64,000 nt of DNA, taken from positions 28,560-92,559 of the forward strand of contig DASZIT010000052.1 in the NCBI GenBank assembly GCA_035948855.1, written 5' to 3'. Origin of the DNA: Acidimicrobiales bacterium. Its GTDB lineage: Bacteria > Actinomycetota > Acidimicrobiia > Acidimicrobiales > RAAP-2. Shown piece by piece: positions 1-64,000 of this stretch (position 1 is the stretch's first letter; each line of letters opens with the position of its first letter). The position numbers were made by a program, and so were the translations under genes. The notes under the pieces are model-generated. The model did no database searches. It was not told the DNA's origin and worked only from the letters and a program-made list of their open reading frames with translations.

Positions 1-341
1 CGAGCCCCGTTCTCGGGCCGGAAGAACCTCGACGATCGGCAGAACGTCTCGGTGACGTAGCCGGGACACCCGTCCAGCCCGTTGAGCTCGGCAATCACCT
101 CGGCCACTTCGGACAGGAACGACGGTGACTGTTCCGGATCGGTGGCCACGTAGCACTGAGCCAGCAGGTGGGCCGCCCGGGAGCTGTCCACCGCGGTGGT
201 GTGGATCCCCAGCCGCTTCAGGGCCTGGGCCACCCGGGTGGTACCGGTGAACAGGTCGAGGGCGGTCGCCGCCCCTGAGGCCAGGGCCATCTCGGTGAGG
301 GCGGGCACCAGCCGGCGTTTGGATCCGAGGTACTTGATCAC
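1..341 (-). CDS. D12-class N6-adenine DNA methyltransferase, N-terminal part (gene runs off the left edge)
   Basis: Absent from the ORF track because no stop lies in the window. Reverse translation from GTG at 341 gives VIKYLGSKRRLVPALTEMALASGAATALDLFTGTTRVAQALKRLGIHTTAVDSS... The [KR][FY][IL]GSK N-terminus followed by DLF(S/T)GT resembles FokI/Dam-type adenine methylases. It starts 22 nt after the upstream gene's stop. Confidence 0.55.
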   Translation of the reverse strand, partial: MIKYLGSKRRLVPALTEMALASGAATALDLFTGTTRVAQALKRLGIHTTAVDSSRAAHLLAQCYVATDPEQSPSFLSEVAEVIAELNGLDGCPGYVTETFCRSSRFFRPENGA

Positions 342-363
342 TGGATGCTGGATCCGGGGCCGG

Positions 364-681
364 TCACTTGCGCCCGAACCGGCGGAACCACCAGTTGGGA
401 TCGCGGGCGTGGGCGTGGAAGTGATCGGGGATCTGCCGCATGACCCGGTCGAACGACCAGCCGTCCACCCCCAAACGCTCGTCGGCGACGGTTCCCAGTT
501 GGGCCAGCATGTGCTCCACCTCGGACTCGGGCGGATCGCTGCCGTGGGACTTCCAGACCACCATGGGCACGTCGCAGATCTCGCAGGCGGCCACCCAGCA
601 GGTGTCGTCCTCGTAGAACCACTCGGTGATCCGGGCGGCCTCGCACAACTCGCAGCCGGGCACGGTTCCGGGGCCGGTCAC
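364..681 (-). CDS. HIT-family-like small protein (histidine triad HFHAHAR, N-terminal CxxC)
   Basis: C-terminal 105 aa of track ORF 364..1587. Motifs: CELCE...FYEDDTCWVAACEICDVPMVVWKSHG...IPDHFHAHARD, which fits the HIT layout (CxxC, then HxHxHxx). The GTG start at 679-681 overlaps the kinase stop at 678-680 (GTGA). Confidence 0.6.
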   Translation of the reverse strand: MTGPGTVPGCELCEAARITEWFYEDDTCWVAACEICDVPMVVWKSHGSDPPESEVEHMLAQLGTVADERLGVDGWSFDRVMRQIPDHFHAHARDPNWWFRRFGRK

Positions 682-2636
682 GCGGTGTACATGTTGACGG
701 CGGTGCCCGGGGAAACGTTGGTGCCGGCATCGGGGGTGGTGAGGAACACCTTTCCCTTGGCCGGTCCGTAGACGGCGCCGACGGTGAGGCCCTTCGACTG
801 CAAGGCGGCGGTGGCCTGGGCGACGGTATCGCCGTCCAGGTTGGGGACCGGCACCGGTTGGGGCCCGAGGGAGACATTCACTGTCACCGTCGACTGGTAG
901 GGCGCCGGCCCGGCCGATGGGTCGGGCGAGGTGCCGATGACCTGCCCGGCCGGCACCGTCGAGTTGTAGGCATTGGCCTGGACGGGGTTGAACCCGGCCG
1001 CGGAGAGGGCGGCGGCGGCGCTGGCGTAGGTGGAACCGGGACCGGTGACCGGCGGGATGGCCACCGGGGCATGGCCCTTGGAGGTGATGATGGTGACCGT
1101 CGACCCGTAGGTGGCGCTGTTTGCCGGGCTGGTACCCAGGATCCCCCCGGCCGGCACCGTCGCGCTGTACTGGGCGGCGCTGTCTGTGCAGACCCCGACC
1201 AGGTGCACCGCCGCCAGGGCCTGGATGGCATCGGCGCAGCTGGTATAGCTGGTCAGGTTGCTGGGGATGGTCACCGGTGGAAGGCCCTTGGAGACGACCA
1301 CATCGATGGTGGTTCCCTCCTTGGCCATGGCCGGATTGCGCCCGGGCTTGGCCGCCGGCTGCTGGCTGAGGATGATCCCCGGGCCCACGGTGGTGCTGAA
1401 CTGGGTGGCGCTCTGGTGGACCTTGAAGTGGTCGGCGGAAGTGGCCCGGACGGCGTCCGGCACCGTCTTGCCCACCAACGAAGGCACCGCATGACTGGCG
1501 GTGAACAGCTGCTGCCGGAAGGCGAGCACCACGCCGGCGGCAATCAGCGCGGCCACCAACACCGCGATGCCGGCCATCCACGGCCATCGCCTTCGGGGTC
1601 GAGGGTCGCCGGTCCCGGGTGAGGGCGGATCGGTGACCCCGGACCTTGGCCGGTCGGTCGACTTCTCCGGTGACAGGAGTGCGGAGGCGACACCCAGCTC
1701 GGTGGCGTCGCCACCGCCGGACCGGGTTGTCTCGCCGATGCCCGGCCCGACCCGCGCCCGTTCGGGATCCTTGACCGGCGCGGCGTTACCCAGCGCCAAC
1801 GGCTCGGGTTCGGGGAGGGCGATCTGCAGGGCCTGCAGTCTCAAGATCAACGCGGCCGCGTCGTAGCGCTCATCGGGCTCGGGAGCCGCCGCCCACACCA
1901 GCACCTCATTGAGGGGACCGAGCGCTTCGTGCTCGGGCAACAGTGTCCCCACCCGGGCCATGAGGGTGGCGATGGTGGTATCCCCGGTGAACGGCACCTT
2001 CCCGGTCACTCCTTCATAGAGCACCAGGGCGAGGGAGTAGACGTCGGCCCTCCCGTCGAGCGTCCAACCTTCCACCTGTTCGGGGGCGGCATACCGGGCC
2101 GTTCCCAGGATGGCCCCCTCGGGTTCGGTCCAGGCCGCTTCAGCCAGGGCCCGGGCCAACCCGAAGTCGGCGATCCGCAAGCGGCGCTCGGCGTCGAACA
2201 ACAAGTTGGCCGGCTTGATGTCCCGGTGGACCAGGCCCCGGCGGTGGGCATAGTCGAGGCCGGCGGCGGCCTCCAGGCCGATCCGGACCGCCTGCTCGGG
2301 AGTGAGGAGTACCCCCGAATCGTAAATCTGGCGCAGGCTGCCTCCGGCCAGGTATTCGAGGACCAGATACGGTTCGCCGCCCTCCTCGCCCCAGTCGTAG
2401 ACCTGGAGGATGTTCGGGTGGTTGAGGGCGGCCACCGCCCGGGCTTCGGCCCGGAACCGCTTCAGAAACGAGACGTCACCGGCCAGGGCCGGATGGAGCA
2501 CCTTGATGGCCACCTTCCGGTGGAGGTTGACGTCCTCGGCGAGATAGACGTGGGCGGACGCGCCGGTACCCAGGGCGGTTACAAGTCGGTAGCGGTCGCC
2601 GAGGACCCGCCCGATGGAGTCCGTAATGCTCGGCAT
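678..2636 (-). CDS. pknB: Ser/Thr protein kinase with transmembrane segment and four extracellular PASTA repeats (PknB-like)
   Basis: Kinase motifs GTGASAHVYLAEDVNLHRKVAIKVL, HRDIKPANLL, IADFGLA and YAAPEQ. TM helix WPWMAGIAVLVAALIAAGVVLAF. Four repeats of about 65 aa ending in ...SKG/SLG, typical of PASTA domains. Confidence 0.93.
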   Translation of the reverse strand: MPSITDSIGRVLGDRYRLVTALGTGASAHVYLAEDVNLHRKVAIKVLHPALAGDVSFLKRFRAEARAVAALNHPNILQVYDWGEEGGEPYLVLEYLAGGSLRQIYDSGVLLTPEQAVRIGLEAAAGLDYAHRRGLVHRDIKPANLLFDAERRLRIADFGLARALAEAAWTEPEGAILGTARYAAPEQVEGWTLDGRADVYSLALVLYEGVTGKVPFTGDTTIATLMARVGTLLPEHEALGPLNEVLVWAAAPEPDERYDAAALILRLQALQIALPEPEPLALGNAAPVKDPERARVGPGIGETTRSGGGDATELGVASALLSPEKSTDRPRSGVTDPPSPGTGDPRPRRRWPWMAGIAVLVAALIAAGVVLAFRQQLFTASHAVPSLVGKTVPDAVRATSADHFKVHQSATQFSTTVGPGIILSQQPAAKPGRNPAMAKEGTTIDVVVSKGLPPVTIPSNLTSYTSCADAIQALAAVHLVGVCTDSAAQYSATVPAGGILGTSPANSATYGSTVTIITSKGHAPVAIPPVTGPGSTYASAAAALSAAGFNPVQANAYNSTVPAGQVIGTSPDPSAGPAPYQSTVTVNVSLGPQPVPVPNLDGDTVAQATAALQSKGLTVGAVYGPAKGKVFLTTPDAGTNVSPGTAVNMYTA

Positions 2637-2750
2637 CGTTCCTCTTAGGGTACCGATCAGTCAAGCACTTGCGGTGGAGGGTATCGCCCACCTGGGCATT
2701 CCCGAGATTCGGCCGCCGAACCCCTTCAATCTCGGCAAACCCGGTGCAAT

Positions 2751-3680
2751 TCAAACGGTGAGTTGCAGCCCGGGCGGCGGGCGGCTCGGCCATCCCCGGC
2801 CGGCGAGGAGGCCGGTGATCTCGGCAGAAAGCGCGGCCGCGGCCCGGGAGAGGGGACGGTCCCCCCGGTGTACCAATCCGATTTCTCTCCGGAAGCTCAG
2901 CGATCTCACCCGCAGCCGGTGAAGGTCCGGGTGGGCGGAGGCCACGATGCTCGGAACGATGGCGGCGCCCAATCCGGCGCCCACCAGGGCCAGAACGCCG
3001 TCCATCTCCCCGCCTTCCAGGGCGACCACCGGCTCGAATCCGGCTTGGTGGCACACGCTCAGCGTCACCGTCTTGAGGTCGTAGCCGTCTCGGAACATGA
3101 CCAGCGGAACCTGGGACAGGTCGGCAATCTCGATGCGCCGGCGGGCGGCCAGCGGGTGATCGGCAGAGGTGACCACCACCAGCTCCTCGATGGCCAGGGT
3201 CACGCTGTCGAGGAGCGGCTGGTGCAGGGGCAGGATGGCCAGGGCCACATCGAGCTCGCCGGATTCGAGCCCGTCAACCAGGCGCCGGGATCCCTGCTCG
3301 GTCACGGCCAGGGCGACTCCCGGATGACGCTGGTGAAAGCGGGAGAGGGCGGCAGGGAGCAACGTGGTGCTGAGGCTCGGGGTGGCGCCGATGGCGACCC
3401 GGCCGCGCTGCAAGCTGTCCAGGTCGGCGACACCGTCGACCAACTCCTCGACGTCGGCCAGGGCCCGGCGGGCCAACGGCAGCAAGAGCTCACCGGCGTC
3501 GGTCAAGGAGACCTTCCCCGGGGCGCGGTGGAAGAGCTGGGTGCCGAGGGTCCGCTCGAGCTGGCGGATCTGCGCACTCACCGACGGCTGGGCCACGTGG
3601 AGACGTTCGGCAGCGCGGGTGAAGTGACGGTCTTCGGCAACGGCCACGAAATACTCGAGCTGATGCAGCTGGGGTCTCAT
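2751..3680 (-). CDS. LysR-family transcriptional regulator
   Basis: MRPQLHQLEYFVAVAEDRHFTRAAERLHVAQPSVSAQIRQLERTLGTQLFHR is a classic LysR wHTH, followed by a substrate-binding domain. I prefer ATG at 3680 over the track's GTG at 3686. Confidence 0.92.
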   Translation of the reverse strand: MRPQLHQLEYFVAVAEDRHFTRAAERLHVAQPSVSAQIRQLERTLGTQLFHRAPGKVSLTDAGELLLPLARRALADVEELVDGVADLDSLQRGRVAIGATPSLSTTLLPAALSRFHQRHPGVALAVTEQGSRRLVDGLESGELDVALAILPLHQPLLDSVTLAIEELVVVTSADHPLAARRRIEIADLSQVPLVMFRDGYDLKTVTLSVCHQAGFEPVVALEGGEMDGVLALVGAGLGAAIVPSIVASAHPDLHRLRVRSLSFRREIGLVHRGDRPLSRAAAALSAEITGLLAGRGWPSRPPPGLQLTV

Positions 3681-3702
3681 AGCCACAGCCTATGGAACAT
3701 AG
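3679..3702. promoter_or_regulatory. LysR-type T-N11-A box overlapping a second palindrome
   Basis: ATAGccacagcCTAT (3679-3693) immediately overlaps CTATGgaaCATAG (3690-3702). It lies in the divergent region between the LysR gene and the methyltransferase at 3829. Confidence 0.5.
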
Positions 3703-3828
3703 GGTCATCATGTCTTGGCGTTCTGCAATGCCTCCGGCACCTGGTCGGGGGCGGTTGCCGCCTGTTCATCCCAGCCGACGCCCCTCAGAGACTCAGAATT
3801 GGGGACGCGGCGATGGTAGACAGGGGCG

Positions 3829-4914
3829 ATGGCCTCCGACCTCGACAGCCACCCCGATGAGATGGAGTCGGCGCTGTTCGCGTTGCAGGTCTGGAAGTTC
3901 AAAGAGGGCGAGGTGGTTTCTTTGATGATCCACCTCGGTGACCGGCTCGGCTTGTACAAGGCGATGATGGGCCAGGGCCCGATGACCGCGGAGGAATTAG
4001 CAACCTCCACCGGTTTGCACGAACGCTGGTTGCTCGAATGGTTGCGGAGTCAAGCCGCCGCCTCGCTCATCGAGACCCCCGACGGAGACCACTTCGAGTT
4101 GAAGCCCGAGGCCGCGGACGTTCTGGTGGAGGATGTCGAGAGCCTGTGGTTCGCCGCCGGCGCCTTCCAGGGTGGCGTGGCATCCCCCGACGTCGTCGAC
4201 CGGCTGGCCGATGCCTTTCGGACCGGGATCGGCCTCAGCTATGACGACCTCGGCCCGTCCGCCGCCCACACCGTTGAGCGGATGCTCGGACCCTGGTCCC
4301 GGCTGGCTCTGGTGCCGGTGGTGCTTCCCGCTCTCGACGGGGTGGTGGCCCGCCTGGGCCGAGGCGCTCGGGTGGCCGATGTCGGCTGCGGATCAGGCGT
4401 CGCCCTCCTCACCATGGCCGAGGCCTTTCCCAATTCCCGCTTCGAGGGATACGACCCGTCTGAGCACGCCATCCATCGGGCGGGCGCCAAATTGGAAGCC
4501 GGGACCCTCTCCAACGTCGCCTTCCACCCGGTCGGGGCCAACGACCTTCCGGCGGAGCCGACATTCGATCTGGTACTCACCCTGGACTGCCTGCACGACA
4601 TGCCCCGTCCGGCCGAGGCCCTGGCGGCTATCCGTCGATGTATCAAAGACGACGGGACCTTGTTGGTGAAAGACATCCGGGCCGGTGTCACCTGGGACGA
4701 GAATCAACGCAATCCGCTTCTCGCCCTGATGTACGGGACGTCGGTTTCCACCTGCATGTCGTCGGCCCTCTCGGAGCCGGGCGGGGCCGGGCTGGGCACC
4801 CTCGGGCTCCACCGGGAACTGGCCGAGGAGATGTGCCGGGAGGCGGGCTTCACCACCTTCACCCTTCACGACTTCGAGGACCCGGCCAACCTCTACTACG
4901 AAGTTCGCCCCTGA
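3829..4914 (+). CDS. Class I SAM-dependent methyltransferase with N-terminal winged-helix/dimerisation domain
   Basis: Motif I VADVGCGSGVALLTMAE, then EGYDPSEHAI and LDCLHDMPRP. 361 aa. Divergent from the LysR gene. Confidence 0.85.
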   Translation: MASDLDSHPDEMESALFALQVWKFKEGEVVSLMIHLGDRLGLYKAMMGQGPMTAEELATSTGLHERWLLEWLRSQAAASLIETPDGDHFELKPEAADVLVEDVESLWFAAGAFQGGVASPDVVDRLADAFRTGIGLSYDDLGPSAAHTVERMLGPWSRLALVPVVLPALDGVVARLGRGARVADVGCGSGVALLTMAEAFPNSRFEGYDPSEHAIHRAGAKLEAGTLSNVAFHPVGANDLPAEPTFDLVLTLDCLHDMPRPAEALAAIRRCIKDDGTLLVKDIRAGVTWDENQRNPLLALMYGTSVSTCMSSALSEPGGAGLGTLGLHRELAEEMCREAGFTTFTLHDFEDPANLYYEVRP

Positions 4915-4918
4915 ACCC

Positions 4919-5266
4919 CTAACCCTCGTTGGTGGCGGCGCCGAACAGCGCCGCCAACGGCTCGACGTCATCGGGGCGCCCGGGGTCGGCGGCGATACGC
5001 AGGACGACGGTGTCGGCCCGGCGGACCATGTCCCACTCCACAAACTGACAACACTGTCGCTCGGCGGTTACCAGCGACTCGAGTTCCTCGTGGGCATCGA
5101 GTGGGTAGCTGACCTCCACTATGGGCCCGGACCGGCGGGAAACCGGGCGGGTCACCGCGGCCAGTTGTTGCCAGCGCAAGACCCGGGCCCGCCCGTCGTC
5201 TGGCCCCAGGGTGCAGGCAGCCTCGTTCACCGGTTCAGGGGATGGAACATCGGGGATCCTTGTCAT
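4919..5266 (-). CDS. Hypothetical protein with vicinal Cys-Cys (ERQCCQFV)
   Basis: Real-looking C-terminal part of track ORF 4919..5368. Start chosen at ATG 5266 (MTRIPDVPS...). Divergent from the MarR gene. Function unknown. Confidence 0.5.
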   Translation of the reverse strand: MTRIPDVPSPEPVNEAACTLGPDDGRARVLRWQQLAAVTRPVSRRSGPIVEVSYPLDAHEELESLVTAERQCCQFVEWDMVRRADTVVLRIAADPGRPDDVEPLAALFGAATNEG

Positions 5267-5357
5267 ACTCTTCGCGCTCTTACAACCAGCCTGGCGCATA
5301 CATCGAGATCCGTCAATGTATGCGTCGCCGCCATCGCTGCCCTCTTGGTACGTGATC

Positions 5358-5387
5358 TTGACTGTCAACCTAATTGACTATAGGTTG
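5358..5387. promoter_or_regulatory. Candidate MarR operator: two overlapping inverted repeats in an AT-richer spacer
   Basis: TTGACtGTCAA (5358-5368) and CAACCTAattgactaTAGGTTG (5366-5387). It sits between the divergent genes at 5266 (-) and 5385 (+). Confidence 0.45.
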
Positions 5388-5846
5388 GCCACCATCAGCC
5401 GAGAACCCCGCGGGTACGAAGACTTGGTGCTACCTCCATTGCTCGCGGCGGCGCGGCGGACCTACACCACCGCCATTCGCACCGCCCTGGTCGACGCGGG
5501 GTTTGACGACATTCCTCGTAGCGGCGGCTCGTTGCTGGGCCGCATCGCCCGGAGCGGTCACGAACTGCGTGACGTGGCCGGCGAACTGGCGGTGTCCAAG
5601 CAGGCCGCCAGCCAGCTCGTCGACACCCTGGTCACCCGGGGCTACGTCGAGCGCAGGCCCGACCCCGATGATCGGCGCCGGGTGACGGTGGGACTCACCG
5701 ACCGCGGCAGGTCGGCTGCGGCCGAGATCCGCCAAGCGGTCGAAGGGGTCGACGCCGAACTGGCCACCAAGGTCAGCCATCAAGACCTGGCTCGCGCCCG
5801 AACCGTTCTGGGGGCCATCGTGGAGATGGGTCATGGCCCTACCTGA
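5385..5846 (+). CDS. MarR-family transcriptional regulator
   Basis: ELRDVAGELAVSKQAASQLVDTLVTRGYVERRPDPDDRRRVTVGLTDRG is a MarR wHTH with wing. The N-terminus of track ORF 5121..5846 overlaps the opposite-strand gene, so I chose the TTG start at 5385 (uncertain by a few codons). Confidence 0.8.
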   Translation: MATISREPRGYEDLVLPPLLAAARRTYTTAIRTALVDAGFDDIPRSGGSLLGRIARSGHELRDVAGELAVSKQAASQLVDTLVTRGYVERRPDPDDRRRVTVGLTDRGRSAAAEIRQAVEGVDAELATKVSHQDLARARTVLGAIVEMGHGPT

Positions 5847-6624
5847 CCGGTCGAACATTTCGGCGGTGGGCTGGACGGCGGTGTCGGTGGCCAGATGCCG
5901 GGCCGTCGAGAGTGCCCGTCCCGACGCATGGTTCAACGATCCATTGGCCGTGCACTTGGTACGGAACGTCGATCATTCCGCACCCGCCGCACGCCCCGGC
6001 CTGGAGGCGTGGATATCGGTCAGAACCCGCTTCCTCGACGAGTTGACGGAACAGGCGACCGACGACGGAATACGGCAGGTGGTCATCGTGGCCGCCGGCC
6101 TCGACGCACGCGCCTTCCGGCTGCCGCTGCCACCTGACACCACCGTCTTCGAGGTCGACCGGAGCGACATCCTGGACGTGAAGGAGACCTTGATCAACCA
6201 AGCCGGCCTTGCCCCGGGCTGCCGCCGCCAGACGGTGGTCGCCGACATCCTCGACCCGGAATGGATGTCTCGACTCGCCGATCGCGGTTGGGAACCTGGC
6301 CGATCGACGTTGTGGATCCTGGAGGGCCTGCTCATCTACCTCGACCACTGCCAGCGGGTCCGACTGCTGTCCCAGCTCGCCGCGGCCTCCGACCATGGCC
6401 GGCTGGGCGTCACCCTGAGCACGGAGACGGGCCCGATGCGGCATCCTCTCTGGCGCCCATCCGTCGAGGACGACCCGGAGGTCTGGATGTCGTCCTCGGG
6501 TTGGGCTGCCCGGACCGAGACCATGACTGAAGCCAGCGTGTCGTTCGGGCGGCCGTTGCCCGCCACCGCGAGGGCCGGCCGCTCTTGGCGGCTGGTCGGC
6601 GCCACCGCCGCCGGCCATCGATAG
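5833..6624 (+). CDS. SAM-dependent methyltransferase (actinobacterial putative O-methyltransferase / leucine carboxyl methyltransferase-like family)
   Basis: AVGWTAVSVARCRAVES...FNDPLA, VVIVAAGLDARAFRL, VFEVDRSDILDVKE and WILEGLLIYL. The ATG overlaps the MarR stop by 14 nt. Confidence 0.85.
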   Translation: MALPDRSNISAVGWTAVSVARCRAVESARPDAWFNDPLAVHLVRNVDHSAPAARPGLEAWISVRTRFLDELTEQATDDGIRQVVIVAAGLDARAFRLPLPPDTTVFEVDRSDILDVKETLINQAGLAPGCRRQTVVADILDPEWMSRLADRGWEPGRSTLWILEGLLIYLDHCQRVRLLSQLAAASDHGRLGVTLSTETGPMRHPLWRPSVEDDPEVWMSSSGWAARTETMTEASVSFGRPLPATARAGRSWRLVGATAAGHR

Positions 6625-6673
6625 ATAAATGAGTATAAAAAACTTAACCCGATAACCATCAAAGACAACGGAG

Positions 6674-7264
6674 TTGCCGAGGCGTACCCTGCAACTGGTG
6701 AACCCCGAGCATCTCAAAATACGTAGTAGCGAATATTGGTATGAATCGCTCCGCGACAACATCATGCCGTGGGTCATCGGCGGTGTCGATCTGGGTGACG
6801 ATGTGCTCGAAGTGGGACCCGGACCCGGATTGACCACCGATCTGCTGCGGCCCCGGATGAAGGTGCTCACCACGGTCGAGCTCGACGACAAAATGGCCGC
6901 GGACCTTTCATCCCGGCTGGCCGGCACCAACGTCAGGGTCGTCCATGGTGACGCCACCGCCATGCCGTTCGAGGATCACCGCTTCACCGGGGCGACATCC
7001 TTCGCCATGCTCCACCATGTCCCCACCACCGAGATGCAGGATCAACTGTTCACCGAGGTGGCCAGAGTGCTCAAACCCGGTGGGGTGTTTGCCGCCTTTG
7101 ACGGCATTACCAACCCAGGGATAGCCACTTTTCACGAGAAGGGCATTTACCACCCCATCGACCCCAACACGCTCGAGTCACGCCTATCGGCCGCCGGCTT
7201 CACCTCGATCGAAGTGGAAACCAACGAGCTCGGGTGGGCCGCCAAAGCCCGTGTCAGCGCCTGA
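6674..7264 (+). CDS. Class I SAM-dependent methyltransferase (Methyltransf_11-like)
   Basis: VLEVGPGPGLTTDLL, VHGDATAMPFED and LKPGGVFAAFD. TTG start preceded by acGGAG. The upstream 50 nt (6625-6673) are unusually AT-rich. Confidence 0.8.
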   Translation: MPRRTLQLVNPEHLKIRSSEYWYESLRDNIMPWVIGGVDLGDDVLEVGPGPGLTTDLLRPRMKVLTTVELDDKMAADLSSRLAGTNVRVVHGDATAMPFEDHRFTGATSFAMLHHVPTTEMQDQLFTEVARVLKPGGVFAAFDGITNPGIATFHEKGIYHPIDPNTLESRLSAAGFTSIEVETNELGWAAKARVSA

Positions 7265-7325
7265 GTAGGACAACCAACGACCAGCAGTTTCGGGCGATTG
7301 GGCCGGCGTCACCGTCGGCCGGCGC

Positions 7326-10516
<3,191 letters not shown>

Positions 10517-10520
10517 CGGT

Positions 10521-11684
10521 CTAGTTTCGCAGGCGGGCGACGACGGCCGGAACCACGTCCAACGCGTGATCGACATCGGCGTCGGTCGACGTCGTCCCCA
10601 ACGAGAACCGGATCCCGCTGCCGGCCGCCTCCTTACCGAACCCCATGGCCAGCAGCACGTGGCTCGGCTCCACGGCTCCGCTCGAGCAGGCGGCACCGGC
10701 GGAGGCAGCCACCCCGGCGTCGTCGAGGAGGACCACCATCGCCTCACTCTCGACCCCGTCGAAGCGGAGATGGGCATGTCCGGGGACCTTGGCGCTTCGG
10801 TCCCCGGTCTCCGCGGTTCCCGCCACCGAGGCCAGCAACCTATCGACCAACCGGTCACGGAGCCCGGTGACCCGGGTCACGGTGTCCGTGCGCTCGGCCA
10901 CCGTCGCCGACAGGGCAGCGGCCATGGCCACAATGCCGGCCACATTGTGGGTCCCGCTCCTGCGCTCCCGCTCCTGTCCCCCGCCATGGATGACCGCCTC
11001 GATGGGCACCCCGTTGCGGACCACCAGGGCGCCCACCCCCTGGGGACCACCGAACTTGTGGGCGCTCACCGACAGGAGGTCGACGACGGCGGTGATCGGC
11101 GGCATCTCCAGCCAGGGCGCCGCCTGGACGGCGTCGGTGTGGAGCACGGCATCCGGCGACAGGGTGCGGACGAGGCGGGAGACGTCGTGGAGCGGCTGGA
11201 CGGTGCCGATTTCGTTGTTCACCGCCATCACCGACACCAGCCGGACATCGGGGGTGCAGGCTTCGGCCATCCCGTCGAGATCGACCATCCCCGAACGGTC
11301 GGCGCCCACCTCCCGGAGCCCGTGACTCCCGGGCCCGGCCGCCGCCCGGCAGGTGTTGAGCACCGCGTGGTGCTCCATGGCCGTGCACACGATCGGGCCC
11401 GCCCGGCCGCCGGCGGAGACCGGCACAGCGCGGAGGGCACCGGTGATGGCCAGATTGTCCGCCTCGGTCCCGCTTCCGGTGAACACCACCTCACCGAGGT
11501 CAGCCCCGAGAAGGCCGGCGATCTGCTCGCGGGCATCGTCCACCGCCAGGCGCGCCCTCCGGGACTCGCGGTGGCTCCCCGAGGCGTTGCCGGATATCCC
11601 CTCCCCGCGGAGGAAAGGGAGCATGGCCTCGACCGCCTCCGGTCGCATGGGCGTGGTGGCCGCATGGTCGAGATAGGCGCGCAT
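10521..11684 (-). CDS. Cysteine desulfurase (NifS/IscS-like, class V aminotransferase fold)
   Basis: MRAYLDHAATTPMRPEAVEAM, PLP lysine motif SAHKFGGPQG, and active-site Cys in SAGAACSSG. ATG at 11684. The track ORF extends spuriously to 12050. Confidence 0.9.
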   Translation of the reverse strand: MRAYLDHAATTPMRPEAVEAMLPFLRGEGISGNASGSHRESRRARLAVDDAREQIAGLLGADLGEVVFTGSGTEADNLAITGALRAVPVSAGGRAGPIVCTAMEHHAVLNTCRAAAGPGSHGLREVGADRSGMVDLDGMAEACTPDVRLVSVMAVNNEIGTVQPLHDVSRLVRTLSPDAVLHTDAVQAAPWLEMPPITAVVDLLSVSAHKFGGPQGVGALVVRNGVPIEAVIHGGGQERERRSGTHNVAGIVAMAAALSATVAERTDTVTRVTGLRDRLVDRLLASVAGTAETGDRSAKVPGHAHLRFDGVESEAMVVLLDDAGVAASAGAACSSGAVEPSHVLLAMGFGKEAAGSGIRFSLGTTSTDADVDHALDVVPAVVARLRN

Positions 11685-11904
11685 GCGCCCAGTCTTACGC
11701 AACCCGGCACCGAGTCGGACACCGCGCCAGCCGGAGGATCCGAGCTGGTCATGATGCGATGGGGCCGCCAGTGTCGTCCTCCGGCCTGACCGGCCCCTGA
11801 CGCGTCCGCGGCCCTCCGAGATGAGAAGCTTCATGCCGGCCGCTTCGCCCGTCAGGCCATCGCCCCGAGCGACGGGGCGACCGAGGGACCGGCCCCTGCT
11901 AACC

Positions 11905-12735
11905 ATGAGACGAAACTCGCGATCGAGGGCACCCAGACGCCGGCTCCGGGTCATCGTCATCTCGGTGGCGACGCTGGGGGTGGCCGGGGCGGTCGCCGCC
12001 ATCGTCTTCAGTGGACAACCCTCCCCACCGGTGGTCGCCTCGATGTGCACCTTCGGGAGCGGCTCGGCCGGCGGCCCCTACGCCATCACCCCGATCCAGG
12101 CGCAGAACGCCGCCATCATCACCGCCGTCGGGCAGCAGAAGGGGCTTCCCGACCATGCCGCTACCGTGGCGCTGGCCACCTCGTTCCAGGAGACCCAGCT
12201 CCAGAACCTCCCCTACGGGGACCTCGACTCCGTCGGCCTCTTCCAGCAACGCCCCTCTCAGGGTTGGGGAACCACCGCCCAGATCATGGACCCGGTCTAT
12301 GCCGCCGGGGCCTTCTTCGACCATCTGGCCCAGGTCCCGGGCTGGGAGTCGCTTCCGGTCACCGAAGCCGCCCAGCTGGTCCAGCACAGCGCCACCCCTG
12401 ATGCCTACGCCCAGTGGTCACTCGAAGCCCAGGCACTGGCCATCGCCACCACCGGCGAGGTCCCCGCCGGCCTGGCCTGCCACCTCACCAGTTTCGGGGG
12501 GACGGCACCGACCCACGCCGCCCTGGTCGCCGCGGCCACCGCCGAGCTCGGCCCCAACCCGTTCGGGACCCCGGCGACCGCCCAACGGGGATGGCAGATC
12601 GCCGCCTGGGCCGTCGCCCACGCCTACAACTACCACCTCACCTCGGTGTCGTACGGCGGTCGCACCTGGACCGCGGCGTCGGGAGCCTGGGCGGCGGCAC
12701 CCGTCGTCGACCACGTGGTCACGTCCACCCAGTAG
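11905..12735 (+). CDS. Conserved membrane-anchored/secreted hypothetical protein
   Basis: Basic N-terminus plus TM (RRRLRVIVISVATLGVAGAVAAIVF), then LQNLPYGDLDSVGLFQQRPSQGWG...QLVQHSATPDAY. Function not recognised. Start at ATG 11905 preferred over 11821. Confidence 0.6.
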   Translation: MRRNSRSRAPRRRLRVIVISVATLGVAGAVAAIVFSGQPSPPVVASMCTFGSGSAGGPYAITPIQAQNAAIITAVGQQKGLPDHAATVALATSFQETQLQNLPYGDLDSVGLFQQRPSQGWGTTAQIMDPVYAAGAFFDHLAQVPGWESLPVTEAAQLVQHSATPDAYAQWSLEAQALAIATTGEVPAGLACHLTSFGGTAPTHAALVAAATAELGPNPFGTPATAQRGWQIAAWAVAHAYNYHLTSVSYGGRTWTAASGAWAAAPVVDHVVTSTQ

Positions 12736-12774
12736 CCGGTCTGCCCGGCCGCGGGTCGGGGGCCCGGATAACCC

Positions 12775-14178
12775 TCAGGCCACCCACACCGACTTGACGT
12801 TGCAGAACTCGCGGATCCCGTGCTGGGACAGTTCTCGGCCCACCCCCGACGTCTTGATGCCGCCGAACGGCAGCTCGGGCATCGACACCACCATGCCGTT
12901 CACGAACACCTGGCCGGCCTCGAGTCCGGCGACGAACCGCTGCTGCTCGTCGGGGTCCTTGGTCCACACACTGGAGCCGAGCCCGAAGTCGGTGCCGTTG
13001 GCCACCGCCAGTGCCTCTTCGGCGTTCGCCACCCGGAAGACCAGCGCCACCGGCCCGAACACCTCCTCGGTGGCCACCCTCATCTCGGGGGTGATGCCTT
13101 CGATGACGGTGGGAAGGTAGAAGAAGCCGGCCTTGTCGGGGCCCTCGGGGCCGACCATCCGCTCGCCGCCGCACCGGATCGACGCTCCGTGAAGACGGGC
13201 GTCGTCCACCAGGGCCTCGATGTTGTCCCGGGCGACGGCGGTCACCAGTGGGCCCACCTCGGTGGCGGGATCGAAGGGGTCCCCGACGGTGAGGGCCTTC
13301 ACCTGGGCCACGAACGCCTCGATGAAGGCGTCGGCGATCTCCTGGTGGACGATGAACCGTTTGGCGGCGATGCACGACTGCCCGGTGTTCTGCATCCGGG
13401 CCTGGACCCCCACCGATACCGCCCGCTCCAGGTCGGCCGACGGCAGGACGATGAACGGATCACTGCCACCCAGCTCGAGGACCACGTGCTTGATGGCGGC
13501 CCCGGCCTGGGCGCCGACCGACCGGCCGGCGCCGACACTGCCGGTCAGGGTCACCGCTTTGACCCGGGGATCGGCGATGATCGCCGGCACCTGATCGGTC
13601 CCGACCAACAAGGACTGGAAGACCCCGGGCGGGGCGCCGGCCCGGCGGAACAGATCCTCCAACAACAGCGAGGTCCGGCTCACGTTGGGCGAGTGCTTCA
13701 ACAGCCCGACATTGCCGGCCATCACCGCCGGGGCCGCGAACCTCACCACCTGCCAGAGGGGGAAATTCCAGGGCATGATGGCGAGCACCGGTCCGAGCGG
13801 TTGGTAGGTCACCAGCCCCAGCGAGGCATCGACCGGCATCTCCTCGTCGGTGAGAAAACTCTCGCCATGGGCGGCGAACCACCGGAAGGCGTTGGCGCAC
13901 TTGGCCACCTCCCCCTTGGCCTGGGCAAAGGGTTTGCCCATCTCGGTGGTGACCAGATGGGCGATGTCCGGCAGCTCCCCCTCCAGGTGCTCGGCCACGG
14001 TGATGAGCAGCCGGGCCCGGTCGGCGAAGCTGGTGGCGGCCCATTCGGGGGCGGCTCGGGCTGCCAACGCCAGCCGGGTCTCGACCTCGGCGGCATCGAA
14101 CGGCTCGAAGGACTGCAGCAGTTCGCCGGTGGCGGGGTTGACGGAAGCGAGTGGGGGTCCGGCGTCGCTGGGGCTCAT
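12775..14178 (-). CDS. gabD: NAD(P)-dependent succinate-semialdehyde dehydrogenase-like aldehyde dehydrogenase
   Basis: SVNPATGELLQSF..., TTEMGKPFAQAKGEVAKCA, ELGGSDP and catalytic Cys in GQSCIAAKR. ATG at 14178. Confidence 0.8.
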   Translation of the reverse strand: MSPSDAGPPLASVNPATGELLQSFEPFDAAEVETRLALAARAAPEWAATSFADRARLLITVAEHLEGELPDIAHLVTTEMGKPFAQAKGEVAKCANAFRWFAAHGESFLTDEEMPVDASLGLVTYQPLGPVLAIMPWNFPLWQVVRFAAPAVMAGNVGLLKHSPNVSRTSLLLEDLFRRAGAPPGVFQSLLVGTDQVPAIIADPRVKAVTLTGSVGAGRSVGAQAGAAIKHVVLELGGSDPFIVLPSADLERAVSVGVQARMQNTGQSCIAAKRFIVHQEIADAFIEAFVAQVKALTVGDPFDPATEVGPLVTAVARDNIEALVDDARLHGASIRCGGERMVGPEGPDKAGFFYLPTVIEGITPEMRVATEEVFGPVALVFRVANAEEALAVANGTDFGLGSSVWTKDPDEQQRFVAGLEAGQVFVNGMVVSMPELPFGGIKTSGVGRELSQHGIREFCNVKSVWVA

Positions 14179-14207
14179 GGATCGATTCTGCCTCATCGGC
14201 GAGTCAG

Positions 14208-15596
14208 CTACACCCCGAGCTGAGCGGCCACCTCGCCGCGCTGTAGCTTCCCGGTGGCGGTGGTCGGGAGCGCCTCGACCACGAAATACTGCTTGGGGCG
14301 CTTGAACCCGGCCATCCGGGCGGCGGCATGGGCCTCGAGGGCCCCGATCAGGGGGGCGGGATCGACCAACCCGGCGGGGGAATCGGGAACCACCACTGCA
14401 CACACCCGCTGGCCCCAGGTCTCGTCGGGGAGGCCGACCACGGCCACGCCGGCCACCCCCGCCACCTCGGCGAGGACATGTTCGACCTCGGCCGGGTAGA
14501 CGTTGACCCCGCCGCTGATGATCAGGTCGTCCCGGCGGCCGTCGAGGTACAGGTAGCCGTCACCATCCAGTCGGCCCAAGTCGCCGACGGTGAAGGCGCC
14601 GTCCCGCCACGCCGAGGCGGTCTTGTCCGGGTCTCGCCAATAGTCGAACATCCCGAAATCGGGAGGCCGGCACCAGATGGTGCCGTCGTCATCGACGGTG
14701 ATGGTCCGTCCCGGCCGGGCCCGGCCCACACTCCCGGGGTGGTCCAACCACGCCTCCGGCGAGCACGCGGTGAACTGCCCCTCGGTGGAGCCGTAGAACT
14801 CCCACAGCACCCCGTCGCCGACCCGGTCGATGGCCTTCCGCTTGAGCGTCTCCGGGCAGGCCGACCCGGCGTGAACCAACAGGCGGAGGGCGTCGAACCG
14901 CTCGGGGAGTTGGTCGCCGAGGGCCAACAGCCGGGCCAGGGCCGAGGGGGCCATGAAGGCGGTGGTCGGGATGACGCCCGCCTCCCCCAACAGCGCCCCG
15001 AGGGCGGCCGACGCCTCGAACCGGCGGAGGATCACGCAGGTCCCCCCTCGGAGCAGGGTCCCGGCCGCGAACCGCACCGACACCGAGTGGTACATGGGGG
15101 AACACACCAGGTGAACGTCGTCGGGTCCGAACGACCAGAGGTCGGCCTCGTCGTCGAAGGCCTCGGCGGCGGTGGCCCGGTCCCAGACCCCCGACCACAC
15201 TCCTTTGGATTGGCCGGTGGTCCCCGACGTGTAGTGCATTGGCCGTCCCCGCGGGTAGGGATCGAGTTCGACCGGGATACCGGAATCGAGAGCGGCCAGG
15301 TCGGCTTCATCGGTCACCACCAACCCAGGCGCGGCGTCAGCGATCAACCGATCACGTTCGGCCTCGAGCAGGGTGGCGTTGAGGAGTACCGGGATGACTC
15401 CGGTCCGCAGCGCCCCGAGCACCGCACACAGCAGCGCCGAAGAGGACGGGAGGCAGAAGGCCACCCGGTCGCCGGAGCGGAGACCGGCCGACGCCAGCCA
15501 GCCGGCGGCGCGGGCCTGGGCCGCCTCGGCGTCGGTCGGGGTCAACACCTCGATATTGATCGGGCCATCGCCTGCCGGCTTCGGTTCGCCGGTCAC
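14208..15596 (-). CDS. AMP-dependent synthetase/ligase (acyl-CoA synthetase family)
   Basis: MHYTSGTTGQSKGV, EFYGSTEG, GDLGRLDGDGYLYLDGRRDDLI and PTTATGKLQR. GTG start at 15596 overlaps the MFS stop (GTGA). The rest of track ORF 14208..16829 is an out-of-frame shadow of the MFS gene. Confidence 0.85.
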   Translation of the reverse strand: MTGEPKPAGDGPINIEVLTPTDAEAAQARAAGWLASAGLRSGDRVAFCLPSSSALLCAVLGALRTGVIPVLLNATLLEAERDRLIADAAPGLVVTDEADLAALDSGIPVELDPYPRGRPMHYTSGTTGQSKGVWSGVWDRATAAEAFDDEADLWSFGPDDVHLVCSPMYHSVSVRFAAGTLLRGGTCVILRRFEASAALGALLGEAGVIPTTAFMAPSALARLLALGDQLPERFDALRLLVHAGSACPETLKRKAIDRVGDGVLWEFYGSTEGQFTACSPEAWLDHPGSVGRARPGRTITVDDDGTIWCRPPDFGMFDYWRDPDKTASAWRDGAFTVGDLGRLDGDGYLYLDGRRDDLIISGGVNVYPAEVEHVLAEVAGVAGVAVVGLPDETWGQRVCAVVVPDSPAGLVDPAPLIGALEAHAAARMAGFKRPKQYFVVEALPTTATGKLQRGEVAAQLGV

Positions 15597-16879
15597 GGCA
15601 GCTCCGGGGTGGGGACGATCTCCGGGAAGTCGCCCTCCGGGACAACCTCCGGAGGGTCGCCCAGCGCGCCCAGCAGTTGAGGCCGGAAGGTGGCCACCAG
15701 GACGAGCACGACCAGGAGGATCACCGCTCCCCCGACGGTCACCGCCCGCACCCCGATGTGGTTGGCGATCTGCCCCTGGATGACCGCCCCGATCGGGTAG
15801 ACGATCCCGAGGGCCATCATGTAGAACCCCAGCACCCGGCCCCGTGACGCGGCCGGGGCTCGCAGCTGGACCACGGTGTTCAGGCCGGCCAGCACCGCGA
15901 TGTAGCCGGCGCCCACCAGCAGGAACGTCACCAGCGACCACCACAACGCCGGCGCCAGGCCGTAGTTGATGAGGAGAAGCGGCAACAGGAACAGAGCCCC
16001 GCGCACCATCGTCCGCCGTCCAACCTGCTCGGCCAGGGAGGGAAGCAGCATGGCCCCGATCACCGCCCCGATCCCCTGGGCGGTCACCAGCAGCGCGGTG
16101 TCCAGCGAGTTCGGATGGCCACCGTGGAAGGCGGCGGCCATCACCGTCACCAGGGCGATAAAGGGGGACGCCAGCAAGGCCACCACCGCGATCAGAATGA
16201 TGGCGCTGCGGCACCCGGGCTCGCTCATCGCCGTCCGGGCACCGTCGGCGATCCGGCGGTACATTCCCTCGTTCCCGGGCACCGGTGCCGGCCGGGGCAG
16301 TCGCACCAAGCTCAAGGCGATCACCACTGCGGCGAACGACGCGGCGTTGATCGCGAAGGTCAGGGTGTAGTCGTTGTGGATGAGGGTGAGGCCGGCGGCG
16401 GCGGGCCCGACCACCCGGCCGAGGTTGAACTGCGCGGATGACAGCGACATGGCCCCCAGCAGGTCCTCTTTGGGCACCATGTCCGGAACCATGGCCTGAT
16501 AGGCCGGAAACCCCACCGCCCCGGCGGCACCGCCCAAGAAGGCGACAACCACCAGCAACCCGGGCTGGTCGTGTCCGGTGGCCACCAGCACCGTGAGCAG
16601 GGTGGCGATGGCCATCTCGCCGATGGTGGTGACGATCAACCACCGGCGGCGATCGAACCGGTCGGCCATGGCCCCGCCCACCGGGGCCAGCAGTCCCAAC
16701 GGGAGGAAACCGGCGGCCACGACCAGGGTGGTCCAACCCGCCTGGTGCCCACTCCGGGAGAAGACGAGTATCCCAAGGCCGACGGTTTGCATCCAGGTAC
16801 CGACGTTGGAGATCAGTGCCGACGACCACAACAGGGCGAAGTTGCGTGACCGCAGGGGTCGGAGCGAGGCCAGGGGCAC
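15593..16879 (-). CDS. MFS transporter (EntS/MFS_3-like)
   Basis: 12-TM-like hydrophobic profile. N-terminus LRSRNFALLWSSALISNVGTWMQTVGLGILV and MADRFDRRR. Confidence 0.88.
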   Translation of the reverse strand: MPLASLRPLRSRNFALLWSSALISNVGTWMQTVGLGILVFSRSGHQAGWTTLVVAAGFLPLGLLAPVGGAMADRFDRRRWLIVTTIGEMAIATLLTVLVATGHDQPGLLVVVAFLGGAAGAVGFPAYQAMVPDMVPKEDLLGAMSLSSAQFNLGRVVGPAAAGLTLIHNDYTLTFAINAASFAAVVIALSLVRLPRPAPVPGNEGMYRRIADGARTAMSEPGCRSAIILIAVVALLASPFIALVTVMAAAFHGGHPNSLDTALLVTAQGIGAVIGAMLLPSLAEQVGRRTMVRGALFLLPLLLINYGLAPALWWSLVTFLLVGAGYIAVLAGLNTVVQLRAPAASRGRVLGFYMMALGIVYPIGAVIQGQIANHIGVRAVTVGGAVILLVVLVLVATFRPQLLGALGDPPEVVPEGDFPEIVPTPELP

Positions 16880-17136
16880 CGGTCGAGGCTACCGGTCAGC
16901 CGCCGGGGCCGGCCGGGAGGGGTCGAAGGCGTCCCGGGGCGGGCAAGGCCCCCCGGCCAGAGAGGTCCGAGAGCCGGCGACGGTGCTACTGAGCCGGCGT
17001 CCCGACGACCTCCCGCCGTTAGGGTGAGCGGCCAAACCCCGTGATGTGACGCGGGGAGGAAGCGGTAGGGACGGCAATCAGATCCCGACCTGGTTCCCCA
17101 GGACATCTGACGGTTTCTCCAGAAAGGATCGCACCC

Positions 17137-17973
17137 GTGGACACTTTCGAACGCGACGGGCTCATCTTTGACGTGTCAGACACCGGCCCGACCGAGGGCA
17201 GGGTGGTCATCGCTCTCCATGGGTTCCCGGAGGACCGCCACTGTTGGGACCCCTTGGCCGCGTCCCTGGCCGGCCTCGGTTATCGCACGTTGGCACCCGA
17301 CCAGCGGGGCTACTCTCCCGGCGCCCGCCCCACCCGCCGACGGGCCTACACCCTCGACCTTCTCGCCCAGGATGTACTGGCGCTGGCCGACCAGGCCGGC
17401 GCCGCTCGCGTCGATGTCGTCGGACACGACTGGGGGGCCGTCCTCGCCTGGTACCTGGCCGGGAGCCACCCGGACCGGATCCGCACCTTGACCGCACTTT
17501 CCGTCCCACATCCTCAGGCGTTTCTCGAGGCCATGACCCGGAGCAGTCAGGCATTGCACTCGTGGTACATGGCGTTCTTCCAGATCCCGAACCTGCCCGA
17601 AGCCATCCTGAGCCGCGCCGGTGAGGAACGGTTCGTCGCCCAGCTGCGCCGGACCGGCCTGGACGAGGATTCGGCGCGCCGCTATGCCCGCCGGGCTGAG
17701 GATCCCGGGGCGATGACCGGACCCATCAACTGGTACCGGGCCCTGCCGTTCGAGGTACGCGACCGACCCGGCCCGGTCACCTCCCCGACCCTCTTCGTCT
17801 GGGGCGATACCGACCCGTTCATCACCCAGGTTGCCGCGGAGCGCTGCGCCCGACATGTCTCGGGCCCGTACCGATTCGAGACGGTGGTCGGAGGCACCCA
17901 CTGGCTCCCCACCGGGTCCGTCGACGACATCGCCCCGCTCCTTCTCGAGCACCTGGCGGGCACCCCCGGCTGA
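17137..17973 (+). CDS. Alpha/beta hydrolase (epoxide-hydrolase-like)
   Basis: VIALHGFPEDRHCW and nucleophile elbow VVGHDWGAVLAW. GTG start. Confidence 0.85.
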   Translation: MDTFERDGLIFDVSDTGPTEGRVVIALHGFPEDRHCWDPLAASLAGLGYRTLAPDQRGYSPGARPTRRRAYTLDLLAQDVLALADQAGAARVDVVGHDWGAVLAWYLAGSHPDRIRTLTALSVPHPQAFLEAMTRSSQALHSWYMAFFQIPNLPEAILSRAGEERFVAQLRRTGLDEDSARRYARRAEDPGAMTGPINWYRALPFEVRDRPGPVTSPTLFVWGDTDPFITQVAAERCARHVSGPYRFETVVGGTHWLPTGSVDDIAPLLLEHLAGTPG

Positions 17974-17995
17974 CCGGTCGTGCCAAGCTGAACCG

Positions 17996-18778
17996 ATGAG
18001 CCCGATGGAATCCGGCGCCAGGGCCGGAGCTGACGCCAGCCTCGGCCTCGCTCGGCGGTTGTTGGCCGAGGCGGATTCGGTGGTGGTACTGACCGGCGCC
18101 GGCATTTCCACCGACTCGGGAATCCCCGACTTCCGGGGCCCGAACGGGGTCTGGACCAAGAACCCCGCAGCCGAAAAGCTGGCCACCTTGAGCGCCTACC
18201 TGGCCGACCCCGGGATCCGCCGCCGGGCCTGGCGCAACCGGCTCGACTCCCCGACCTGGGCGGCTCGGCCCAACTCCGCCCATGTGGCCCTGACTCGGTT
18301 GGCGGAATCAGGAAAGCTCCACACCCTGGTCACCCAGAATATCGACGGGCTCCACCAGGCCGCCGGCACCGACCCGGATCTCATCGTCGAACTCCACGGC
18401 ACCATGCACCAGGTGATGTGCATGGCCTGCGACCGGCGTTCCCCGATGGCCGAGACCCTCGACCGGGTGCGGGCCGGCGAAGAGGACCCACCCTGCCGGG
18501 AATGCGGCGGCATCCTCAAGTCGGCCACCATCAGCTTCGGCCAGGACCTGGTGGTCGACGACCTGCGGAGAGCCACCCGGGCGGCGCGCGACTGCGACCT
18601 GATGCTGGCCATCGGCTCGACCCTGGGGGTGTTCCCGGCCGCCGGCCTGGTGCCCATCGCCGGTGAGCACGGTGCCGCCCTGGTGATCGTCAACGGCGAG
18701 GAGACGGGGTTCGACTCCATGGCCGATGCGGTGGTCCGCTCGCCGATCGGAGAGGCGGTTCCCGCCCTAGTGGGCTGA
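17996..18778 (+). CDS. cobB: NAD-dependent protein deacylase (Sir2 family)
   Basis: VVLTGAGISTDSGIPDFRGPNGVW, TQNIDGLH, and Zn cysteines CMACDRR...CRECGG. ATG at 17996. Confidence 0.9.
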   Translation: MSPMESGARAGADASLGLARRLLAEADSVVVLTGAGISTDSGIPDFRGPNGVWTKNPAAEKLATLSAYLADPGIRRRAWRNRLDSPTWAARPNSAHVALTRLAESGKLHTLVTQNIDGLHQAAGTDPDLIVELHGTMHQVMCMACDRRSPMAETLDRVRAGEEDPPCRECGGILKSATISFGQDLVVDDLRRATRAARDCDLMLAIGSTLGVFPAAGLVPIAGEHGAALVIVNGEETGFDSMADAVVRSPIGEAVPALVG

Positions 18779-18820
18779 CCGCCCCGGTGCAGGGTGGTGC
18801 GCCGCCGGCGCCCGAGCCCG

Positions 18821-18940
18821 CTATTTGTCGAGCTTGATCTTGCGCCGGGGCCGGAGGGCGAACCACCAGACGCTGGCCATGGTGGCCACGATGGTGACGG
18901 CTGCCGCCGGCTTCACGAGCTTGCGCGAACGATCTGACAT
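18821..18940 (-). CDS. Possible 39-aa single-TM small protein (below the track's length cut-off)
   Basis: Hand translation gives MSDRSRKLVKPAAAVTIVATMASVWWFALRPRRKIKLDK. Third codon positions are mostly G/C, as in neighbouring genes. No clear SD. Confidence 0.35.
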   Translation of the reverse strand: MSDRSRKLVKPAAAVTIVATMASVWWFALRPRRKIKLDK

Positions 18941-19059
18941 GCCCCTGACGTTACCTGCCGGGATGCGACCGCCGGAGGCGGCGCCGGAATTGCCGGATTC
19001 TTCGCTGACTCATATGCGCTCCATACTGTTTTCTTAGGCACCGGTCCGATGCTTGGATC

Positions 19060-19332
19060 ATGGCCTACTACCCGATGCCACTGCCCGGTGAAGTACCCGA
19101 CATCCCGGCGCCTGGGCGAGGCCGGGAGCCCTACAAGCCGCCGCGGGTGTGGAAGGGCGTCGCCACCCTCGCTGCCATGTTCTTGCTGGTCGGCGCAGTG
19201 ACCGGGGTCGGGGTGTTGGAATCGAACAATCTCCACTCCATGCCGATCTCCAGTAGCGCCGCCGCCCCGGCGGCGCTGGCCGGACCATCGCATGCCACCT
19301 CCCAATCTCCGGTTCCGCCGGGTCGGGGTTGA
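19060..19332 (+). CDS. Hypothetical Pro-rich single-pass membrane protein
   Basis: ATG start. TM WKGVATLAAMFLLVGAVTGVGVL. Genome-typical codon bias. No recognisable domain. Confidence 0.35.
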   Translation: MAYYPMPLPGEVPDIPAPGRGREPYKPPRVWKGVATLAAMFLLVGAVTGVGVLESNNLHSMPISSSAAAPAALAGPSHATSQSPVPPGRG

Positions 19333-19395
19333 CCGGGGACCCGTCGAGGGTCGCCACCGTTTGCCGACGGCCTCCGTACCGGCAAGAGTCGGGAG

Positions 19396-20061
19396 GTGGC
19401 GGACGACCGAGCGGTGGAGTGGCTGGTCTTCGACCTCGGCGAGACCCTGGTCGACGAAACGGAGAATTGGGGGCGGTGGGCCGATTACCTGGGTGTCCCC
19501 CGATTGACCTTCTTCGCCGTCCTGGGTTCGGTGATTGCCGATCGCCGGCCCCACGTCGACGTCTTCGGGTATTTCCGCCCCGGCTTCGACCTGGATACCG
19601 AGATCGTCAAGAAACTGGCGGCGGGGTACCCGTGGACGTTCGAGGAATCCGACCTCTACCCGGATGCGTTGCCGGCTCTGTTGGCGCTCAAGGCGTCCGG
19701 CTACCGGTTGGCCGTGGTCGGGAACCAGACCGCGTCGGCTTCCCGGTTCATGGCGAAGCTTCCGGTGGAGCTGACCGCCACCTCAGACGAGTGGGGGGTC
19801 GCGAAACCTGACCCGGCGTTCTTTGCCCGAATGAAGCACGAACTCGGCGCCCCGGCCAACCGCATCGCCTATGTCGGCGATCGGGTCGACAACGACGTCT
19901 TGCCGGCCCACCGGGCCGGGATGGTGGCGGTGCACCTGAGGCGGGGGCCGTGGGGCATCATCCACGCGGGTTGGGCCGAGGCGCCCGAGGCGGATATTCG
20001 CCTCGATTCGCTGTCGGAGTTGAAGGGGGCACTGACGACGTTCCGGCCAGCGCTACCCTGA
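19396..20061 (+). CDS. HAD-superfamily hydrolase
   Basis: Motif I LVFDLGETLVDE, VVGNQT, and motif IV YVGDRVDNDVLPA. Confidence 0.8.
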   Translation: MADDRAVEWLVFDLGETLVDETENWGRWADYLGVPRLTFFAVLGSVIADRRPHVDVFGYFRPGFDLDTEIVKKLAAGYPWTFEESDLYPDALPALLALKASGYRLAVVGNQTASASRFMAKLPVELTATSDEWGVAKPDPAFFARMKHELGAPANRIAYVGDRVDNDVLPAHRAGMVAVHLRRGPWGIIHAGWAEAPEADIRLDSLSELKGALTTFRPALP

Positions 20062-20121
20062 CCGCCCGGAGGGCAGCTCGCCACCGACGACAGGCTTGCC
20101 CCCAGGTCGTAATGTCGCGGT

Positions 20122-20592
20122 GTGCGCGATTCCGTGACCGTCCATATCCAGGCTCCGCCCGAACGGGTCTGGGCGTTGGTGAGTGACATCACCAACACCG
20201 GCAAGTTCAGCCCGGAGACGTTTGAGGCCGAATGGCTCGATGGTGCCACCGGACCCGCGGTCGGGACTCGGTTTCGGGGTCACGTCCGTCGCAACGGGCG
20301 GGGCCCGGTGTACTGGACGCAGTGCAAGATCACCGTCTGCGAACCCGGCCGCGAGTTCGTCTTCGCCGTCGGGGGACCGGGAGGGAAGCCGGTCAATACC
20401 TGGGGCTACCGGTTCGAGCCGAGTGGGGACGGCACCGACGTCACCGAATCCTTCGAACTCACCGATACACCGGTGCTCCGGTTGTACTGGAAGCTGGCCG
20501 GGAAGGCCCGTGGCCGCACCAATGCGAAGGGAATGCGGACAACCCTCGAGCGGATCAGAGCGGTCGCCGAGGCCCCCGAGCCGGCCCAGTAG
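20122..20592 (+). CDS. SRPBCC (START/polyketide-cyclase-like) family protein
   Basis: VHIQAPPERVWALVSDITNTGKFSPE... About 155 aa, with the typical SRPBCC N-terminus. Confidence 0.75.
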   Translation: MRDSVTVHIQAPPERVWALVSDITNTGKFSPETFEAEWLDGATGPAVGTRFRGHVRRNGRGPVYWTQCKITVCEPGREFVFAVGGPGGKPVNTWGYRFEPSGDGTDVTESFELTDTPVLRLYWKLAGKARGRTNAKGMRTTLERIRAVAEAPEPAQ

Positions 20593-20670
20593 GTCGATTC
20601 TCCCCCTCGCGGCGCGATCGGGCAGATCGGAGAGGTGGAGCCCTAATCTTGGAACCATGGGTCGAGCGAG

Positions 20671-21129
20671 ATGATCGTCGGCGAGGCGAGCGTCACCGTG
20701 ACCGTGCCTCCCACCGGGGTCCTCGAATTCGTCCTGGATCTGGATCGGTACCGGCAGGCCGATCATAAGATCGGTCGAGTCGGCCGGGTGACGAGGGACG
20801 GCGACCGAGGCACCGCGGTGTTCTCCGGGCGGATCAAGGGAATGCCGGGGCCGAGCGGCACCTACCCGTTCACCATGACCCCGACCTCCCTCAAATTCGG
20901 ATCGCCGATCGCCGGCCCGGCGGGCTGGTTCCTGAATTTCGAGGGGTCGTTCGAGTGCATCGAGACCCCAGAAGGGACTGTCGTGGTCCATCGCGAAGTC
21001 TTCGACTTCAAGCGTCCCTGGCAGTGGTTCCTCGACCCGCTGCTGCGCAAATGGCTCGAGAACGACACCACCGAAGAGATGGCCCGGTTCAAGGACCTCG
21101 TCGAGGGCGGCGCAACCCCGGGCTCCTGA
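20671..21129 (+). CDS. SRPBCC family protein (second of a tandem pair)
   Basis: ASVTVTVPPTGVLEFVLDLDRYRQADHKI... 152 aa. Confidence 0.7.
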   Translation: MIVGEASVTVTVPPTGVLEFVLDLDRYRQADHKIGRVGRVTRDGDRGTAVFSGRIKGMPGPSGTYPFTMTPTSLKFGSPIAGPAGWFLNFEGSFECIETPEGTVVVHREVFDFKRPWQWFLDPLLRKWLENDTTEEMARFKDLVEGGATPGS

Positions 21130-21164
21130 TCCCCGGATGGCTGTGGCCTCCGACCGTGGTTAGG

Positions 21165-22553
21165 TCACGAAGTGGCCAGGAAGACGTTCTTGACGTCGCT
21201 GTAGGCATCCAACGCCTCCAGACCCAGCTCCCGGCCGAAACCGGACTGCTTCATCCCACCGAAGCTGGTCTGCACCCGGACCGAGCCGTTGGAGTTCACC
21301 GAGAGGTTCCCGGCGTCGACGGCGCGGGCCATCCGCAGGGCTTTGGCCCCGTCACCGGTCCAGATGGACCCGGCCAACCCGTAGAGGGTGTCGTTGGCCA
21401 ACCTCACCGCGTCAGCCTCGTCGTCGAAGGGAATCACCGCCACCACCGGACCGAAGATCTCCTCGCGGGCCAGGCGCCATTCCGGCTGGGCCGGGGCAAC
21501 CACGGTCGGCGGGAACCAGAACCCCGGACCGGCAGGCAGGCGGCCGATGGCGCATGGCACCACCGCCCCTCGATCAGGGTCACCCATGCCGGCCCCGAGA
21601 AACCCCGCCACCACCTCACGCCGACCGGCCGACGCCAGTGGCCCCATCTCGGTTTCGGGGTCAGTGGGGTCGCCCACCCGCCAGGCTTCGACGGCCTGGA
21701 CGAACAGGGTCAGGAATCGGTCGAACACCGACCGTTCGACCAATATCCGGCTGCGGGCACAGCAGTCCTGGCCGGCGTTGCCGAAGACGCTGCCCGGCGC
21801 GGCCGCCGCCGCCCGCTCGAGGTCGGCGTCGGCGAACACGATGTTGGCCGATTTCCCTCCCAGCTCGAGAGTCACCCGCTTGATGGTCCCGGCCGCGGCC
21901 CGCATGACTTCCCGTCCGACGGCCGTCGAGCCGGTGAACGCCACTTTCGCCACCTCGGGATGCTTGGCCAGCCGGGCTCCGACGGTCGGGCCGGCACCCA
22001 CCACTACCTGGAGCACCCCCTCGGGGATACCGGCATCGAGCGCCAGTTCGGCCAGGCGCAGGGCGGAAAGCGGCGTCAGCTCCGCCGGTTTCACCACGAT
22101 GGTGTTGCCGGTGGCGAGGGCGGGGCCGACCTTCCAGGAGGTAATGGCGGCCGGAAAGTTCCAGGGAATGATGGCGGCAACCACGCCCAGGGGCTCGTGG
22201 AAGGTGAGGTCGACTCCCCCGGCCACCGGGACGGTGGCGCCCCGGTGCTTGTCCACCGCGCCGGCGTAGAAGTGGAGCACCTCCGCGACCATGCCGACTT
22301 CCCCCCGGCTGTCGGTGATGGGCTTCCCGACGTTGGCCGTCTCGAGCTGAGCGAGTTCCTCGGCGTGGTCCTCGACCTCGGCGGCGAACCGTCGCATCAC
22401 CCGGGCACGATCGGCCGGGGCCAGCGCCCGCCATGCCGGTCCGGCCTCCCGGGCCCGGGCCACCGCGCCATCGGTCTCCTCGATGCCGGCCATCGACACC
22501 GTGGCGATCACACTCTCCGTCGCCGGGTTGACCACCGCATACTTGTCGCTCAT
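21165..22553 (-). CDS. NAD-dependent aldehyde dehydrogenase
   Basis: MSDKYAVVNPATESVIA..., FTGSTAVGREV, ELGGKSANIVF and catalytic Cys in GQDCCARSR. ATG at 22553. Confidence 0.9.
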   Translation of the reverse strand: MSDKYAVVNPATESVIATVSMAGIEETDGAVARAREAGPAWRALAPADRARVMRRFAAEVEDHAEELAQLETANVGKPITDSRGEVGMVAEVLHFYAGAVDKHRGATVPVAGGVDLTFHEPLGVVAAIIPWNFPAAITSWKVGPALATGNTIVVKPAELTPLSALRLAELALDAGIPEGVLQVVVGAGPTVGARLAKHPEVAKVAFTGSTAVGREVMRAAAGTIKRVTLELGGKSANIVFADADLERAAAAAPGSVFGNAGQDCCARSRILVERSVFDRFLTLFVQAVEAWRVGDPTDPETEMGPLASAGRREVVAGFLGAGMGDPDRGAVVPCAIGRLPAGPGFWFPPTVVAPAQPEWRLAREEIFGPVVAVIPFDDEADAVRLANDTLYGLAGSIWTGDGAKALRMARAVDAGNLSVNSNGSVRVQTSFGGMKQSGFGRELGLEALDAYSDVKNVFLATS

Positions 22554-22683
22554 CCCCGCTCCGGAGTTCGGCGGGGTTCCGATGCGAGGGCTCCTCCCGG
22601 TACGGGCATGGCCCAGTATCCCATTCTCGACGGGGTGCCAGTAGCGTGCGGACCTACTATCCCTGCACATCACGGAGAACTCG

Positions 22684-23460
22684 ATGGCTCGTCTGGACGG
22701 CAAGGTTGCGGTGATCACCGGAGCCGGAAGCGGCATCGGCCGGATGGCGGCGCTCCTGTTTGCCGCCGAAGGGGCGAAGGTGGTGGTGGCCGATGTGGTG
22801 GGCGACCACGCCGAGTCGGTGACCGGCGAGATCGTCGCGGCCGGCGGCTCGGCGCTGGCCGTCACCGTCGACGTCTCGAACGAATCACAGGTGGATGCCA
22901 TGGTGGCGGCGGCCGTCGATGGCTACGGCGGGCTCCAGGTGCTGTTCAACAACGCCGGGATCTTCCCCGATGACGACGGTGGGGTCCTCGACACCCCGCC
23001 GGAAACCTGGCAGCGGGTGATGGAGGTCAACCTGAAGGGGGTGTGGCTGGGTTGCCGGGCGGCGGTGCCGGCCATGCTGGCCTCCGGCGGCGGCTCCATC
23101 ATCAACGTCGCCTCGTTCGTCGCCCTGATGGGAGCGGCCACCGCCCAGATCGCCTACACCGCTTCGAAGGGCGGCGTCCTGGCCATGACCCGGGAGCTGG
23201 CGGTGGAGTATGCCCGACAGGGGATCCGGGCCAACTCGCTCTGCCCGGGACCCATCGAGACCCCGTTGCTGGCCGAGCTGCTGGCCGACCCCGAACGCCG
23301 CCAGCGCCGTCTGGTCCACATCCCGATCGGCCGTTTCGGCCGACCCGAAGAGATCGCCAAGGCGGCCCTGTTTCTGGCCTCCGACGACGCGTCCTTCATC
23401 ACCGGATCGGCACTGGTGGTCGACGGTGGCATCACCGCCGCCTACGTGACACCCGAGTAG
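22684..23460 (+). CDS. SDR-family oxidoreductase
   Basis: KVAVITGAGSGIGR, NNAG and YTASKGGV (YxxxK). Confidence 0.9.
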   Translation: MARLDGKVAVITGAGSGIGRMAALLFAAEGAKVVVADVVGDHAESVTGEIVAAGGSALAVTVDVSNESQVDAMVAAAVDGYGGLQVLFNNAGIFPDDDGGVLDTPPETWQRVMEVNLKGVWLGCRAAVPAMLASGGGSIINVASFVALMGAATAQIAYTASKGGVLAMTRELAVEYARQGIRANSLCPGPIETPLLAELLADPERRQRRLVHIPIGRFGRPEEIAKAALFLASDDASFITGSALVVDGGITAAYVTPE

Positions 23461-23498
23461 GGCTGGACGGGCGGGCCAGCCTGGGTCAAAGTGCTGAG

Positions 23499-24866
23499 GT
23501 GCTGACCCTCGAAACCCTCCCCCGACAGATTCAATCGGGTGACATCCACACGGTGCTGGTGGCCTTCCCCGATCTCCAGGGACGTCCCGTCGGGAAGCGG
23601 GTCACCGCGCCGTTCTTCCTCGAGCACGTCATCGACCACGGGATCGAAGTCTGCGACTATCTGTTGGCCGTCGACGTGGACATGGAGCCGCTTCCCGGAT
23701 ACCGGTTCGCCAACTGGGACAACGGCTACGGCGACCTGCACGCAGTCATCGACCCGCACACCGTCCGGACGATCCCCTGGCTCCCGGGCAGCGCGCTGGT
23801 CCTCTGTGACCTCTTGACCCTGGACGGCGAGCCGGTGGAAGTGTCGCCCCGCCGCATCCTCCAGCGACAACTCGAGCGGGCGGCGGAGCGCGGGCTGGAG
23901 ATCAAGTGCGCCACCGAGCTCGAGTTCTATCTCTTCCTCGACACCTACGCGGAGGCGACGGCCAAGCACTGGCAGGGGATCATTCCGCATGCCGACACCA
24001 TCGAGGACTACCAGCTGCTGCAGACATCCCGGGTCGAGCCGATCATCGGCCAGATCCGCAATCAGATGCTGACCGCCGGCATCCCCATCGAGTTCTCCAA
24101 GGGAGAGGCCGGGACCGGACAGCACGAGATCAACATCACCTACGGCGGCGCCCTGGAGGTCGCCGACCGCCACCTGGTGTTCAAGAACGGGGTGAAGGAG
24201 ATCGCCTCCCAGCACGGCCGGGCCGCCACCTTCATGGCCAAGTGGTCGATGGCCCACGCCGGTTCGTCGTGCCACCTCCACACCAGCCTGTGGGACGCAA
24301 CCTCGGGTGCCCCGCTGATGGCCCCGGCCGATGACCGCACCACCTCCTCGGGGTTCTCGAAGGTCGGCGAGCAATTTCTCGCCGGGCAGCTCCACAGCGC
24401 CGGCCAGCTGGCCTGGTGCTTCGCTCCCTACGTCAACTCGTACCGACGGTATGTCCCCGACTCGTGGGCGCCGACCGCCATCGTCTGGGGAGAGGACAAC
24501 CGCACCTGCGGATTCCGGGCGGTGGGCACCGGGCCCGGGCGACGGATCGAGAGCCGGGTTCCGGGGGCGGACGTGAACCCCTACATCGCCCTGGCCGGGT
24601 CGATCGCCGCCGGGTTGTGGGGCGTCGAGCACGAGCTCGAGCTCGAACCCGCCTTCGAGGGCAACGCCTATGCCGCGCCCGAGGTCACCCGGCTCCCGTC
24701 GACCTTGCCGGAAGCCATCGACAAGCTGGCCTCCAGCGAAGTGGCGTTGGAGGCCTTCGGCCCGGACGTCCATCACCACCTGCTCAACACCGCCCGCCAG
24801 GAGTGGAGGAAGGCCAATACGGTGGTCACCGACTGGGAGCTGGCCCGCAACTTCGAGCGCATCTGA
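23499..24866 (+). CDS. Glutamine synthetase-family gamma-glutamyl ligase (GlnA3/GlnA4/PuuA-like)
   Basis: EFSKGEAGTGQHEINI, HLHTSLW, NSYRRY and RIESRVPGADVNPY. GTG at 23499, the first start after the SDR stop. Confidence 0.85.
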   Translation: MLTLETLPRQIQSGDIHTVLVAFPDLQGRPVGKRVTAPFFLEHVIDHGIEVCDYLLAVDVDMEPLPGYRFANWDNGYGDLHAVIDPHTVRTIPWLPGSALVLCDLLTLDGEPVEVSPRRILQRQLERAAERGLEIKCATELEFYLFLDTYAEATAKHWQGIIPHADTIEDYQLLQTSRVEPIIGQIRNQMLTAGIPIEFSKGEAGTGQHEINITYGGALEVADRHLVFKNGVKEIASQHGRAATFMAKWSMAHAGSSCHLHTSLWDATSGAPLMAPADDRTTSSGFSKVGEQFLAGQLHSAGQLAWCFAPYVNSYRRYVPDSWAPTAIVWGEDNRTCGFRAVGTGPGRRIESRVPGADVNPYIALAGSIAAGLWGVEHELELEPAFEGNAYAAPEVTRLPSTLPEAIDKLASSEVALEAFGPDVHHHLLNTARQEWRKANTVVTDWELARNFERI

Positions 24867-24937
24867 GGGTGCTCCCGGGCTCAATCCGAAGCCGGACCGG
24901 CCCGTACCCCTTGACGAACCCCATCCGTCCTGCCACC

Positions 24938-24988
24938 ATGAAAGGCACTATGTATTGCACCTCGACCTCGGACCTCCTTCTCACCTGA
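24938..24988 (+). CDS. leuA leader peptide with three consecutive Leu codons
   Basis: atg aaa ggc act atg tat tgc acc tcg acc tcg gac CTC CTT CTC acc tga = MKGTMYCTSTSDLLLT. It is the tail of track ORF 24416..24988. It lies 143 nt upstream of leuA and 30 nt upstream of an intrinsic terminator. A second in-frame ATG lies at 24950. Confidence 0.55.
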   Translation: MKGTMYCTSTSDLLLT

Positions 24989-25018
24989 CGGCGAGCGCCC
25001 CATCGCGTTCGTCCGCAA

Positions 25019-25050
25019 CCTCCTGAGCCGAAAAGGCCAGGGGGTTTTTT
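25019..25050 (+). terminator. Rho-independent terminator/attenuator hairpin with U6 tract
   Basis: CCTCCTG(A)GCC-GAAAA-GGCCAGGGGG followed by TTTTTT (25045-25050). That is a 10-bp stem with one bulge. A T6 run is conspicuous in this GC-rich DNA. Confidence 0.7.
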
Positions 25051-25052
25051 GA

Positions 25053-26891
<1,839 letters not shown>

Positions 26892-26928
26892 CCGCCGACG
26901 TCGCGGGTATCGACGGTACGCTCCGCGG

Positions 26929-27237
26929 GTGGGACTCTTCGCGGTGACCACGGTCTTCGGGCCGAATTGGAACCCCTCGCTCTCACGCCGGGAGCAGCGC
27001 GGCTGGGATGGGCATGCAACGTTCATGGACGGACTGGTCGACGCCGGCTTCGTGTTCCTGGGTGGCCCGATCGGGGACAGTGACCGGAACCTGCTGGTGG
27101 TCGAGGCCGACGACGAGCACGAGATCGAGACGCGGATGGGCGAAGACCCCTGGGCATCGATGGGGTTGCTCCGCCTCGGGTCGATCGAGCCTTGGACGAT
27201 CTGGCTCGACGGCCGGAAACGCAGGCCCAGCCGCTGA
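26929..27237 (+). CDS. YciI-family protein
   Basis: About 100 aa. HATFMDGLVDAGFVFLGGPIGD...LLVVEADDEHEIETRMGEDPW is typical of the YCII fold. Confidence 0.75.
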   Translation: MGLFAVTTVFGPNWNPSLSRREQRGWDGHATFMDGLVDAGFVFLGGPIGDSDRNLLVVEADDEHEIETRMGEDPWASMGLLRLGSIEPWTIWLDGRKRRPSR

Positions 27238-27281
27238 CTCGGCACACGGCCATCTCGCCGTGCCGCGCCCCATGTGTGACG

Positions 27282-28151
27282 ATGGGGCGCATGGACGCGG
27301 AACGGGTGACTTTCGACGGCTTCGAGGGAGTGCACCTGGCGGCCGACGTCCGTGGTGAGCCGGACGCCTGGCCGGTGCTGTTCCTCCACGGCGGTGGTCA
27401 GACCCGGTATGCGTGGGGATCGACGGCGGAGACGGTGGCCGGGCAAGGATGGCGGACGGTTGCCCTCGACCTCCGGGGTCACGGCGACAGCGACTGGGCC
27501 CCCAACGGCGACTATTCGTTCACCGCCTTCTGCGCCGATGTAGTGGCGGTGGCCGACCAGTTGGGACGGCCGCCGGTGCTGGTGGGCGCTTCGTTGGGAG
27601 GGATGTCGGCCATGCTCGCCGAAGGGACCAGTGACCGCCCGGTCTCCAGCGGCCTGGTGCTGGTGGACATCACCCCCAAGGCCAACCCGGTCGGCATCAA
27701 CCGGATCAAGGATTTCATGTTGTCGGGCATCGATGGATTCGATTCCCTCGAGGACGCAGCCAAGGCGATCGCCGCCTACACCCCGCAGCGGACCCGGCAG
27801 GTCAACCCGACCGGCCTCATGAAGGTCCTGCGCCAGCGGGACGACCGCTGGTACTGGCACTGGGACCCGAAGTTCATCGGTCTGGACCGCACCGAGGTGG
27901 TGCCCGACCGTCTGGCCGGGCTGCTCGACGTGGCCATGAGCAATATCCACGTACCGACCATGCTGGTCCGGGGACTTCTCAGCGACGTCGTCACCCAGGA
28001 GGGTGTCGACGAACTGCTGGCCCAGATTCCCGGTGCCACCGTGGTCGATGTCGCCGGCGCGGCCCACATGATCGCCGGCGACCGGAACGACGCCTTCTCT
28101 GATGCGGTGATCGCGTTCCTGCAGGACCGCATCCGACCGCTGATCGGCTAG
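27282..28151 (+). CDS. Alpha/beta hydrolase
   Basis: VLFLHGGGQTRYAWG and nucleophile elbow LVGASLGGM. ATG at 27282. Confidence 0.85.
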   Translation: MGRMDAERVTFDGFEGVHLAADVRGEPDAWPVLFLHGGGQTRYAWGSTAETVAGQGWRTVALDLRGHGDSDWAPNGDYSFTAFCADVVAVADQLGRPPVLVGASLGGMSAMLAEGTSDRPVSSGLVLVDITPKANPVGINRIKDFMLSGIDGFDSLEDAAKAIAAYTPQRTRQVNPTGLMKVLRQRDDRWYWHWDPKFIGLDRTEVVPDRLAGLLDVAMSNIHVPTMLVRGLLSDVVTQEGVDELLAQIPGATVVDVAGAAHMIAGDRNDAFSDAVIAFLQDRIRPLIG

Positions 28152-28164
28152 TCGGGAGCGGGAT

Positions 28165-28992
28165 CTAGGCCAGCGCCTCGCCGAACTTCGACTGGTGCTC
28201 GGTCCACCAACGACGGCGGCGGTCGTAGCGCTCCCGGCCGCCCATCTCTGTCCACATCCGGATGAAGTTCGGGTCGCCCGCCTCGACTCGGCGTCGGACG
28301 AACTCTCCACCGTGCTCCATGGCTATGGCCAGGATCTGCACGAGCTCAACGCGCTGCTCATCGTCCAAGCCATAGACGTCGGCCACCAACCGAAGCCGCC
28401 GCGGCCGATCCGATGGTTCCCATCCCAGGCGGGAAGCACTCAGGTCGTCATCGATGGGAACGCACATGCGGGCAAACTGCGCCACGTCGTACACGGGTCG
28501 GCCCGGCGCGGCAAAATCAAAGTCGATCAACCCAACTGCGACCCCGTCCCGGAAGACCACGTTCTCGAGGCACACGTCGTTGTGACACACCACCGGCCCA
28601 CCGGCGGGGTCGGCCAGCTCGCCGCTCCACTCCAGTCCGGCGACGTCGACCTGACGTGACCCGTGGTGGAACGCCCGCATCAACTCGGCGATCGACCCCA
28701 ATACGTCGTCCGACTGTGCCCACGTCGGATAGGGAGGGAGCGGAACCTCGCCCTCGATGTACACCAGCCGCTCCCGGCCGTCCTCCTGGATCGTGACAGG
28801 CTGAGAAGCTCCCTCGAACCCGGCCGCGCCCAATGCTGACAAGAATTCGTGGATGGATGGCGAGTAGGGATTCGAGGGCCGGAGGACGTGATCGTTCTCC
28901 CTGGAGACCTGCCCGGCATTGGCGACTCCTCCCGCCAGCGGTTCTTCCACCCCCTGCCGGTGGCTCTCGGCACCGCTGGGACCGTCAGTCAC
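28165..28992 (-). CDS. Phosphotransferase-family kinase (APH/choline-kinase fold)
   Basis: Catalytic loop VVCHNDVCLENVVF and Mg-binding LIDFDFAAPG. The GTG start overlaps the vapC stop (GTGA at 28989-28992). Confidence 0.8.
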   Translation of the reverse strand: MTDGPSGAESHRQGVEEPLAGGVANAGQVSRENDHVLRPSNPYSPSIHEFLSALGAAGFEGASQPVTIQEDGRERLVYIEGEVPLPPYPTWAQSDDVLGSIAELMRAFHHGSRQVDVAGLEWSGELADPAGGPVVCHNDVCLENVVFRDGVAVGLIDFDFAAPGRPVYDVAQFARMCVPIDDDLSASRLGWEPSDRPRRLRLVADVYGLDDEQRVELVQILAIAMEHGGEFVRRRVEAGDPNFIRMWTEMGGRERYDRRRRWWTEHQSKFGEALA

Positions 28993-29402
28993 ACCGCGAT
29001 GACTTGAACAAGGGATTCAAGGTCCCGGAAGTCGTCGGGATTGCGGGTGTAGAGCGGGAGACCAACGGCACACGCCGTGGCAGCAATGAGGAGATCGACG
29101 GCCCGGGCTCCTCGTGGCTTTCGCCCCCCGGAGATGACCGCCGCGTACACCCTTCCGTAGGCACGGCATGCCTCACCGTCGAAGGGAAGCGGGTCGAATG
29201 CCGCCTCTGCACGTTGCAGTCGATCCTGTCGGCGCGCCCGCTCGTCATCGTCATCGGTGGCGTGCGAACCGGCTGCGAGCTCGGCCATGGTGATCGAACT
29301 GATGGCGAGCTCGACTGGGAGTTGGCCAGACTGCAGTTTCTCCAGGTCGATGACCACCGACGTGTCGATGACGCCACGTTGCGGGCGATCCTTCTCAGGC
29401 AC
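28989..29402 (-). CDS. vapC: PIN-domain toxin (VapC-type ribonuclease)
   Basis: GVIDTSVVIDL, ITMAELA, VDLLIAATA and LYTRNPDDF supply the conserved PIN acidic residues. GTG at 29402 overlaps the antitoxin stop by 8 nt. Confidence 0.85.
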   Translation of the reverse strand: MPEKDRPQRGVIDTSVVIDLEKLQSGQLPVELAISSITMAELAAGSHATDDDDERARRQDRLQRAEAAFDPLPFDGEACRAYGRVYAAVISGGRKPRGARAVDLLIAATACAVGLPLYTRNPDDFRDLESLVQVIAV

Positions 29403-29658
29403 GGGGCTCGACCTCCTGGGAAGCCACCCGGTCAAGGTCGGAGCGGAATCGTCCGAGATCCACACTTGGTGCGTTCTGGAACATCGCGATTGCCGCGGCT
29501 GCGCTCACAAACCGATGCCTTCGCAGCGGAGTCAATTCCCCTACTGGCACGCCATTTCGGGTCACCACGAACGTTTCGCCTTGATCCAGCTCGCGCATGA
29601 TTTCGCCGCTGTCGTTTCGCAGTTGCCGTTGAGTGATTTCCTTCGCCATGACGGGCAT
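29395..29658 (-). CDS. Type II antitoxin (Phd/YefM-like)
   Basis: MAKEITQRQLRNDSGEIMRELDQGETFVVTRNGVPVGEL. The start is ATG 29658 or, more likely, ATG 29649. Confidence 0.8.
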   Translation of the reverse strand: MPVMAKEITQRQLRNDSGEIMRELDQGETFVVTRNGVPVGELTPLRRHRFVSAAAAIAMFQNAPSVDLGRFRSDLDRVASQEVEPRA

Positions 29659-29679
29659 TGTAGCACGGCGTGCTACAAT
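29657..29679. promoter_or_regulatory. Perfect 10-bp inverted repeat with embedded TACAAT: TA-module operator/promoter
   Basis: ATTGTAGCAC-ggc-GTGCTACAAT. On the minus strand TACAAT (29662-29657) sits 7 nt upstream of ATG 29649, which is compatible with a leaderless antitoxin mRNA. Confidence 0.55.
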
Positions 29680-29729
29680 GGCGATCCTCTCTGCGCGGTC
29701 AGTTTCGGTGCGGCCGCGCGGCTGATTTG

Positions 29730-30392
29730 TCAGTCGCGGCCCAGGACCTCCGCCTCCCTGGCCGCAGAGCGGGATCGGACCAACTCCAGGATCTCGGGCG
29801 GGGCCTTGGACGGAGCCCCGGCGTCAAAGGGAGGCTGCGGGTCGTATTCGATGCCCAGTTGGATGGCCTGAGCGATGGCCGGACCGTGGGTTTCGGCCAC
29901 CAGGGTCAGAGCCAGGTCGATGCCGGCGGAGACACCAGCCGCCGTCCATATCTTCCCGCGATGCACGACCCGTTCTTCGGTGGGCGTGGCCCCGTACTTG
30001 GCCAACTCGTCATAGGCGTACCAGTGGGTAGTGGCATCGAGTCCGTCGAGAAGGCCGCCGGCGCCGAGTATCAATGCGCCGGTGCACACCGAGGTGGTGT
30101 ATGTGGTGCGGGGATGTACCGCTTTCACCCAGTCGACGATGGGATCGCCATCCCGAGCCAGCCGGCGGGTGATGAAGCCTCCGGGCACGACCACGATGTC
30201 GGGCGCGCCGACGTCATCGAACCGGTGGTCGATGTGCAGACGCAACAGACCGATGTCATCGGCCAGTTCCCCCGTCTTGGCCGCGCACACAACGACCTCA
30301 GCGTCGGGTAGCTGGGTGAACACCTGATAGGGACCGATGGCGTCGAGGGCGGTGAAGCCCGGGAACAAGCCGATGGCGATCTGCATCCGCAA
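29730..30392 (-). CDS. DJ-1/PfpI-family protein
   Basis: IAIGLFPGFTALDAIGPYQVF and nucleophile elbow TSVCTGALILGAGGLLDG. Confidence 0.85.
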   Translation of the reverse strand: MRMQIAIGLFPGFTALDAIGPYQVFTQLPDAEVVVCAAKTGELADDIGLLRLHIDHRFDDVGAPDIVVVPGGFITRRLARDGDPIVDWVKAVHPRTTYTTSVCTGALILGAGGLLDGLDATTHWYAYDELAKYGATPTEERVVHRGKIWTAAGVSAGIDLALTLVAETHGPAIAQAIQLGIEYDPQPPFDAGAPSKAPPEILELVRSRSAAREAEVLGRD

Positions 30393-30459
30393 CTTCCTCG
30401 CTTCCGTCTGGGTCAGAACCTACAGTTTGGCTCATCGACGCCGTAGCTTGGGGTTGGCC

Positions 30460-31401
30460 ATGAGTACTTCCGAGGTGGATTCCGGTTCCCTCGACCCACC
30501 CCGGGTCGAGGAGGTGAGCGAGGGTATTTTTGCCTACATCCAGCCGGATGGGAGTTGGTACATCAACAACACCGGCTTCCTGGTCGGCAGCCGTGGCGTG
30601 ATCAGCATCGACTCGTGTTCGACCGAACGACGCACTCGCGCCTACCTGGATGCCATTGCCCGTAGAACCGATCAACCGGTCCGGACCTTGCTCAATACCC
30701 ACCATCACGGGGACCACACCCACGGCAACTACCTGTTCGACGGGGCTACCATCGTGGCCCACGAGTGGTGCCGGCGGGAGATGATCGCCACCGGCCTTCC
30801 GGCCAACGTGGGGGTCTGGACCGATGTGGAGTGGGGTGCCCTGGAGGTGGCTCCCCCGTTCCTCACCTACCAGCACGAGGTCGCGGTGTGGGTGGACGAC
30901 ATGCGCTGCGAACTCCGCCACGTGGGATCTCCGGCCCACACCACCAACGACTCCATCGTCTGGATACCCGAGCGCTCGGTGCTCTTCTCCGGGGACCTGC
31001 TGTTCAACGATTGCACCCCCTTCGTCCTGATGGGGTCGGTCACCGGAGCCATCGACGTCCTCCAGACCGTGCTCAAGCCCCTGCATGCCAGCACCATCGT
31101 GCCCGGACACGGACCGGTCGGCGGTCCGGGGCTGATCGACGACGCGCTCGCCTATCTGCGGTTCGTCCTCGCCACCGCCGAAGCCGGGTTGGGGGCCGGA
31201 CTCTCCCCACTGGCCGCCGCCCAGGCCGCCGATCTCGGTCCCTTTGCTGAGCTTCTCGACTCCGAGCGCATCGTCGGCAACCTGCACCGGGCGTATGCCG
31301 AGCTCAACGGTGCGGCGCCGGGCTCCCCGGTTGACCTCCTGGCCGCCATCGGCGACATGATCACCTTCAATGGAGGACGCCCCCTCACCTGCCTGGCCTG
31401 A
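30460..31401 (+). CDS. MBL-fold metallo-hydrolase
   Basis: LLNTHHHGDHTHGN (HxHxDH), plus downstream PGHG. ATG at 30460. Confidence 0.85.
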   Translation: MSTSEVDSGSLDPPRVEEVSEGIFAYIQPDGSWYINNTGFLVGSRGVISIDSCSTERRTRAYLDAIARRTDQPVRTLLNTHHHGDHTHGNYLFDGATIVAHEWCRREMIATGLPANVGVWTDVEWGALEVAPPFLTYQHEVAVWVDDMRCELRHVGSPAHTTNDSIVWIPERSVLFSGDLLFNDCTPFVLMGSVTGAIDVLQTVLKPLHASTIVPGHGPVGGPGLIDDALAYLRFVLATAEAGLGAGLSPLAAAQAADLGPFAELLDSERIVGNLHRAYAELNGAAPGSPVDLLAAIGDMITFNGGRPLTCLA

Positions 31402-31414
31402 ACGCCTGCGGGCA

Positions 31415-31939
31415 TCACCAGCCGACGGCGCCGTCGACCAGTTCCCGGATCAGATCCGCGTGGCCGTTGTGTCGGGCATATTCCTCGATCATGTGCACGT
31501 ATATCCACCGAAGCGAACACGGCGCCCCCTGGCGGAGTCCGGTGTCCTCGAGGCTGTGGTCGGCCGCCGACACGCGGCTGGATTTGCACTCGGCCTGCCA
31601 GGCGGACAGATCCGCTTCCCAGTCGGCGTCCTCGAGGGATCCGAAGCTTCCCTCCTCGGTCAGCGTCGGCCAGATCCGGGGGGTGTCTGGCTCCCGTCGT
31701 AGCACTCTTTGGAACCAATTCCGTTCGACTTCGGCCATGTGGCGGACCAGACCGTGCAACGAGAGGATGGACGTTGGCACCGGTTGGGACTTCCGGTCGT
31801 GGTCATCGAGACCCTCGCACTTGAGCAGCAAGGTGGTTCGGTGGAACTCGAGCCAGCCTTCGAGCATCTCCCGTTCGCCGGCGACCACGTAAGGCGGTTC
31901 GGTCCGGCGCGGATCCGACAGCTCCTCGTTCATCGGCAA
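31415..31939 (-). CDS. DinB-family protein (DUF664/mycothiol-transferase-like)
   Basis: REMLEGWLEFHRTTLLLKCEGL, LVRHMAEVERNWF and YARHNGHADLIRE. Confidence 0.85.
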   Translation of the reverse strand: MPMNEELSDPRRTEPPYVVAGEREMLEGWLEFHRTTLLLKCEGLDDHDRKSQPVPTSILSLHGLVRHMAEVERNWFQRVLRREPDTPRIWPTLTEEGSFGSLEDADWEADLSAWQAECKSSRVSAADHSLEDTGLRQGAPCSLRWIYVHMIEEYARHNGHADLIRELVDGAVGW

Positions 31940-31985
31940 ACCCTCCTGGTCAGGTTGGCTCGGGCCCGTCGATCCAGGGTGACGG

Positions 31986-32894
31986 TCAACCCTGGTGACC
32001 GATCGTCTCCAGGATGTTCAAGCTGTCACGGTAGAGAGCCTCCTGGGTCTCGACATCGTAGGAGGCCTCCGACGATCGAGCCGGCCGGGTCCCGGCGAAG
32101 TAGGCACCGGTCGTCTTCTCGAGATCAGGATCGGTGACCAGTCGGGCCAGGTTGACCCCCGACCGCTTCGGCGAGTTGACCCCGGGCAGCACCACCAGGG
32201 CTTTGGCCACCGTGGCAAAGAGAGCCCGCGACACCACTCCCGCGTCCCGAGCCAGTCCGGTGCCCGGCATCAAGCCCGGGTCGAAGGCGTTGACCGTCAC
32301 GCCGCGATCCTCGAGGTGACGGGCCAGCGCGTAGGTGGTGAGGACGTTGGCCAACTTCGAGGTGGTGTACCGACGCCGTCCGTCCTTGACGGCCGAGTCA
32401 CCCCCCACCTCGGTGGGTGGGTAGGCCAACTGGTAGGCGCTGGCCTCCAGCGGGTGAGGCATCCCGGTGCGGTTGGACGGATCGTGGGTACCTGACGAGA
32501 CGAACACGATCCGGGCCGGCGCTTCGAGGTAGGAGAGCAGCCCTTCCACCAGGGCGAGGTGCCCGAGATGATTGATGCCGAAGGTGGCTTCCACCCCGTC
32601 CTCGGTGCGGGCCCGATGGGTGAACTGCAGCCCGGCGTTGCACACCACCGCGTGAAGAGGCGCGAGTCCGGCGGTGGCCAATTCACGGGTGAAGGTGCGG
32701 ACCGAAGCCAAAGAGGCCAGGTCGAGGACCATCGGATGGGCGCCGATCGGTGCCGCGGCGGTTTGGACCCGGCCCGGATCCCGACTGGTGATGATCACCT
32801 GCAGCTCCGGATCGGTGGCCAGCGCGCGGGCGCACTCCCGTCCCAGCCCACTGGTCCCGCCGGTGATGATCACCGTGCTCTGGGCCGACGCCAT
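31986..32894 (-). CDS. SDR-family NAD(P)-dependent oxidoreductase
   Basis: VIITGGTSGLGRECA, CNAG and YTTSKLAN. Confidence 0.9.
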   Translation of the reverse strand: MASAQSTVIITGGTSGLGRECARALATDPELQVIITSRDPGRVQTAAAPIGAHPMVLDLASLASVRTFTRELATAGLAPLHAVVCNAGLQFTHRARTEDGVEATFGINHLGHLALVEGLLSYLEAPARIVFVSSGTHDPSNRTGMPHPLEASAYQLAYPPTEVGGDSAVKDGRRRYTTSKLANVLTTYALARHLEDRGVTVNAFDPGLMPGTGLARDAGVVSRALFATVAKALVVLPGVNSPKRSGVNLARLVTDPDLEKTTGAYFAGTRPARSSEASYDVETQEALYRDSLNILETIGHQG

Positions 32895-32973
32895 GTGTCC
32901 CAGCCTGCCACGACATTCCGCCGCCGGGTCGGGTGACTTGGTTTCGCCGGGTCGGTCGGGCCATGCTGGGGCG

Positions 32974-33339
32974 ATGTATGCCGGGCTTCATCACATGCAA
33001 CTGGCGATGCCGGCCGGTGGCGAGCCGACCGCTCGCCAGTTCTACCTCGACGTGCTCGGCCTGACCGAGGTGCCCAAGCCCCCGGTGCTGGCGGCCCGAG
33101 GTGGGGCCTGGTTCTCCAGCGGTGGCCTCGAGTTGCACCTCGGAGTCGAGAACGACTTCCGGCCGGCGAAGAAGGGACATCCCGGCATCCTGGTCGACGA
33201 CATCGAGGAGATCGTGCGCCGGTTGGCCGCCGCCGGCCAGGAGGCCACCTGGGACCGCGACTTCCCCGGTTTCCGGCGGGTCTACGCCGCCGACCCGTTC
33301 GGCAACCGGCTCGAGTTCCTGGAGCCGACCGACCCCTAA
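32974..33339 (+). CDS. VOC/glyoxalase-family protein
   Basis: LHHMQLAMPAGGEPTARQFYLDVLGL...GHPGILVDD...DPFGNRLEFLE. ATG at 32974. Confidence 0.8.
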   Translation: MYAGLHHMQLAMPAGGEPTARQFYLDVLGLTEVPKPPVLAARGGAWFSSGGLELHLGVENDFRPAKKGHPGILVDDIEEIVRRLAAAGQEATWDRDFPGFRRVYAADPFGNRLEFLEPTDP

Positions 33340-33446
33340 TCGGCTACCGGCAACAGTTACGCCGTTGGTGGGATCGAAGGATCCAGCCTGGGCTATGCGC
33401 CAGAGACTCCGGCTGGGTCGGCAAACGGGACAGGAGTCGTGTGCAG

Positions 33447-34259
33447 CTATTCGCGCCAAGAGACAACATAGGTATGGGTGGGCCCCGGCATTCCCTTGAG
33501 CGTGAGATCACCCATGTCGTCAAACCGGAACGGCTTGCCAATACACAGTTCACGGACGGCTACAGACACAGCTATGTCGCCGGAAGCTGCGGCCGCGCAC
33601 AACCGGGCGGCAAGTTGAACCGCCGCGCCGAACAGGTCGTTGTCGTCGTCAGTGACTGGCTCGCCCGCACTAATGCCGATGCTCACGTCGAGGGGTATGG
33701 TCGCATTTTGATTGCGTTCGAGAAGTCGCCGTTGTACCTCCACGGCGAAGGCGACGGCCGAAACGACTGAGGTGAAGGCGGCCATGATGCCGTCGCCGGT
33801 ATGTTTGACCTCACGACCTTCGTGGGTGACGAGTTCGCTACGAACGATCCTGTTGTGCTCTCCGAGCATTTGCATGTGGCCGTCATCGCCGAGCTGTTGC
33901 GTCTGGGCGACAGATCCGCACACATCAGTGAATACGATCGCTCGTAAGGCCGGCGCGGAGTACGCAGTGCCCACGGGATAATTGGGCAGCGATCCGAAGA
34001 AATTGTTCAGCGGCGCAGACTCGTCTAGCTCCAATATGGTGCTAGCCAACAGGCCGTGCGACTCTCGGTGCACAGTCTCTATGGCTTGTTTGCTCGGCCC
34101 TTCGGCCAGACAAAACACCGACCCGTTGTCGGGTTCAAACCAGTAGGTGTGATAGCGCACGCCATGCTTCTCTTGGATCGCCACATCAAGCCGGTGCGCG
34201 TTGGCCAACTCGTCAGGCGTAACTCCCGGGGCGTCGTGGCGATCGATGAACATCGGCAC
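33447..34259 (-). CDS. Fusion protein: N-terminal DUF4242 (SCO4226-like) domain plus class III adenylate/guanylate cyclase catalytic domain
   Basis: N-terminus: (M)PMFIDRHDAPGVTPDELANAHRLDVAIQEKHGVRYHTYWFEPDNGSVFCLAEGPSKQAIETVH. C-terminus: AIVFTDVCGS, EVKHTGDGIMAAF and GAAVQLAARL. GTG at 34259 or ATG at 34253 are the likely starts. Confidence 0.8.
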   Translation of the reverse strand: MPMFIDRHDAPGVTPDELANAHRLDVAIQEKHGVRYHTYWFEPDNGSVFCLAEGPSKQAIETVHRESHGLLASTILELDESAPLNNFFGSLPNYPVGTAYSAPALRAIVFTDVCGSVAQTQQLGDDGHMQMLGEHNRIVRSELVTHEGREVKHTGDGIMAAFTSVVSAVAFAVEVQRRLLERNQNATIPLDVSIGISAGEPVTDDDNDLFGAAVQLAARLCAAAASGDIAVSVAVRELCIGKPFRFDDMGDLTLKGMPGPTHTYVVSWRE

Positions 34260-34402
34260 ACGGTCAACGTACACCTCCTTCGCTCGCACCGCGCCGATTG
34301 GTTCGGCCCGGTGAAGACGCCGATGGCCGACGGATTGGTACGCGGCGCGACGGTGTCGATTAGGTAGGTCCGCGGATCAGCGTGGGTTTCTGTCACCGCG
34401 GG

Positions 34403-35977
34403 TCAGAACCGGTTGAGACGCTTGTGGATCCCCTTCGTCCGTTTGTAGAGGGTGACGAATTCCTTGTAGAGATGGTCATAGACAGGGGCGGTCGCCGGAT
34501 CCGGGGTGAAGGTGCGGCGGACCGCGACCATGGTCGGGATCTGATCGACGGAGATGCGCCCGAGGGCCAACAGGGTGACCAGGGCGGCCCCTCGAACATT
34601 GGCCAGGACCGGATCTTCGACCTGGCGGATCTCCCGACCGAGCACATCGGCATGGATCTGGCACCACTGGTCGGAGTTGGCTCCACCTCCGATGAAGGCC
34701 ATCGAATCGAAGGTGCGGCCGGCAAACCGCTCCACCGCATCCAAGAGCCACTTGGAGTTGAAGGCCACCCCCTCGAATACGGCTCGGACCATCTCGGCCG
34801 ACGACGTCGACAGCGAGAGATTGTGAAATCCGCCGCGGATGGTGTGGTCGTCGACCGGCGTCCGCTCCCCGTTCAACCAGGGGGTGAACAGCACCCGCCC
34901 ACTCCCCGGCGCCACCGAGTCGACCATCTCGTTCATCGCTTCGAAATTGTCGGCCAGGCCCAGGGTGTCGCGGAGGAAGGTGAGGCAGGCTCCCGCCGTT
35001 TCATGCTCATTGACGACGATGTATTTACCCGCCAGGGCCGCGGGGATGGAGGCCACATTGGTGGTGATCGATGTCTTCTTGAAAGGCACGTGGGTCGAGA
35101 TCCACGATGACGTCCCGATGTAGAGGTGGGCGGAGAAGTCGGCCACCGATCCGGACCCGAACACCGCCGAGTGCACATCGCCGGTGCCGACCGCCACCGG
35201 TATCCCTGCCGGGAGCCCGAGGTCATCCGCCGCCCCGGCGGTGAGCGGGCCGACAATGCTCCCCGGCGCCACCAGGTCGGGAAGCTTGGCCCGGTCGAGC
35301 CCGGTGATGGCCAGCAGACGGTCGTCGTAGTCCACCCGGTCGATCCTCCGGTTGTCGGTAACCCAGTGGGCGGCGATTGAGTCGAAGGAGGCACGGGTGC
35401 GGCCGGTGAGCTTGAGATTCAGGTAGTCGACCGGCTCCAGAAAGGTGGCGGTGTCCCGGTAGATCTCCGGGAACTGATCACGGATGAACAGGATGTGCGC
35501 CACCGGGTCCTTGCCCGAGAGGCCCGGCGCCCCGCCGGTGACCCGCACCCACCGAAGGATCTTGCGGGGGTCGTAGCCGAGCAAATTCACCGGGCCGCGG
35601 GCCGCAGCCCGGATGGCCCGGTTCCCCCGGGAGTCCATCCAGATGATCGCCCGCATCAACGGGTTTCCGTCAGCTCCGACCGCCACCGTGCCCGACCATT
35701 GCGACGTGCACCCGACCCCGATGAAGGCCTCAGGAGGGATGGAGGCGCCGGCCACCGCGTCGCGAGCCGCCGAGCAGATGGCCGACCACCAATCGTCCGG
35801 ATCCTGTTCGGCGCCGCCGCCGTCGAGCAGATGGAGCGGGACCGGGGCGAACCCATGGGCCGCGATCCTCCCGGTGGTGGACACCACCGCCACTTTCGGG
35901 CCTCCGGTCCCGAGGTCGACGGCCAGCACGTACTCCTCGGCGGTCACCGCACCTTCCGGCCCCCCGTCAGCTGTCAC
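34403..35977 (-). CDS. FGGY-family carbohydrate kinase
   Basis: YVLAVDLGTGGPKVAVV, AVGTGDVHSA and FIGGGANSDQWCQ. The GTG start overlaps the ileS stop (GTGA). Confidence 0.88.
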   Translation of the reverse strand: MTADGGPEGAVTAEEYVLAVDLGTGGPKVAVVSTTGRIAAHGFAPVPLHLLDGGGAEQDPDDWWSAICSAARDAVAGASIPPEAFIGVGCTSQWSGTVAVGADGNPLMRAIIWMDSRGNRAIRAAARGPVNLLGYDPRKILRWVRVTGGAPGLSGKDPVAHILFIRDQFPEIYRDTATFLEPVDYLNLKLTGRTRASFDSIAAHWVTDNRRIDRVDYDDRLLAITGLDRAKLPDLVAPGSIVGPLTAGAADDLGLPAGIPVAVGTGDVHSAVFGSGSVADFSAHLYIGTSSWISTHVPFKKTSITTNVASIPAALAGKYIVVNEHETAGACLTFLRDTLGLADNFEAMNEMVDSVAPGSGRVLFTPWLNGERTPVDDHTIRGGFHNLSLSTSSAEMVRAVFEGVAFNSKWLLDAVERFAGRTFDSMAFIGGGANSDQWCQIHADVLGREIRQVEDPVLANVRGAALVTLLALGRISVDQIPTMVAVRRTFTPDPATAPVYDHLYKEFVTLYKRTKGIHKRLNRF

Positions 35978-38900
35978 GCCTTGCGGATCCAGATCGTCGC
36001 CTGTCGCAGTGTCCCCCCGTCGTCGAACTCGAAGGGGGTCCCCTCTCCGGCGCCGTCGCCCTCCTCGGGTGGCGTGGCCACCACCGTGCGGGCCAGCACC
36101 TCGCGGCCGATCAGCTCGAACCGCGGAGCCAGGTCGTCGAGTCCGACCAGATGGAGATGGATCCAGTCCGACACCTCCAGGCCCGAGGCCTTACGGAGGT
36201 CCTGCACGTTGCGGATCACCTCCCGGGCCAGTCCCCGCCGGCGGAGGTCGTCGTCCAAGGTGAGGTCGAGGGCCACCACCTCGGCGCCGTCCCGCGACAC
36301 CGCGAACCCGGTTTGTGCCCGGACCCGCAGCTCCACCTCGTCCCCGGTCAACTCCACCGCGCCGTCGTCCAGCGCCACCACCACCGGTCGTCCCTCGGCC
36401 AGATCGTCGGCGGCGGCGGCGCCGTCGACCGAAGCCATAGCCGTCCGCAGCTGTTGCACCTTCGAGCCGAGGCGCGGTCCCAGCAGCTTGAAGTTGGGGA
36501 CCAACTCGTAGGCCAGCACGTCACCCAGCTCGCCGATGGGCTCCACCCGGTCGACGTTCAACTCGTCCTCGACGATCCCGTCCGGCAGCGTCGGGCTGTT
36601 GGGTGGCAGGTAGACGAGGGCGCGGGCCAGAGGCTGCCGCACCTTTATCTCCGCCTCCGCCCGGGCGGCCCGGCCCAGTGACGACAACCGGCGGGCCAGG
36701 GCCATGCCGGCCTCGAGCCCGTCGTCGACGGCATCCGGCTGTTCGCGGGGCCAGTCGGCCAGATGGACCGAGTCGTCCTCCGACGCCCCGGTCAGGTCCC
36801 GCCACATCCGATCAGCCACGAACGGGCACATCGGGGCGAGCAGCCGGCCCACGGTGACCAGCGCCTCGTAGAGGGTCGCCTGGGCCCCCAGCGAGTCGGC
36901 CGGATCGGCGTCCGGATCGGTGCGCCAAAAGCGTCGGCGACTACGACGGACGTACCAGTTGGAGATGTCGTCGACCAGTTCGGCGATGGCGGTGGCCGCC
37001 GGGAACGGCTCGTACCCGTCCAGCGACGTGGTGACGGTGGCCACCGTGGCGTAGAGGCGCGATCGCATCCACCGGTCGAGGACCGACCGGTCCTCGGGCC
37101 GGGGGATGGCCGGATCGGCGGGGTCGAACTCGTTGAGGGACGCGTAAGTGGTGAAGAACGACCAGGTGTTCCACAAGGTGAGGAGGGTGTCCCGCATGGC
37201 GGCATCGATCGCCTCGAAGCTGACCCGGGTCGGTGTCCACGGGGAGCCCTGGGAGAACATCCACCACCGGAGTGGGTCGGCCCCCCGGGTGTCGAGGATC
37301 TCCCAGGGATCGGTGACGTTGCCGAGGCTCTTGGACATCTTCCGGCCGTCGGCGTCCACCAGGTGGCCGAGGCACAGCACGTTCCGGTAGGGCGTCGAGC
37401 CCCGCACCAGGGTGTTGACCGCCAACAGGGAGTAGAACCAACCCCGGGTCTGGTCGATGGCCTCGCAGATGAAATCGGCCGGGTAGACGAAGTGCTCCTC
37501 CGACCCCGGAGCCACCGGGTAGCCCCACTGGCCCGACGGCATCGATCCCGAGTCGAACCAGGCGTCGATCACCGGCTCCACCCTCCGCATCTCCGACGAT
37601 GACTCCTGGGTGTCGACGGCGCAGTCCGGGCAGGGGAACACGATCTCATCGATCGCCGGGCGATGCGGGTCGATGTCGGTGACATCCCGGCCAACCAACT
37701 CGGAGAGCTCGGACAGCGATCCGACACAGCGCAGATGGGCCTGGTCGCACCGCCAGACCGGCAGCGGCGTACCCCAGAACCGGTCACGGGAGAGGGCCCA
37801 GTCGACATTGTTGGACAACCACTCCCCCATCCGACCGTCGCGGATGTGCTCGGGATGCCAGCCGATGGTCTGGTTCTCGGCCACCAACTCCGGCTTCCGG
37901 GCCGAGGTGCGGACGTACCAGCTCGGCTTTCCCCAGTAGATGAGCGGGGTCGCGCAACGCCAGCAATGAGGATAGGAGTGCCGGTGCGGTTCACGGCGGA
38001 AGAGGAGTCCGGCTGCCTCCAGCCGGTCGTTGATCGCTGGGTTGGTCTCTCGCACCAGTTGGCCGTGAAGCCAGGGCACCTGGGTGAAGGTCCCGTCCGG
38101 TCCCACCGGGTTGAGGGTGGGCAGTCCCTGCTGGCGGCCCACCTGCCGGTCGATCTCACCGAAGGCCGGAGCCAGATGCACGATCCCGGTCCCCTCGTCG
38201 GCTTCGACGAACTCACCGGGCACCACCCGCCACCCGTCGCCGTCATCCCCGGGAGGAACGTCGACATCGTCGAACGGCCGAACATAGCGGAGCCCGACCA
38301 GGTCCCGGCCCGCGACCCGGTGATCGGCGGACGCGCCTTCGCCGAATACCGGTTCGATCAGGTCGGCAGCCATGATGGCGTCGCCGACCACCGCGTACTC
38401 GAGGTCGGGTCCGACGGCGGCGCCGGTATTGGAGAGCAATGTCCACGGGGTGGTGGTCCACACCAGCAGCGACAAGCCGGTGAGGGTCGTCATGCCCAAC
38501 GACGCCCGAAGGGCGGCGGCAGCCTCGCCTTCGTCGGTCAGCGGGAGCCGGACATAGGCCGATTCGTCGACCACGTCCCGGTAGACATCGGGCTGGCCGA
38601 GTTCGTGGCTGCTGAGGGCCGTCCCGCACCGCGTGCAGTAGGGCACCACCTTGATGTCCTCGTAGAGCAGGCCCTGGTCCCAGATCGACTTGAGGTTCCA
38701 CCACACCGACTCCACGAACTCGGACGAGAAGGTCCAGTAGGCGTCGTCGATGTCGAGCCAGTACCCGATGCGCCCAGTGAGGGTCTTCCATTCGTCGACG
38801 TAGTTGCGCACCGACTGCCGGCACAGCCGGGTGAACTCGGCGATGCCGACCTCTTCTTCGATCTGGCGCTTGGCGGTGATGCCGAGTTGCTTCTCCACCT

Positions 38901-39183
38901 CGACCTCGACCGGCAGCCCATGGGTGTCCCATCCGGCCTTCCGGGGGACGGCGTACCCCCGCATGGTCCGGTAGCGGCAGAACAGATCCTTGTAGGCCCG
39001 GGCCCAGACGTGGTGGAGCCCGGGACGCCCGTTGGCGGTCGGCGGACCTTCGTAGAAGACCCAGGGCTCGGCCCCCTCCCGCAGCTCCACCGACCGCTCG
39101 AAGACGCGGTGCTTCTCCCATCGGGCCAGCTCTTCGGCCTCGAGGGCGGTGAAATCGGCGTCGGTGGGGACCGGGCGGAACAA
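35974..39183 (-). CDS. ileS: Isoleucine--tRNA ligase (type 2)
   Basis: FYEGPPTANGRPGLHHVWARAYKD, KMSKSLGNV and WTTTPWTL. 1069 aa. TTG start preceded by AGGGAG. Confidence 0.95.
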   Translation of the reverse strand: MFRPVPTDADFTALEAEELARWEKHRVFERSVELREGAEPWVFYEGPPTANGRPGLHHVWARAYKDLFCRYRTMRGYAVPRKAGWDTHGLPVEVEVEKQLGITAKRQIEEEVGIAEFTRLCRQSVRNYVDEWKTLTGRIGYWLDIDDAYWTFSSEFVESVWWNLKSIWDQGLLYEDIKVVPYCTRCGTALSSHELGQPDVYRDVVDESAYVRLPLTDEGEAAAALRASLGMTTLTGLSLLVWTTTPWTLLSNTGAAVGPDLEYAVVGDAIMAADLIEPVFGEGASADHRVAGRDLVGLRYVRPFDDVDVPPGDDGDGWRVVPGEFVEADEGTGIVHLAPAFGEIDRQVGRQQGLPTLNPVGPDGTFTQVPWLHGQLVRETNPAINDRLEAAGLLFRREPHRHSYPHCWRCATPLIYWGKPSWYVRTSARKPELVAENQTIGWHPEHIRDGRMGEWLSNNVDWALSRDRFWGTPLPVWRCDQAHLRCVGSLSELSELVGRDVTDIDPHRPAIDEIVFPCPDCAVDTQESSSEMRRVEPVIDAWFDSGSMPSGQWGYPVAPGSEEHFVYPADFICEAIDQTRGWFYSLLAVNTLVRGSTPYRNVLCLGHLVDADGRKMSKSLGNVTDPWEILDTRGADPLRWWMFSQGSPWTPTRVSFEAIDAAMRDTLLTLWNTWSFFTTYASLNEFDPADPAIPRPEDRSVLDRWMRSRLYATVATVTTSLDGYEPFPAATAIAELVDDISNWYVRRSRRRFWRTDPDADPADSLGAQATLYEALVTVGRLLAPMCPFVADRMWRDLTGASEDDSVHLADWPREQPDAVDDGLEAGMALARRLSSLGRAARAEAEIKVRQPLARALVYLPPNSPTLPDGIVEDELNVDRVEPIGELGDVLAYELVPNFKLLGPRLGSKVQQLRTAMASVDGAAAADDLAEGRPVVVALDDGAVELTGDEVELRVRAQTGFAVSRDGAEVVALDLTLDDDLRRRGLAREVIRNVQDLRKASGLEVSDWIHLHLVGLDDLAPRFELIGREVLARTVVATPPEEGDGAGEGTPFEFDDGGTLRQATIWIRKA

Positions 39184-39259
39184 CGGTGACTCCCTCTGGG
39201 TGGGGACGGGTGCGGGCGAGGATCAGATACTAAGGGCGCATAGACTCCGCATCGGACCT

Positions 39260-40120
39260 GTGCCCGAGCTCCCCGAGGTAGAAGCCCTGACATCCTTGCT
39301 GGCCGAACGGATGGCCGGCCGGCAGATCGCTCGTTGCGAGCTGGGGTCGTTCTCCGCCCTGAAGACGGTCGACCCCGCGCTCGGTCAGCTGATCGGTCGG
39401 TCGGCGAACGGGTGTGTGCGCCGGGGAAAGTACGTCTGTTTCGACCTGGACGGTATCTGGCTGGTGATCCATCTGGCCCGGGCCGGATGGATCCGCTGGT
39501 ACGACAAGCTCCCGACCGCCACCGCCCGGCCCAGCAAGGCGCCATTGGCCCTCCGGGTGGGACTCGACGACGGGTCGGGCTTCGATGTCACCGAGATGGG
39601 CACCGAGAAGCGTCTGGCCCTGTGGGTGGTGACCTCGCTCGACCAGGTCGAAGGCGTCGCCGGTCTCGGGGTCGACCCGTTGAGCCCGGAGTTCACCGTC
39701 GCCGAGCTGGCCCGGATCCTGGGCGGGGCGTCGGCCAACATCAAGACCGCTCTCACCAGCCAATCGCTCATCGCCGGCGTGGGCAACGCCTACTCGGACG
39801 AAGCCTTGCATGCCGCCCACCTCTCCCCCTACAAGTCGGCGGCGAAGCTCTCCCCGGCCGAAACCGAGAGCCTGCATGGCGCGCTGGTCAGCGTGCTCAG
39901 CGAGGCGGTGGCCAGATCCGGAGGGCTGGCGGCCGCCGACTTGAAGGGCGACAAGAAACGGGCCATGCAGGTCCACGGGAGAACCGGGGAGGACTGCCCG
40001 GTCTGCGGTGACACCATCCGCCAGGTGTCGTTCGCCACCAAGTCGATGCAATACTGCCCCACCTGCCAGACCGGCGGCCGCCCGCTGGCCGACCGCCGGA
40101 TGTCCAAGCTGCTCAAGTGA
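39260..40120 (+). CDS. Fpg/Nei-family DNA glycosylase/AP lyase
   Basis: N-terminus (V)PELPEVE, H2TH region IKTALTSQSLIAGVGNAYSDE, and C-terminal zinc finger CPVCGDTI...YCPTCQ. GTG at 39260. Confidence 0.88.
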   Translation: MPELPEVEALTSLLAERMAGRQIARCELGSFSALKTVDPALGQLIGRSANGCVRRGKYVCFDLDGIWLVIHLARAGWIRWYDKLPTATARPSKAPLALRVGLDDGSGFDVTEMGTEKRLALWVVTSLDQVEGVAGLGVDPLSPEFTVAELARILGGASANIKTALTSQSLIAGVGNAYSDEALHAAHLSPYKSAAKLSPAETESLHGALVSVLSEAVARSGGLAAADLKGDKKRAMQVHGRTGEDCPVCGDTIRQVSFATKSMQYCPTCQTGGRPLADRRMSKLLK

Positions 40121-40139
40121 CCGGTGACCATGGCCCGAG

Positions 40140-41087
40140 GTGACAGTGCACATTGACCCCTTCATCGTCCTCGGCAGCGCGGTGGTCGGCTTCCTGGTCG
40201 GGATGACCGGCGCCGGGGGCGGCGCCCTGATGACCCCGATGCTCATCCTCCTCTTCGGGGTCAAGCCCTCGACCGCCATCTCCAGTGACCTGGTGGCGGC
40301 GGTGCTGATGCGGCCCTTCGGCGCCGCCGTCCACCTGCGCAATGGGACCGTGAACCTCGCCCTGGTCGGTTGGATGGTGTTGGGCTCGGTGCCGATGGCG
40401 TTCTTCGGGACCTTCTTGCTGCACGAGATGGGCAACAGCCCGTCGGCGGAGAAGAATGTCCAAACTGCCTTGGGTGCCGCCCTCCTGGTGGGTGCGGCGG
40501 CCATGGCCCTGCGCTACCTCCTCGACCGTCGGGCCGGACAGGTCGAGAAGGTCGTGGTCCATCACCTGAAGATCCGGCCGCTGCCCTCCGTGTTGATCGG
40601 CATGGTCGGCGGGATCATCGTCGGCATCACCTCGGTGGGCTCCGGCTCCCTGATGATCGTCTTCCTGTTGTTCCTCTACCCGATGTTGAGCGCCAAGCAG
40701 TTGGTGGGCACCGATCTCACCCAGGCCGTGCCGCTGACCCTCGCCGCCGCCCTGGGTGCGCTGGTCTTCGGTCATGTGGAGTTCCCGGTCACCGCCTCGC
40801 TGGCCATCGGCAGCATCCCGGCGGTGATCGTCGGATCATTCCTCTCCTCCCGTGCCCCCGACCGCTACATCCGACCGCTGATCACCTTCGTCGTGCTCGC
40901 CTCCGGGCTCAAGTATGCGGGGGTCAGCACCACGGCTCTGGGTTGGATCCTGTGCGGGATCCTGCTCGCCGCCGGCGGTGTCTGGCTGGTCCAGACCCGG
41001 CCATGGCAGAACCAGGGCGACCAAACCGAGGGGATCGCCGGGGATGGCTCGGAGCCGACGGTCTCCCGCGGCGGAGGCTACGACTAG
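40140..41087 (+). CDS. TauE/SafE-family sulfite/anion exporter
   Basis: Polytopic membrane protein. FLVGMTGAGGGALMTPMLILLFG and GIIVGITSVGSGSLM form the internal repeat typical of TauE. Confidence 0.85.
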   Translation: MTVHIDPFIVLGSAVVGFLVGMTGAGGGALMTPMLILLFGVKPSTAISSDLVAAVLMRPFGAAVHLRNGTVNLALVGWMVLGSVPMAFFGTFLLHEMGNSPSAEKNVQTALGAALLVGAAAMALRYLLDRRAGQVEKVVVHHLKIRPLPSVLIGMVGGIIVGITSVGSGSLMIVFLLFLYPMLSAKQLVGTDLTQAVPLTLAAALGALVFGHVEFPVTASLAIGSIPAVIVGSFLSSRAPDRYIRPLITFVVLASGLKYAGVSTTALGWILCGILLAAGGVWLVQTRPWQNQGDQTEGIAGDGSEPTVSRGGGYD

Positions 41088-41126
41088 GGGGTCTCGACCT
41101 CCGGCGGCCATGGCAGACTCCTAGGC

Positions 41127-41582
41127 GTGTACATCTCCGCCAAGGTCGACTACGCGGTTCGGGCGATGTGCGGGGTGGCCGCCGCCGGCGATCACCCGGT
41201 GACCGCCGAGGCGTTGGCCGTCGCCCAGGGCCTGCCGCCCAAATTTCTCGAGAGCATCCTCAACGACCTCCGGAGAGCCGGCCTCCTCCGCAGCCAGCGC
41301 GGCGCCGACGGCGGGTACCGGCTGGCCCGGGCGGCAAAGGAGATCACCGTGGCCGACATCATCCGGCCGCTCGACGGCCCTTTGGCTGAAGTGCGCGGCT
41401 TGCGTCCGGAAGCCGCCAAGTACGAGGGAGCCGCTGCCCACCTCCAAGATGTCTGGGTGGCGGTGAGGTCGAGCCTGCGCTCGGTCCTCGAGGTGGTCAC
41501 CTTGGCCGACATCGTGGCCGGAAAGCTCCCTGCCTCGGTGGTCAAGCTCACCAACCGACCCGATGCCTGGGTGTCTCACTGA
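41127..41582 (+). CDS. Rrf2-family transcriptional regulator (no Fe-S cysteine triad)
   Basis: MYISAKVDYAVRAMCGVA...LPPKFLESILNDLRRAGLLRSQRGADGGYRLAR. It has only one Cys (C15). The usual three-Cys cluster site near residues 90-110 is absent. Confidence 0.88.
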   Translation: MYISAKVDYAVRAMCGVAAAGDHPVTAEALAVAQGLPPKFLESILNDLRRAGLLRSQRGADGGYRLARAAKEITVADIIRPLDGPLAEVRGLRPEAAKYEGAAAHLQDVWVAVRSSLRSVLEVVTLADIVAGKLPASVVKLTNRPDAWVSH

Positions 41583-41616
41583 GGATCGCGGTCAATCGCG
41601 GCTCAACCCGACCCGC

Positions 41617-41763
41617 TCAACGAATGCGGGGCGAAGGCGGTGACGATCCGTCGGCCTCGAGAAACGACGCCAAATCGCCCCAATCGTCTGGCTCATCGAG
41701 CGGGTGTTCGTCGTAGGCGGCATAGGCAGCGTCTCTACCGTCGGGTGGTGCGGGCAGGAACAT
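41617..41763 (-). CDS. Possible 48-aa acidic small protein downstream of yihY (weak)
   Basis: Hand translation gives [48 protein letters not shown]. The ATG is 6 nt after the YihY stop. Moderate GC3. No homology recognised. Confidence 0.2.
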
Positions 41764-41769
41764 CGGTGT

Positions 41770-42765
41770 TCAGTCTCCTCCAGACACCTGCCCGCTGGCG
41801 ACCCCGTCGGCAGCGTCCTCGGCCCGCCGGAGTGACCGGGGCCAGAGCCTCCGGGTCACCACCACGTTGAACTCCGCCCCGTAAACCGAGATGGTGGCGC
41901 CCAGAGCCAGCCACCACATCAGGCCGAGCACAGTGGCGAAGGTTCCGTAGAGGGCGGAGAGGTGCTTGAGTTGGTGGGCGACCAACTGGGCCCCGGCGAA
42001 CTGCAAGATCGTCCAGATGGTGCCGGCGAACAGCGCTCCCGGCCAGTAGTTCCGATCCTGGGGCGGGATATCGAGCAGGATCCGGAAGGCGTACCGGTAC
42101 ATGACGATGTTGACCGCGAAAGAGCCGACCAGCCCGATCCACACCGAGTACCCGCCCATGCCGCGGAAGGCTCCGAGTCCGGCCAACGCCCCGGCCCCGA
42201 TGAAGCCGACGCCGAGCACCGCCAAGAACCCCACGCCTCGGAGCTGCCGGGGCCAAAACCCCGGCAGGTCATCTCTCCCGATTCCCCAGACGCTGGCCAT
42301 CATCGCCTGGGCGCTCCGGCTGAGCCGCAATGCGCCATAGGTCAACCAGAGGAGCCCGACGCACAGCCCGAAGAGATTCCCGGTCGAGAGCTGATGCACG
42401 CTGTTGGTCACGTCCGACCCGACCACCGGGAACTGGCGCACCGCCGAGTTGATGATGTCGTCCTGCAGGTGCTTGTCACCGTGGAGGACCACCCCGAGTC
42501 CGGTCAGGAACACCAACAGCAGCGGGAACACCGCCATGAACGACGAGTAGGCGATCTGGCCGGCCAGCCGGCCGGCCTGGTCGTCGGAGAACTTCCGGAT
42601 GACCGCCGCGGCCACCGACGTGGCCGGTCGCCGTTGTTGCCAGGCGTCGAAGGTGTCGACGATCCCGGTGACGTGTCCCTTGACCGTCGCCCATCCCTTG
42701 CCCAGGACACCGCCCAGCTGGCCGATCACACCACCCCGGGCGACTCGGGCTGCCGGTTGGCTCAC
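41770..42765 (-). CDS. YihY/BrkB-family membrane protein
   Basis: FSDDQAGRLAGQIAYSSFMAVFPLLLVFLTGLG, multiple TM helices, and ...ISVYGAEFN. Confidence 0.88.
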   Translation of the reverse strand: MSQPAARVARGGVIGQLGGVLGKGWATVKGHVTGIVDTFDAWQQRRPATSVAAAVIRKFSDDQAGRLAGQIAYSSFMAVFPLLLVFLTGLGVVLHGDKHLQDDIINSAVRQFPVVGSDVTNSVHQLSTGNLFGLCVGLLWLTYGALRLSRSAQAMMASVWGIGRDDLPGFWPRQLRGVGFLAVLGVGFIGAGALAGLGAFRGMGGYSVWIGLVGSFAVNIVMYRYAFRILLDIPPQDRNYWPGALFAGTIWTILQFAGAQLVAHQLKHLSALYGTFATVLGLMWWLALGATISVYGAEFNVVVTRRLWPRSLRRAEDAADGVASGQVSGGD

Positions 42766-42813
42766 GGAAGGCGGCCGCCCGCCGCGCTCAGCGGCCGCAT
42801 CCGAGCCAACCGT

Positions 42814-43647
42814 TCAAAGAATCGGCTCGACCAGCAGGTCCTGCACGGCCCGGCCGATCCGCCCCTCCAGGTCCCACAGCACCGATTCGGTACTGCCGAT
42901 GCCCGGGGTACCGAACCGGGTGCGGGAGTCGAGGCAGATCCACTCCCCGACCGGGGGACGGTTGAGCGATACCGAGATGTCGGGATTGATGAAGATGTTG
43001 GAGGCGAAGTCGAGCTCGGCGGAGATGCCGTTCCCGAAGTCGCTGACCGCCGCAGCTCGTTGCCACGGGGAGGGCTGTTCGCCGGCAACCACCGGCTGGC
43101 GCAACCGGAACCAGGCCGCCGCCGGGCCGATGGCGTCGAACCGACCTTTGACGAAGCGGATCTCGACTCCCTCGTTGTGGAAGGCCCGATAGCCATCGGT
43201 CATGTTCGGGGTGCGAACGCCATCCTCCGGTGGAGGCGGTGGATCATCTTCGGCCACCGTCGCCACCGCCCGGCAGGCTTCCGGGGCCACCCGGATCCGC
43301 AACGCCCGGGCCCAGGCCACTTCGATCCCCCCGGATTCGACCACCGCGTCGACCAACTGCACCTTCCGGCCCGGCCTCACCAGGAAGGCGGTGACATTCA
43401 ACCGGGACGTCGGTACCGGGCGGAGCAGTTCGAGGGTGAGGCGGGCCAGCTGCTGGCCGCCCTCGGGTGAGCACTGCTCGATGGTCCGGACCACCAGGGC
43501 CGCCACCGGTCCGCCGTGGAGCGCCTTGGGTGTCCAGGGCCCCCGGGCCAGATCGGTCGGGAGGAAACTGTTGCCATCGGGGATGAACAGCGCTTCATCG
43601 GATCCCTCCGGTCCTGGGTGTTCATCCCCCGGTGGGGCTGACGTCAT
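42814..43647 (-). CDS. Thioesterase-superfamily protein (TesB-like double hot-dog)
   Basis: FLPTDLARGPWTPKALHGGPVAALVVRTIE..., 277 aa. Assignment by pattern recall only. Confidence 0.65.
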   Translation of the reverse strand: MTSAPPGDEHPGPEGSDEALFIPDGNSFLPTDLARGPWTPKALHGGPVAALVVRTIEQCSPEGGQQLARLTLELLRPVPTSRLNVTAFLVRPGRKVQLVDAVVESGGIEVAWARALRIRVAPEACRAVATVAEDDPPPPPEDGVRTPNMTDGYRAFHNEGVEIRFVKGRFDAIGPAAAWFRLRQPVVAGEQPSPWQRAAAVSDFGNGISAELDFASNIFINPDISVSLNRPPVGEWICLDSRTRFGTPGIGSTESVLWDLEGRIGRAVQDLLVEPIL

Positions 43648-43676
43648 CTGTCTCCTCTAGCGCCTGGCCATCTCCG

Positions 43677-44600
43677 TCACCGCGCCGGGAGTGCGGCGGT
43701 GATGAGCGTGGCGATCTCGGTATAACCGACCGTACGCGGATGGATGTCGTTGTACTTGCAGAAGAAGGTCAGCTGGCAGACCCGGGCGACTGCCACCGGG
43801 ATGGTGCCGTAAGGGGGGAGGCTGGTGGTCTCGGAGAACGGCGTGTAGGCGCCGGTGGCGGCGGTCACGTCCACGAACGACGCGCCGATGGCGGCGTAGT
43901 CCTTCTGGAGCGCAGGATTGATCAGGCTCATGAACGCCGTCACCGAGATCGACGCCAGACTCTTGTCGGCCGGTTTGGGGGACAGGTAGTCGCCGAGAAT
44001 CACATCCGGGTAGGTGGTGCCGACGATGGGCACGCCGGCACCCGCCGCCGCCCGGACGCCGGGGAGCAGGACGCCGAGATCGGTGTTGATGGTGGTGAGG
44101 GCCTTGCTCACGCAGCCGACCGGATCGGCATTGGTGGCGCAAGCGGTGAGGTCGTTTCCCCCGATCGAGACCGTGACCAGCCCGACCTTTCCCGGGTGCC
44201 CGGTCATGAACGCCTCGGCCGCCGCCGCCTGCGACTGCTTCGGATAGGTCGGTGCCCCGGGCCCGAGCAGCGGGCAGCCCTTGCTATTCAACATCGATGC
44301 CGACGTGGCCCCGCCGCACCCGAAGTTCACCAGCGCCAGGTGGTAGCCCCGGGCCGTGGCCAGTTGGGGAAGCTGGTAGGCGAATCCATTGGTGGTGGTG
44401 TGCCCGACCCCCTTGGGGCCGGTCGGCTGGAACCCAGCTGCGTAGGAGTCGCCCAGCGACACGTAGTACTGGCTGCCGGTTGCCAACGTGGTCGTGGTGA
44501 CCGCGGCCGGCGACGACGTGCTGCAGGCGGACAACCCGAAACCCAGCACAACGAAGGCGGCCACCAGAGCCGAGGTGCGACGCCGGTTGGGCCCGATCAT
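43677..44600 (-). CDS. SGNH/GDSL-hydrolase lipoprotein
   Basis: Lipobox VVLGFGLSAC, block I YVSLGDSYAAG, block III SIGGNDL, block V NDIHP. ATG at 44600. The rest of track ORF 43677..45557 is spurious. Confidence 0.85.
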   Translation of the reverse strand: MIGPNRRRTSALVAAFVVLGFGLSACSTSSPAAVTTTTLATGSQYYVSLGDSYAAGFQPTGPKGVGHTTTNGFAYQLPQLATARGYHLALVNFGCGGATSASMLNSKGCPLLGPGAPTYPKQSQAAAAEAFMTGHPGKVGLVTVSIGGNDLTACATNADPVGCVSKALTTINTDLGVLLPGVRAAAGAGVPIVGTTYPDVILGDYLSPKPADKSLASISVTAFMSLINPALQKDYAAIGASFVDVTAATGAYTPFSETTSLPPYGTIPVAVARVCQLTFFCKYNDIHPRTVGYTEIATLITAALPAR

Positions 44601-44714
44601 GGGATGGAACCTAGTGTCTGGGCAGCTCGTTGTCCTCGATTCGGACCGGCAACCGCGCACCGCTAGTGTCTGCGGGACCATCCGAACAGACATGACAACC
44701 ATCCAGGGGGGACT

Positions 44715-45098
44715 GTGGGACACGGACAGGCAGCAATCGACATCGACGGATCGGCCGACGACGTATGGGCCCTGATCGGCGACTTCGGCGGGATCGGCAC
44801 CTGGATGCCGGGGATCGATTCCTGTCGGGTCGAGGGCGAAGATCGGATTCTGGAGACCATGGGGATGGAGATCACCGAACGGCTGGTGTCGAAGGACGAC
44901 GCCGGCCGGGTGCTCACCTACTCCATCACCAAGGGGGCCCCGGTGGAGACCCACCAGGCGGTCATCGCGGTCACCCCGACCGGGAGCACCTCGCATGTGA
45001 CCTGGGACATCGACGCCACCCCCGATGAGATGACCGACGTGATGGCCACCATCTACCAGCAGTCGCTCGAGGCGCTCAAGACCCGCGTCGAAGCCTGA
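44715..45098 (+). CDS. SRPBCC family protein
   Basis: AAIDIDGSADDVWALIGDFGGIGTWMPGI. 127 aa. Confidence 0.75.
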   Translation: MGHGQAAIDIDGSADDVWALIGDFGGIGTWMPGIDSCRVEGEDRILETMGMEITERLVSKDDAGRVLTYSITKGAPVETHQAVIAVTPTGSTSHVTWDIDATPDEMTDVMATIYQQSLEALKTRVEA

Positions 45099-45119
45099 GC
45101 CCGAGGGCATCCGGGACCG

Positions 45120-45605
45120 ATGGCCAACCACGAGGTCGCGGAGGCCAGTGAAATTTCCACCGCCCGACCGCGCTGGTCGTTCACCCAGCTGTCCCGTTCC
45201 CGCGCCCCGGTGGACGCCGTCTGGCCGCTGGTCGGGGAGGCCCGGCGGTGGAAGGACTGGGCGTTCCTGACCCGCAGCGACCTGGTGCGAGAAGGCGTCC
45301 CCGCTCCCGACGGGGTGGGGGCGGTGCGCCGGTTCACCCTCTTCGGGGTCGGCTCCCGCGAGGAAGTCCTGGCCTGGGAACCTCCCACCCACCTCGCCTA
45401 TACCTTGCTGCGCGGGTTTCCGGTCCGCGATTATCGAGCCGACGTCATCATCACCCCGAACCGGGATGGGAGCACCCTCACCTGGTCGGTCCAGTTCAAC
45501 CCCAAAGTCACCGGAACCGGGGCGGTGATGTGGGTGGTCCTCCGCCTCCTCATCCACGGATTTGCCCGGGACGTCTGTCGTTTTGCCGATCGCCAGTTGA
45601 CCTGA
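45120..45605 (+). CDS. SRPBCC family protein (second of a tandem pair)
   Basis: SRAPVDAVWPLVGEARRWKDWA...EEVLAWEPPTHLAYTLL. 161 aa. Confidence 0.7.
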   Translation: MANHEVAEASEISTARPRWSFTQLSRSRAPVDAVWPLVGEARRWKDWAFLTRSDLVREGVPAPDGVGAVRRFTLFGVGSREEVLAWEPPTHLAYTLLRGFPVRDYRADVIITPNRDGSTLTWSVQFNPKVTGTGAVMWVVLRLLIHGFARDVCRFADRQLT

Positions 45606-45608
45606 GGC

Positions 45609-46958
45609 TCACCCGACCAGGAGCCGGCGGGACCGGGCTTCCACCTGACCCCGCGCCTCATCGACATCGACGGTAAGACACTGTCCGTCGGCCACCACCT
45701 GTCGCCCGGCCACCCAGACATCGGTCACCAACCGGCTCGATCCCGACCACACCACGTGCTCGACCAGCTGTGCGTCCTGGTGGAGCGGACCCAACACCGA
45801 GTCCTCCAGGTTGACCAGCACCATGTCGGCCCGCGACCCGGGCGCCAGGGTGCCCAGGTCCGGACGGCCGAGCACTTCTCCGCCACTTCGGGTGGCCAGG
45901 GCCAGGGCGCTCGCCGCCGGCATCGCCGCGGCGTCCCGGTCGCGGATGCGGGCCACCAGAGCGGCGAACCGCATCTCTTCCCACATGTCCAGGCCGTTGT
46001 TGGAAGCCGGGCCGTCGGTTCCCAGCCCGACCCGGATTCCTTCGGCCAACATCCGGGTGAGCGGCGCCACCCCCGAGGCCAGCTTGGCGTTGCTCCGCGG
46101 GCAGTGGGCGACGGCGACGTCGTGGCGCCGGTAGAGGGCGATATCGGAGTCCGACAGCCAGATGCTGTGGGCGGCGATGACCCGGCCGTCGAGGGCCCCG
46201 ATATCGGCCAGCGCCTCCGGTACCGATCGCCGGTGCTCGGCGGCGTAGCTCGCCACCTCACCCTCGGTCTCGGCGATGTGTATCTGCAAGATGGCATCGA
46301 GCTGCTGGGCCGCCGCGGCCACCTCGGCCAGTACCGGCAGCGGCACGGTGTAGGCGGCATGGGGCCCGAAGCCGACCTCGATGCGACCACCCTCCCCATG
46401 ACGGCGGGCATGGAAGTCGATGACCTCGTCGAGCCGCTTGGCCCACCAGTCCTCCCGGCGGGAGGCGTCTTCCCCCGGCGGGATCAGTGGTATCACCGCC
46501 GGCGTGATGACCGCCCGGGATCCGGCCGCCATCACCGCGTCGGCCACGGCATCCTCGAAGAAGTACATCTCGCAGGTGGTGGTCACCCCCCGCGACAGCA
46601 GCTCGGCGGCGGCCAGGGTCATCCCCCAGAACACGTCGTCGCCGGTCAATCTCGCCTCCCGGGGCCAGAGCACCTCTTCGAGCCAGCGGAGGAGCGGCAG
46701 GTTCTCCCCGGTGCCCCGGAACAGGATCATCGGCGAGTGGCAGTGCACGTTGACGAAGCCGGGAATCACGAGCCCGGTGAGTCGTACCTCCCGGGGTGGC
46801 GTTGCCCCGGCGGCGTCCTCCCCGTCACGGGGAGGACCAACGTAGGTGACGGTGTCGCCCACCACCTCGACCTCGCCGGGTCGGAACACCCGCCCGGTCC
46901 CGTCGTTCGGGAGCACGGCATCAACCCGATAGCGGATGGGCTCCGGCGTTCCTTCCAT
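45609..46958 (-). CDS. Amidohydrolase, MTA/SAH-deaminase (MtaD)-like
   Basis: PGFVNVHCHSPMILFRGTGENLPLLRWLEEVLWPRE, GVTTTCEMYF, IHIAETEGE and GLGTDGPASNN. Confidence 0.8.
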   Translation of the reverse strand: MEGTPEPIRYRVDAVLPNDGTGRVFRPGEVEVVGDTVTYVGPPRDGEDAAGATPPREVRLTGLVIPGFVNVHCHSPMILFRGTGENLPLLRWLEEVLWPREARLTGDDVFWGMTLAAAELLSRGVTTTCEMYFFEDAVADAVMAAGSRAVITPAVIPLIPPGEDASRREDWWAKRLDEVIDFHARRHGEGGRIEVGFGPHAAYTVPLPVLAEVAAAAQQLDAILQIHIAETEGEVASYAAEHRRSVPEALADIGALDGRVIAAHSIWLSDSDIALYRRHDVAVAHCPRSNAKLASGVAPLTRMLAEGIRVGLGTDGPASNNGLDMWEEMRFAALVARIRDRDAAAMPAASALALATRSGGEVLGRPDLGTLAPGSRADMVLVNLEDSVLGPLHQDAQLVEHVVWSGSSRLVTDVWVAGRQVVADGQCLTVDVDEARGQVEARSRRLLVG

Positions 46959-46994
46959 CAGGCGGTGGAAGGCGCCCAGGCGGTGGAAGGCGCC
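46959..46994. repeat. Perfect 18-bp tandem duplication abutting the start codon of the deaminase gene
   Basis: CAGGCGGTGGAAGGCGCC occurs twice (46959-46976 and 46977-46994), directly upstream on the minus strand of ATG 46958. Confidence 0.9.
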
Positions 46995-47047
46995 GGCCCC
47001 GGCCCGGTGTCAGCCCCCCGGAAGGACGCGCCGATGGCGATGGGCAC

Positions 47048-48112
47048 TCACGAACTCCAACGGAACTGGGGCAGCCGGTCGGGCCGGACGTACCCGGCGT
47101 CGGCAAACCAGTGGGCGGCGCGGGCCAGGGCGGCGCCGGCCGGACGCGAGTGGTAGCCCAACTCGCGGCGGGCCCGGGAATCGTCGAACGACATCTGGGT
47201 GGTGGACATCTTGGCGGCTTCGAGGGGGATGGTCGGTTCCCGGTGGAGGAGTCGGCCCTCGATGACGTCCGAGACGGTGGCGGCGAAGACGGCCAGGGAG
47301 CTCGGGACCCGCCGGGTCGGGGCCGACAGCCCGGTGGTGCCGGCCAGCGAGGCGAGGATCTGCTGGAGCGACAGATTCTCACCCCCGAGGATGTAGCTCC
47401 GGCCGAGTGATCCCCGCTCGGCGGCCAGCAGGTGTCCGTGGGCCACGTCATCCACATCGACGATGTTGAGGGTGGTGTCGACAAAGGCGGGGAACCGGCC
47501 GTTGAGGAACTCGAGGACGGTTCGGCCCGTCGGTGTCGGTCCCCGGTCGCCGGGACCCACCGGGGTGGTGGGTTGGACCAGTACCACCGGGAGCCCCTGG
47601 GCCGCGGCCCGCAACACCTCGTGCTCGGCCACGTACTTCGATTGCTTGTACAAGCCGAACAGATGGTCCACCTGGGCGTAGGAGGTCTCGTCCACCGGGG
47701 CTCCGACGGTGGCGCCGCGGAGGCCGAGCGTCCCCACCGTCGAGGTGTAGACGATCCGCTCGACCCCCGCATCCTCCGCTGCTTCCAGCAGGTTGCGGGT
47801 ACCGACCACATTGACGTCATAGAAGGACTGGGGGTCGGCGGCCCAAAACCGGTAGAGCGCCGCCAGGTGGAACACCGTCCGGGCCCCGTTGACCGCCTTG
47901 GCCACCCCGTCGGCGTCACGGAGGTCGACGACGACCTGTTCGACGTCCAAGCCGTCGAGGTTGCGGGTGTCCCCCTCGGGTTGCACCAGCGCCACCACCC
48001 GGGTGCCGCGGCCCAGCAGTTCCCGGGTCACGGCCGACCCGATGAATCCGGCGGCACCGGTAACCACCACCCGGTCTCCGGGCTCCAGTGAGTAGGTAGC
48101 CGGGAGGGTCAC
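47048..48112 (-). CDS. NAD-dependent epimerase/dehydratase (extended SDR, HpnA/dihydroflavonol-reductase-like)
   Basis: VVVTGAAGFIGSAVTREL and YKQSKYVAE. The GTG start overlaps the aminotransferase stop (GTGA). Confidence 0.85.
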   Translation of the reverse strand: MTLPATYSLEPGDRVVVTGAAGFIGSAVTRELLGRGTRVVALVQPEGDTRNLDGLDVEQVVVDLRDADGVAKAVNGARTVFHLAALYRFWAADPQSFYDVNVVGTRNLLEAAEDAGVERIVYTSTVGTLGLRGATVGAPVDETSYAQVDHLFGLYKQSKYVAEHEVLRAAAQGLPVVLVQPTTPVGPGDRGPTPTGRTVLEFLNGRFPAFVDTTLNIVDVDDVAHGHLLAAERGSLGRSYILGGENLSLQQILASLAGTTGLSAPTRRVPSSLAVFAATVSDVIEGRLLHREPTIPLEAAKMSTTQMSFDDSRARRELGYHSRPAGAALARAAHWFADAGYVRPDRLPQFRWSS

Positions 48113-49509
48113 CGGGGAGCCGGGACTTTATGACGGCGCAAGGTATTGATGGTCATTGACTTCCCCACCTCGAGCAGCAGCCCCGAGCTCCGCTCGGCAT
48201 CGCCGAGGACGTCATCGAGGGCCGACACGAACAGCTTGATCTCCGGTTCACCGATGATGAGGGGGGGTAGCAGTTTGATGATGTTGACGTTGTCGGCCGC
48301 CACCTGGGTGAGGATGTGATGGCGGTGGAACAGCGGCACCACGATCAATTGCGAGAACATCCCTTTTCGGGCCAGCTCCATCAGCCGGTACCGGGTGCGC
48401 GGGCCACGGCCGGAGGGGGCGGCGAACTCCAACCCGATCATCAGGCCCATGCCCCGCACCTCCTGGAGTACTTCGTACTTCGCCACCAACGGGGCCAACG
48501 CCTCCATGAACCGCTCCCCGTTCCGCCGGGAGCGTGCCACGATGTCCTCGTCGTCGATGACCCCGAGGGTGGCCAAGCCGGCCACCATCGCCAGCTGGTT
48601 CCTCGAGAAGGTGGACGAGTGCACCACCGCCCGGTCCATGGTGTTGTAGACGGCGTCGAACACCTTGGCCGAAGTCAGCACCGCGCCGACCGGAATGTAG
48701 CCGCCGGACAGCGCCTTCGACACCGTGATGATGTCGGGTTGCAGGTCCCAGTGCTCGTGGCACAGGAACCGGCCGGTGCGCCCGAGGCCGGTCTGGACCT
48801 CGTCGATGACCAGCAGGGCGCCATGGGTCCGACACAGGGCCTGGGCTTCCGGCCAGAACCCGTCGGGAGCCATGTAGACCCCCTTCCCCTGGATGGGCTC
48901 GACCACGAAGGCGGCAACGTCTCCCCGCCCCAGCTCTCGGGCCAGGGCATCGAGGTCCCCGAAGGGGATCTGGTCGACCTTGGGCAGGAGGGGTTCGAAT
49001 CCGTCCCGGAACTCGCGTCCGCCGTTGAGCGAGAGGGCACCGTTGGTGAGCCCGTGGAACGCGTGGTCGCAGTAGAGGATCCGTCCCCGGCCGGTCGCGC
49101 ACCGGGCGAACTTGATGGCGGCCTCGGTCGCCTCCGCCCCCGAGTTGGTGAAGGTCACCCGCTCGATCCCCGGGTGGGTCCTGGCCACCAGGGCTTCGGC
49201 CAGAAGCCCGGGAAGCAGGGCGCAGTCGAGCTGCACCATGTTGGGCAGATCGGCGTCGAGCGCCTGATGGAGGGCGTCCTTGATGACCGGGTGGCTCCGG
49301 CCGAGAGCGTAGACGCCGAAGCCGGAGAGAAAGTCGAGGTAGCTGTCGCCCTTGTCGTCGACCAGGTACGACCCCTCGCCCCGCACATAGTGCCGGTCGA
49401 AGCCGATCGTACGGAGCACCTTGACGAGCTGCGGGTTCAGGAATTGGGTGTGCAGGTCGAAACTGTCCCGTTGGTATCCCCCCAGCACTGCGTTCAGATC
49501 GAACGCCAT
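48109..49509 (-). CDS. Class III (ornithine/putrescine-type) PLP aminotransferase
   Basis: FTNSGAEATEAAIKFAR, IDEVQTGLGRTG and PLP lysine in ITVSKALSGG. ATG at 49509. Confidence 0.88.
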   Translation of the reverse strand: MAFDLNAVLGGYQRDSFDLHTQFLNPQLVKVLRTIGFDRHYVRGEGSYLVDDKGDSYLDFLSGFGVYALGRSHPVIKDALHQALDADLPNMVQLDCALLPGLLAEALVARTHPGIERVTFTNSGAEATEAAIKFARCATGRGRILYCDHAFHGLTNGALSLNGGREFRDGFEPLLPKVDQIPFGDLDALARELGRGDVAAFVVEPIQGKGVYMAPDGFWPEAQALCRTHGALLVIDEVQTGLGRTGRFLCHEHWDLQPDIITVSKALSGGYIPVGAVLTSAKVFDAVYNTMDRAVVHSSTFSRNQLAMVAGLATLGVIDDEDIVARSRRNGERFMEALAPLVAKYEVLQEVRGMGLMIGLEFAAPSGRGPRTRYRLMELARKGMFSQLIVVPLFHRHHILTQVAADNVNIIKLLPPLIIGEPEIKLFVSALDDVLGDAERSSGLLLEVGKSMTINTLRRHKVPAPR

Positions 49510-49712
49510 CGATGGACTCCTGTTCTGCGGTTCACGCTTCGGTGCCGGACGTGGCGGGTGCGGCCATGGACGCCGGCGTGTTGGCGCCCGCAAGCCGTCG
49601 CCCACCAGCGGGGCCACAATAACGCCACCCGACCTCCCGGCCCGCTCGCTGTCACTCCCGAGCCGATGACGGCAACGATCCCTACGGTCAGTGCAACCGC
49701 GCGTACGCTCCG

Positions 49713-50978
49713 TCAGGTGCAGGCGGAGATGTCGATGCCGTGGGTCCCGGTCGGCTGATATGGGTCGGGAGCGGCGACCCCGGCGAACCGGTCGGAGATC
49801 CAGTGGACCATGTCCGGCACTGACACCGCGATCACGCCCGCGTGGTTGAACCCCGGGTAGACCCAGCGCTGCGCCTCCTGGCCGATGGCGCACTCGTGCT
49901 GCTCGAGTATCTGGGTGGTCGCCACCGGGATCTGCTCGTCGGCGCCCCCCTGGATGATGAGCAGCGGCGCCGGGCTGGCGGTGGTGAGTTGCCCGGGGTC
50001 GTTGGCAATCTCGAGTTGCTTCCAGGCCGGAACCGTGGAGGGGTCAACCTTGATGAGCTGACTGGTCGAATACTTCTGGGTCTGGGCGGCGATGTAGCCG
50101 GAGCAACCCTGCTCGAGGATGGGCAGCAGCGAGATGGCCTTGGGCGTGGCCACCTCCGACAGCGGGGCCACGGTGTTCCCGTAGGCACTGTTCCAGCCGG
50201 CACCGACCATCAACAGGTAGTACTTGAACGGGCTGGTCTTCAAGAAGTCGTAGATGAACTGGAACTGGGAGGGCGGTGCCCCGGCGACCACTCCCTTGAG
50301 GGTCAGCTCCGGTGCGTAGGTGCCCCCGATGGCCAACGAGAACATGGCGGTCTGGCCGCCCTCGGAATGGCCCCACACCACGTAGTTGGTGCTGGCCCTC
50401 GCCGCCGCCAGGTGCCGGGCGGCGCGCACGATGTCGATGGTGTTGCGGGCGGCCGAGACACCCACCACATACGGCAACAACCCGGGAGTCCCCTCCCCCT
50501 GGTAGTCGCTGGCGGTCACCTCCCACCCCTGGGCGAGGAGCGCGTTCTGCTCGGGCACCGCGCTGGCCGGTGCCAGTGATGGCGCACACTGGTCGGCCAT
50601 GCCGTTGGTGCCGTGCCCCCAGCTGACGATCGGATACCCGGTGGCCGGCGCCGGGGTGTTCGGGACCATGATCAGTCCGGTGACCAGAACCGGAGCCCCG
50701 TGGACGTCCTCGGACACGTACATGACCCGGTAGACGGTTCCGTGAATCGCTCCGCTCGGGACCTTCTCGGATTTGATCAGTGCACCCGGGGTGTTCGACG
50801 GGAGCTTGTTCGGCACCGCGTAGAAGGAGGGCATGGTGAACGACGGGCTCGCCGATGACCCACACCCGCTCACCGCCAGCCCGGCCACCAACGCCAGCGA
50901 ACCGATGGCGGCCAGGCGGCCCAGGCGACGGTGCCTCCGCCTTCCGACCCGGTACCCAGCCAGCTTGACGTGACGCAT
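49713..50978 (-). CDS. Secreted lipase-family alpha/beta hydrolase lipoprotein
   Basis: Lipobox LAVSGC and nucleophile elbow VVWGHSEGGQTAM. 421 aa. Confidence 0.8.
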   Translation of the reverse strand: MRHVKLAGYRVGRRRHRRLGRLAAIGSLALVAGLAVSGCGSSASPSFTMPSFYAVPNKLPSNTPGALIKSEKVPSGAIHGTVYRVMYVSEDVHGAPVLVTGLIMVPNTPAPATGYPIVSWGHGTNGMADQCAPSLAPASAVPEQNALLAQGWEVTASDYQGEGTPGLLPYVVGVSAARNTIDIVRAARHLAAARASTNYVVWGHSEGGQTAMFSLAIGGTYAPELTLKGVVAGAPPSQFQFIYDFLKTSPFKYYLLMVGAGWNSAYGNTVAPLSEVATPKAISLLPILEQGCSGYIAAQTQKYSTSQLIKVDPSTVPAWKQLEIANDPGQLTTASPAPLLIIQGGADEQIPVATTQILEQHECAIGQEAQRWVYPGFNHAGVIAVSVPDMVHWISDRFAGVAAPDPYQPTGTHGIDISACT

Positions 50979-51047
50979 ACGTGGCCCCCCCGGACGCGAT
51001 GGCCAAGAGGGTAGTACGGGAGGCGGCCCCGATGAGGTACCGGTCCC

Positions 51048-52526
51048 CTACGAGTGGGGCTTGGAGACGACCCGGACGTGTTGCGAGCCGTGCACGCTCC
51101 CGACCACGAAGGAGTAGAAGTGATAAGGCGTCGCCTTGTCGTCGAGGAAGTACGCGACGCAGACGTGGGGACCGGAGGCCGGATTGGTGCAGCCGTTCTC
51201 CGGAAAGATACGGACGTTCGTCTGGCTCGAAACGTCCCAGCCGTTGCCGAATTGATCGAAGCCCTCGACGGTGGTCGTCGCTGCGGTACTGATCGTCAAG
51301 GTTGTCGGCAGGACAACCACCCTCACCAGCGAAGCGTGACCGATGTGGATCCCGGTGGCGGTGCCGGTGATGGTCGGATGGGCGGTGTCGGTGGCGGTCA
51401 GCGACAGGTCGCCCTCCTTCTCGAACCGGATTTCGCTGTGGAAGGTGTGCGATCCCTTGTCGGCCGCGGTGAACGTGTAGTCGTGCGGAACCACCCCCGG
51501 CTTCGAGCCCTGGAACTTGACCGTGCCCCGGTAGCCGGTGGCGGTGGTCCCGGCGGCGTCCTTGGCCGTCAGCGTCAGGTCATAGGAGGTTCCGGCGGTC
51601 ATCGCCTTCGGGGAATCGACGGTGAGGGTGTTCGCCGGTTGGATGACGTGGTCGGGCGTGATGCTCACCTCGGGAGCGCCGAGGTGCGGCGTCACGATGA
51701 TCTGGACACGAGGGATGATGAAGCTGGATCCGGCGCCGCCTCCGCCGCCACTGGTCCCCTCCGATCCGGCGCCGCCGCCCCCGCCGAAGTAGCCACCTCC
51801 GCCCCCGCCGCCGCCTCCGGCCAGATTCGGCAGGAGACCGGCTCCCCCGTTGCCGCCGCCGTAGCGTCCTCCGCCCTTCCCGTCGCCGACCAGCGGGCTG
51901 CTGTTGTGACCGCCCGCCCCACCGCCGGTGAGGGTACCGCCGTGCCCGCCCTCCGGGGTCCCCAACGACTCCGACCCGTTCTGGCCGTTCAGCGTTCCCG
52001 GGGGATTCTGGGGTCCGCCGACCCCGCCGCCGGTGCCGCCCCCACCGCCGGCGGCGATGACCAGATGGGCTCCGTCGGCGGCCTGCACGTAGGAGAACCC
52101 GCCACCGCCACCCCCGCCCTTGGAACCATCCCCGCCGCCGTTGTAGCCGCCGTGACCGGAGTTCGGATGCTTCCCGCCGCCTTCGCCGGTCCCGCCGTCA
52201 CCGCCGACCACCACCCGGAGTTGCGAGCCGGGGGTCACCGAAATGGAGTGGGCGGTGACCTCGATGCCGCGCCCACCCACCGCCCGGTAGCCGTGGCCGC
52301 CGTTGCCTCCGCTGGCCACCACCGTGACGCTGTCGACATCGTTGGGCACCGTGTAGGACTCCGGGTGTCCGGTGTATTTGAACACCTGGGTGGAGAGCTT
52401 GGCGGTGTGGGTGGGAGCGGCCCCGGCGGGTCGGGCCGGGCCGATAAGGGTGGCGGTGGCCAGCACCATCGCCACCACCACCGCGATCACGGCGGTCATC
52501 CGTTGCCGCCCTCCGAAAGCCTTCAT
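51048..52526 (-). CDS. Secreted glycine-rich-domain protein with Ig-like C-terminal region
   Basis: Signal peptide MKAFGGRQRMTAVIAVVVAMVLATATLIGPARPAGAAP. FKYTGHPESYTVPNDVDSVTVVASGGNGGHG...VTPGSQLRVVVGGDGG is followed by G7-G9 runs. The C-terminal roughly 200 aa are beta-rich (TLTVDSPKAMTAGTSYDLTLTAKDAAG...). ATG at 52526. Confidence 0.75.
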   Translation of the reverse strand: MKAFGGRQRMTAVIAVVVAMVLATATLIGPARPAGAAPTHTAKLSTQVFKYTGHPESYTVPNDVDSVTVVASGGNGGHGYRAVGGRGIEVTAHSISVTPGSQLRVVVGGDGGTGEGGGKHPNSGHGGYNGGGDGSKGGGGGGGFSYVQAADGAHLVIAAGGGGGTGGGVGGPQNPPGTLNGQNGSESLGTPEGGHGGTLTGGGAGGHNSSPLVGDGKGGGRYGGGNGGAGLLPNLAGGGGGGGGGYFGGGGGAGSEGTSGGGGGAGSSFIIPRVQIIVTPHLGAPEVSITPDHVIQPANTLTVDSPKAMTAGTSYDLTLTAKDAAGTTATGYRGTVKFQGSKPGVVPHDYTFTAADKGSHTFHSEIRFEKEGDLSLTATDTAHPTITGTATGIHIGHASLVRVVVLPTTLTISTAATTTVEGFDQFGNGWDVSSQTNVRIFPENGCTNPASGPHVCVAYFLDDKATPYHFYSFVVGSVHGSQHVRVVSKPHS

Positions 52527-52670
52527 CGCCAATTCCCCTCGGTCCCGTGCCAGCATGCACCAAAGGGCAGATGGACTTCCTCGAATCACCTTCAGTGGTC
52601 AGAAGACTACCCAGCGTGGAATCCATCGTCAGTGCGCCTGCCGCCGGCGATCAGCGGCTGAGTTCGTCGC

Positions 52671-52689
52671 TGAGCCGACGCCCGGCTCA
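52671..52689 (-). terminator. Candidate stem-loop terminator downstream of the ADH gene (no U-tract)
   Basis: TGAGCCG-acgcc-CGGCTCA, a 7-bp stem, 17 nt after the ADH stop at 52706. Confidence 0.3.
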
Positions 52690-52705
52690 CGTCAGTCCGG
52701 TCTCC

Positions 52706-53857
52706 TCAGATGTCGAACTTGATCACGCCGCGGATGTTGACCCCGGCGGCCAGGTCGTCGTAGCCGTTCTGGACTTGGTCGAGGGTGTACTCCTGGGTGA
52801 CCAGTTTGTCGATCTCGAGCAGGCCCGCCTGGTACAGGCGGAGCAGGTTGGGGATCTGCACCCTCGGGCTGCACGAGCCGAAGACGGTCCCGAGCAGGGA
52901 CTGATTGAACATGGCGAAGTTGAACAGGTTGAGGCTGACCTCCTCCTGGTTGAACGGGGCGATGGCGGTGGTCACCACCCGGCCGTCCTTGCTGGACAGC
53001 TGCACCGCCGGCCCGATCAGGTCTCCGGTCAGGACGCCGGGGGTGAGGATGACCACGTCGGCCATCCGCCCCTCGGTCAGCTCGGGAAGCAGGAAGGCGG
53101 CGTCGAGGATGGACGCCGCGCCGTGGGTGGCGCCGATCGCCTTGGCCTTCTCCACCTTGAAGGGCAGCGGATCGACGGCGACGACATAGCGCGCCCCGGC
53201 GATCTTGGCCCCCTGGACGGCCCCGGAGCCCACCCCACCACAACCGATGACCACCACCGTTTCGCCCGGCTTCACCTTGGCCCGGTCCACCGCCGAGCCG
53301 AATCCGGTGGAGATACCGCAGCTGATGAGGGCGGCGGCCTTCAACGACGCCCCGGGATCGATCTTGACCAGCGAGGCCTCGTTGGCCAGCACCGAATCCT
53401 GGAAGGTCCCCAGCTGGGTCATCCGGTTCAGGTTCTGACCGTCGAGATGGTGCCGCCATTGACCGTCGCTGAACATCGGACCGGCCAGAATGGTCATGCC
53501 CAGGTCGCACAGGTACTGGCGGCCGGAGGCGCACCAGAAGCAACGCCCGCACGACGGGATGAAGGACATGGCGACATGGTCGCCTTCAGCCAACGTGTCG
53601 ACCCCCGGACCCACCTCGGAGACGATGCCGGCTCCCTCGTGGCCGCCGATGATCGGGAACAGGGACTTGACCCCGAACACCTCGAGCACCTCGGGGGCGG
53701 CATCCATGTCGCCGGTGCGGAGGTGCTCGTCGGAGTGGCACAGGCCGGCGTACGCCATCTGGACCCGTACCTCGTGCGGTCCCGGCGCGTCGACCTCGAT
53801 CTCTTCGACCTTCCAAGGCTCGTGGAGCCCAGTACAGACTGCGGCGCGGGTCTTCAT
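52706..53857 (-). CDS. Zn-dependent alcohol dehydrogenase of the NDMA-dependent/nicotinoprotein type that accompanies mycofactocin systems
   Basis: MKTRAAVCTGLHEPWKVEEIEVD, Zn ligands GLCHSDEH, and Rossmann VVIGCGGVGSGAVQGA. It neighbours mftR. Confidence 0.85.
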   Translation of the reverse strand: MKTRAAVCTGLHEPWKVEEIEVDAPGPHEVRVQMAYAGLCHSDEHLRTGDMDAAPEVLEVFGVKSLFPIIGGHEGAGIVSEVGPGVDTLAEGDHVAMSFIPSCGRCFWCASGRQYLCDLGMTILAGPMFSDGQWRHHLDGQNLNRMTQLGTFQDSVLANEASLVKIDPGASLKAAALISCGISTGFGSAVDRAKVKPGETVVVIGCGGVGSGAVQGAKIAGARYVVAVDPLPFKVEKAKAIGATHGAASILDAAFLLPELTEGRMADVVILTPGVLTGDLIGPAVQLSSKDGRVVTTAIAPFNQEEVSLNLFNFAMFNQSLLGTVFGSCSPRVQIPNLLRLYQAGLLEIDKLVTQEYTLDQVQNGYDDLAAGVNIRGVIKFDI

Positions 53858-53952
53858 GTGAGTCGTCCTCCCCTAGTGGCTGCTTGAATTTAGCGGCGTC
53901 GACGTCGCGCCGTTCCCGGCCAGCATCGCGCCGACCCGGCGGTCCCGTCGAG

Positions 53953-54666
53953 TCAGGCCCCGGACATCCTCGAAGCCGGATCCCGGTGAACCCAGAGCCG
54001 GAGCCGGTCTTCGTCGAACCCGTCGGCCAGGAGCCGGAACGCCCCGTCGACCTCCCCGGTCAGGTCATCGGTCTCGTGCTGGGCCCAGCAGGCGAACGCC
54101 GCCATCGCGGTGCCCAGCGCCGACCGGGCCACCGCTTGCGGCCCGAGGTCGTCCGGAGACCCGCCGACCCGCCCGGCCACGAAGTCGGCGACCACCTCGC
54201 ACCACTCGGTGTACCTCACCGCCGAGTGGGCCACCAGAGCGGGGACCGTGCTGATGAGGCCCATCCGGATCCGCAGTTCGTCGAGCTCCCCGGCCCCGAA
54301 TCGGTTGGTGGCCACCACCGCCCGCCGCACCACGTCCATCATCGGCTCGTCCTGGGGGGCGCTCATCAACTGGTCGCGGAGCCGGACCAGTTCGGCGTCG
54401 AATTCCCCCCACACCACGTCCCGCTTGGAGCTGTAATAGCGGAAGAAGGTCCGCCGGCTGATCCCCACCGCGGCGGCGATCTCGTCGACGGTGGTGGCGT
54501 CGAACCCGTTGCGTTCGAACAGGTCGAGCGCCAGACGGGCGATCGCCGCCCGGGTGGTGCTGGGGCGCCGGCCGCGGGCCACTTCGGACGCGGCGCCCCC
54601 GACTCCCGCCTCGACCCTGTCGGCTCCCATCGGGTTGGTTCCAGTCACAGACTTCCATTTTGGCAT
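53953..54666 (-). CDS. mftR: TetR-family regulator of the mycofactocin system
   Basis: TTRAAIARLALDLFERNGFDATTVDEIAAAVGISRRTFFRYYSSKRDVVWGEFD. Divergent from mftA. An alternative start is the internal Met at 54630. Confidence 0.85.
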   Translation of the reverse strand: MPKWKSVTGTNPMGADRVEAGVGGAASEVARGRRPSTTRAAIARLALDLFERNGFDATTVDEIAAAVGISRRTFFRYYSSKRDVVWGEFDAELVRLRDQLMSAPQDEPMMDVVRRAVVATNRFGAGELDELRIRMGLISTVPALVAHSAVRYTEWCEVVADFVAGRVGGSPDDLGPQAVARSALGTAMAAFACWAQHETDDLTGEVDGAFRLLADGFDEDRLRLWVHRDPASRMSGA

Positions 54667-54733
54667 CGAGTGCTATAAAGTCAACACACAGTCCGTCATC
54701 CGGCCCGTGCCGGTCGATTTTCCGGAGGTTCCC

Positions 54734-54880
54734 ATGCCTGATCCCGTCATCGAGCACCGCGACCCATCCCCCGCCACCGGCAATCCGGCCGTCGACGAGG
54801 ACGGCGCCGAGCCGTCCCTGGTCGAGGCCGACCTCCTGGTCGAGGACGTGTCCATCGACGGCATGTGCGGCGTCTACTAG
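54734..54880 (+). CDS. mftA: Mycofactocin precursor peptide
   Basis: 48 aa: MPDPVIEHRDPSPATGNPAVDEDGAEPSLVEADLLVEDVSIDGMCGVY. It carries the canonical C-terminal IDGMCGVY. GGAGG lies 6 nt upstream of the ATG. It is hidden inside track ORF 54491..54880. Confidence 0.93.
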   Translation: MPDPVIEHRDPSPATGNPAVDEDGAEPSLVEADLLVEDVSIDGMCGVY

Positions 54881-54893
54881 GCCCCGCCGGCTC

Positions 54894-55196
54894 ATGCCCC
54901 CCACCGTCCCGGTCGGGACCACCGCCTTCGACCCCTCGCTGCCCTGGGCGCTGCACCCCCAGGTGTCGCTCCGGCCCGAGTCATTCGGCGCGCTGGCCTA
55001 CCACTTCGGGACCCGGCGCCTGTCGTTCTTGAAGAGCCCCACTCTGTTGGCGGTGGTCTCTTCGCTGGCCACCCAGCCCACCGGCCGGGATGCCTGCACC
55101 GCGGCGGGGGTGGCCGCCGACGAGCTCCCCTCCTACGAGCGGGCCCTGGCCACCCTGGCCGAGTCCGGGATGATCTGCGAGCGGAGCGCCTCATGA
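54894..55196 (+). CDS. mftB: Mycofactocin biosynthesis chaperone (PqqD-like RRE)
   Basis: 100 aa: WALHPQVSLRPESFGALAYHFGTRRLSFLKSPTLLAVV. It sits between mftA and mftC, with an ATGA overlap to mftC. Confidence 0.88.
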   Translation: MPPTVPVGTTAFDPSLPWALHPQVSLRPESFGALAYHFGTRRLSFLKSPTLLAVVSSLATQPTGRDACTAAGVAADELPSYERALATLAESGMICERSAS

Positions 55197-56419
55197 CCCT
55201 GGTCGCCGCCGAGCGCCCGACCCCCCTCCGGTTGGTCGACCAGTTCCAGCTGGGACTCGATGCGCCGATCTGTCTGACCTGGGAGCTCACCTACGCCTGC
55301 AACCTGGCCTGCGTGCACTGCCTGTCGAGCTCGGGCCGACGCGATCCGAACGAGCTGTCCACCGCCGAGTGCAAGCGGCTCATCGACGAGTTCGAGCGGA
55401 TGCAGATCTTCTACGTCAACATCGGTGGCGGCGAGCCCACCATCCGGAACGATTTCTGGGAGCTGGTCGACTACGCCACCGCCCACCACGTGGGGATCAA
55501 GTTCTCCACCAACGGATCGAGGATCACCCCGGAGGTGGCCGAGCGCCTGGCCTCGAGTGACTACGTGGACGTGCAGATCTCCCTCGACGGTGCCAGCCCC
55601 GAGGTGAACGACGCGGTGCGGGGGGTGGGCTCGTTCGACACCGCGGTCCGGGCCATGGAGCGGATGGCGGCGGCCGGCTTCGTCGGATTCAAGCTGTCGG
55701 TGGTGGTCACCCGGCAGAACGTCTCCCAGCTCGACGCCTTCCAGGCGCTGGCCGACCGGTACCGGGCCCAGCTCCGTCTCACCCGGCTGCGCCCCTCGGG
55801 GCGGGGGGCCGACGTCTGGGACGAGCTCCATCCGACGGCCGAGCAGCAGCGCACGCTGTACGAGTGGTTGCTGGGGCACGGCGAGCAGGTGCTGACGGGA
55901 GACTCCTTCTTCCACCTGGCCGGCTACGGCGAGTCGCTGCCCGGGCTCAATCTCTGCGGCGCCGGTCGGGTCGTCTGCCTGGTCGACCCGGTGGGCGACG
56001 TCTACGCCTGCCCGTTTGCCATCCACGACGAGTTCCTGGCCGGGAACGTGCGCTCGCCGGGAGGATTCGACCGGGTCTGGAAGTCCTCCGTGCTCTTCGG
56101 CGAGCTCCGCCGGCCCGACACCGGAGGCGCCTGTGCCTCCTGCGGGAGTTATGACGCCTGCCGGGGCGGATGCATGGCGGCCAAGTTCTTCACCGGCCTC
56201 CCGCTCGACGGGCCCGACCCCGAGTGCGTGCTCGGCCACGGCGAAGGCAGGCTGGCCGCGGTGGGCGACACCCTCTTGCCCCAGCCGTCTCCCGACCACT
56301 CGCGCCGGGCCCGGGGCTCGGTGGCGCCGGTGGCGGTGGTCCTCCTCCCCCGCCGTCCCGATCGAGCCTGCGACGAGCACCCGCTGGCCGACTTCGGCGC
56401 CGGCCACCGTCCGCACTGA
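55193..56419 (+). CDS. mftC: Mycofactocin radical SAM/SPASM maturase
   Basis: Radical SAM YACNLACVHC (CX3CX2C), YVNIGGGEPT, and SPASM cysteines CGAGRVVCLVDPVGDVYACPF...CASCGSYDACRGGC. Confidence 0.95.
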   Translation: MTLVAAERPTPLRLVDQFQLGLDAPICLTWELTYACNLACVHCLSSSGRRDPNELSTAECKRLIDEFERMQIFYVNIGGGEPTIRNDFWELVDYATAHHVGIKFSTNGSRITPEVAERLASSDYVDVQISLDGASPEVNDAVRGVGSFDTAVRAMERMAAAGFVGFKLSVVVTRQNVSQLDAFQALADRYRAQLRLTRLRPSGRGADVWDELHPTAEQQRTLYEWLLGHGEQVLTGDSFFHLAGYGESLPGLNLCGAGRVVCLVDPVGDVYACPFAIHDEFLAGNVRSPGGFDRVWKSSVLFGELRRPDTGGACASCGSYDACRGGCMAAKFFTGLPLDGPDPECVLGHGEGRLAAVGDTLLPQPSPDHSRRARGSVAPVAVVLLPRRPDRACDEHPLADFGAGHRPH

Positions 56420-56422
56420 CAG

Positions 56423-58381
56423 GTGTCCAGCCTCGTCGACGCCATCTCCGTGGCCGGAAGGACCGCACCCTCGAGGGTGATCTTCGGGCCGCACGAGACC
56501 AATCTGGGCGACGATCGCCGGATCAGCCAACGTCACGTGGCCTACTACCAGGCGAGGGCGGCCGGAGGCAGCGGCGTCATCGTGACCGAGACCGCCTCGG
56601 TGCACCCGTCGGACTGGCCGTATGAGCGGGCGCCGCTGGCCGGCGACTGCGGGCCGGGATGGGCGGCGGTGGCCGCCGGGTGCCGGCCGTACGGCACCCT
56701 GGTCCTGGCCGGGCTCGGACACGCCGGGGGCCAGGGCTCCAGCGCCTACTCCCAGTCGGTGATGTGGGCCCCCTCGAGGGTGGCCGACGCCATCAATCGG
56801 GAGATGCCGATGGAGATGGAGCCAGCCGAGATCGACCAACTGGTGGACGGGTTCGCGGAGGCGGCCCGACTGGCCGTCGACACCGGGCTCGACGGGGTGG
56901 AGATCGACGTCGGCCCCCTCTCCCTGCTGCGGCAGTTCCACTCCGGGCTCACCAACCTGCGGTCCGACGGCTACGGGACCGACAAGCTCCGGCTCACCAA
57001 CGAGGTGGTGGCCGCCGTCCGCCAGGCCATCGGTGCCGATCAGGTGATCTCGGTCCGGCTGTGCTGCGACGAGCTGGCCCCGTGGGCGGGGATCACCCCC
57101 GACCATGCCGCCGATCACGTCGCCGCCCTGGCCGGACAGGTCGACCTGATGGTGGTGGTGCGGGGCGGCCCCTTCTCGGCGGCCGCCTACCGGCCCGACG
57201 CCCACGCGCCTCCCAACTTCAACGCCGACCTCTGCCGGCGGATGCGGGAAGCGGCCGGCGCCCGGATGCCGGTGGTGTTGCAGGGCAGCGTGATCGATCC
57301 GGGTGCCGCCCAGGCGGCGCTGGACGACGGCACCGCCGACCTGGTGGAGATGACCCGGGCCCAGATCGCCGACCCCCGACTGGTCACCCGGGTCCGCGAC
57401 GGCGCCGCCCATCGGATCCGGCCGTGCATTCTCTGCAATCAGGCCTGCCGAGTGCGGGACAACCGCAACCCCCTGGTGAGCTGCGTGGGTGAGCCCCGCA
57501 GCGGTCACGAGACGACCGACCCGGACACCGAGGGCACCGACCCGGTGGTTCACCAGGTGTTGGTGGTGGGGGGCGGCATCGCCGGCCTCGAGTGTGCCCG
57601 GGTGCTGGCCGGACGCGGCCACCGGGTGCGGCTGGTGGAGCGGGGCCCGCAGCTGGGTGGGGCAGCCAAGGCCGCGTCGGTGGGCCCGGGCCGAGCCCGG
57701 ATGGCCGAGCTGAGCGGGTGGCTGGAGGCCGAGGTCCGGGCCGCGGGGGTGGTGGTCGAGGTCGGTACCGAAGTCATCGCCGCCGACCTCGATGCGGCTG
57801 CCGCCTCGGGCGGTTCAGTGGTCGTCGCCACCGGCGCCCGAACACGGCCTCTCGATCTTCCGGTCGACGAGACCGTCACCGTCATCGACGGGCTCTCGGC
57901 GCTGGCCGGAGGGTCGGCCCGGATCCCCGACGGTCCGGTGGCGGTGCACGATCCGGTGGGCGGGCCCGTCGGGGTCGGGGTGGCGGAATGGCTGGCCGCC
58001 GAGGGACGCCAGGTCTCGATCGTCACCCCCGATCCGATCGCCGGCACCCTGCTGGCACTCAGCGGGGACCTGGCCGATGCCAACACCCGGTTGCAGCAGG
58101 CCGGGGTTAGGCGTGAGCTCCGGGCCATCCTCCGCGGCGCCAAGGGCGGCCGGGTCCAGCTCGACGACGTCTGGACCGGCGAGCGGCGGGAGATCGACGC
58201 CGCGGTCATCGTCGACTGCGGCCACCGGCTGCCGGAGGAAACGCTGCACGCGGCCCGGCCCGGCACCCCCCGGGCCGGGGACTGCGTGGCCCCCCGCACC
58301 ATCCTCGAGGCCGTCCTCGAAGGGCGGCGCCGGGCGCTGGAAATCGGGGCCGGGGCCGCCTCCGGGTCGGTGGTCCGATGA
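56423..58381 (+). CDS. FadH/OYE-family flavo-iron-sulfur oxidoreductase 1 (mycofactocin-associated)
   Basis: OYE-like TIM barrel (GVIVTETASVHPS, GLDGVEIDVG), Cys cluster RPCILCNQACRVRDNRNPLVSCVGEP, and dinucleotide fold VLVVGGGIAGLECARVLAGRGHRVRLVERGPQLGG. The GTG start is 3 nt after the mftC stop. Confidence 0.85.
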   Translation: MSSLVDAISVAGRTAPSRVIFGPHETNLGDDRRISQRHVAYYQARAAGGSGVIVTETASVHPSDWPYERAPLAGDCGPGWAAVAAGCRPYGTLVLAGLGHAGGQGSSAYSQSVMWAPSRVADAINREMPMEMEPAEIDQLVDGFAEAARLAVDTGLDGVEIDVGPLSLLRQFHSGLTNLRSDGYGTDKLRLTNEVVAAVRQAIGADQVISVRLCCDELAPWAGITPDHAADHVAALAGQVDLMVVVRGGPFSAAAYRPDAHAPPNFNADLCRRMREAAGARMPVVLQGSVIDPGAAQAALDDGTADLVEMTRAQIADPRLVTRVRDGAAHRIRPCILCNQACRVRDNRNPLVSCVGEPRSGHETTDPDTEGTDPVVHQVLVVGGGIAGLECARVLAGRGHRVRLVERGPQLGGAAKAASVGPGRARMAELSGWLEAEVRAAGVVVEVGTEVIAADLDAAAASGGSVVVATGARTRPLDLPVDETVTVIDGLSALAGGSARIPDGPVAVHDPVGGPVGVGVAEWLAAEGRQVSIVTPDPIAGTLLALSGDLADANTRLQQAGVRRELRAILRGAKGGRVQLDDVWTGERREIDAAVIVDCGHRLPEETLHAARPGTPRAGDCVAPRTILEAVLEGRRRALEIGAGAASGSVVR

Positions 58382-60351
58382 GCGCCGGCAGCCACTACCG
58401 CCATCTGTTCACGCCCCTCCGGATCGGGCCGGTGACGGTCCGCAACCGGATCGTGTTCTCCGCCCACCTGACCAACTACGCGGCCGAGGGTCTGCCCACT
58501 GAGCAGCACGCCGCCTACTACGCGGCCCGGGCAGCGGGCGGCAGCGGCCTGATCATCACCGAGGAGCACTCCACCCACGTCACCGACTGGCCGTACGAGA
58601 AGCTGATCCACGGCTTCAACCCGGCGGTGCTCCCCGGCTACCGGCGCATCACCGACGCGGTGCACGCCCACGACGTGCCCATCTTCGCCCAGATCAACCA
58701 CAACGGCGGGCAGGCGTCGAGCATGTACAGCCGGGTGCCGGTGTGGGCCCCCAGCCCGGTGCCCGACCCCCTGTTCCGCGAGGTGCCCAAGGCGGTCGAG
58801 CTCCCGGAGATCGCCGCGATCGTGGCCGGCTACGCCGAGGTGGCCGAACGCTGCATCGCGGGCGGCTTCGACGGCATCGAGCTCCAGTGCTCCCACTCGT
58901 CCATCGTGCGGGGATTCCTCTCCCCGGCCACCAACCGCCGGACCGACGGCTACGGGGGCCCGCTGGAGAACCGGGCCCGCCTCCTGCTGGAGATCGTCGA
59001 CGCGGTGCGCGAGGCGATCGGCACCGACCGGGCCCTCGGGGTCCGGTTGTGCGGGGACGAGCTCATCGAGGGGGGCACCGGCATCGACGACGCGGTGGCG
59101 GTGGCCAAGATGGTGGATGCCAGCAGCCGGGTCGACTACATCAACACCTCGATCGGGGTGGCCACCGCCACCCTCTACATGATCGAGGCCAGCATGCAGG
59201 TCCCCCCGGGGTACGCGATGTTCATCCCCAGCGCCATCCGCCAGGCCGTCGGTCTCCCGGTGGTCGGGGTCGGTCGGTTCAAGGACCCGTTGCAGGCCGA
59301 CCGGGCGCTCGACGAGGGCCAGTGCGATCTGGTCGGGGTGGTCCGGGGCCAGATCGCCGACCCCGACTTCGCGGCCAAGGCGAGGTCCGGCCACGCCACC
59401 GACATCCGGACCTGTCTGTCCTGCAACCAGGAGTGCGTCGGCCGGATGGGCCTCAACCGGTGGCTCGGGTGCATCGAGAGCCCCCGCACCGGCCGAGAGG
59501 CGATACCGCTGCCACTCCCCCACCGACCGAAACGGGTGGTGGTGGTGGGCGGGGGCCCGGGAGGGCTGCAGGCGGCGGTGACCGCCGCCGAGCGCGGCCA
59601 CCGGGTAGTGCTCTTCGAACGTGAGGACCGGCTCGGCGGCCAGGTGCAGGTGGCGGCCACCGTGCCCAGCCGGGCCGAATTCCTCGACATCGCCCGCAAC
59701 CTCATCGTCAACGCCCGCCGGGCCGGGGTCGACATCCGTACCGGCCACGACGCCGATGCCGACGCGATCCGGGCCGAGCACCCTGACGCGGTGATCCTGG
59801 CCACCGGCGCCCGGCCGTCGCGGCCCTGGTGGGCCGCCGACCATCCCCGGGTGGTGGACGTCCGCGACGTGCTCGAGGGGCGGGTCTCTCCTGCCGGCGA
59901 GGTGGTGGTGGTCGACGAACTCGGCTTCCACCAGGCCACCTCCACCGCCGAGTTGCTGGCCGACCGGGGCTGCCGGGTGGAGATCGTTTCCAACGCCATG
60001 GTGGTGGGCCAGGACCTCGGCATCACCCTGGACATGGAGACCTGGAACGTGAAGGCCCACGCCAAGGGGATCGCCCAGAGCGTGGACCTGGTGCCGATGG
60101 GGGCCGCGCTCCTGGAGGGAGGCACCCATCCCAGCGGGGTCGAGCTCGCCCTCCAGCACCACCCCACCGGTACCGACCAGCAACGCCGGTGCGACTGGTT
60201 GGTGTGTGCCGTCCAGCAGCAACCCGAGGACGGCTTGTGGTCGGAGCTGCGCGACTCGGCCTTCCCCGTCTACCGGGTGGGGGACTGCCTGGCCCCCCGG
60301 CGGGCCCACGCCGCGGTCATCGAGGGCCACCGGGTGGCGGTGGCGTTGTGA
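58378..60351 (+). CDS. FadH/OYE-family flavo-iron-sulfur oxidoreductase 2 (mycofactocin-associated paralogue)
   Basis: GLIITEEHSTHVTDWPY, GFDGIELQCSHSS, TCLSCNQECVGRMGLNRWLGCIESP and VVVVGGGPGGLQAAVTAAERGHRVVLFEREDRLGG. ATGA overlap with the preceding gene. Confidence 0.85.
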   Translation: MSAGSHYRHLFTPLRIGPVTVRNRIVFSAHLTNYAAEGLPTEQHAAYYAARAAGGSGLIITEEHSTHVTDWPYEKLIHGFNPAVLPGYRRITDAVHAHDVPIFAQINHNGGQASSMYSRVPVWAPSPVPDPLFREVPKAVELPEIAAIVAGYAEVAERCIAGGFDGIELQCSHSSIVRGFLSPATNRRTDGYGGPLENRARLLLEIVDAVREAIGTDRALGVRLCGDELIEGGTGIDDAVAVAKMVDASSRVDYINTSIGVATATLYMIEASMQVPPGYAMFIPSAIRQAVGLPVVGVGRFKDPLQADRALDEGQCDLVGVVRGQIADPDFAAKARSGHATDIRTCLSCNQECVGRMGLNRWLGCIESPRTGREAIPLPLPHRPKRVVVVGGGPGGLQAAVTAAERGHRVVLFEREDRLGGQVQVAATVPSRAEFLDIARNLIVNARRAGVDIRTGHDADADAIRAEHPDAVILATGARPSRPWWAADHPRVVDVRDVLEGRVSPAGEVVVVDELGFHQATSTAELLADRGCRVEIVSNAMVVGQDLGITLDMETWNVKAHAKGIAQSVDLVPMGAALLEGGTHPSGVELALQHHPTGTDQQRRCDWLVCAVQQQPEDGLWSELRDSAFPVYRVGDCLAPRRAHAAVIEGHRVAVAL

Positions 60352-61382
60352 GCGGGATGGATCCCGGGCGACCGGTGGCGGTGGTGGTGGCCCGCGACGG
60401 CCGGCTGCCGGTCGGGGCCGACGAGGCGGTGGCCGAGGCCGGGGAGCAGGTGGTGGTGGTCGGCTCCGGCACGGTGGATGCGGCCCGGTCGTTACTGGCC
60501 GCGCAACGGGCGTGGTGCTGCGAGACGGGTCCCGGGTTACGGCCGGGGGCGCTGTCCGGGGTGGTGGCCGACCTGGTGGCCGGGGTGCCACTGGTGGTCA
60601 TGCCCTCGTCCCCCGACGGCCGGGATCTCGCCCCGCGGGTGGCGGCCCGACTGGGGGTGCCCTACATCGCCCACGCCGTCTCGGTGTGCGCCCGGACCGG
60701 TCCGGCGGGATTCCGGGTCGGGGCCGAGGTGTCCCGGCTCGACGACCGGATCCTGGTCCCGGTGACCGTCGACGGTCCGGCGGTGGCCACCCTGGTGCCG
60801 GGGAGCCGCACCGTGGTCCCGGTGGACCGGCCGTCGTCCTGGGAGCCGGAGCTCATCGCTCCGGCGGTGGCGGCACCCCCGGGGGAGCCCGCCACCCCGC
60901 CCGACCCCGAGGTCATCGAGGTGCTGAAACCCGACCCCGCCACCATGGACCTGGCCGATGCCACCCGGGTGCTGGCCGGAGGGGCGGGCCTGGCCGCCCA
61001 CGCCTCCGATCACCGGGCCCGGGCCACCTTCGAGCTCCTGGTGCAGGTGGCGGCGGCGTTGGGGGCGTCGGCCGGGGCCACCCGGGTGGCCACCGACGCC
61101 GGCTGGATCGGCTACGAGCGACAGATCGGGACCACCGGGGTGGCCATCGACCCCGACCTGTACATCGCCTTCGGGGTGTCGGGGGCCACCCAGCACGTCG
61201 GCGGGCTCGGGACCCCCCGGCATGTGGTCAGCGTCAACACCGACCCCTCCTGCCCGATGACGGCGATGGCCGATCTCGGCCTGGTCACCGACGGGCCCGG
61301 GCTGCTGGCCGAGCTGGCCCGGCGGTTCGGCGTCGCCGTCCCGGCCGGCGCCATTCCCGACCCGGCACGAGGCGGGTCGTGA
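60348..61382 (+). CDS. Electron transfer flavoprotein alpha-subunit-like protein (FixB/EtfA-like)
   Basis: C-terminal FAD-binding signature GASAGATRVATDAGWIGYERQIGTTGVAIDPDLYIAFGVSGATQHVGGL. GTG at 60348 overlaps the previous stop (GTGA). ATG 60357 is an alternative start. Confidence 0.8.
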   Translation: MSGMDPGRPVAVVVARDGRLPVGADEAVAEAGEQVVVVGSGTVDAARSLLAAQRAWCCETGPGLRPGALSGVVADLVAGVPLVVMPSSPDGRDLAPRVAARLGVPYIAHAVSVCARTGPAGFRVGAEVSRLDDRILVPVTVDGPAVATLVPGSRTVVPVDRPSSWEPELIAPAVAAPPGEPATPPDPEVIEVLKPDPATMDLADATRVLAGGAGLAAHASDHRARATFELLVQVAAALGASAGATRVATDAGWIGYERQIGTTGVAIDPDLYIAFGVSGATQHVGGLGTPRHVVSVNTDPSCPMTAMADLGLVTDGPGLLAELARRFGVAVPAGAIPDPARGGS

Positions 61383-62707
61383 CCGGGCCGGGTGGGGCGC
61401 CGGGGTCCCCGGTGTTCGACGCGGTGGTAGTCGGCGCCGGGCCCGCGGGATCGGCGGCGGCGCTGGCCCTGGCCCGGGCCGGCCGGTCGGTCGTCCTGGT
61501 CGAGCGCGGGCCGTTCCCCGGCGCCAAGAATGTCTACGGCGGGGTGGTCTACGGACGGGTCCTCGACGAGGTGGTGCCCGGGTGGTGGGAGCAGGTGCCG
61601 GTCGAGCGCTGGGTGGTCCGGCGGTCGACGATGATGATGACCGGCACCCAGTCGGTGTCGCTCGACTACCGGTCGGCGGCGTGGGGGGAGGCCCCCTACA
61701 ACGGGATGACCACCCTCCGGTCGCGGTTCGACAGCTGGCTGGCGGCCAAGGCCGTCGAGGCCGGCGCCGTCCTGGTCACCTCCACCGTCGCCACCCACCT
61801 GTTGCGGGACGCCGGCGGGCGGATCGTCGGGGTCCGCACCGATCGCGAGCAGGGGGAGCTGTGGGCCAAGGTGGTGGTGGCCGCCGACGGGGTCAACTCG
61901 TTCCTGGCCAAGGAAGCCGGGTTGATGCCGGTGGCCGAGGCCTCCCATCACACCCTCGGGGTGAAAGAGGTGCTGGACCTCCCCCGCCAGGTCATCGACG
62001 AGCGGTTCGGCCTGCGGGGGGACGAGGGTGTCGACATCGAGATGCTGGGCTGCACCCGGGGCATCCCCGGGGGCGGGTTCCTCTATACCAATGCCGACAC
62101 CGTGAGCCTCGGGGTGGTGTTGTCGCTGACCCACCTGGCCGAGGCCAAGGTGCGACCCGAGGAGTTGATCGCCGACCTCAAAGCTCATCCCTCCATCGCC
62201 CCCTACCTGCGGGACGCCACCCTGCGCGAGTACTCGGCCCACCTGATCCCCGAAGGGGGCTACGACACCATGCCGGTGATGGTGACCGACGGGATGCTGG
62301 TGGCCGGCGACGCCGCCGGGATGACCCTGGCCGCCGGGCTGTGGCTGGAGGGGGTCAACTTCGCCATCGGCTCCGGTCTGGCCGCCGGTCGTGCCATCGA
62401 CCGGGCCATCACCACCGGCGACTGTTCCGCCCGGGGACTCGCCTCCTACCGGGCCGACCTGGAGGGCCAGTTCGTGCTGGCCGACCACAAACGGCTGCGC
62501 AAGGCCCCGGGGCTGGTGCTGTCCGAGCGGATCCAGCAGCGCTACCCGGGGTTGGTCTGCGACCTGGTGGAGGGGATGTTCACCGTCACCAACCCGACGC
62601 CCAAGCGGGGAGCCTTCCGGGTCACCCGGTCGGCGGCGGCCAAGCACGGGGTCAAGCTCCGGCAACTGGCCGCCGACACCGTTCGGGCGGCGAGGATCTT
62701 CGGGTGA
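61379..62707 (+). CDS. fixC: FAD-dependent ETF:quinone oxidoreductase-like protein (FixC family)
   Basis: FDAVVVGAGPAGSAAALALARAGRSVVLVERGPFPGAKNVYGG, AADGVNSFLAKEAGL and GDAAGM. GTGA overlap with the ETF-alpha gene. Confidence 0.85.
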   Translation: MTGPGGAPGSPVFDAVVVGAGPAGSAAALALARAGRSVVLVERGPFPGAKNVYGGVVYGRVLDEVVPGWWEQVPVERWVVRRSTMMMTGTQSVSLDYRSAAWGEAPYNGMTTLRSRFDSWLAAKAVEAGAVLVTSTVATHLLRDAGGRIVGVRTDREQGELWAKVVVAADGVNSFLAKEAGLMPVAEASHHTLGVKEVLDLPRQVIDERFGLRGDEGVDIEMLGCTRGIPGGGFLYTNADTVSLGVVLSLTHLAEAKVRPEELIADLKAHPSIAPYLRDATLREYSAHLIPEGGYDTMPVMVTDGMLVAGDAAGMTLAAGLWLEGVNFAIGSGLAAGRAIDRAITTGDCSARGLASYRADLEGQFVLADHKRLRKAPGLVLSERIQQRYPGLVCDLVEGMFTVTNPTPKRGAFRVTRSAAAKHGVKLRQLAADTVRAARIFG

Positions 62708-63042
62708 GCCGGGCGGCCGGAGCACTCGGGCGGCCCGACCCGGTGCCGGGTGGCCCATGGCGGGGCATCTCCTTCGAGGACCGGATGGCTACCGTCGAGT
62801 TCCGGGTCGGGGCCCGGGCCCACATCGTGGTCGACTCGGATGTGTGCCGGTCGTGCACCACCCAGGCCTGCGTCACCGCCTGTCCGGCCAACCTCTTCGC
62901 CCCCACCTCGGACGGAGGCATCCTCTTCAACTACGAGGAGTGCTTCGAGTGCGGGACCTGCTACATGATCTGCAACCACGACGGCGCCATCGCCTGGACC
63001 TATCCCGACGGCGGCCAGGGGGTCGTCTTCCACCATGGATGA
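62704..63042 (+). CDS. fixX: Ferredoxin-like protein FixX
   Basis: HIVVDSDVCRSCTTQACVTACPANLF...NYEECFECGTCYMICN. About 112 aa. GTGA overlap with fixC. Confidence 0.85.
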   Translation: MSRAAGALGRPDPVPGGPWRGISFEDRMATVEFRVGARAHIVVDSDVCRSCTTQACVTACPANLFAPTSDGGILFNYEECFECGTCYMICNHDGAIAWTYPDGGQGVVFHHG

Positions 63043-63961
63043 CCGCCGCGACGGCCCGATGGTGGTCGCCTGCGTCCGGATCGGCGACCTCCGGCCCCGG
63101 GTCGATCCGCTGACCGGCGCGGTGGTCCGCGACCAGCTGGGGGCCGGGCTGACGCCGGCCGATGCCGCCGCCCTCGAGTACGCCTTTCGCGTCGCCGGGG
63201 CCTGGGCCGGCCACGTGGTGGTGGTCACCGCCGCGCCTCCGTCGGCCGACCCGTGGCTCCGGGAGGCGGTCGCCCTCGGGGCCACTCCGCTCCGCGTCGG
63301 TGTCGGCGCCCCGTCCTCGGACCCGGGATACGCCGAGCAACTGGGGGCGGACGAGCGGGCCGAGGCCGACGCCATCGCCGCCGCCCTCGCCGGCTACGGA
63401 CGGCCGGCCCTGGTTTTGTGCGGAGACCGGTCGGCGGACCGCGGCACCGGGGCGCTCCCGGCGTTTCTCGCCCACCGGCTGGGGGCGGCCCAGGCGCTGG
63501 GTCTGGTCGCGCTCGCCCCCTCCGACCAGCCGCTGACCCTGGTGGCCGAGCGCCGGCTGGACGGGGGGTGGCGCGAGCGCCTCCGGGTGGCCTGCCCGGC
63601 TGTCTGCTCGGTGGAGGGGGCCGGGATCCGGTTGCGGCGGGCCTCGCTGACCGCCACCCTGGCCGCCCAGGGCACGGTGATCCCGGTCATCGAAGCCGCG
63701 GGCGGACCCGGGGAACCCGGACCCGGTCTGGAATCGGATGGCGGGGTGCGCCCCTTCCGGCCCCGAACCCGGGTGGTCCCGCCGCCGGAAAGCGATGATC
63801 CCCGATTGCGGCTGCTGGCCCTGACCGGGGCACTGGTGGCCCATGACCCGCCCACCGTCATCGGGCCCGTCGACGCGTCGGGGGCGGCCGACGCCCTGTT
63901 CGATTTCCTGAACCGGCACGGCTATCTCGTCGGGCCGACCGACCGCGAGGCGGGGCGGTGA
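63035..63961 (+). CDS. Divergent electron transfer flavoprotein beta-subunit-like protein (FixA/EtfB-like)
   Basis: MVVACVRIGDLRPRVDPLTG, LTPADAAALEYAFRV and LVLCGDRSADRGTGALPAFLAHRLG resemble ETF-beta blocks. It has an extended C-terminus. The ATG overlaps the fixX stop by 8 nt. Confidence 0.7.
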   Translation: MDDRRDGPMVVACVRIGDLRPRVDPLTGAVVRDQLGAGLTPADAAALEYAFRVAGAWAGHVVVVTAAPPSADPWLREAVALGATPLRVGVGAPSSDPGYAEQLGADERAEADAIAAALAGYGRPALVLCGDRSADRGTGALPAFLAHRLGAAQALGLVALAPSDQPLTLVAERRLDGGWRERLRVACPAVCSVEGAGIRLRRASLTATLAAQGTVIPVIEAAGGPGEPGPGLESDGGVRPFRPRTRVVPPPESDDPRLRLLALTGALVAHDPPTVIGPVDASGAADALFDFLNRHGYLVGPTDREAGR

Positions 63962-64000
63962 CCTCGCTGGCCGAACTGGCCTGGCCGGAGGTCGGGAACC
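63958..64000 (+). CDS. mftE: Start of probable mycofactocin peptidase MftE (creatininase fold), truncated by the window edge
   Basis: GTG overlapping the previous stop (GTGA). VTSLAELAWPEVGN matches the L..L.WPE N-terminal pattern of creatininase-family/MftE proteins. Only 14 codons are visible. Confidence 0.4.
   Translation, partial: MTSLAELAWPEVGN

What the first reader, a model, noticed from the sequence alone, without database searches (positions are those of the whole stretch)
56423..63961. Six-gene OYE/ETF/FixCX redox module inserted into the mycofactocin operon between mftC and mftE
**What the sequence shows.** The position normally held by mftD is occupied by six genes:
- two paralogous ~650-aa FadH/OYE-type enzymes, each with an FMN TIM barrel, a CxxCxxxC...C 4Fe-4S motif and a GGGxxG FAD/NAD(P) domain
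- an ETF-alpha-like protein
- FixC
- FixX
- a divergent ETF-beta-like protein

Every junction from mftB to the putative mftE is a GTGA/ATGA overlap, an 8-nt overlap or a 3-nt gap. The whole set therefore looks like one translationally coupled unit with the precursor and maturase genes.

**What is already known.** Family names such as 'mycofactocin system FadH/OYE oxidoreductase 1/2' and 'mycofactocin-associated ETF' exist from comparative genomics. To my knowledge there is no biochemical description of what this module does.

**Inference.** It may be a dedicated electron conduit: mycofactocin(ol) <-> OYE pair <-> ETF <-> FixCX <-> menaquinone.
- It could be a functional alternative to the GMC-type MftG reported to couple mycofactocin re-oxidation to respiration in mycobacteria.
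- FixABCX complexes elsewhere perform flavin-based electron bifurcation, so this could instead be a bifurcating complex with mycofactocin as one partner.
Basis: partly seen in the sequence, partly recalled or inferred. Interest (0 to 1): 0.86.

Follow-up and report, generated by a model that had tools for sequence, protein, structure and literature searches.

The report
Flavoprotein module replacing mftD and mftG
In this mycofactocin operon, six flavoprotein and iron-sulfur genes sit where mftD normally lies; related gene clusters carry either this module or the known enzymes MftD and MftG, so the module probably finishes the cofactor and passes its electrons to the respiratory quinone.

Summary
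Window 56423-63961 holds OYE1, OYE2, etfA, a FixC-like gene, a FixX-like gene and etfB, tightly packed between mftC and mftE.

- **Family matches.** Four proteins pass the curated NCBIfam cut-offs for the mycofactocin-specific families TIGR03996, TIGR03997, NF038209 and TIGR04503. RefSeq already uses these names, so the association is catalogued. I found no paper on its function.
- **Conservation.** All six genes are present in all 60 related species loci with enough flank. Most are Acidimicrobiales and Frankiales.
- **Other hosts.** The module is also on six Streptomyces plasmids. A distant form is on two haloarchaeal mycofactocin plasmids.
- **No mftD or mftG nearby.** No module locus has either gene within about 10 kb.
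- **Plasmid census.** All 12 mftC-bearing plasmids in the collection split into 4 with mftD and 8 with the module, none with both.
- **Streptomyces contrast.** One Streptomyces plasmid has mftR-mftG-mftABCDEF. Another has mftABC-module-mftE.
- **Protein features.** Both OYE proteins keep the FMN barrel, the 4Fe-4S motif and one dinucleotide fold. Both lack a second NAD(P)H-type motif, as does ETF-linked trimethylamine dehydrogenase. The FixC-like protein resembles the menaquinone-reducing subunit of Thermotoga EtfABCX.

**Best reading (about 0.5).** An OYE to ETF to FixCX to menaquinone chain replaces both MftD and MftG. Substrates and direction of electron flow are inferred. Genome-wide absence of mftD could not be tested.

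The parts
52706..53857 (-). Zn-dependent alcohol dehydrogenase of the mycofactocin-linked nicotinoprotein class (TIGR03989). It is a likely producer of reduced mycofactocin.
   Evidence: TIGR03989, 489 bits against a cut-off of 440.
53953..54666 (-). mftR, a TetR-type regulator, transcribed divergently from the operon.
   Evidence: TIGR03968, 244 bits against a cut-off of 225; PF17754 MftR C-terminal domain.
54735..54881 (+). mftA, the precursor peptide.
   Evidence: The translation ends in IDGMCGVY. JGI's longer gene call at this position carries Pfam PF23709 MftA.
54894..55196 (+). mftB, the peptide chaperone.
   Evidence: TIGR03967, 111 bits against a cut-off of 33.
55193..56419 (+). mftC, the radical SAM maturase.
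   Evidence: TIGR03962, 650 bits against a cut-off of 265.
56423..58381 (+). OYE1, a flavoenzyme with an FMN TIM barrel, a 4Fe-4S motif and one dinucleotide fold. Its active site is remodelled.
   Evidence: TIGR03996, 956 bits. Motifs C335xxCxxxCx11C and GGGIAG. Where FadH has Gln100, Glu164 and Tyr166 (Tyr166 is the catalytic Tyr), OYE1 has Gly, Pro and Ser.
58378..60351 (+). OYE2, the more conserved paralogue and the probable catalytic subunit.
   Evidence: TIGR03997, 1000 bits. Motifs C346xxCxxxCx11C and GGGPGG. ELQCSHSSIVRGFLSP and DELGFH are invariant in 58 orthologues. The third domain aligns with the glycine-poor stretch of trimethylamine dehydrogenase.
60348..61382 (+). Mycofactocin-associated ETF alpha subunit, which carries the electron-transferring FAD.
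   Evidence: NF038209, 414 bits. GATRV, IGTTG and ATQH match the flavin contacts of human ETF and are conserved in 64 orthologues.
61379..62707 (+). FixC-like flavoprotein, the flavin subunit of an ETF:quinone oxidoreductase.
   Evidence: Nearest solved structure is 7KOE_C, FixC of Thermotoga EtfABCX, at 262 bits; pig ETF-QO scores 56 bits. NF007542 scores 337 bits, below its cut-off.
62704..63042 (+). FixX-like ferredoxin with 4Fe-4S binding motifs.
   Evidence: NF011993, 53 bits, below its cut-off; Fer4 family hits; weak PF05187 Fer4_ETF_QO hit. The start codon is uncertain, either GTG 62704 or a later one.
63035..63961 (+). Mycofactocin-associated ETF beta subunit, with a conserved C-terminal extension.
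   Evidence: TIGR04503, 332 bits. The family profile is closest to bifurcating-type beta subunits 4KPU_B, 7KOE_A and 6FAH_B.
63958..64000 (+). The 5' end of mftE, cut by the window edge.
   Evidence: On contig L001 the same ORF continues as a 233-aa protein; TIGR03964, 278 bits.

Best explanation
The six genes form one MftR-controlled electron-transfer module. It takes the place of both MftD and MftG of canonical mycofactocin clusters.

**Proposed mechanism.**
1. OYE1 and OYE2 probably work as a pair. OYE2 is the likely catalytic subunit.
2. They oxidise carbon 3 of the mycofactocin pyrrolidinone ring at their FMN. On the biosynthetic intermediate AHDP (the 3-amino pyrrolidinone on which MftD acts), this carbon carries an amine; oxidising it gives premycofactocin, which is the MftD reaction. 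On reduced mycofactocin it carries a hydroxyl; oxidising it regenerates the cofactor, which is the MftG reaction.
3. Neither OYE protein has a NAD(P)H site. Electrons therefore leave through the 4Fe-4S cluster to the FAD of the dedicated ETF.
4. The ETF passes them to the FixC/FixX pair, a split ETF:quinone oxidoreductase, and so to menaquinone.

**Shown:** gene content, family membership, conservation, motif presence and absence, and exclusivity with mftD and mftG.

**Inferred:** the substrates, the direction of electron flow, the OYE1-OYE2 pairing and the quinone end point.
For: **1. Composition.**
- OYE1, OYE2, etfA and etfB pass the curated mycofactocin-specific cut-offs.
- The FixC-like protein scores 262 bits against the menaquinone-reducing FixC of Thermotoga EtfABCX.

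**2. Conservation.**
- 60 of 60 loci with at least 9 kb upstream carry all six genes.
- 57 of those 60 have mftB and mftC upstream.
- 63 of 68 loci with at least 3.2 kb downstream have mftE, an SDR and mftF.
- The module also occurs in Thermopolyspora flexuosa.
- In Pseudofrankia inefficax it stands alone beside its own mftR, so it is a separable unit under mycofactocin-type regulation.

**3. Exclusivity with mftD and mftG.**
- Validated probes were used. An LldD sequence scores 255 bits on the MftD model, a BetA sequence scores 321 bits on the MftG model, and an Rv0694-like sequence scores 730 bits on the MftD model.
- These probes, and the real MftD and MftG of a Streptomyces plasmid, hit nothing in the window, in the contig extension L001 or in any other module-bearing locus. 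The fused-OYE locus L089 was fetched later and was not screened.
- Across whole plasmids, 12 carry mftC. Four have mftD and eight have the module. None has both and none has neither.
- Streptomyces NBC_00080 has mftR, mftG, mftABCDEF. Streptomyces NBC_00564 has mftR, mftABC, module, mftE.

**4. Published support.**
- 17 Saccharopolyspora clusters lack mftD and carry TIGR03997.
- S. erythraea makes methylmycofactocins.
- A quarter of mftC-positive genomes lack mftG, and what replaces it is stated to be open.
- The module-bearing taxa are among those listed as mftG-negative.

**5. Chemistry.**
- Each OYE protein has a single GxGxxG.
- The third domain of OYE2 aligns with the glycine-poor stretch of trimethylamine dehydrogenase, and that of OYE1 with the equivalent stretch of histamine dehydrogenase. 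From my own knowledge, trimethylamine dehydrogenase donates electrons from its 4Fe-4S cluster to an ETF.
- The FAD contacts of etfA are intact.
- Electron flow from premycofactocin (-255 mV) to menaquinone (-74 mV) is downhill.

**6. Context.**
- Mycofactocin-dependent dehydrogenases lie in or next to the operon: TIGR03989, TIGR04504 and, in 44 of 60 loci, a TIGR03971 SDR between OYE1 and OYE2.
- A natural fusion of OYE1 to OYE2 supports their physical association.
Against: - No biochemical or genetic data exist for any of the six proteins.
- Absence of mftD and mftG was shown only for about 10 kb of flank, the 64-kb window and whole plasmids. It was not shown for whole genomes.
- The nearest solved relatives of OYE1 and OYE2 are reductases (naphthoyl-CoA reductase and FadH), not amine dehydrogenases.
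- The Fe-S motif is the FadH type, CxxCxxxC. There is no equivalent of Cys30, which binds FMN covalently in trimethylamine dehydrogenase.
- Six genes seem excessive for a low-flux biosynthetic step.
- Thermomicrobium roseum has mftD but neither mftG nor the module, so loss of mftG does not always need this replacement.
- The etfB family resembles bifurcating-type subunits, which points to a more complex electron path.
- I could not check whether Saccharopolyspora carries the ETF and FixCX genes.
Confidence: 0.5

Rival explanations
1. The module replaces MftG only. It re-oxidises mycofactocinol and feeds menaquinone. The MftD reaction is done by some other, unidentified enzyme or by an mftD located elsewhere in the genome.
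For: - ETF plus FixCX forms a respiratory entry route, which suits high-flux cofactor recycling.
- Module-bearing taxa are listed as mftG-negative.
- No GMC gene lies in any module locus.
- Mycofactocin-dependent dehydrogenases are encoded within the operon.
Against: - This leaves the strict exclusivity with mftD unexplained: 4 against 8 of 12 plasmids, and no mftD in any of the 80 species loci from the genome scan.
- The plasmid-borne clusters look self-contained yet lack mftD.
Confidence: 0.2
2. The module replaces MftD only. It is an oxygen-independent AHDP dehydrogenase of the trimethylamine-dehydrogenase kind, whose electrons are disposed of through ETF and FixCX. Cofactor recycling is done by something else.
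For: - The module occupies the same operon slot as mftD and is exclusive with it.
- The family includes ETF-linked amine dehydrogenases.
- Saccharopolyspora clusters without mftD but with TIGR03997 come from a genus that makes mycofactocin.
Against: - A dedicated four-gene ETF and quinone reductase for a low-flux step is hard to justify.
- Two paralogous OYE proteins are conserved in all 60 loci.
- In Pseudofrankia the module is unlinked from the biosynthetic genes.
- mftG is also absent.
Confidence: 0.12
3. The module is an EtfABCX-type flavin-based bifurcating (or confurcating) complex. The ETF holds two FADs and couples NADH or mycofactocin(ol), menaquinone and a low-potential partner. The OYE pair is either the low-potential branch or the mycofactocin entry point.
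For: - The etfB profile scores higher against bifurcating subunits (4KPU_B 78 bits, 7KOE_A 59, 6FAH_B 50) than against canonical ones (43, 42 and 36 bits).
- The Asp that is 100% conserved in bifurcating ETFs (D93') aligns with invariant D106.
- The FixC-like protein is closest to FixC of the bifurcating Thermotoga complex.
- The nearest solved relative of OYE2 is a low-potential reductase, NCR (2-naphthoyl-CoA reductase).
Against: - No NADH site, second FAD or ferredoxin partner is shown.
- Tyr37' of the bifurcating ETF aligns with Ala.
- The bifurcating-site Arg could not be aligned reliably.
- Simple downhill transfer explains the data without bifurcation.
Confidence: 0.1
4. The six genes are ordinary fatty-acid or amine catabolic enzymes (a dienoyl-CoA reductase type plus a housekeeping ETF and ETF-QO). 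They merely sit next to the mycofactocin genes.
For: - Generic annotations such as '2,4-dienoyl-CoA reductase' and 'N-methylproline demethylase' appear in some sources.
- MftR is reported to respond to long-chain acyl-CoA esters, as cited.
Against: - The arrangement is conserved in 60 of 60 loci and recurs in archaeal mycofactocin plasmids.
- The proteins pass mycofactocin-specific curated HMMs.
- The NADPH motif and the catalytic Tyr of FadH are missing.
- The module is exclusive with mftD.
Confidence: 0.03

Closest known systems
Trimethylamine dehydrogenase with its ETF (Methylophilus methylotrophus W3A1), and histamine dehydrogenase
   Same: - Same three-domain architecture: an FMN TIM barrel, a 4Fe-4S cluster and a vestigial dinucleotide fold.
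- The third domain lacks a glycine-rich NAD(P)H motif.
- These enzymes oxidise a C-N bond, and trimethylamine dehydrogenase hands single electrons to a dedicated ETF.
- PDB matches: TMADH 181 bits and histamine dehydrogenase 176 bits to OYE2.
   Different: - There is no Cys30 equivalent for covalent FMN attachment.
- The Fe-S motif spacing is CxxCxxxC, not CxxCxxC.
- Only about 180 bits of similarity, less than to FadH or NCR.
- Two paralogues are present instead of a homodimer.
- A FixCX quinone reductase is encoded alongside.
2,4-dienoyl-CoA reductase FadH and 2-naphthoyl-CoA reductase NCR (PDB 1PS9, 6QKG)
   Same: - These are the closest solved relatives: 270 to 280 bits for OYE2 and 151 bits for OYE1.
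- Same CxxCxxxCx11C cluster motif.
- Same FAD-type GxGxxG in the middle domain.
   Different: - The second dinucleotide motif, which binds NADPH in FadH, is absent.
- FadH Tyr166 is replaced by Ser in both proteins.
- OYE1 also lacks the Gln that contacts FMN in FadH and has Pro where OYE2 keeps a His.
- The genes are co-encoded with an ETF rather than acting as stand-alone NAD(P)H enzymes.
EtfABCX / FixABCX (Thermotoga maritima, PDB 7KOE)
   Same: - All four subunit types are present.
- The FixC-like protein scores 262 bits against 7KOE_C.
- The etfB profile matches 7KOE_A.
- The expected quinone, menaquinone, is the same.
   Different: - The gene order is alpha-C-X-beta.
- etfA and etfB belong to their own mycofactocin-specific families.
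- FixC and FixX fall below the curated FixC and FixX cut-offs.
- Two large flavo-iron-sulfur enzymes are added.
- No evidence for NADH or ferredoxin coupling.
MftD (FMN-dependent premycofactocin synthase) and MftG (GMC-type mycofactocin dehydrogenase) of mycobacteria
   Same: - Same operon slot as mftD and the same regulator.
- Proposed to perform the same two oxidations and the same link to respiration.
- Strictly alternative in distribution.
   Different: - No sequence relationship.
- MftD is an alpha-hydroxyacid-oxidase-type barrel and MftG is a GMC flavoprotein.
- The module has six subunits and carries iron-sulfur clusters and an ETF relay.

Membership tests
[quoted passage not shown] | Score above the curated cut-off of 627.9 bits over the full length. 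| tested here: met
   OYE1 scores 956 bits, covering profile positions 2-633 of 633.
[quoted passage not shown] | Score above the curated cut-off of 793 bits over the full length. | tested here: met
   OYE2 scores 1000.5 bits, covering profile positions 1-644 of 645.
NF038209 / TIGR04503 mycofactocin-associated ETF alpha and beta subunits | Scores above the curated cut-offs of 240 and 200 bits. | tested here: met
   414 bits and 332 bits. NCBI gives the same name to the identical etfB protein.
FixC / FixX (NF007542, NF011993) | Scores above the curated cut-offs of 610 and 166 bits. | tested here: not met
   337 bits and 53 bits. The proteins are FixC-like and FixX-like homologues, not members of the equivalog. 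The nearest structure is 7KOE_C at 262 bits.
FadH-type 2,4-dienoyl-CoA reductase | FMN barrel plus a CxxCxxxC...C 4Fe-4S motif plus an FAD-type GxGxxG. | tested here: met
   Pfam Oxidored_FMN scores 118 and 206 bits. The motifs are located.
FadH-type 2,4-dienoyl-CoA reductase | A second dinucleotide fold that binds NADPH, and the proton-donating residue Tyr166. | tested here: not met
   Each protein has only one GxGxxG that lies in a dinucleotide-binding fold. The FadH alignment ends before the third domain. The Tyr166 position is Ser in both proteins.
Trimethylamine / histamine dehydrogenase family | A third domain without an NAD(P)H motif, and electrons leaving through the 4Fe-4S cluster. 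| tested here: inconclusive
   The glycine-poor third domain aligns with TMADH for OYE2 and with histamine dehydrogenase for OYE1. The route by which electrons leave is inferred from the co-encoded ETF only.
Trimethylamine / histamine dehydrogenase family | A cysteine (Cys30) for 6-S-cysteinyl FMN, and CxxCxxC spacing in the Fe-S motif. | tested here: not met
   The Cys30 position is Leu in OYE2, and the spacing is CxxCxxxC.
Bifurcating (group 2) ETF | The conserved beta-subunit Asp (D93' in the Acidaminococcus enzyme) at the bifurcating flavin. | tested here: met
   It aligns with D106, which is invariant in the 25-sequence EtfB alignment and at least 90% conserved in 78 orthologues. The feature is necessary for membership but not sufficient.
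Bifurcating (group 2) ETF | A second FAD in place of AMP, an NADH site, and the bifurcating-site Arg of the alpha subunit. | tested here: inconclusive
   R130 of etfA is invariant, but the alignment in that stretch is unreliable. Cofactor content cannot be tested with these tools.
ETF (general) | The contacts to the electron-transferring FAD in the alpha subunit: Arg, Thr/Ser and Gln-His. | tested here: met
   GATRV, IGTTG and ATQH align with the human contacts alpha-R249, T266 and Q285-H286 (my numbering, from memory). They are conserved in 64 orthologues.
Functional replacement of MftD and MftG | Absence of mftD and mftG from the whole genome of module carriers. | not testable with these tools
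   Only flanks of about 10 kb, the 64-kb window and whole plasmids could be searched.

The most novel reading that the evidence does not exclude
The module is a mycofactocin-linked relative of the EtfABCX bifurcating complexes. Oxidation of mycofactocinol (about -255 mV) at the OYE pair would be split between menaquinone (-74 mV) and a low-potential acceptor such as ferredoxin. Alcohol oxidation through mycofactocin would then conserve energy rather than simply drain into respiration. The average of the two acceptor potentials is close to that of mycofactocin, so the idea is thermodynamically possible. The bifurcating-type features of etfB and the FixC-like protein do not exclude it.
Probability: 0.1. 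Interest if true: 0.9.

Novelty: new variant of a known kind. Interest (0 to 1): 0.68.

Why it matters
Mycofactocin is the redox cofactor behind alcohol metabolism in mycobacteria and many other Actinomycetota.

- **Open questions addressed.**
  - The 2025 MftG study states that what replaces MftG in the quarter of mycofactocin genomes lacking it is open.
  - Since 2011 MftD has been known not to be universal.
  - The comparative evidence here gives one concrete candidate for both gaps.
- **A second type of system.** If correct, mycofactocin systems come in two types.
  - One is built on MftD and MftG.
  - The other is built on iron-sulfur flavoenzymes with an ETF relay. It extends to Archaea and may be better suited to low-oxygen conditions.
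- **Genome mining.** Rules that require mftD miss this second type.
- **Testability.** The module occurs in cultured strains, so the idea can be tested directly: Pseudofrankia inefficax, Thermopolyspora flexuosa, several Streptomyces and Haloterrigena turkmenica. S. erythraea has an mftD-less, TIGR03997-bearing cluster and is another candidate.

Tried and rejected
- **Whole-genome test.** I could not test genome-wide absence of mftD and mftG. Whole plasmids served as a substitute.
- **MftG on plasmids.** The MftG plasmid search at E <= 1e-60 found only the query itself. MftG families are diverse, so this is weak negative evidence.
- **Literature.**
  - Searches for mycofactocin together with 'electron transfer flavoprotein', 'ETF' or 'FixC' found no paper.
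  - The 2019 mycofactocin review, the MftD paper and the 2017 ETF classification paper are not held.
  - MftD's oxidant and the formal ETF group motifs therefore rest on my own knowledge or on a later paper.
- **Saccharopolyspora.** A second homologue search, using a Streptomyces OYE2 as query, did not reach Saccharopolyspora. Whether its clusters include ETF and FixCX remains unknown.
- **Promoter and terminator scan.** It was uninformative in this 72% G+C DNA.
- **Upstream 54 kb.** It holds no further mycofactocin genes apart from the TIGR03989 dehydrogenase.
- **Rejected: a true trimethylamine-dehydrogenase family member.** The cysteine for covalent FMN is missing and the Fe-S motif spacing differs.
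- **Rejected: an ordinary FadH.** The NADPH motif and the catalytic Tyr are missing.
- **Not run: structure prediction.** The tools return no coordinates, so pockets and cofactor distances could not be examined.

Full report
**1. What is in the window**

The DNA is about 72% G+C. It comes from an Acidimicrobiales metagenome-assembled genome. The etfB product is identical to a protein that NCBI names 'mycofactocin-associated electron transfer flavoprotein beta subunit'.

Reading the ORFs and junctions and scanning them against NCBIfam and Pfam gives this map:
- mftR, 53953-54666, minus strand.
- mftA, 54735-54881, ending IDGMCGVY.
- mftB, 54894-55196.
- mftC, 55193-56419.
- OYE1, 56423-58381.
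- OYE2, 58378-60351.
- etfA, 60348-61382.
- FixC-like gene, 61379-62707.
- FixX-like gene, 62704-63042.
- etfB, 63035-63961.
- An ORF that starts at 63958 and runs off the window.

A longer copy of the same contig (L001) shows that this last ORF is mftE. It is followed by a mycofactocin-coupled SDR (short-chain dehydrogenase) and mftF. All three pass their curated cut-offs.

Upstream of mftR lies a TIGR03989 alcohol dehydrogenase of the mycofactocin-linked class. The remaining 50 kb holds nothing related to mycofactocin.

OYE1, OYE2, etfA and etfB pass the curated cut-offs of TIGR03996, TIGR03997, NF038209 and TIGR04503. The FixC-like and FixX-like proteins match only the generic models, and score below their cut-offs.

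The one caveat concerns the junctions. The 'every junction overlaps' statement depends on taking the most upstream start codons, and the JGI gene caller chose later ones for four of the genes.

**2. How widespread and how fixed the arrangement is**

I scanned one genome per species using an etfB alignment. The scan found 156 species, and the best 80 loci were kept. Nearly all are Acidimicrobiales or Acidimicrobiaceae genomes, with some Frankia, Pseudofrankia and Frankiales.

Mapping all the operon proteins onto these loci gave:
- All six module genes are present in 60 of 60 loci with at least 9 kb of upstream flank.
- mftB and mftC lie upstream in 57 of those 60.
- mftE, an SDR and mftF lie downstream in 63 of 68 loci with at least 3.2 kb of downstream flank.
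- An extra TIGR03971 SDR sits between OYE1 and OYE2 in 44 of 60 loci. The window itself does not have it.

The module also occurs in cultured strains:
- Thermopolyspora flexuosa carries it, in the same order between mftC and mftE.
- In Pseudofrankia inefficax the six genes stand alone beside their own mftR-type regulator, with no mftABC, mftE or mftF within 10 kb. The module is therefore a separable unit that stays under mycofactocin-type regulation.

Six Streptomyces linear plasmids carry the module. RefSeq already labels its genes with the mycofactocin-specific names.

Two haloarchaeal plasmids, Haloterrigena turkmenica pHTUR01 and Halolamina pCBA1230-01, carry a distant version next to mftF, mftC, mftB2, mftA and mftE. 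Its order is an OYE2-like protein at 37-38% identity, ETF alpha, a FixC-like protein, a ferredoxin and ETF beta.

**3. The strongest result: exclusivity with mftD and mftG**

I first checked that my probe sequences, which I recalled from memory, were valid:
- The E. coli LldD sequence scores 255 bits on the MftD model.
- The BetA sequence scores 321 bits on the MftG model.
- An Rv0694-like sequence scores 730 bits on the MftD model, against a cut-off of 471.

None of these probes hits the window or any module locus. The same is true of the real MftD and MftG proteins taken from a Streptomyces plasmid. The one exception is the fused-OYE locus L089 (section 4), which was fetched later and was not screened.

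The plasmid collection allows whole replicons to be searched, so I took a census there:
- Twelve plasmids carry mftC.
- The MftD probe finds annotated mftD on exactly four of them: M. chubuense NBB4, Tsukamurella, Streptomyces NBC_00080 and Thermomicrobium roseum.
- The other eight are the six Streptomyces module plasmids and the two haloarchaeal ones.
- No plasmid has both mftD and the module, and none has neither.

These are only a handful of independent lineages, so the census is suggestive and not statistical proof.

The within-genus contrast is the most telling:
- Streptomyces NBC_00080 has mftR, mftG, mftA, B, C, D, E, F.
- Streptomyces NBC_00564 has a glycosyltransferase, mftR, mftA, B, C, the module, then mftE.

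**4. What the proteins look like**

OYE1 and OYE2 are 35% identical. Their nearest solved relatives are naphthoyl-CoA reductase and FadH. Trimethylamine dehydrogenase and histamine dehydrogenase come next.

Both proteins have these features:
- The CxxCxxxCx11C cluster motif.
- One GxGxxG that lies in a dinucleotide-binding fold, and no second one.
- A third domain that aligns with a glycine-poor stretch: that of trimethylamine dehydrogenase for OYE2, and that of histamine dehydrogenase for OYE1.
- Ser in place of the proton-donating Tyr of FadH and the old yellow enzymes.

The two proteins differ in their active sites. OYE2 keeps a His and the Gln that contacts FMN. OYE1 has lost both.

OYE2 is strikingly conserved across 58 orthologues. 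OYE1 is less so.

One lineage encodes a fusion protein. The barrel and Fe-S part of OYE1 is joined to a complete OYE2, and etfA, fixC and fixX follow. This fits a physical OYE1-OYE2 pair.

For the ETF and its partners:
- etfA keeps the canonical contacts to the electron-transferring FAD.
- The etfB family profile scores higher against bifurcating-type beta subunits than against canonical ones.
- etfB keeps the Asp that is invariant in bifurcating ETFs.
- The FixC-like protein matches FixC of the Thermotoga EtfABCX complex at 262 bits.

**5. What is published**

Haft (2011) noted that MftD is not universal among mycofactocin species.

The BGCFlow paper reported 17 Saccharopolyspora clusters that lack mftD and carry a TIGR03997 gene 'with unknown function'.

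S. erythraea nevertheless makes methylmycofactocins in both oxidised and reduced forms.

The MftG paper reports that about 25% of mftC-positive genomes lack mftG, and it calls the replacement an open question. Its table lists these taxa as mftC-positive and mftG-negative:
- Frankia
- Saccharopolyspora
- Aquihabitans
- Iamia
- Ilumatobacter
- Geobacter
- Rubrobacter
- Haloterrigena

No paper in the library mentions mycofactocin together with ETF or FixC.

**6. Interpretation**

The simplest model that fits all of this has two steps:
1. Two flavo-iron-sulfur dehydrogenases lacking a NAD(P)H site oxidise carbon 3 of the mycofactocin ring.
2. They pass electrons through a dedicated ETF and a split ETF:quinone oxidoreductase to menaquinone.

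This flow is thermodynamically downhill, from -255 mV to -74 mV.

The module is exchanged for mftD and mftG together, and the two known reactions act on the same carbon of the same scaffold. AHDP, the MftD substrate, carries an amine there; reduced mycofactocin carries a hydroxyl. I therefore favour a dual role, at about 0.5.

The other readings remain open:
- MftG-only role: 0.2.
- MftD-only role: 0.12.
- Bifurcating complex: 0.1.
- Coincidental clustering of ordinary catabolic genes: about 0.03, effectively excluded.

The substrates, the direction of electron flow and the quinone end point are all inferences.

**7. Novelty**

The gene families and their link to mycofactocin are already catalogued in NCBIfam and used in RefSeq annotation. 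The bare observation is therefore not new.

What is uncharacterised is the function. The pattern of exclusive alternation with mftD and mftG does not appear in any paper I could find.

Mechanistically this is a new variant of a known kind: a dehydrogenase to ETF to ETF:quinone oxidoreductase chain, attached here to a peptide-derived cofactor.

I score interest at 0.68. It remains high, because the finding addresses two stated gaps and can be tested in cultured strains.

Noticed in passing
L089 6426-9521 (protein P0169): A 1031-aa natural fusion joins the TIM-barrel and Fe-S part of OYE1, without its dinucleotide domains, to a complete OYE2. It is followed by etfA, fixC, fixX, a short 166-aa ORF where etfB should be, mftE and an SDR. 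No mftABC lies upstream; an Fe-dependent alcohol dehydrogenase is there instead. The fusion could be real or an assembly artefact.
   Followed up: partly
L018 about 4460-5271, and the equivalent position in 44 of 60 related loci: Most Acidimicrobiales relatives carry an extra TIGR03971 mycofactocin-coupled SDR between OYE1 and OYE2 (365 bits). The window lacks it, and there OYE1 and OYE2 overlap by 4 nt.
   Followed up: partly
L085 (Pseudofrankia inefficax CP002299); also L076 and L078: Here the six-gene module stands alone, next to an mftR-type regulator in L085 and L076 (none was detected in L078). It is unlinked from mftABC, mftE and mftF. This genome is listed in the literature as mftC-positive and mftG-negative.
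   Followed up: partly
L084 3231-5144 and L088 1-317: Both haloarchaeal plasmids carry a second OYE2-like gene (33% identity in L084). It lies a few kb from the ETF-linked one and is embedded among five or six mycofactocin-coupled SDR genes.
   Followed up: no
window 51048-52589 (-) / 51054-52661 (+): Two long overlapping ORFs lie on opposite strands. The minus-strand product has only a weak hit to the ALK/LTK glycine-rich domain (29 bits), and the plus-strand product has no hit. Which strand is coding is unresolved.
   Followed up: partly
window 47048-49893 (-): An HpnA hopanoid-associated sugar epimerase (404 bits, above its cut-off) lies next to a class-III aminotransferase whose best hit is to a PigE model, below its cut-off. 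This may be part of a hopanoid modification locus.
   Followed up: no
L003, L013, L016, L029, L034 and other 'MFD' long-read genome loci: The module genes give fragmented, frame-shifted tblastn hits in these loci. The cause is probably indel errors in long-read assemblies rather than pseudogenes.
   Followed up: no
Plasmids NZ_CP013345.1 and NZ_CP009430.1 (Sphingopyxis macrogoltabida), 139523-140356: An unannotated stretch encodes a partial MftD-like protein (52% identity over 70% of the probe). These plasmids have no mftC.
   Followed up: no
window 54667-54734: The mftR-mftA intergenic region is only 68 bp. The scan found one promoter-like site, on the minus strand, overlapping the mftR start. 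A likely MftR operator was not analysed.
   Followed up: no
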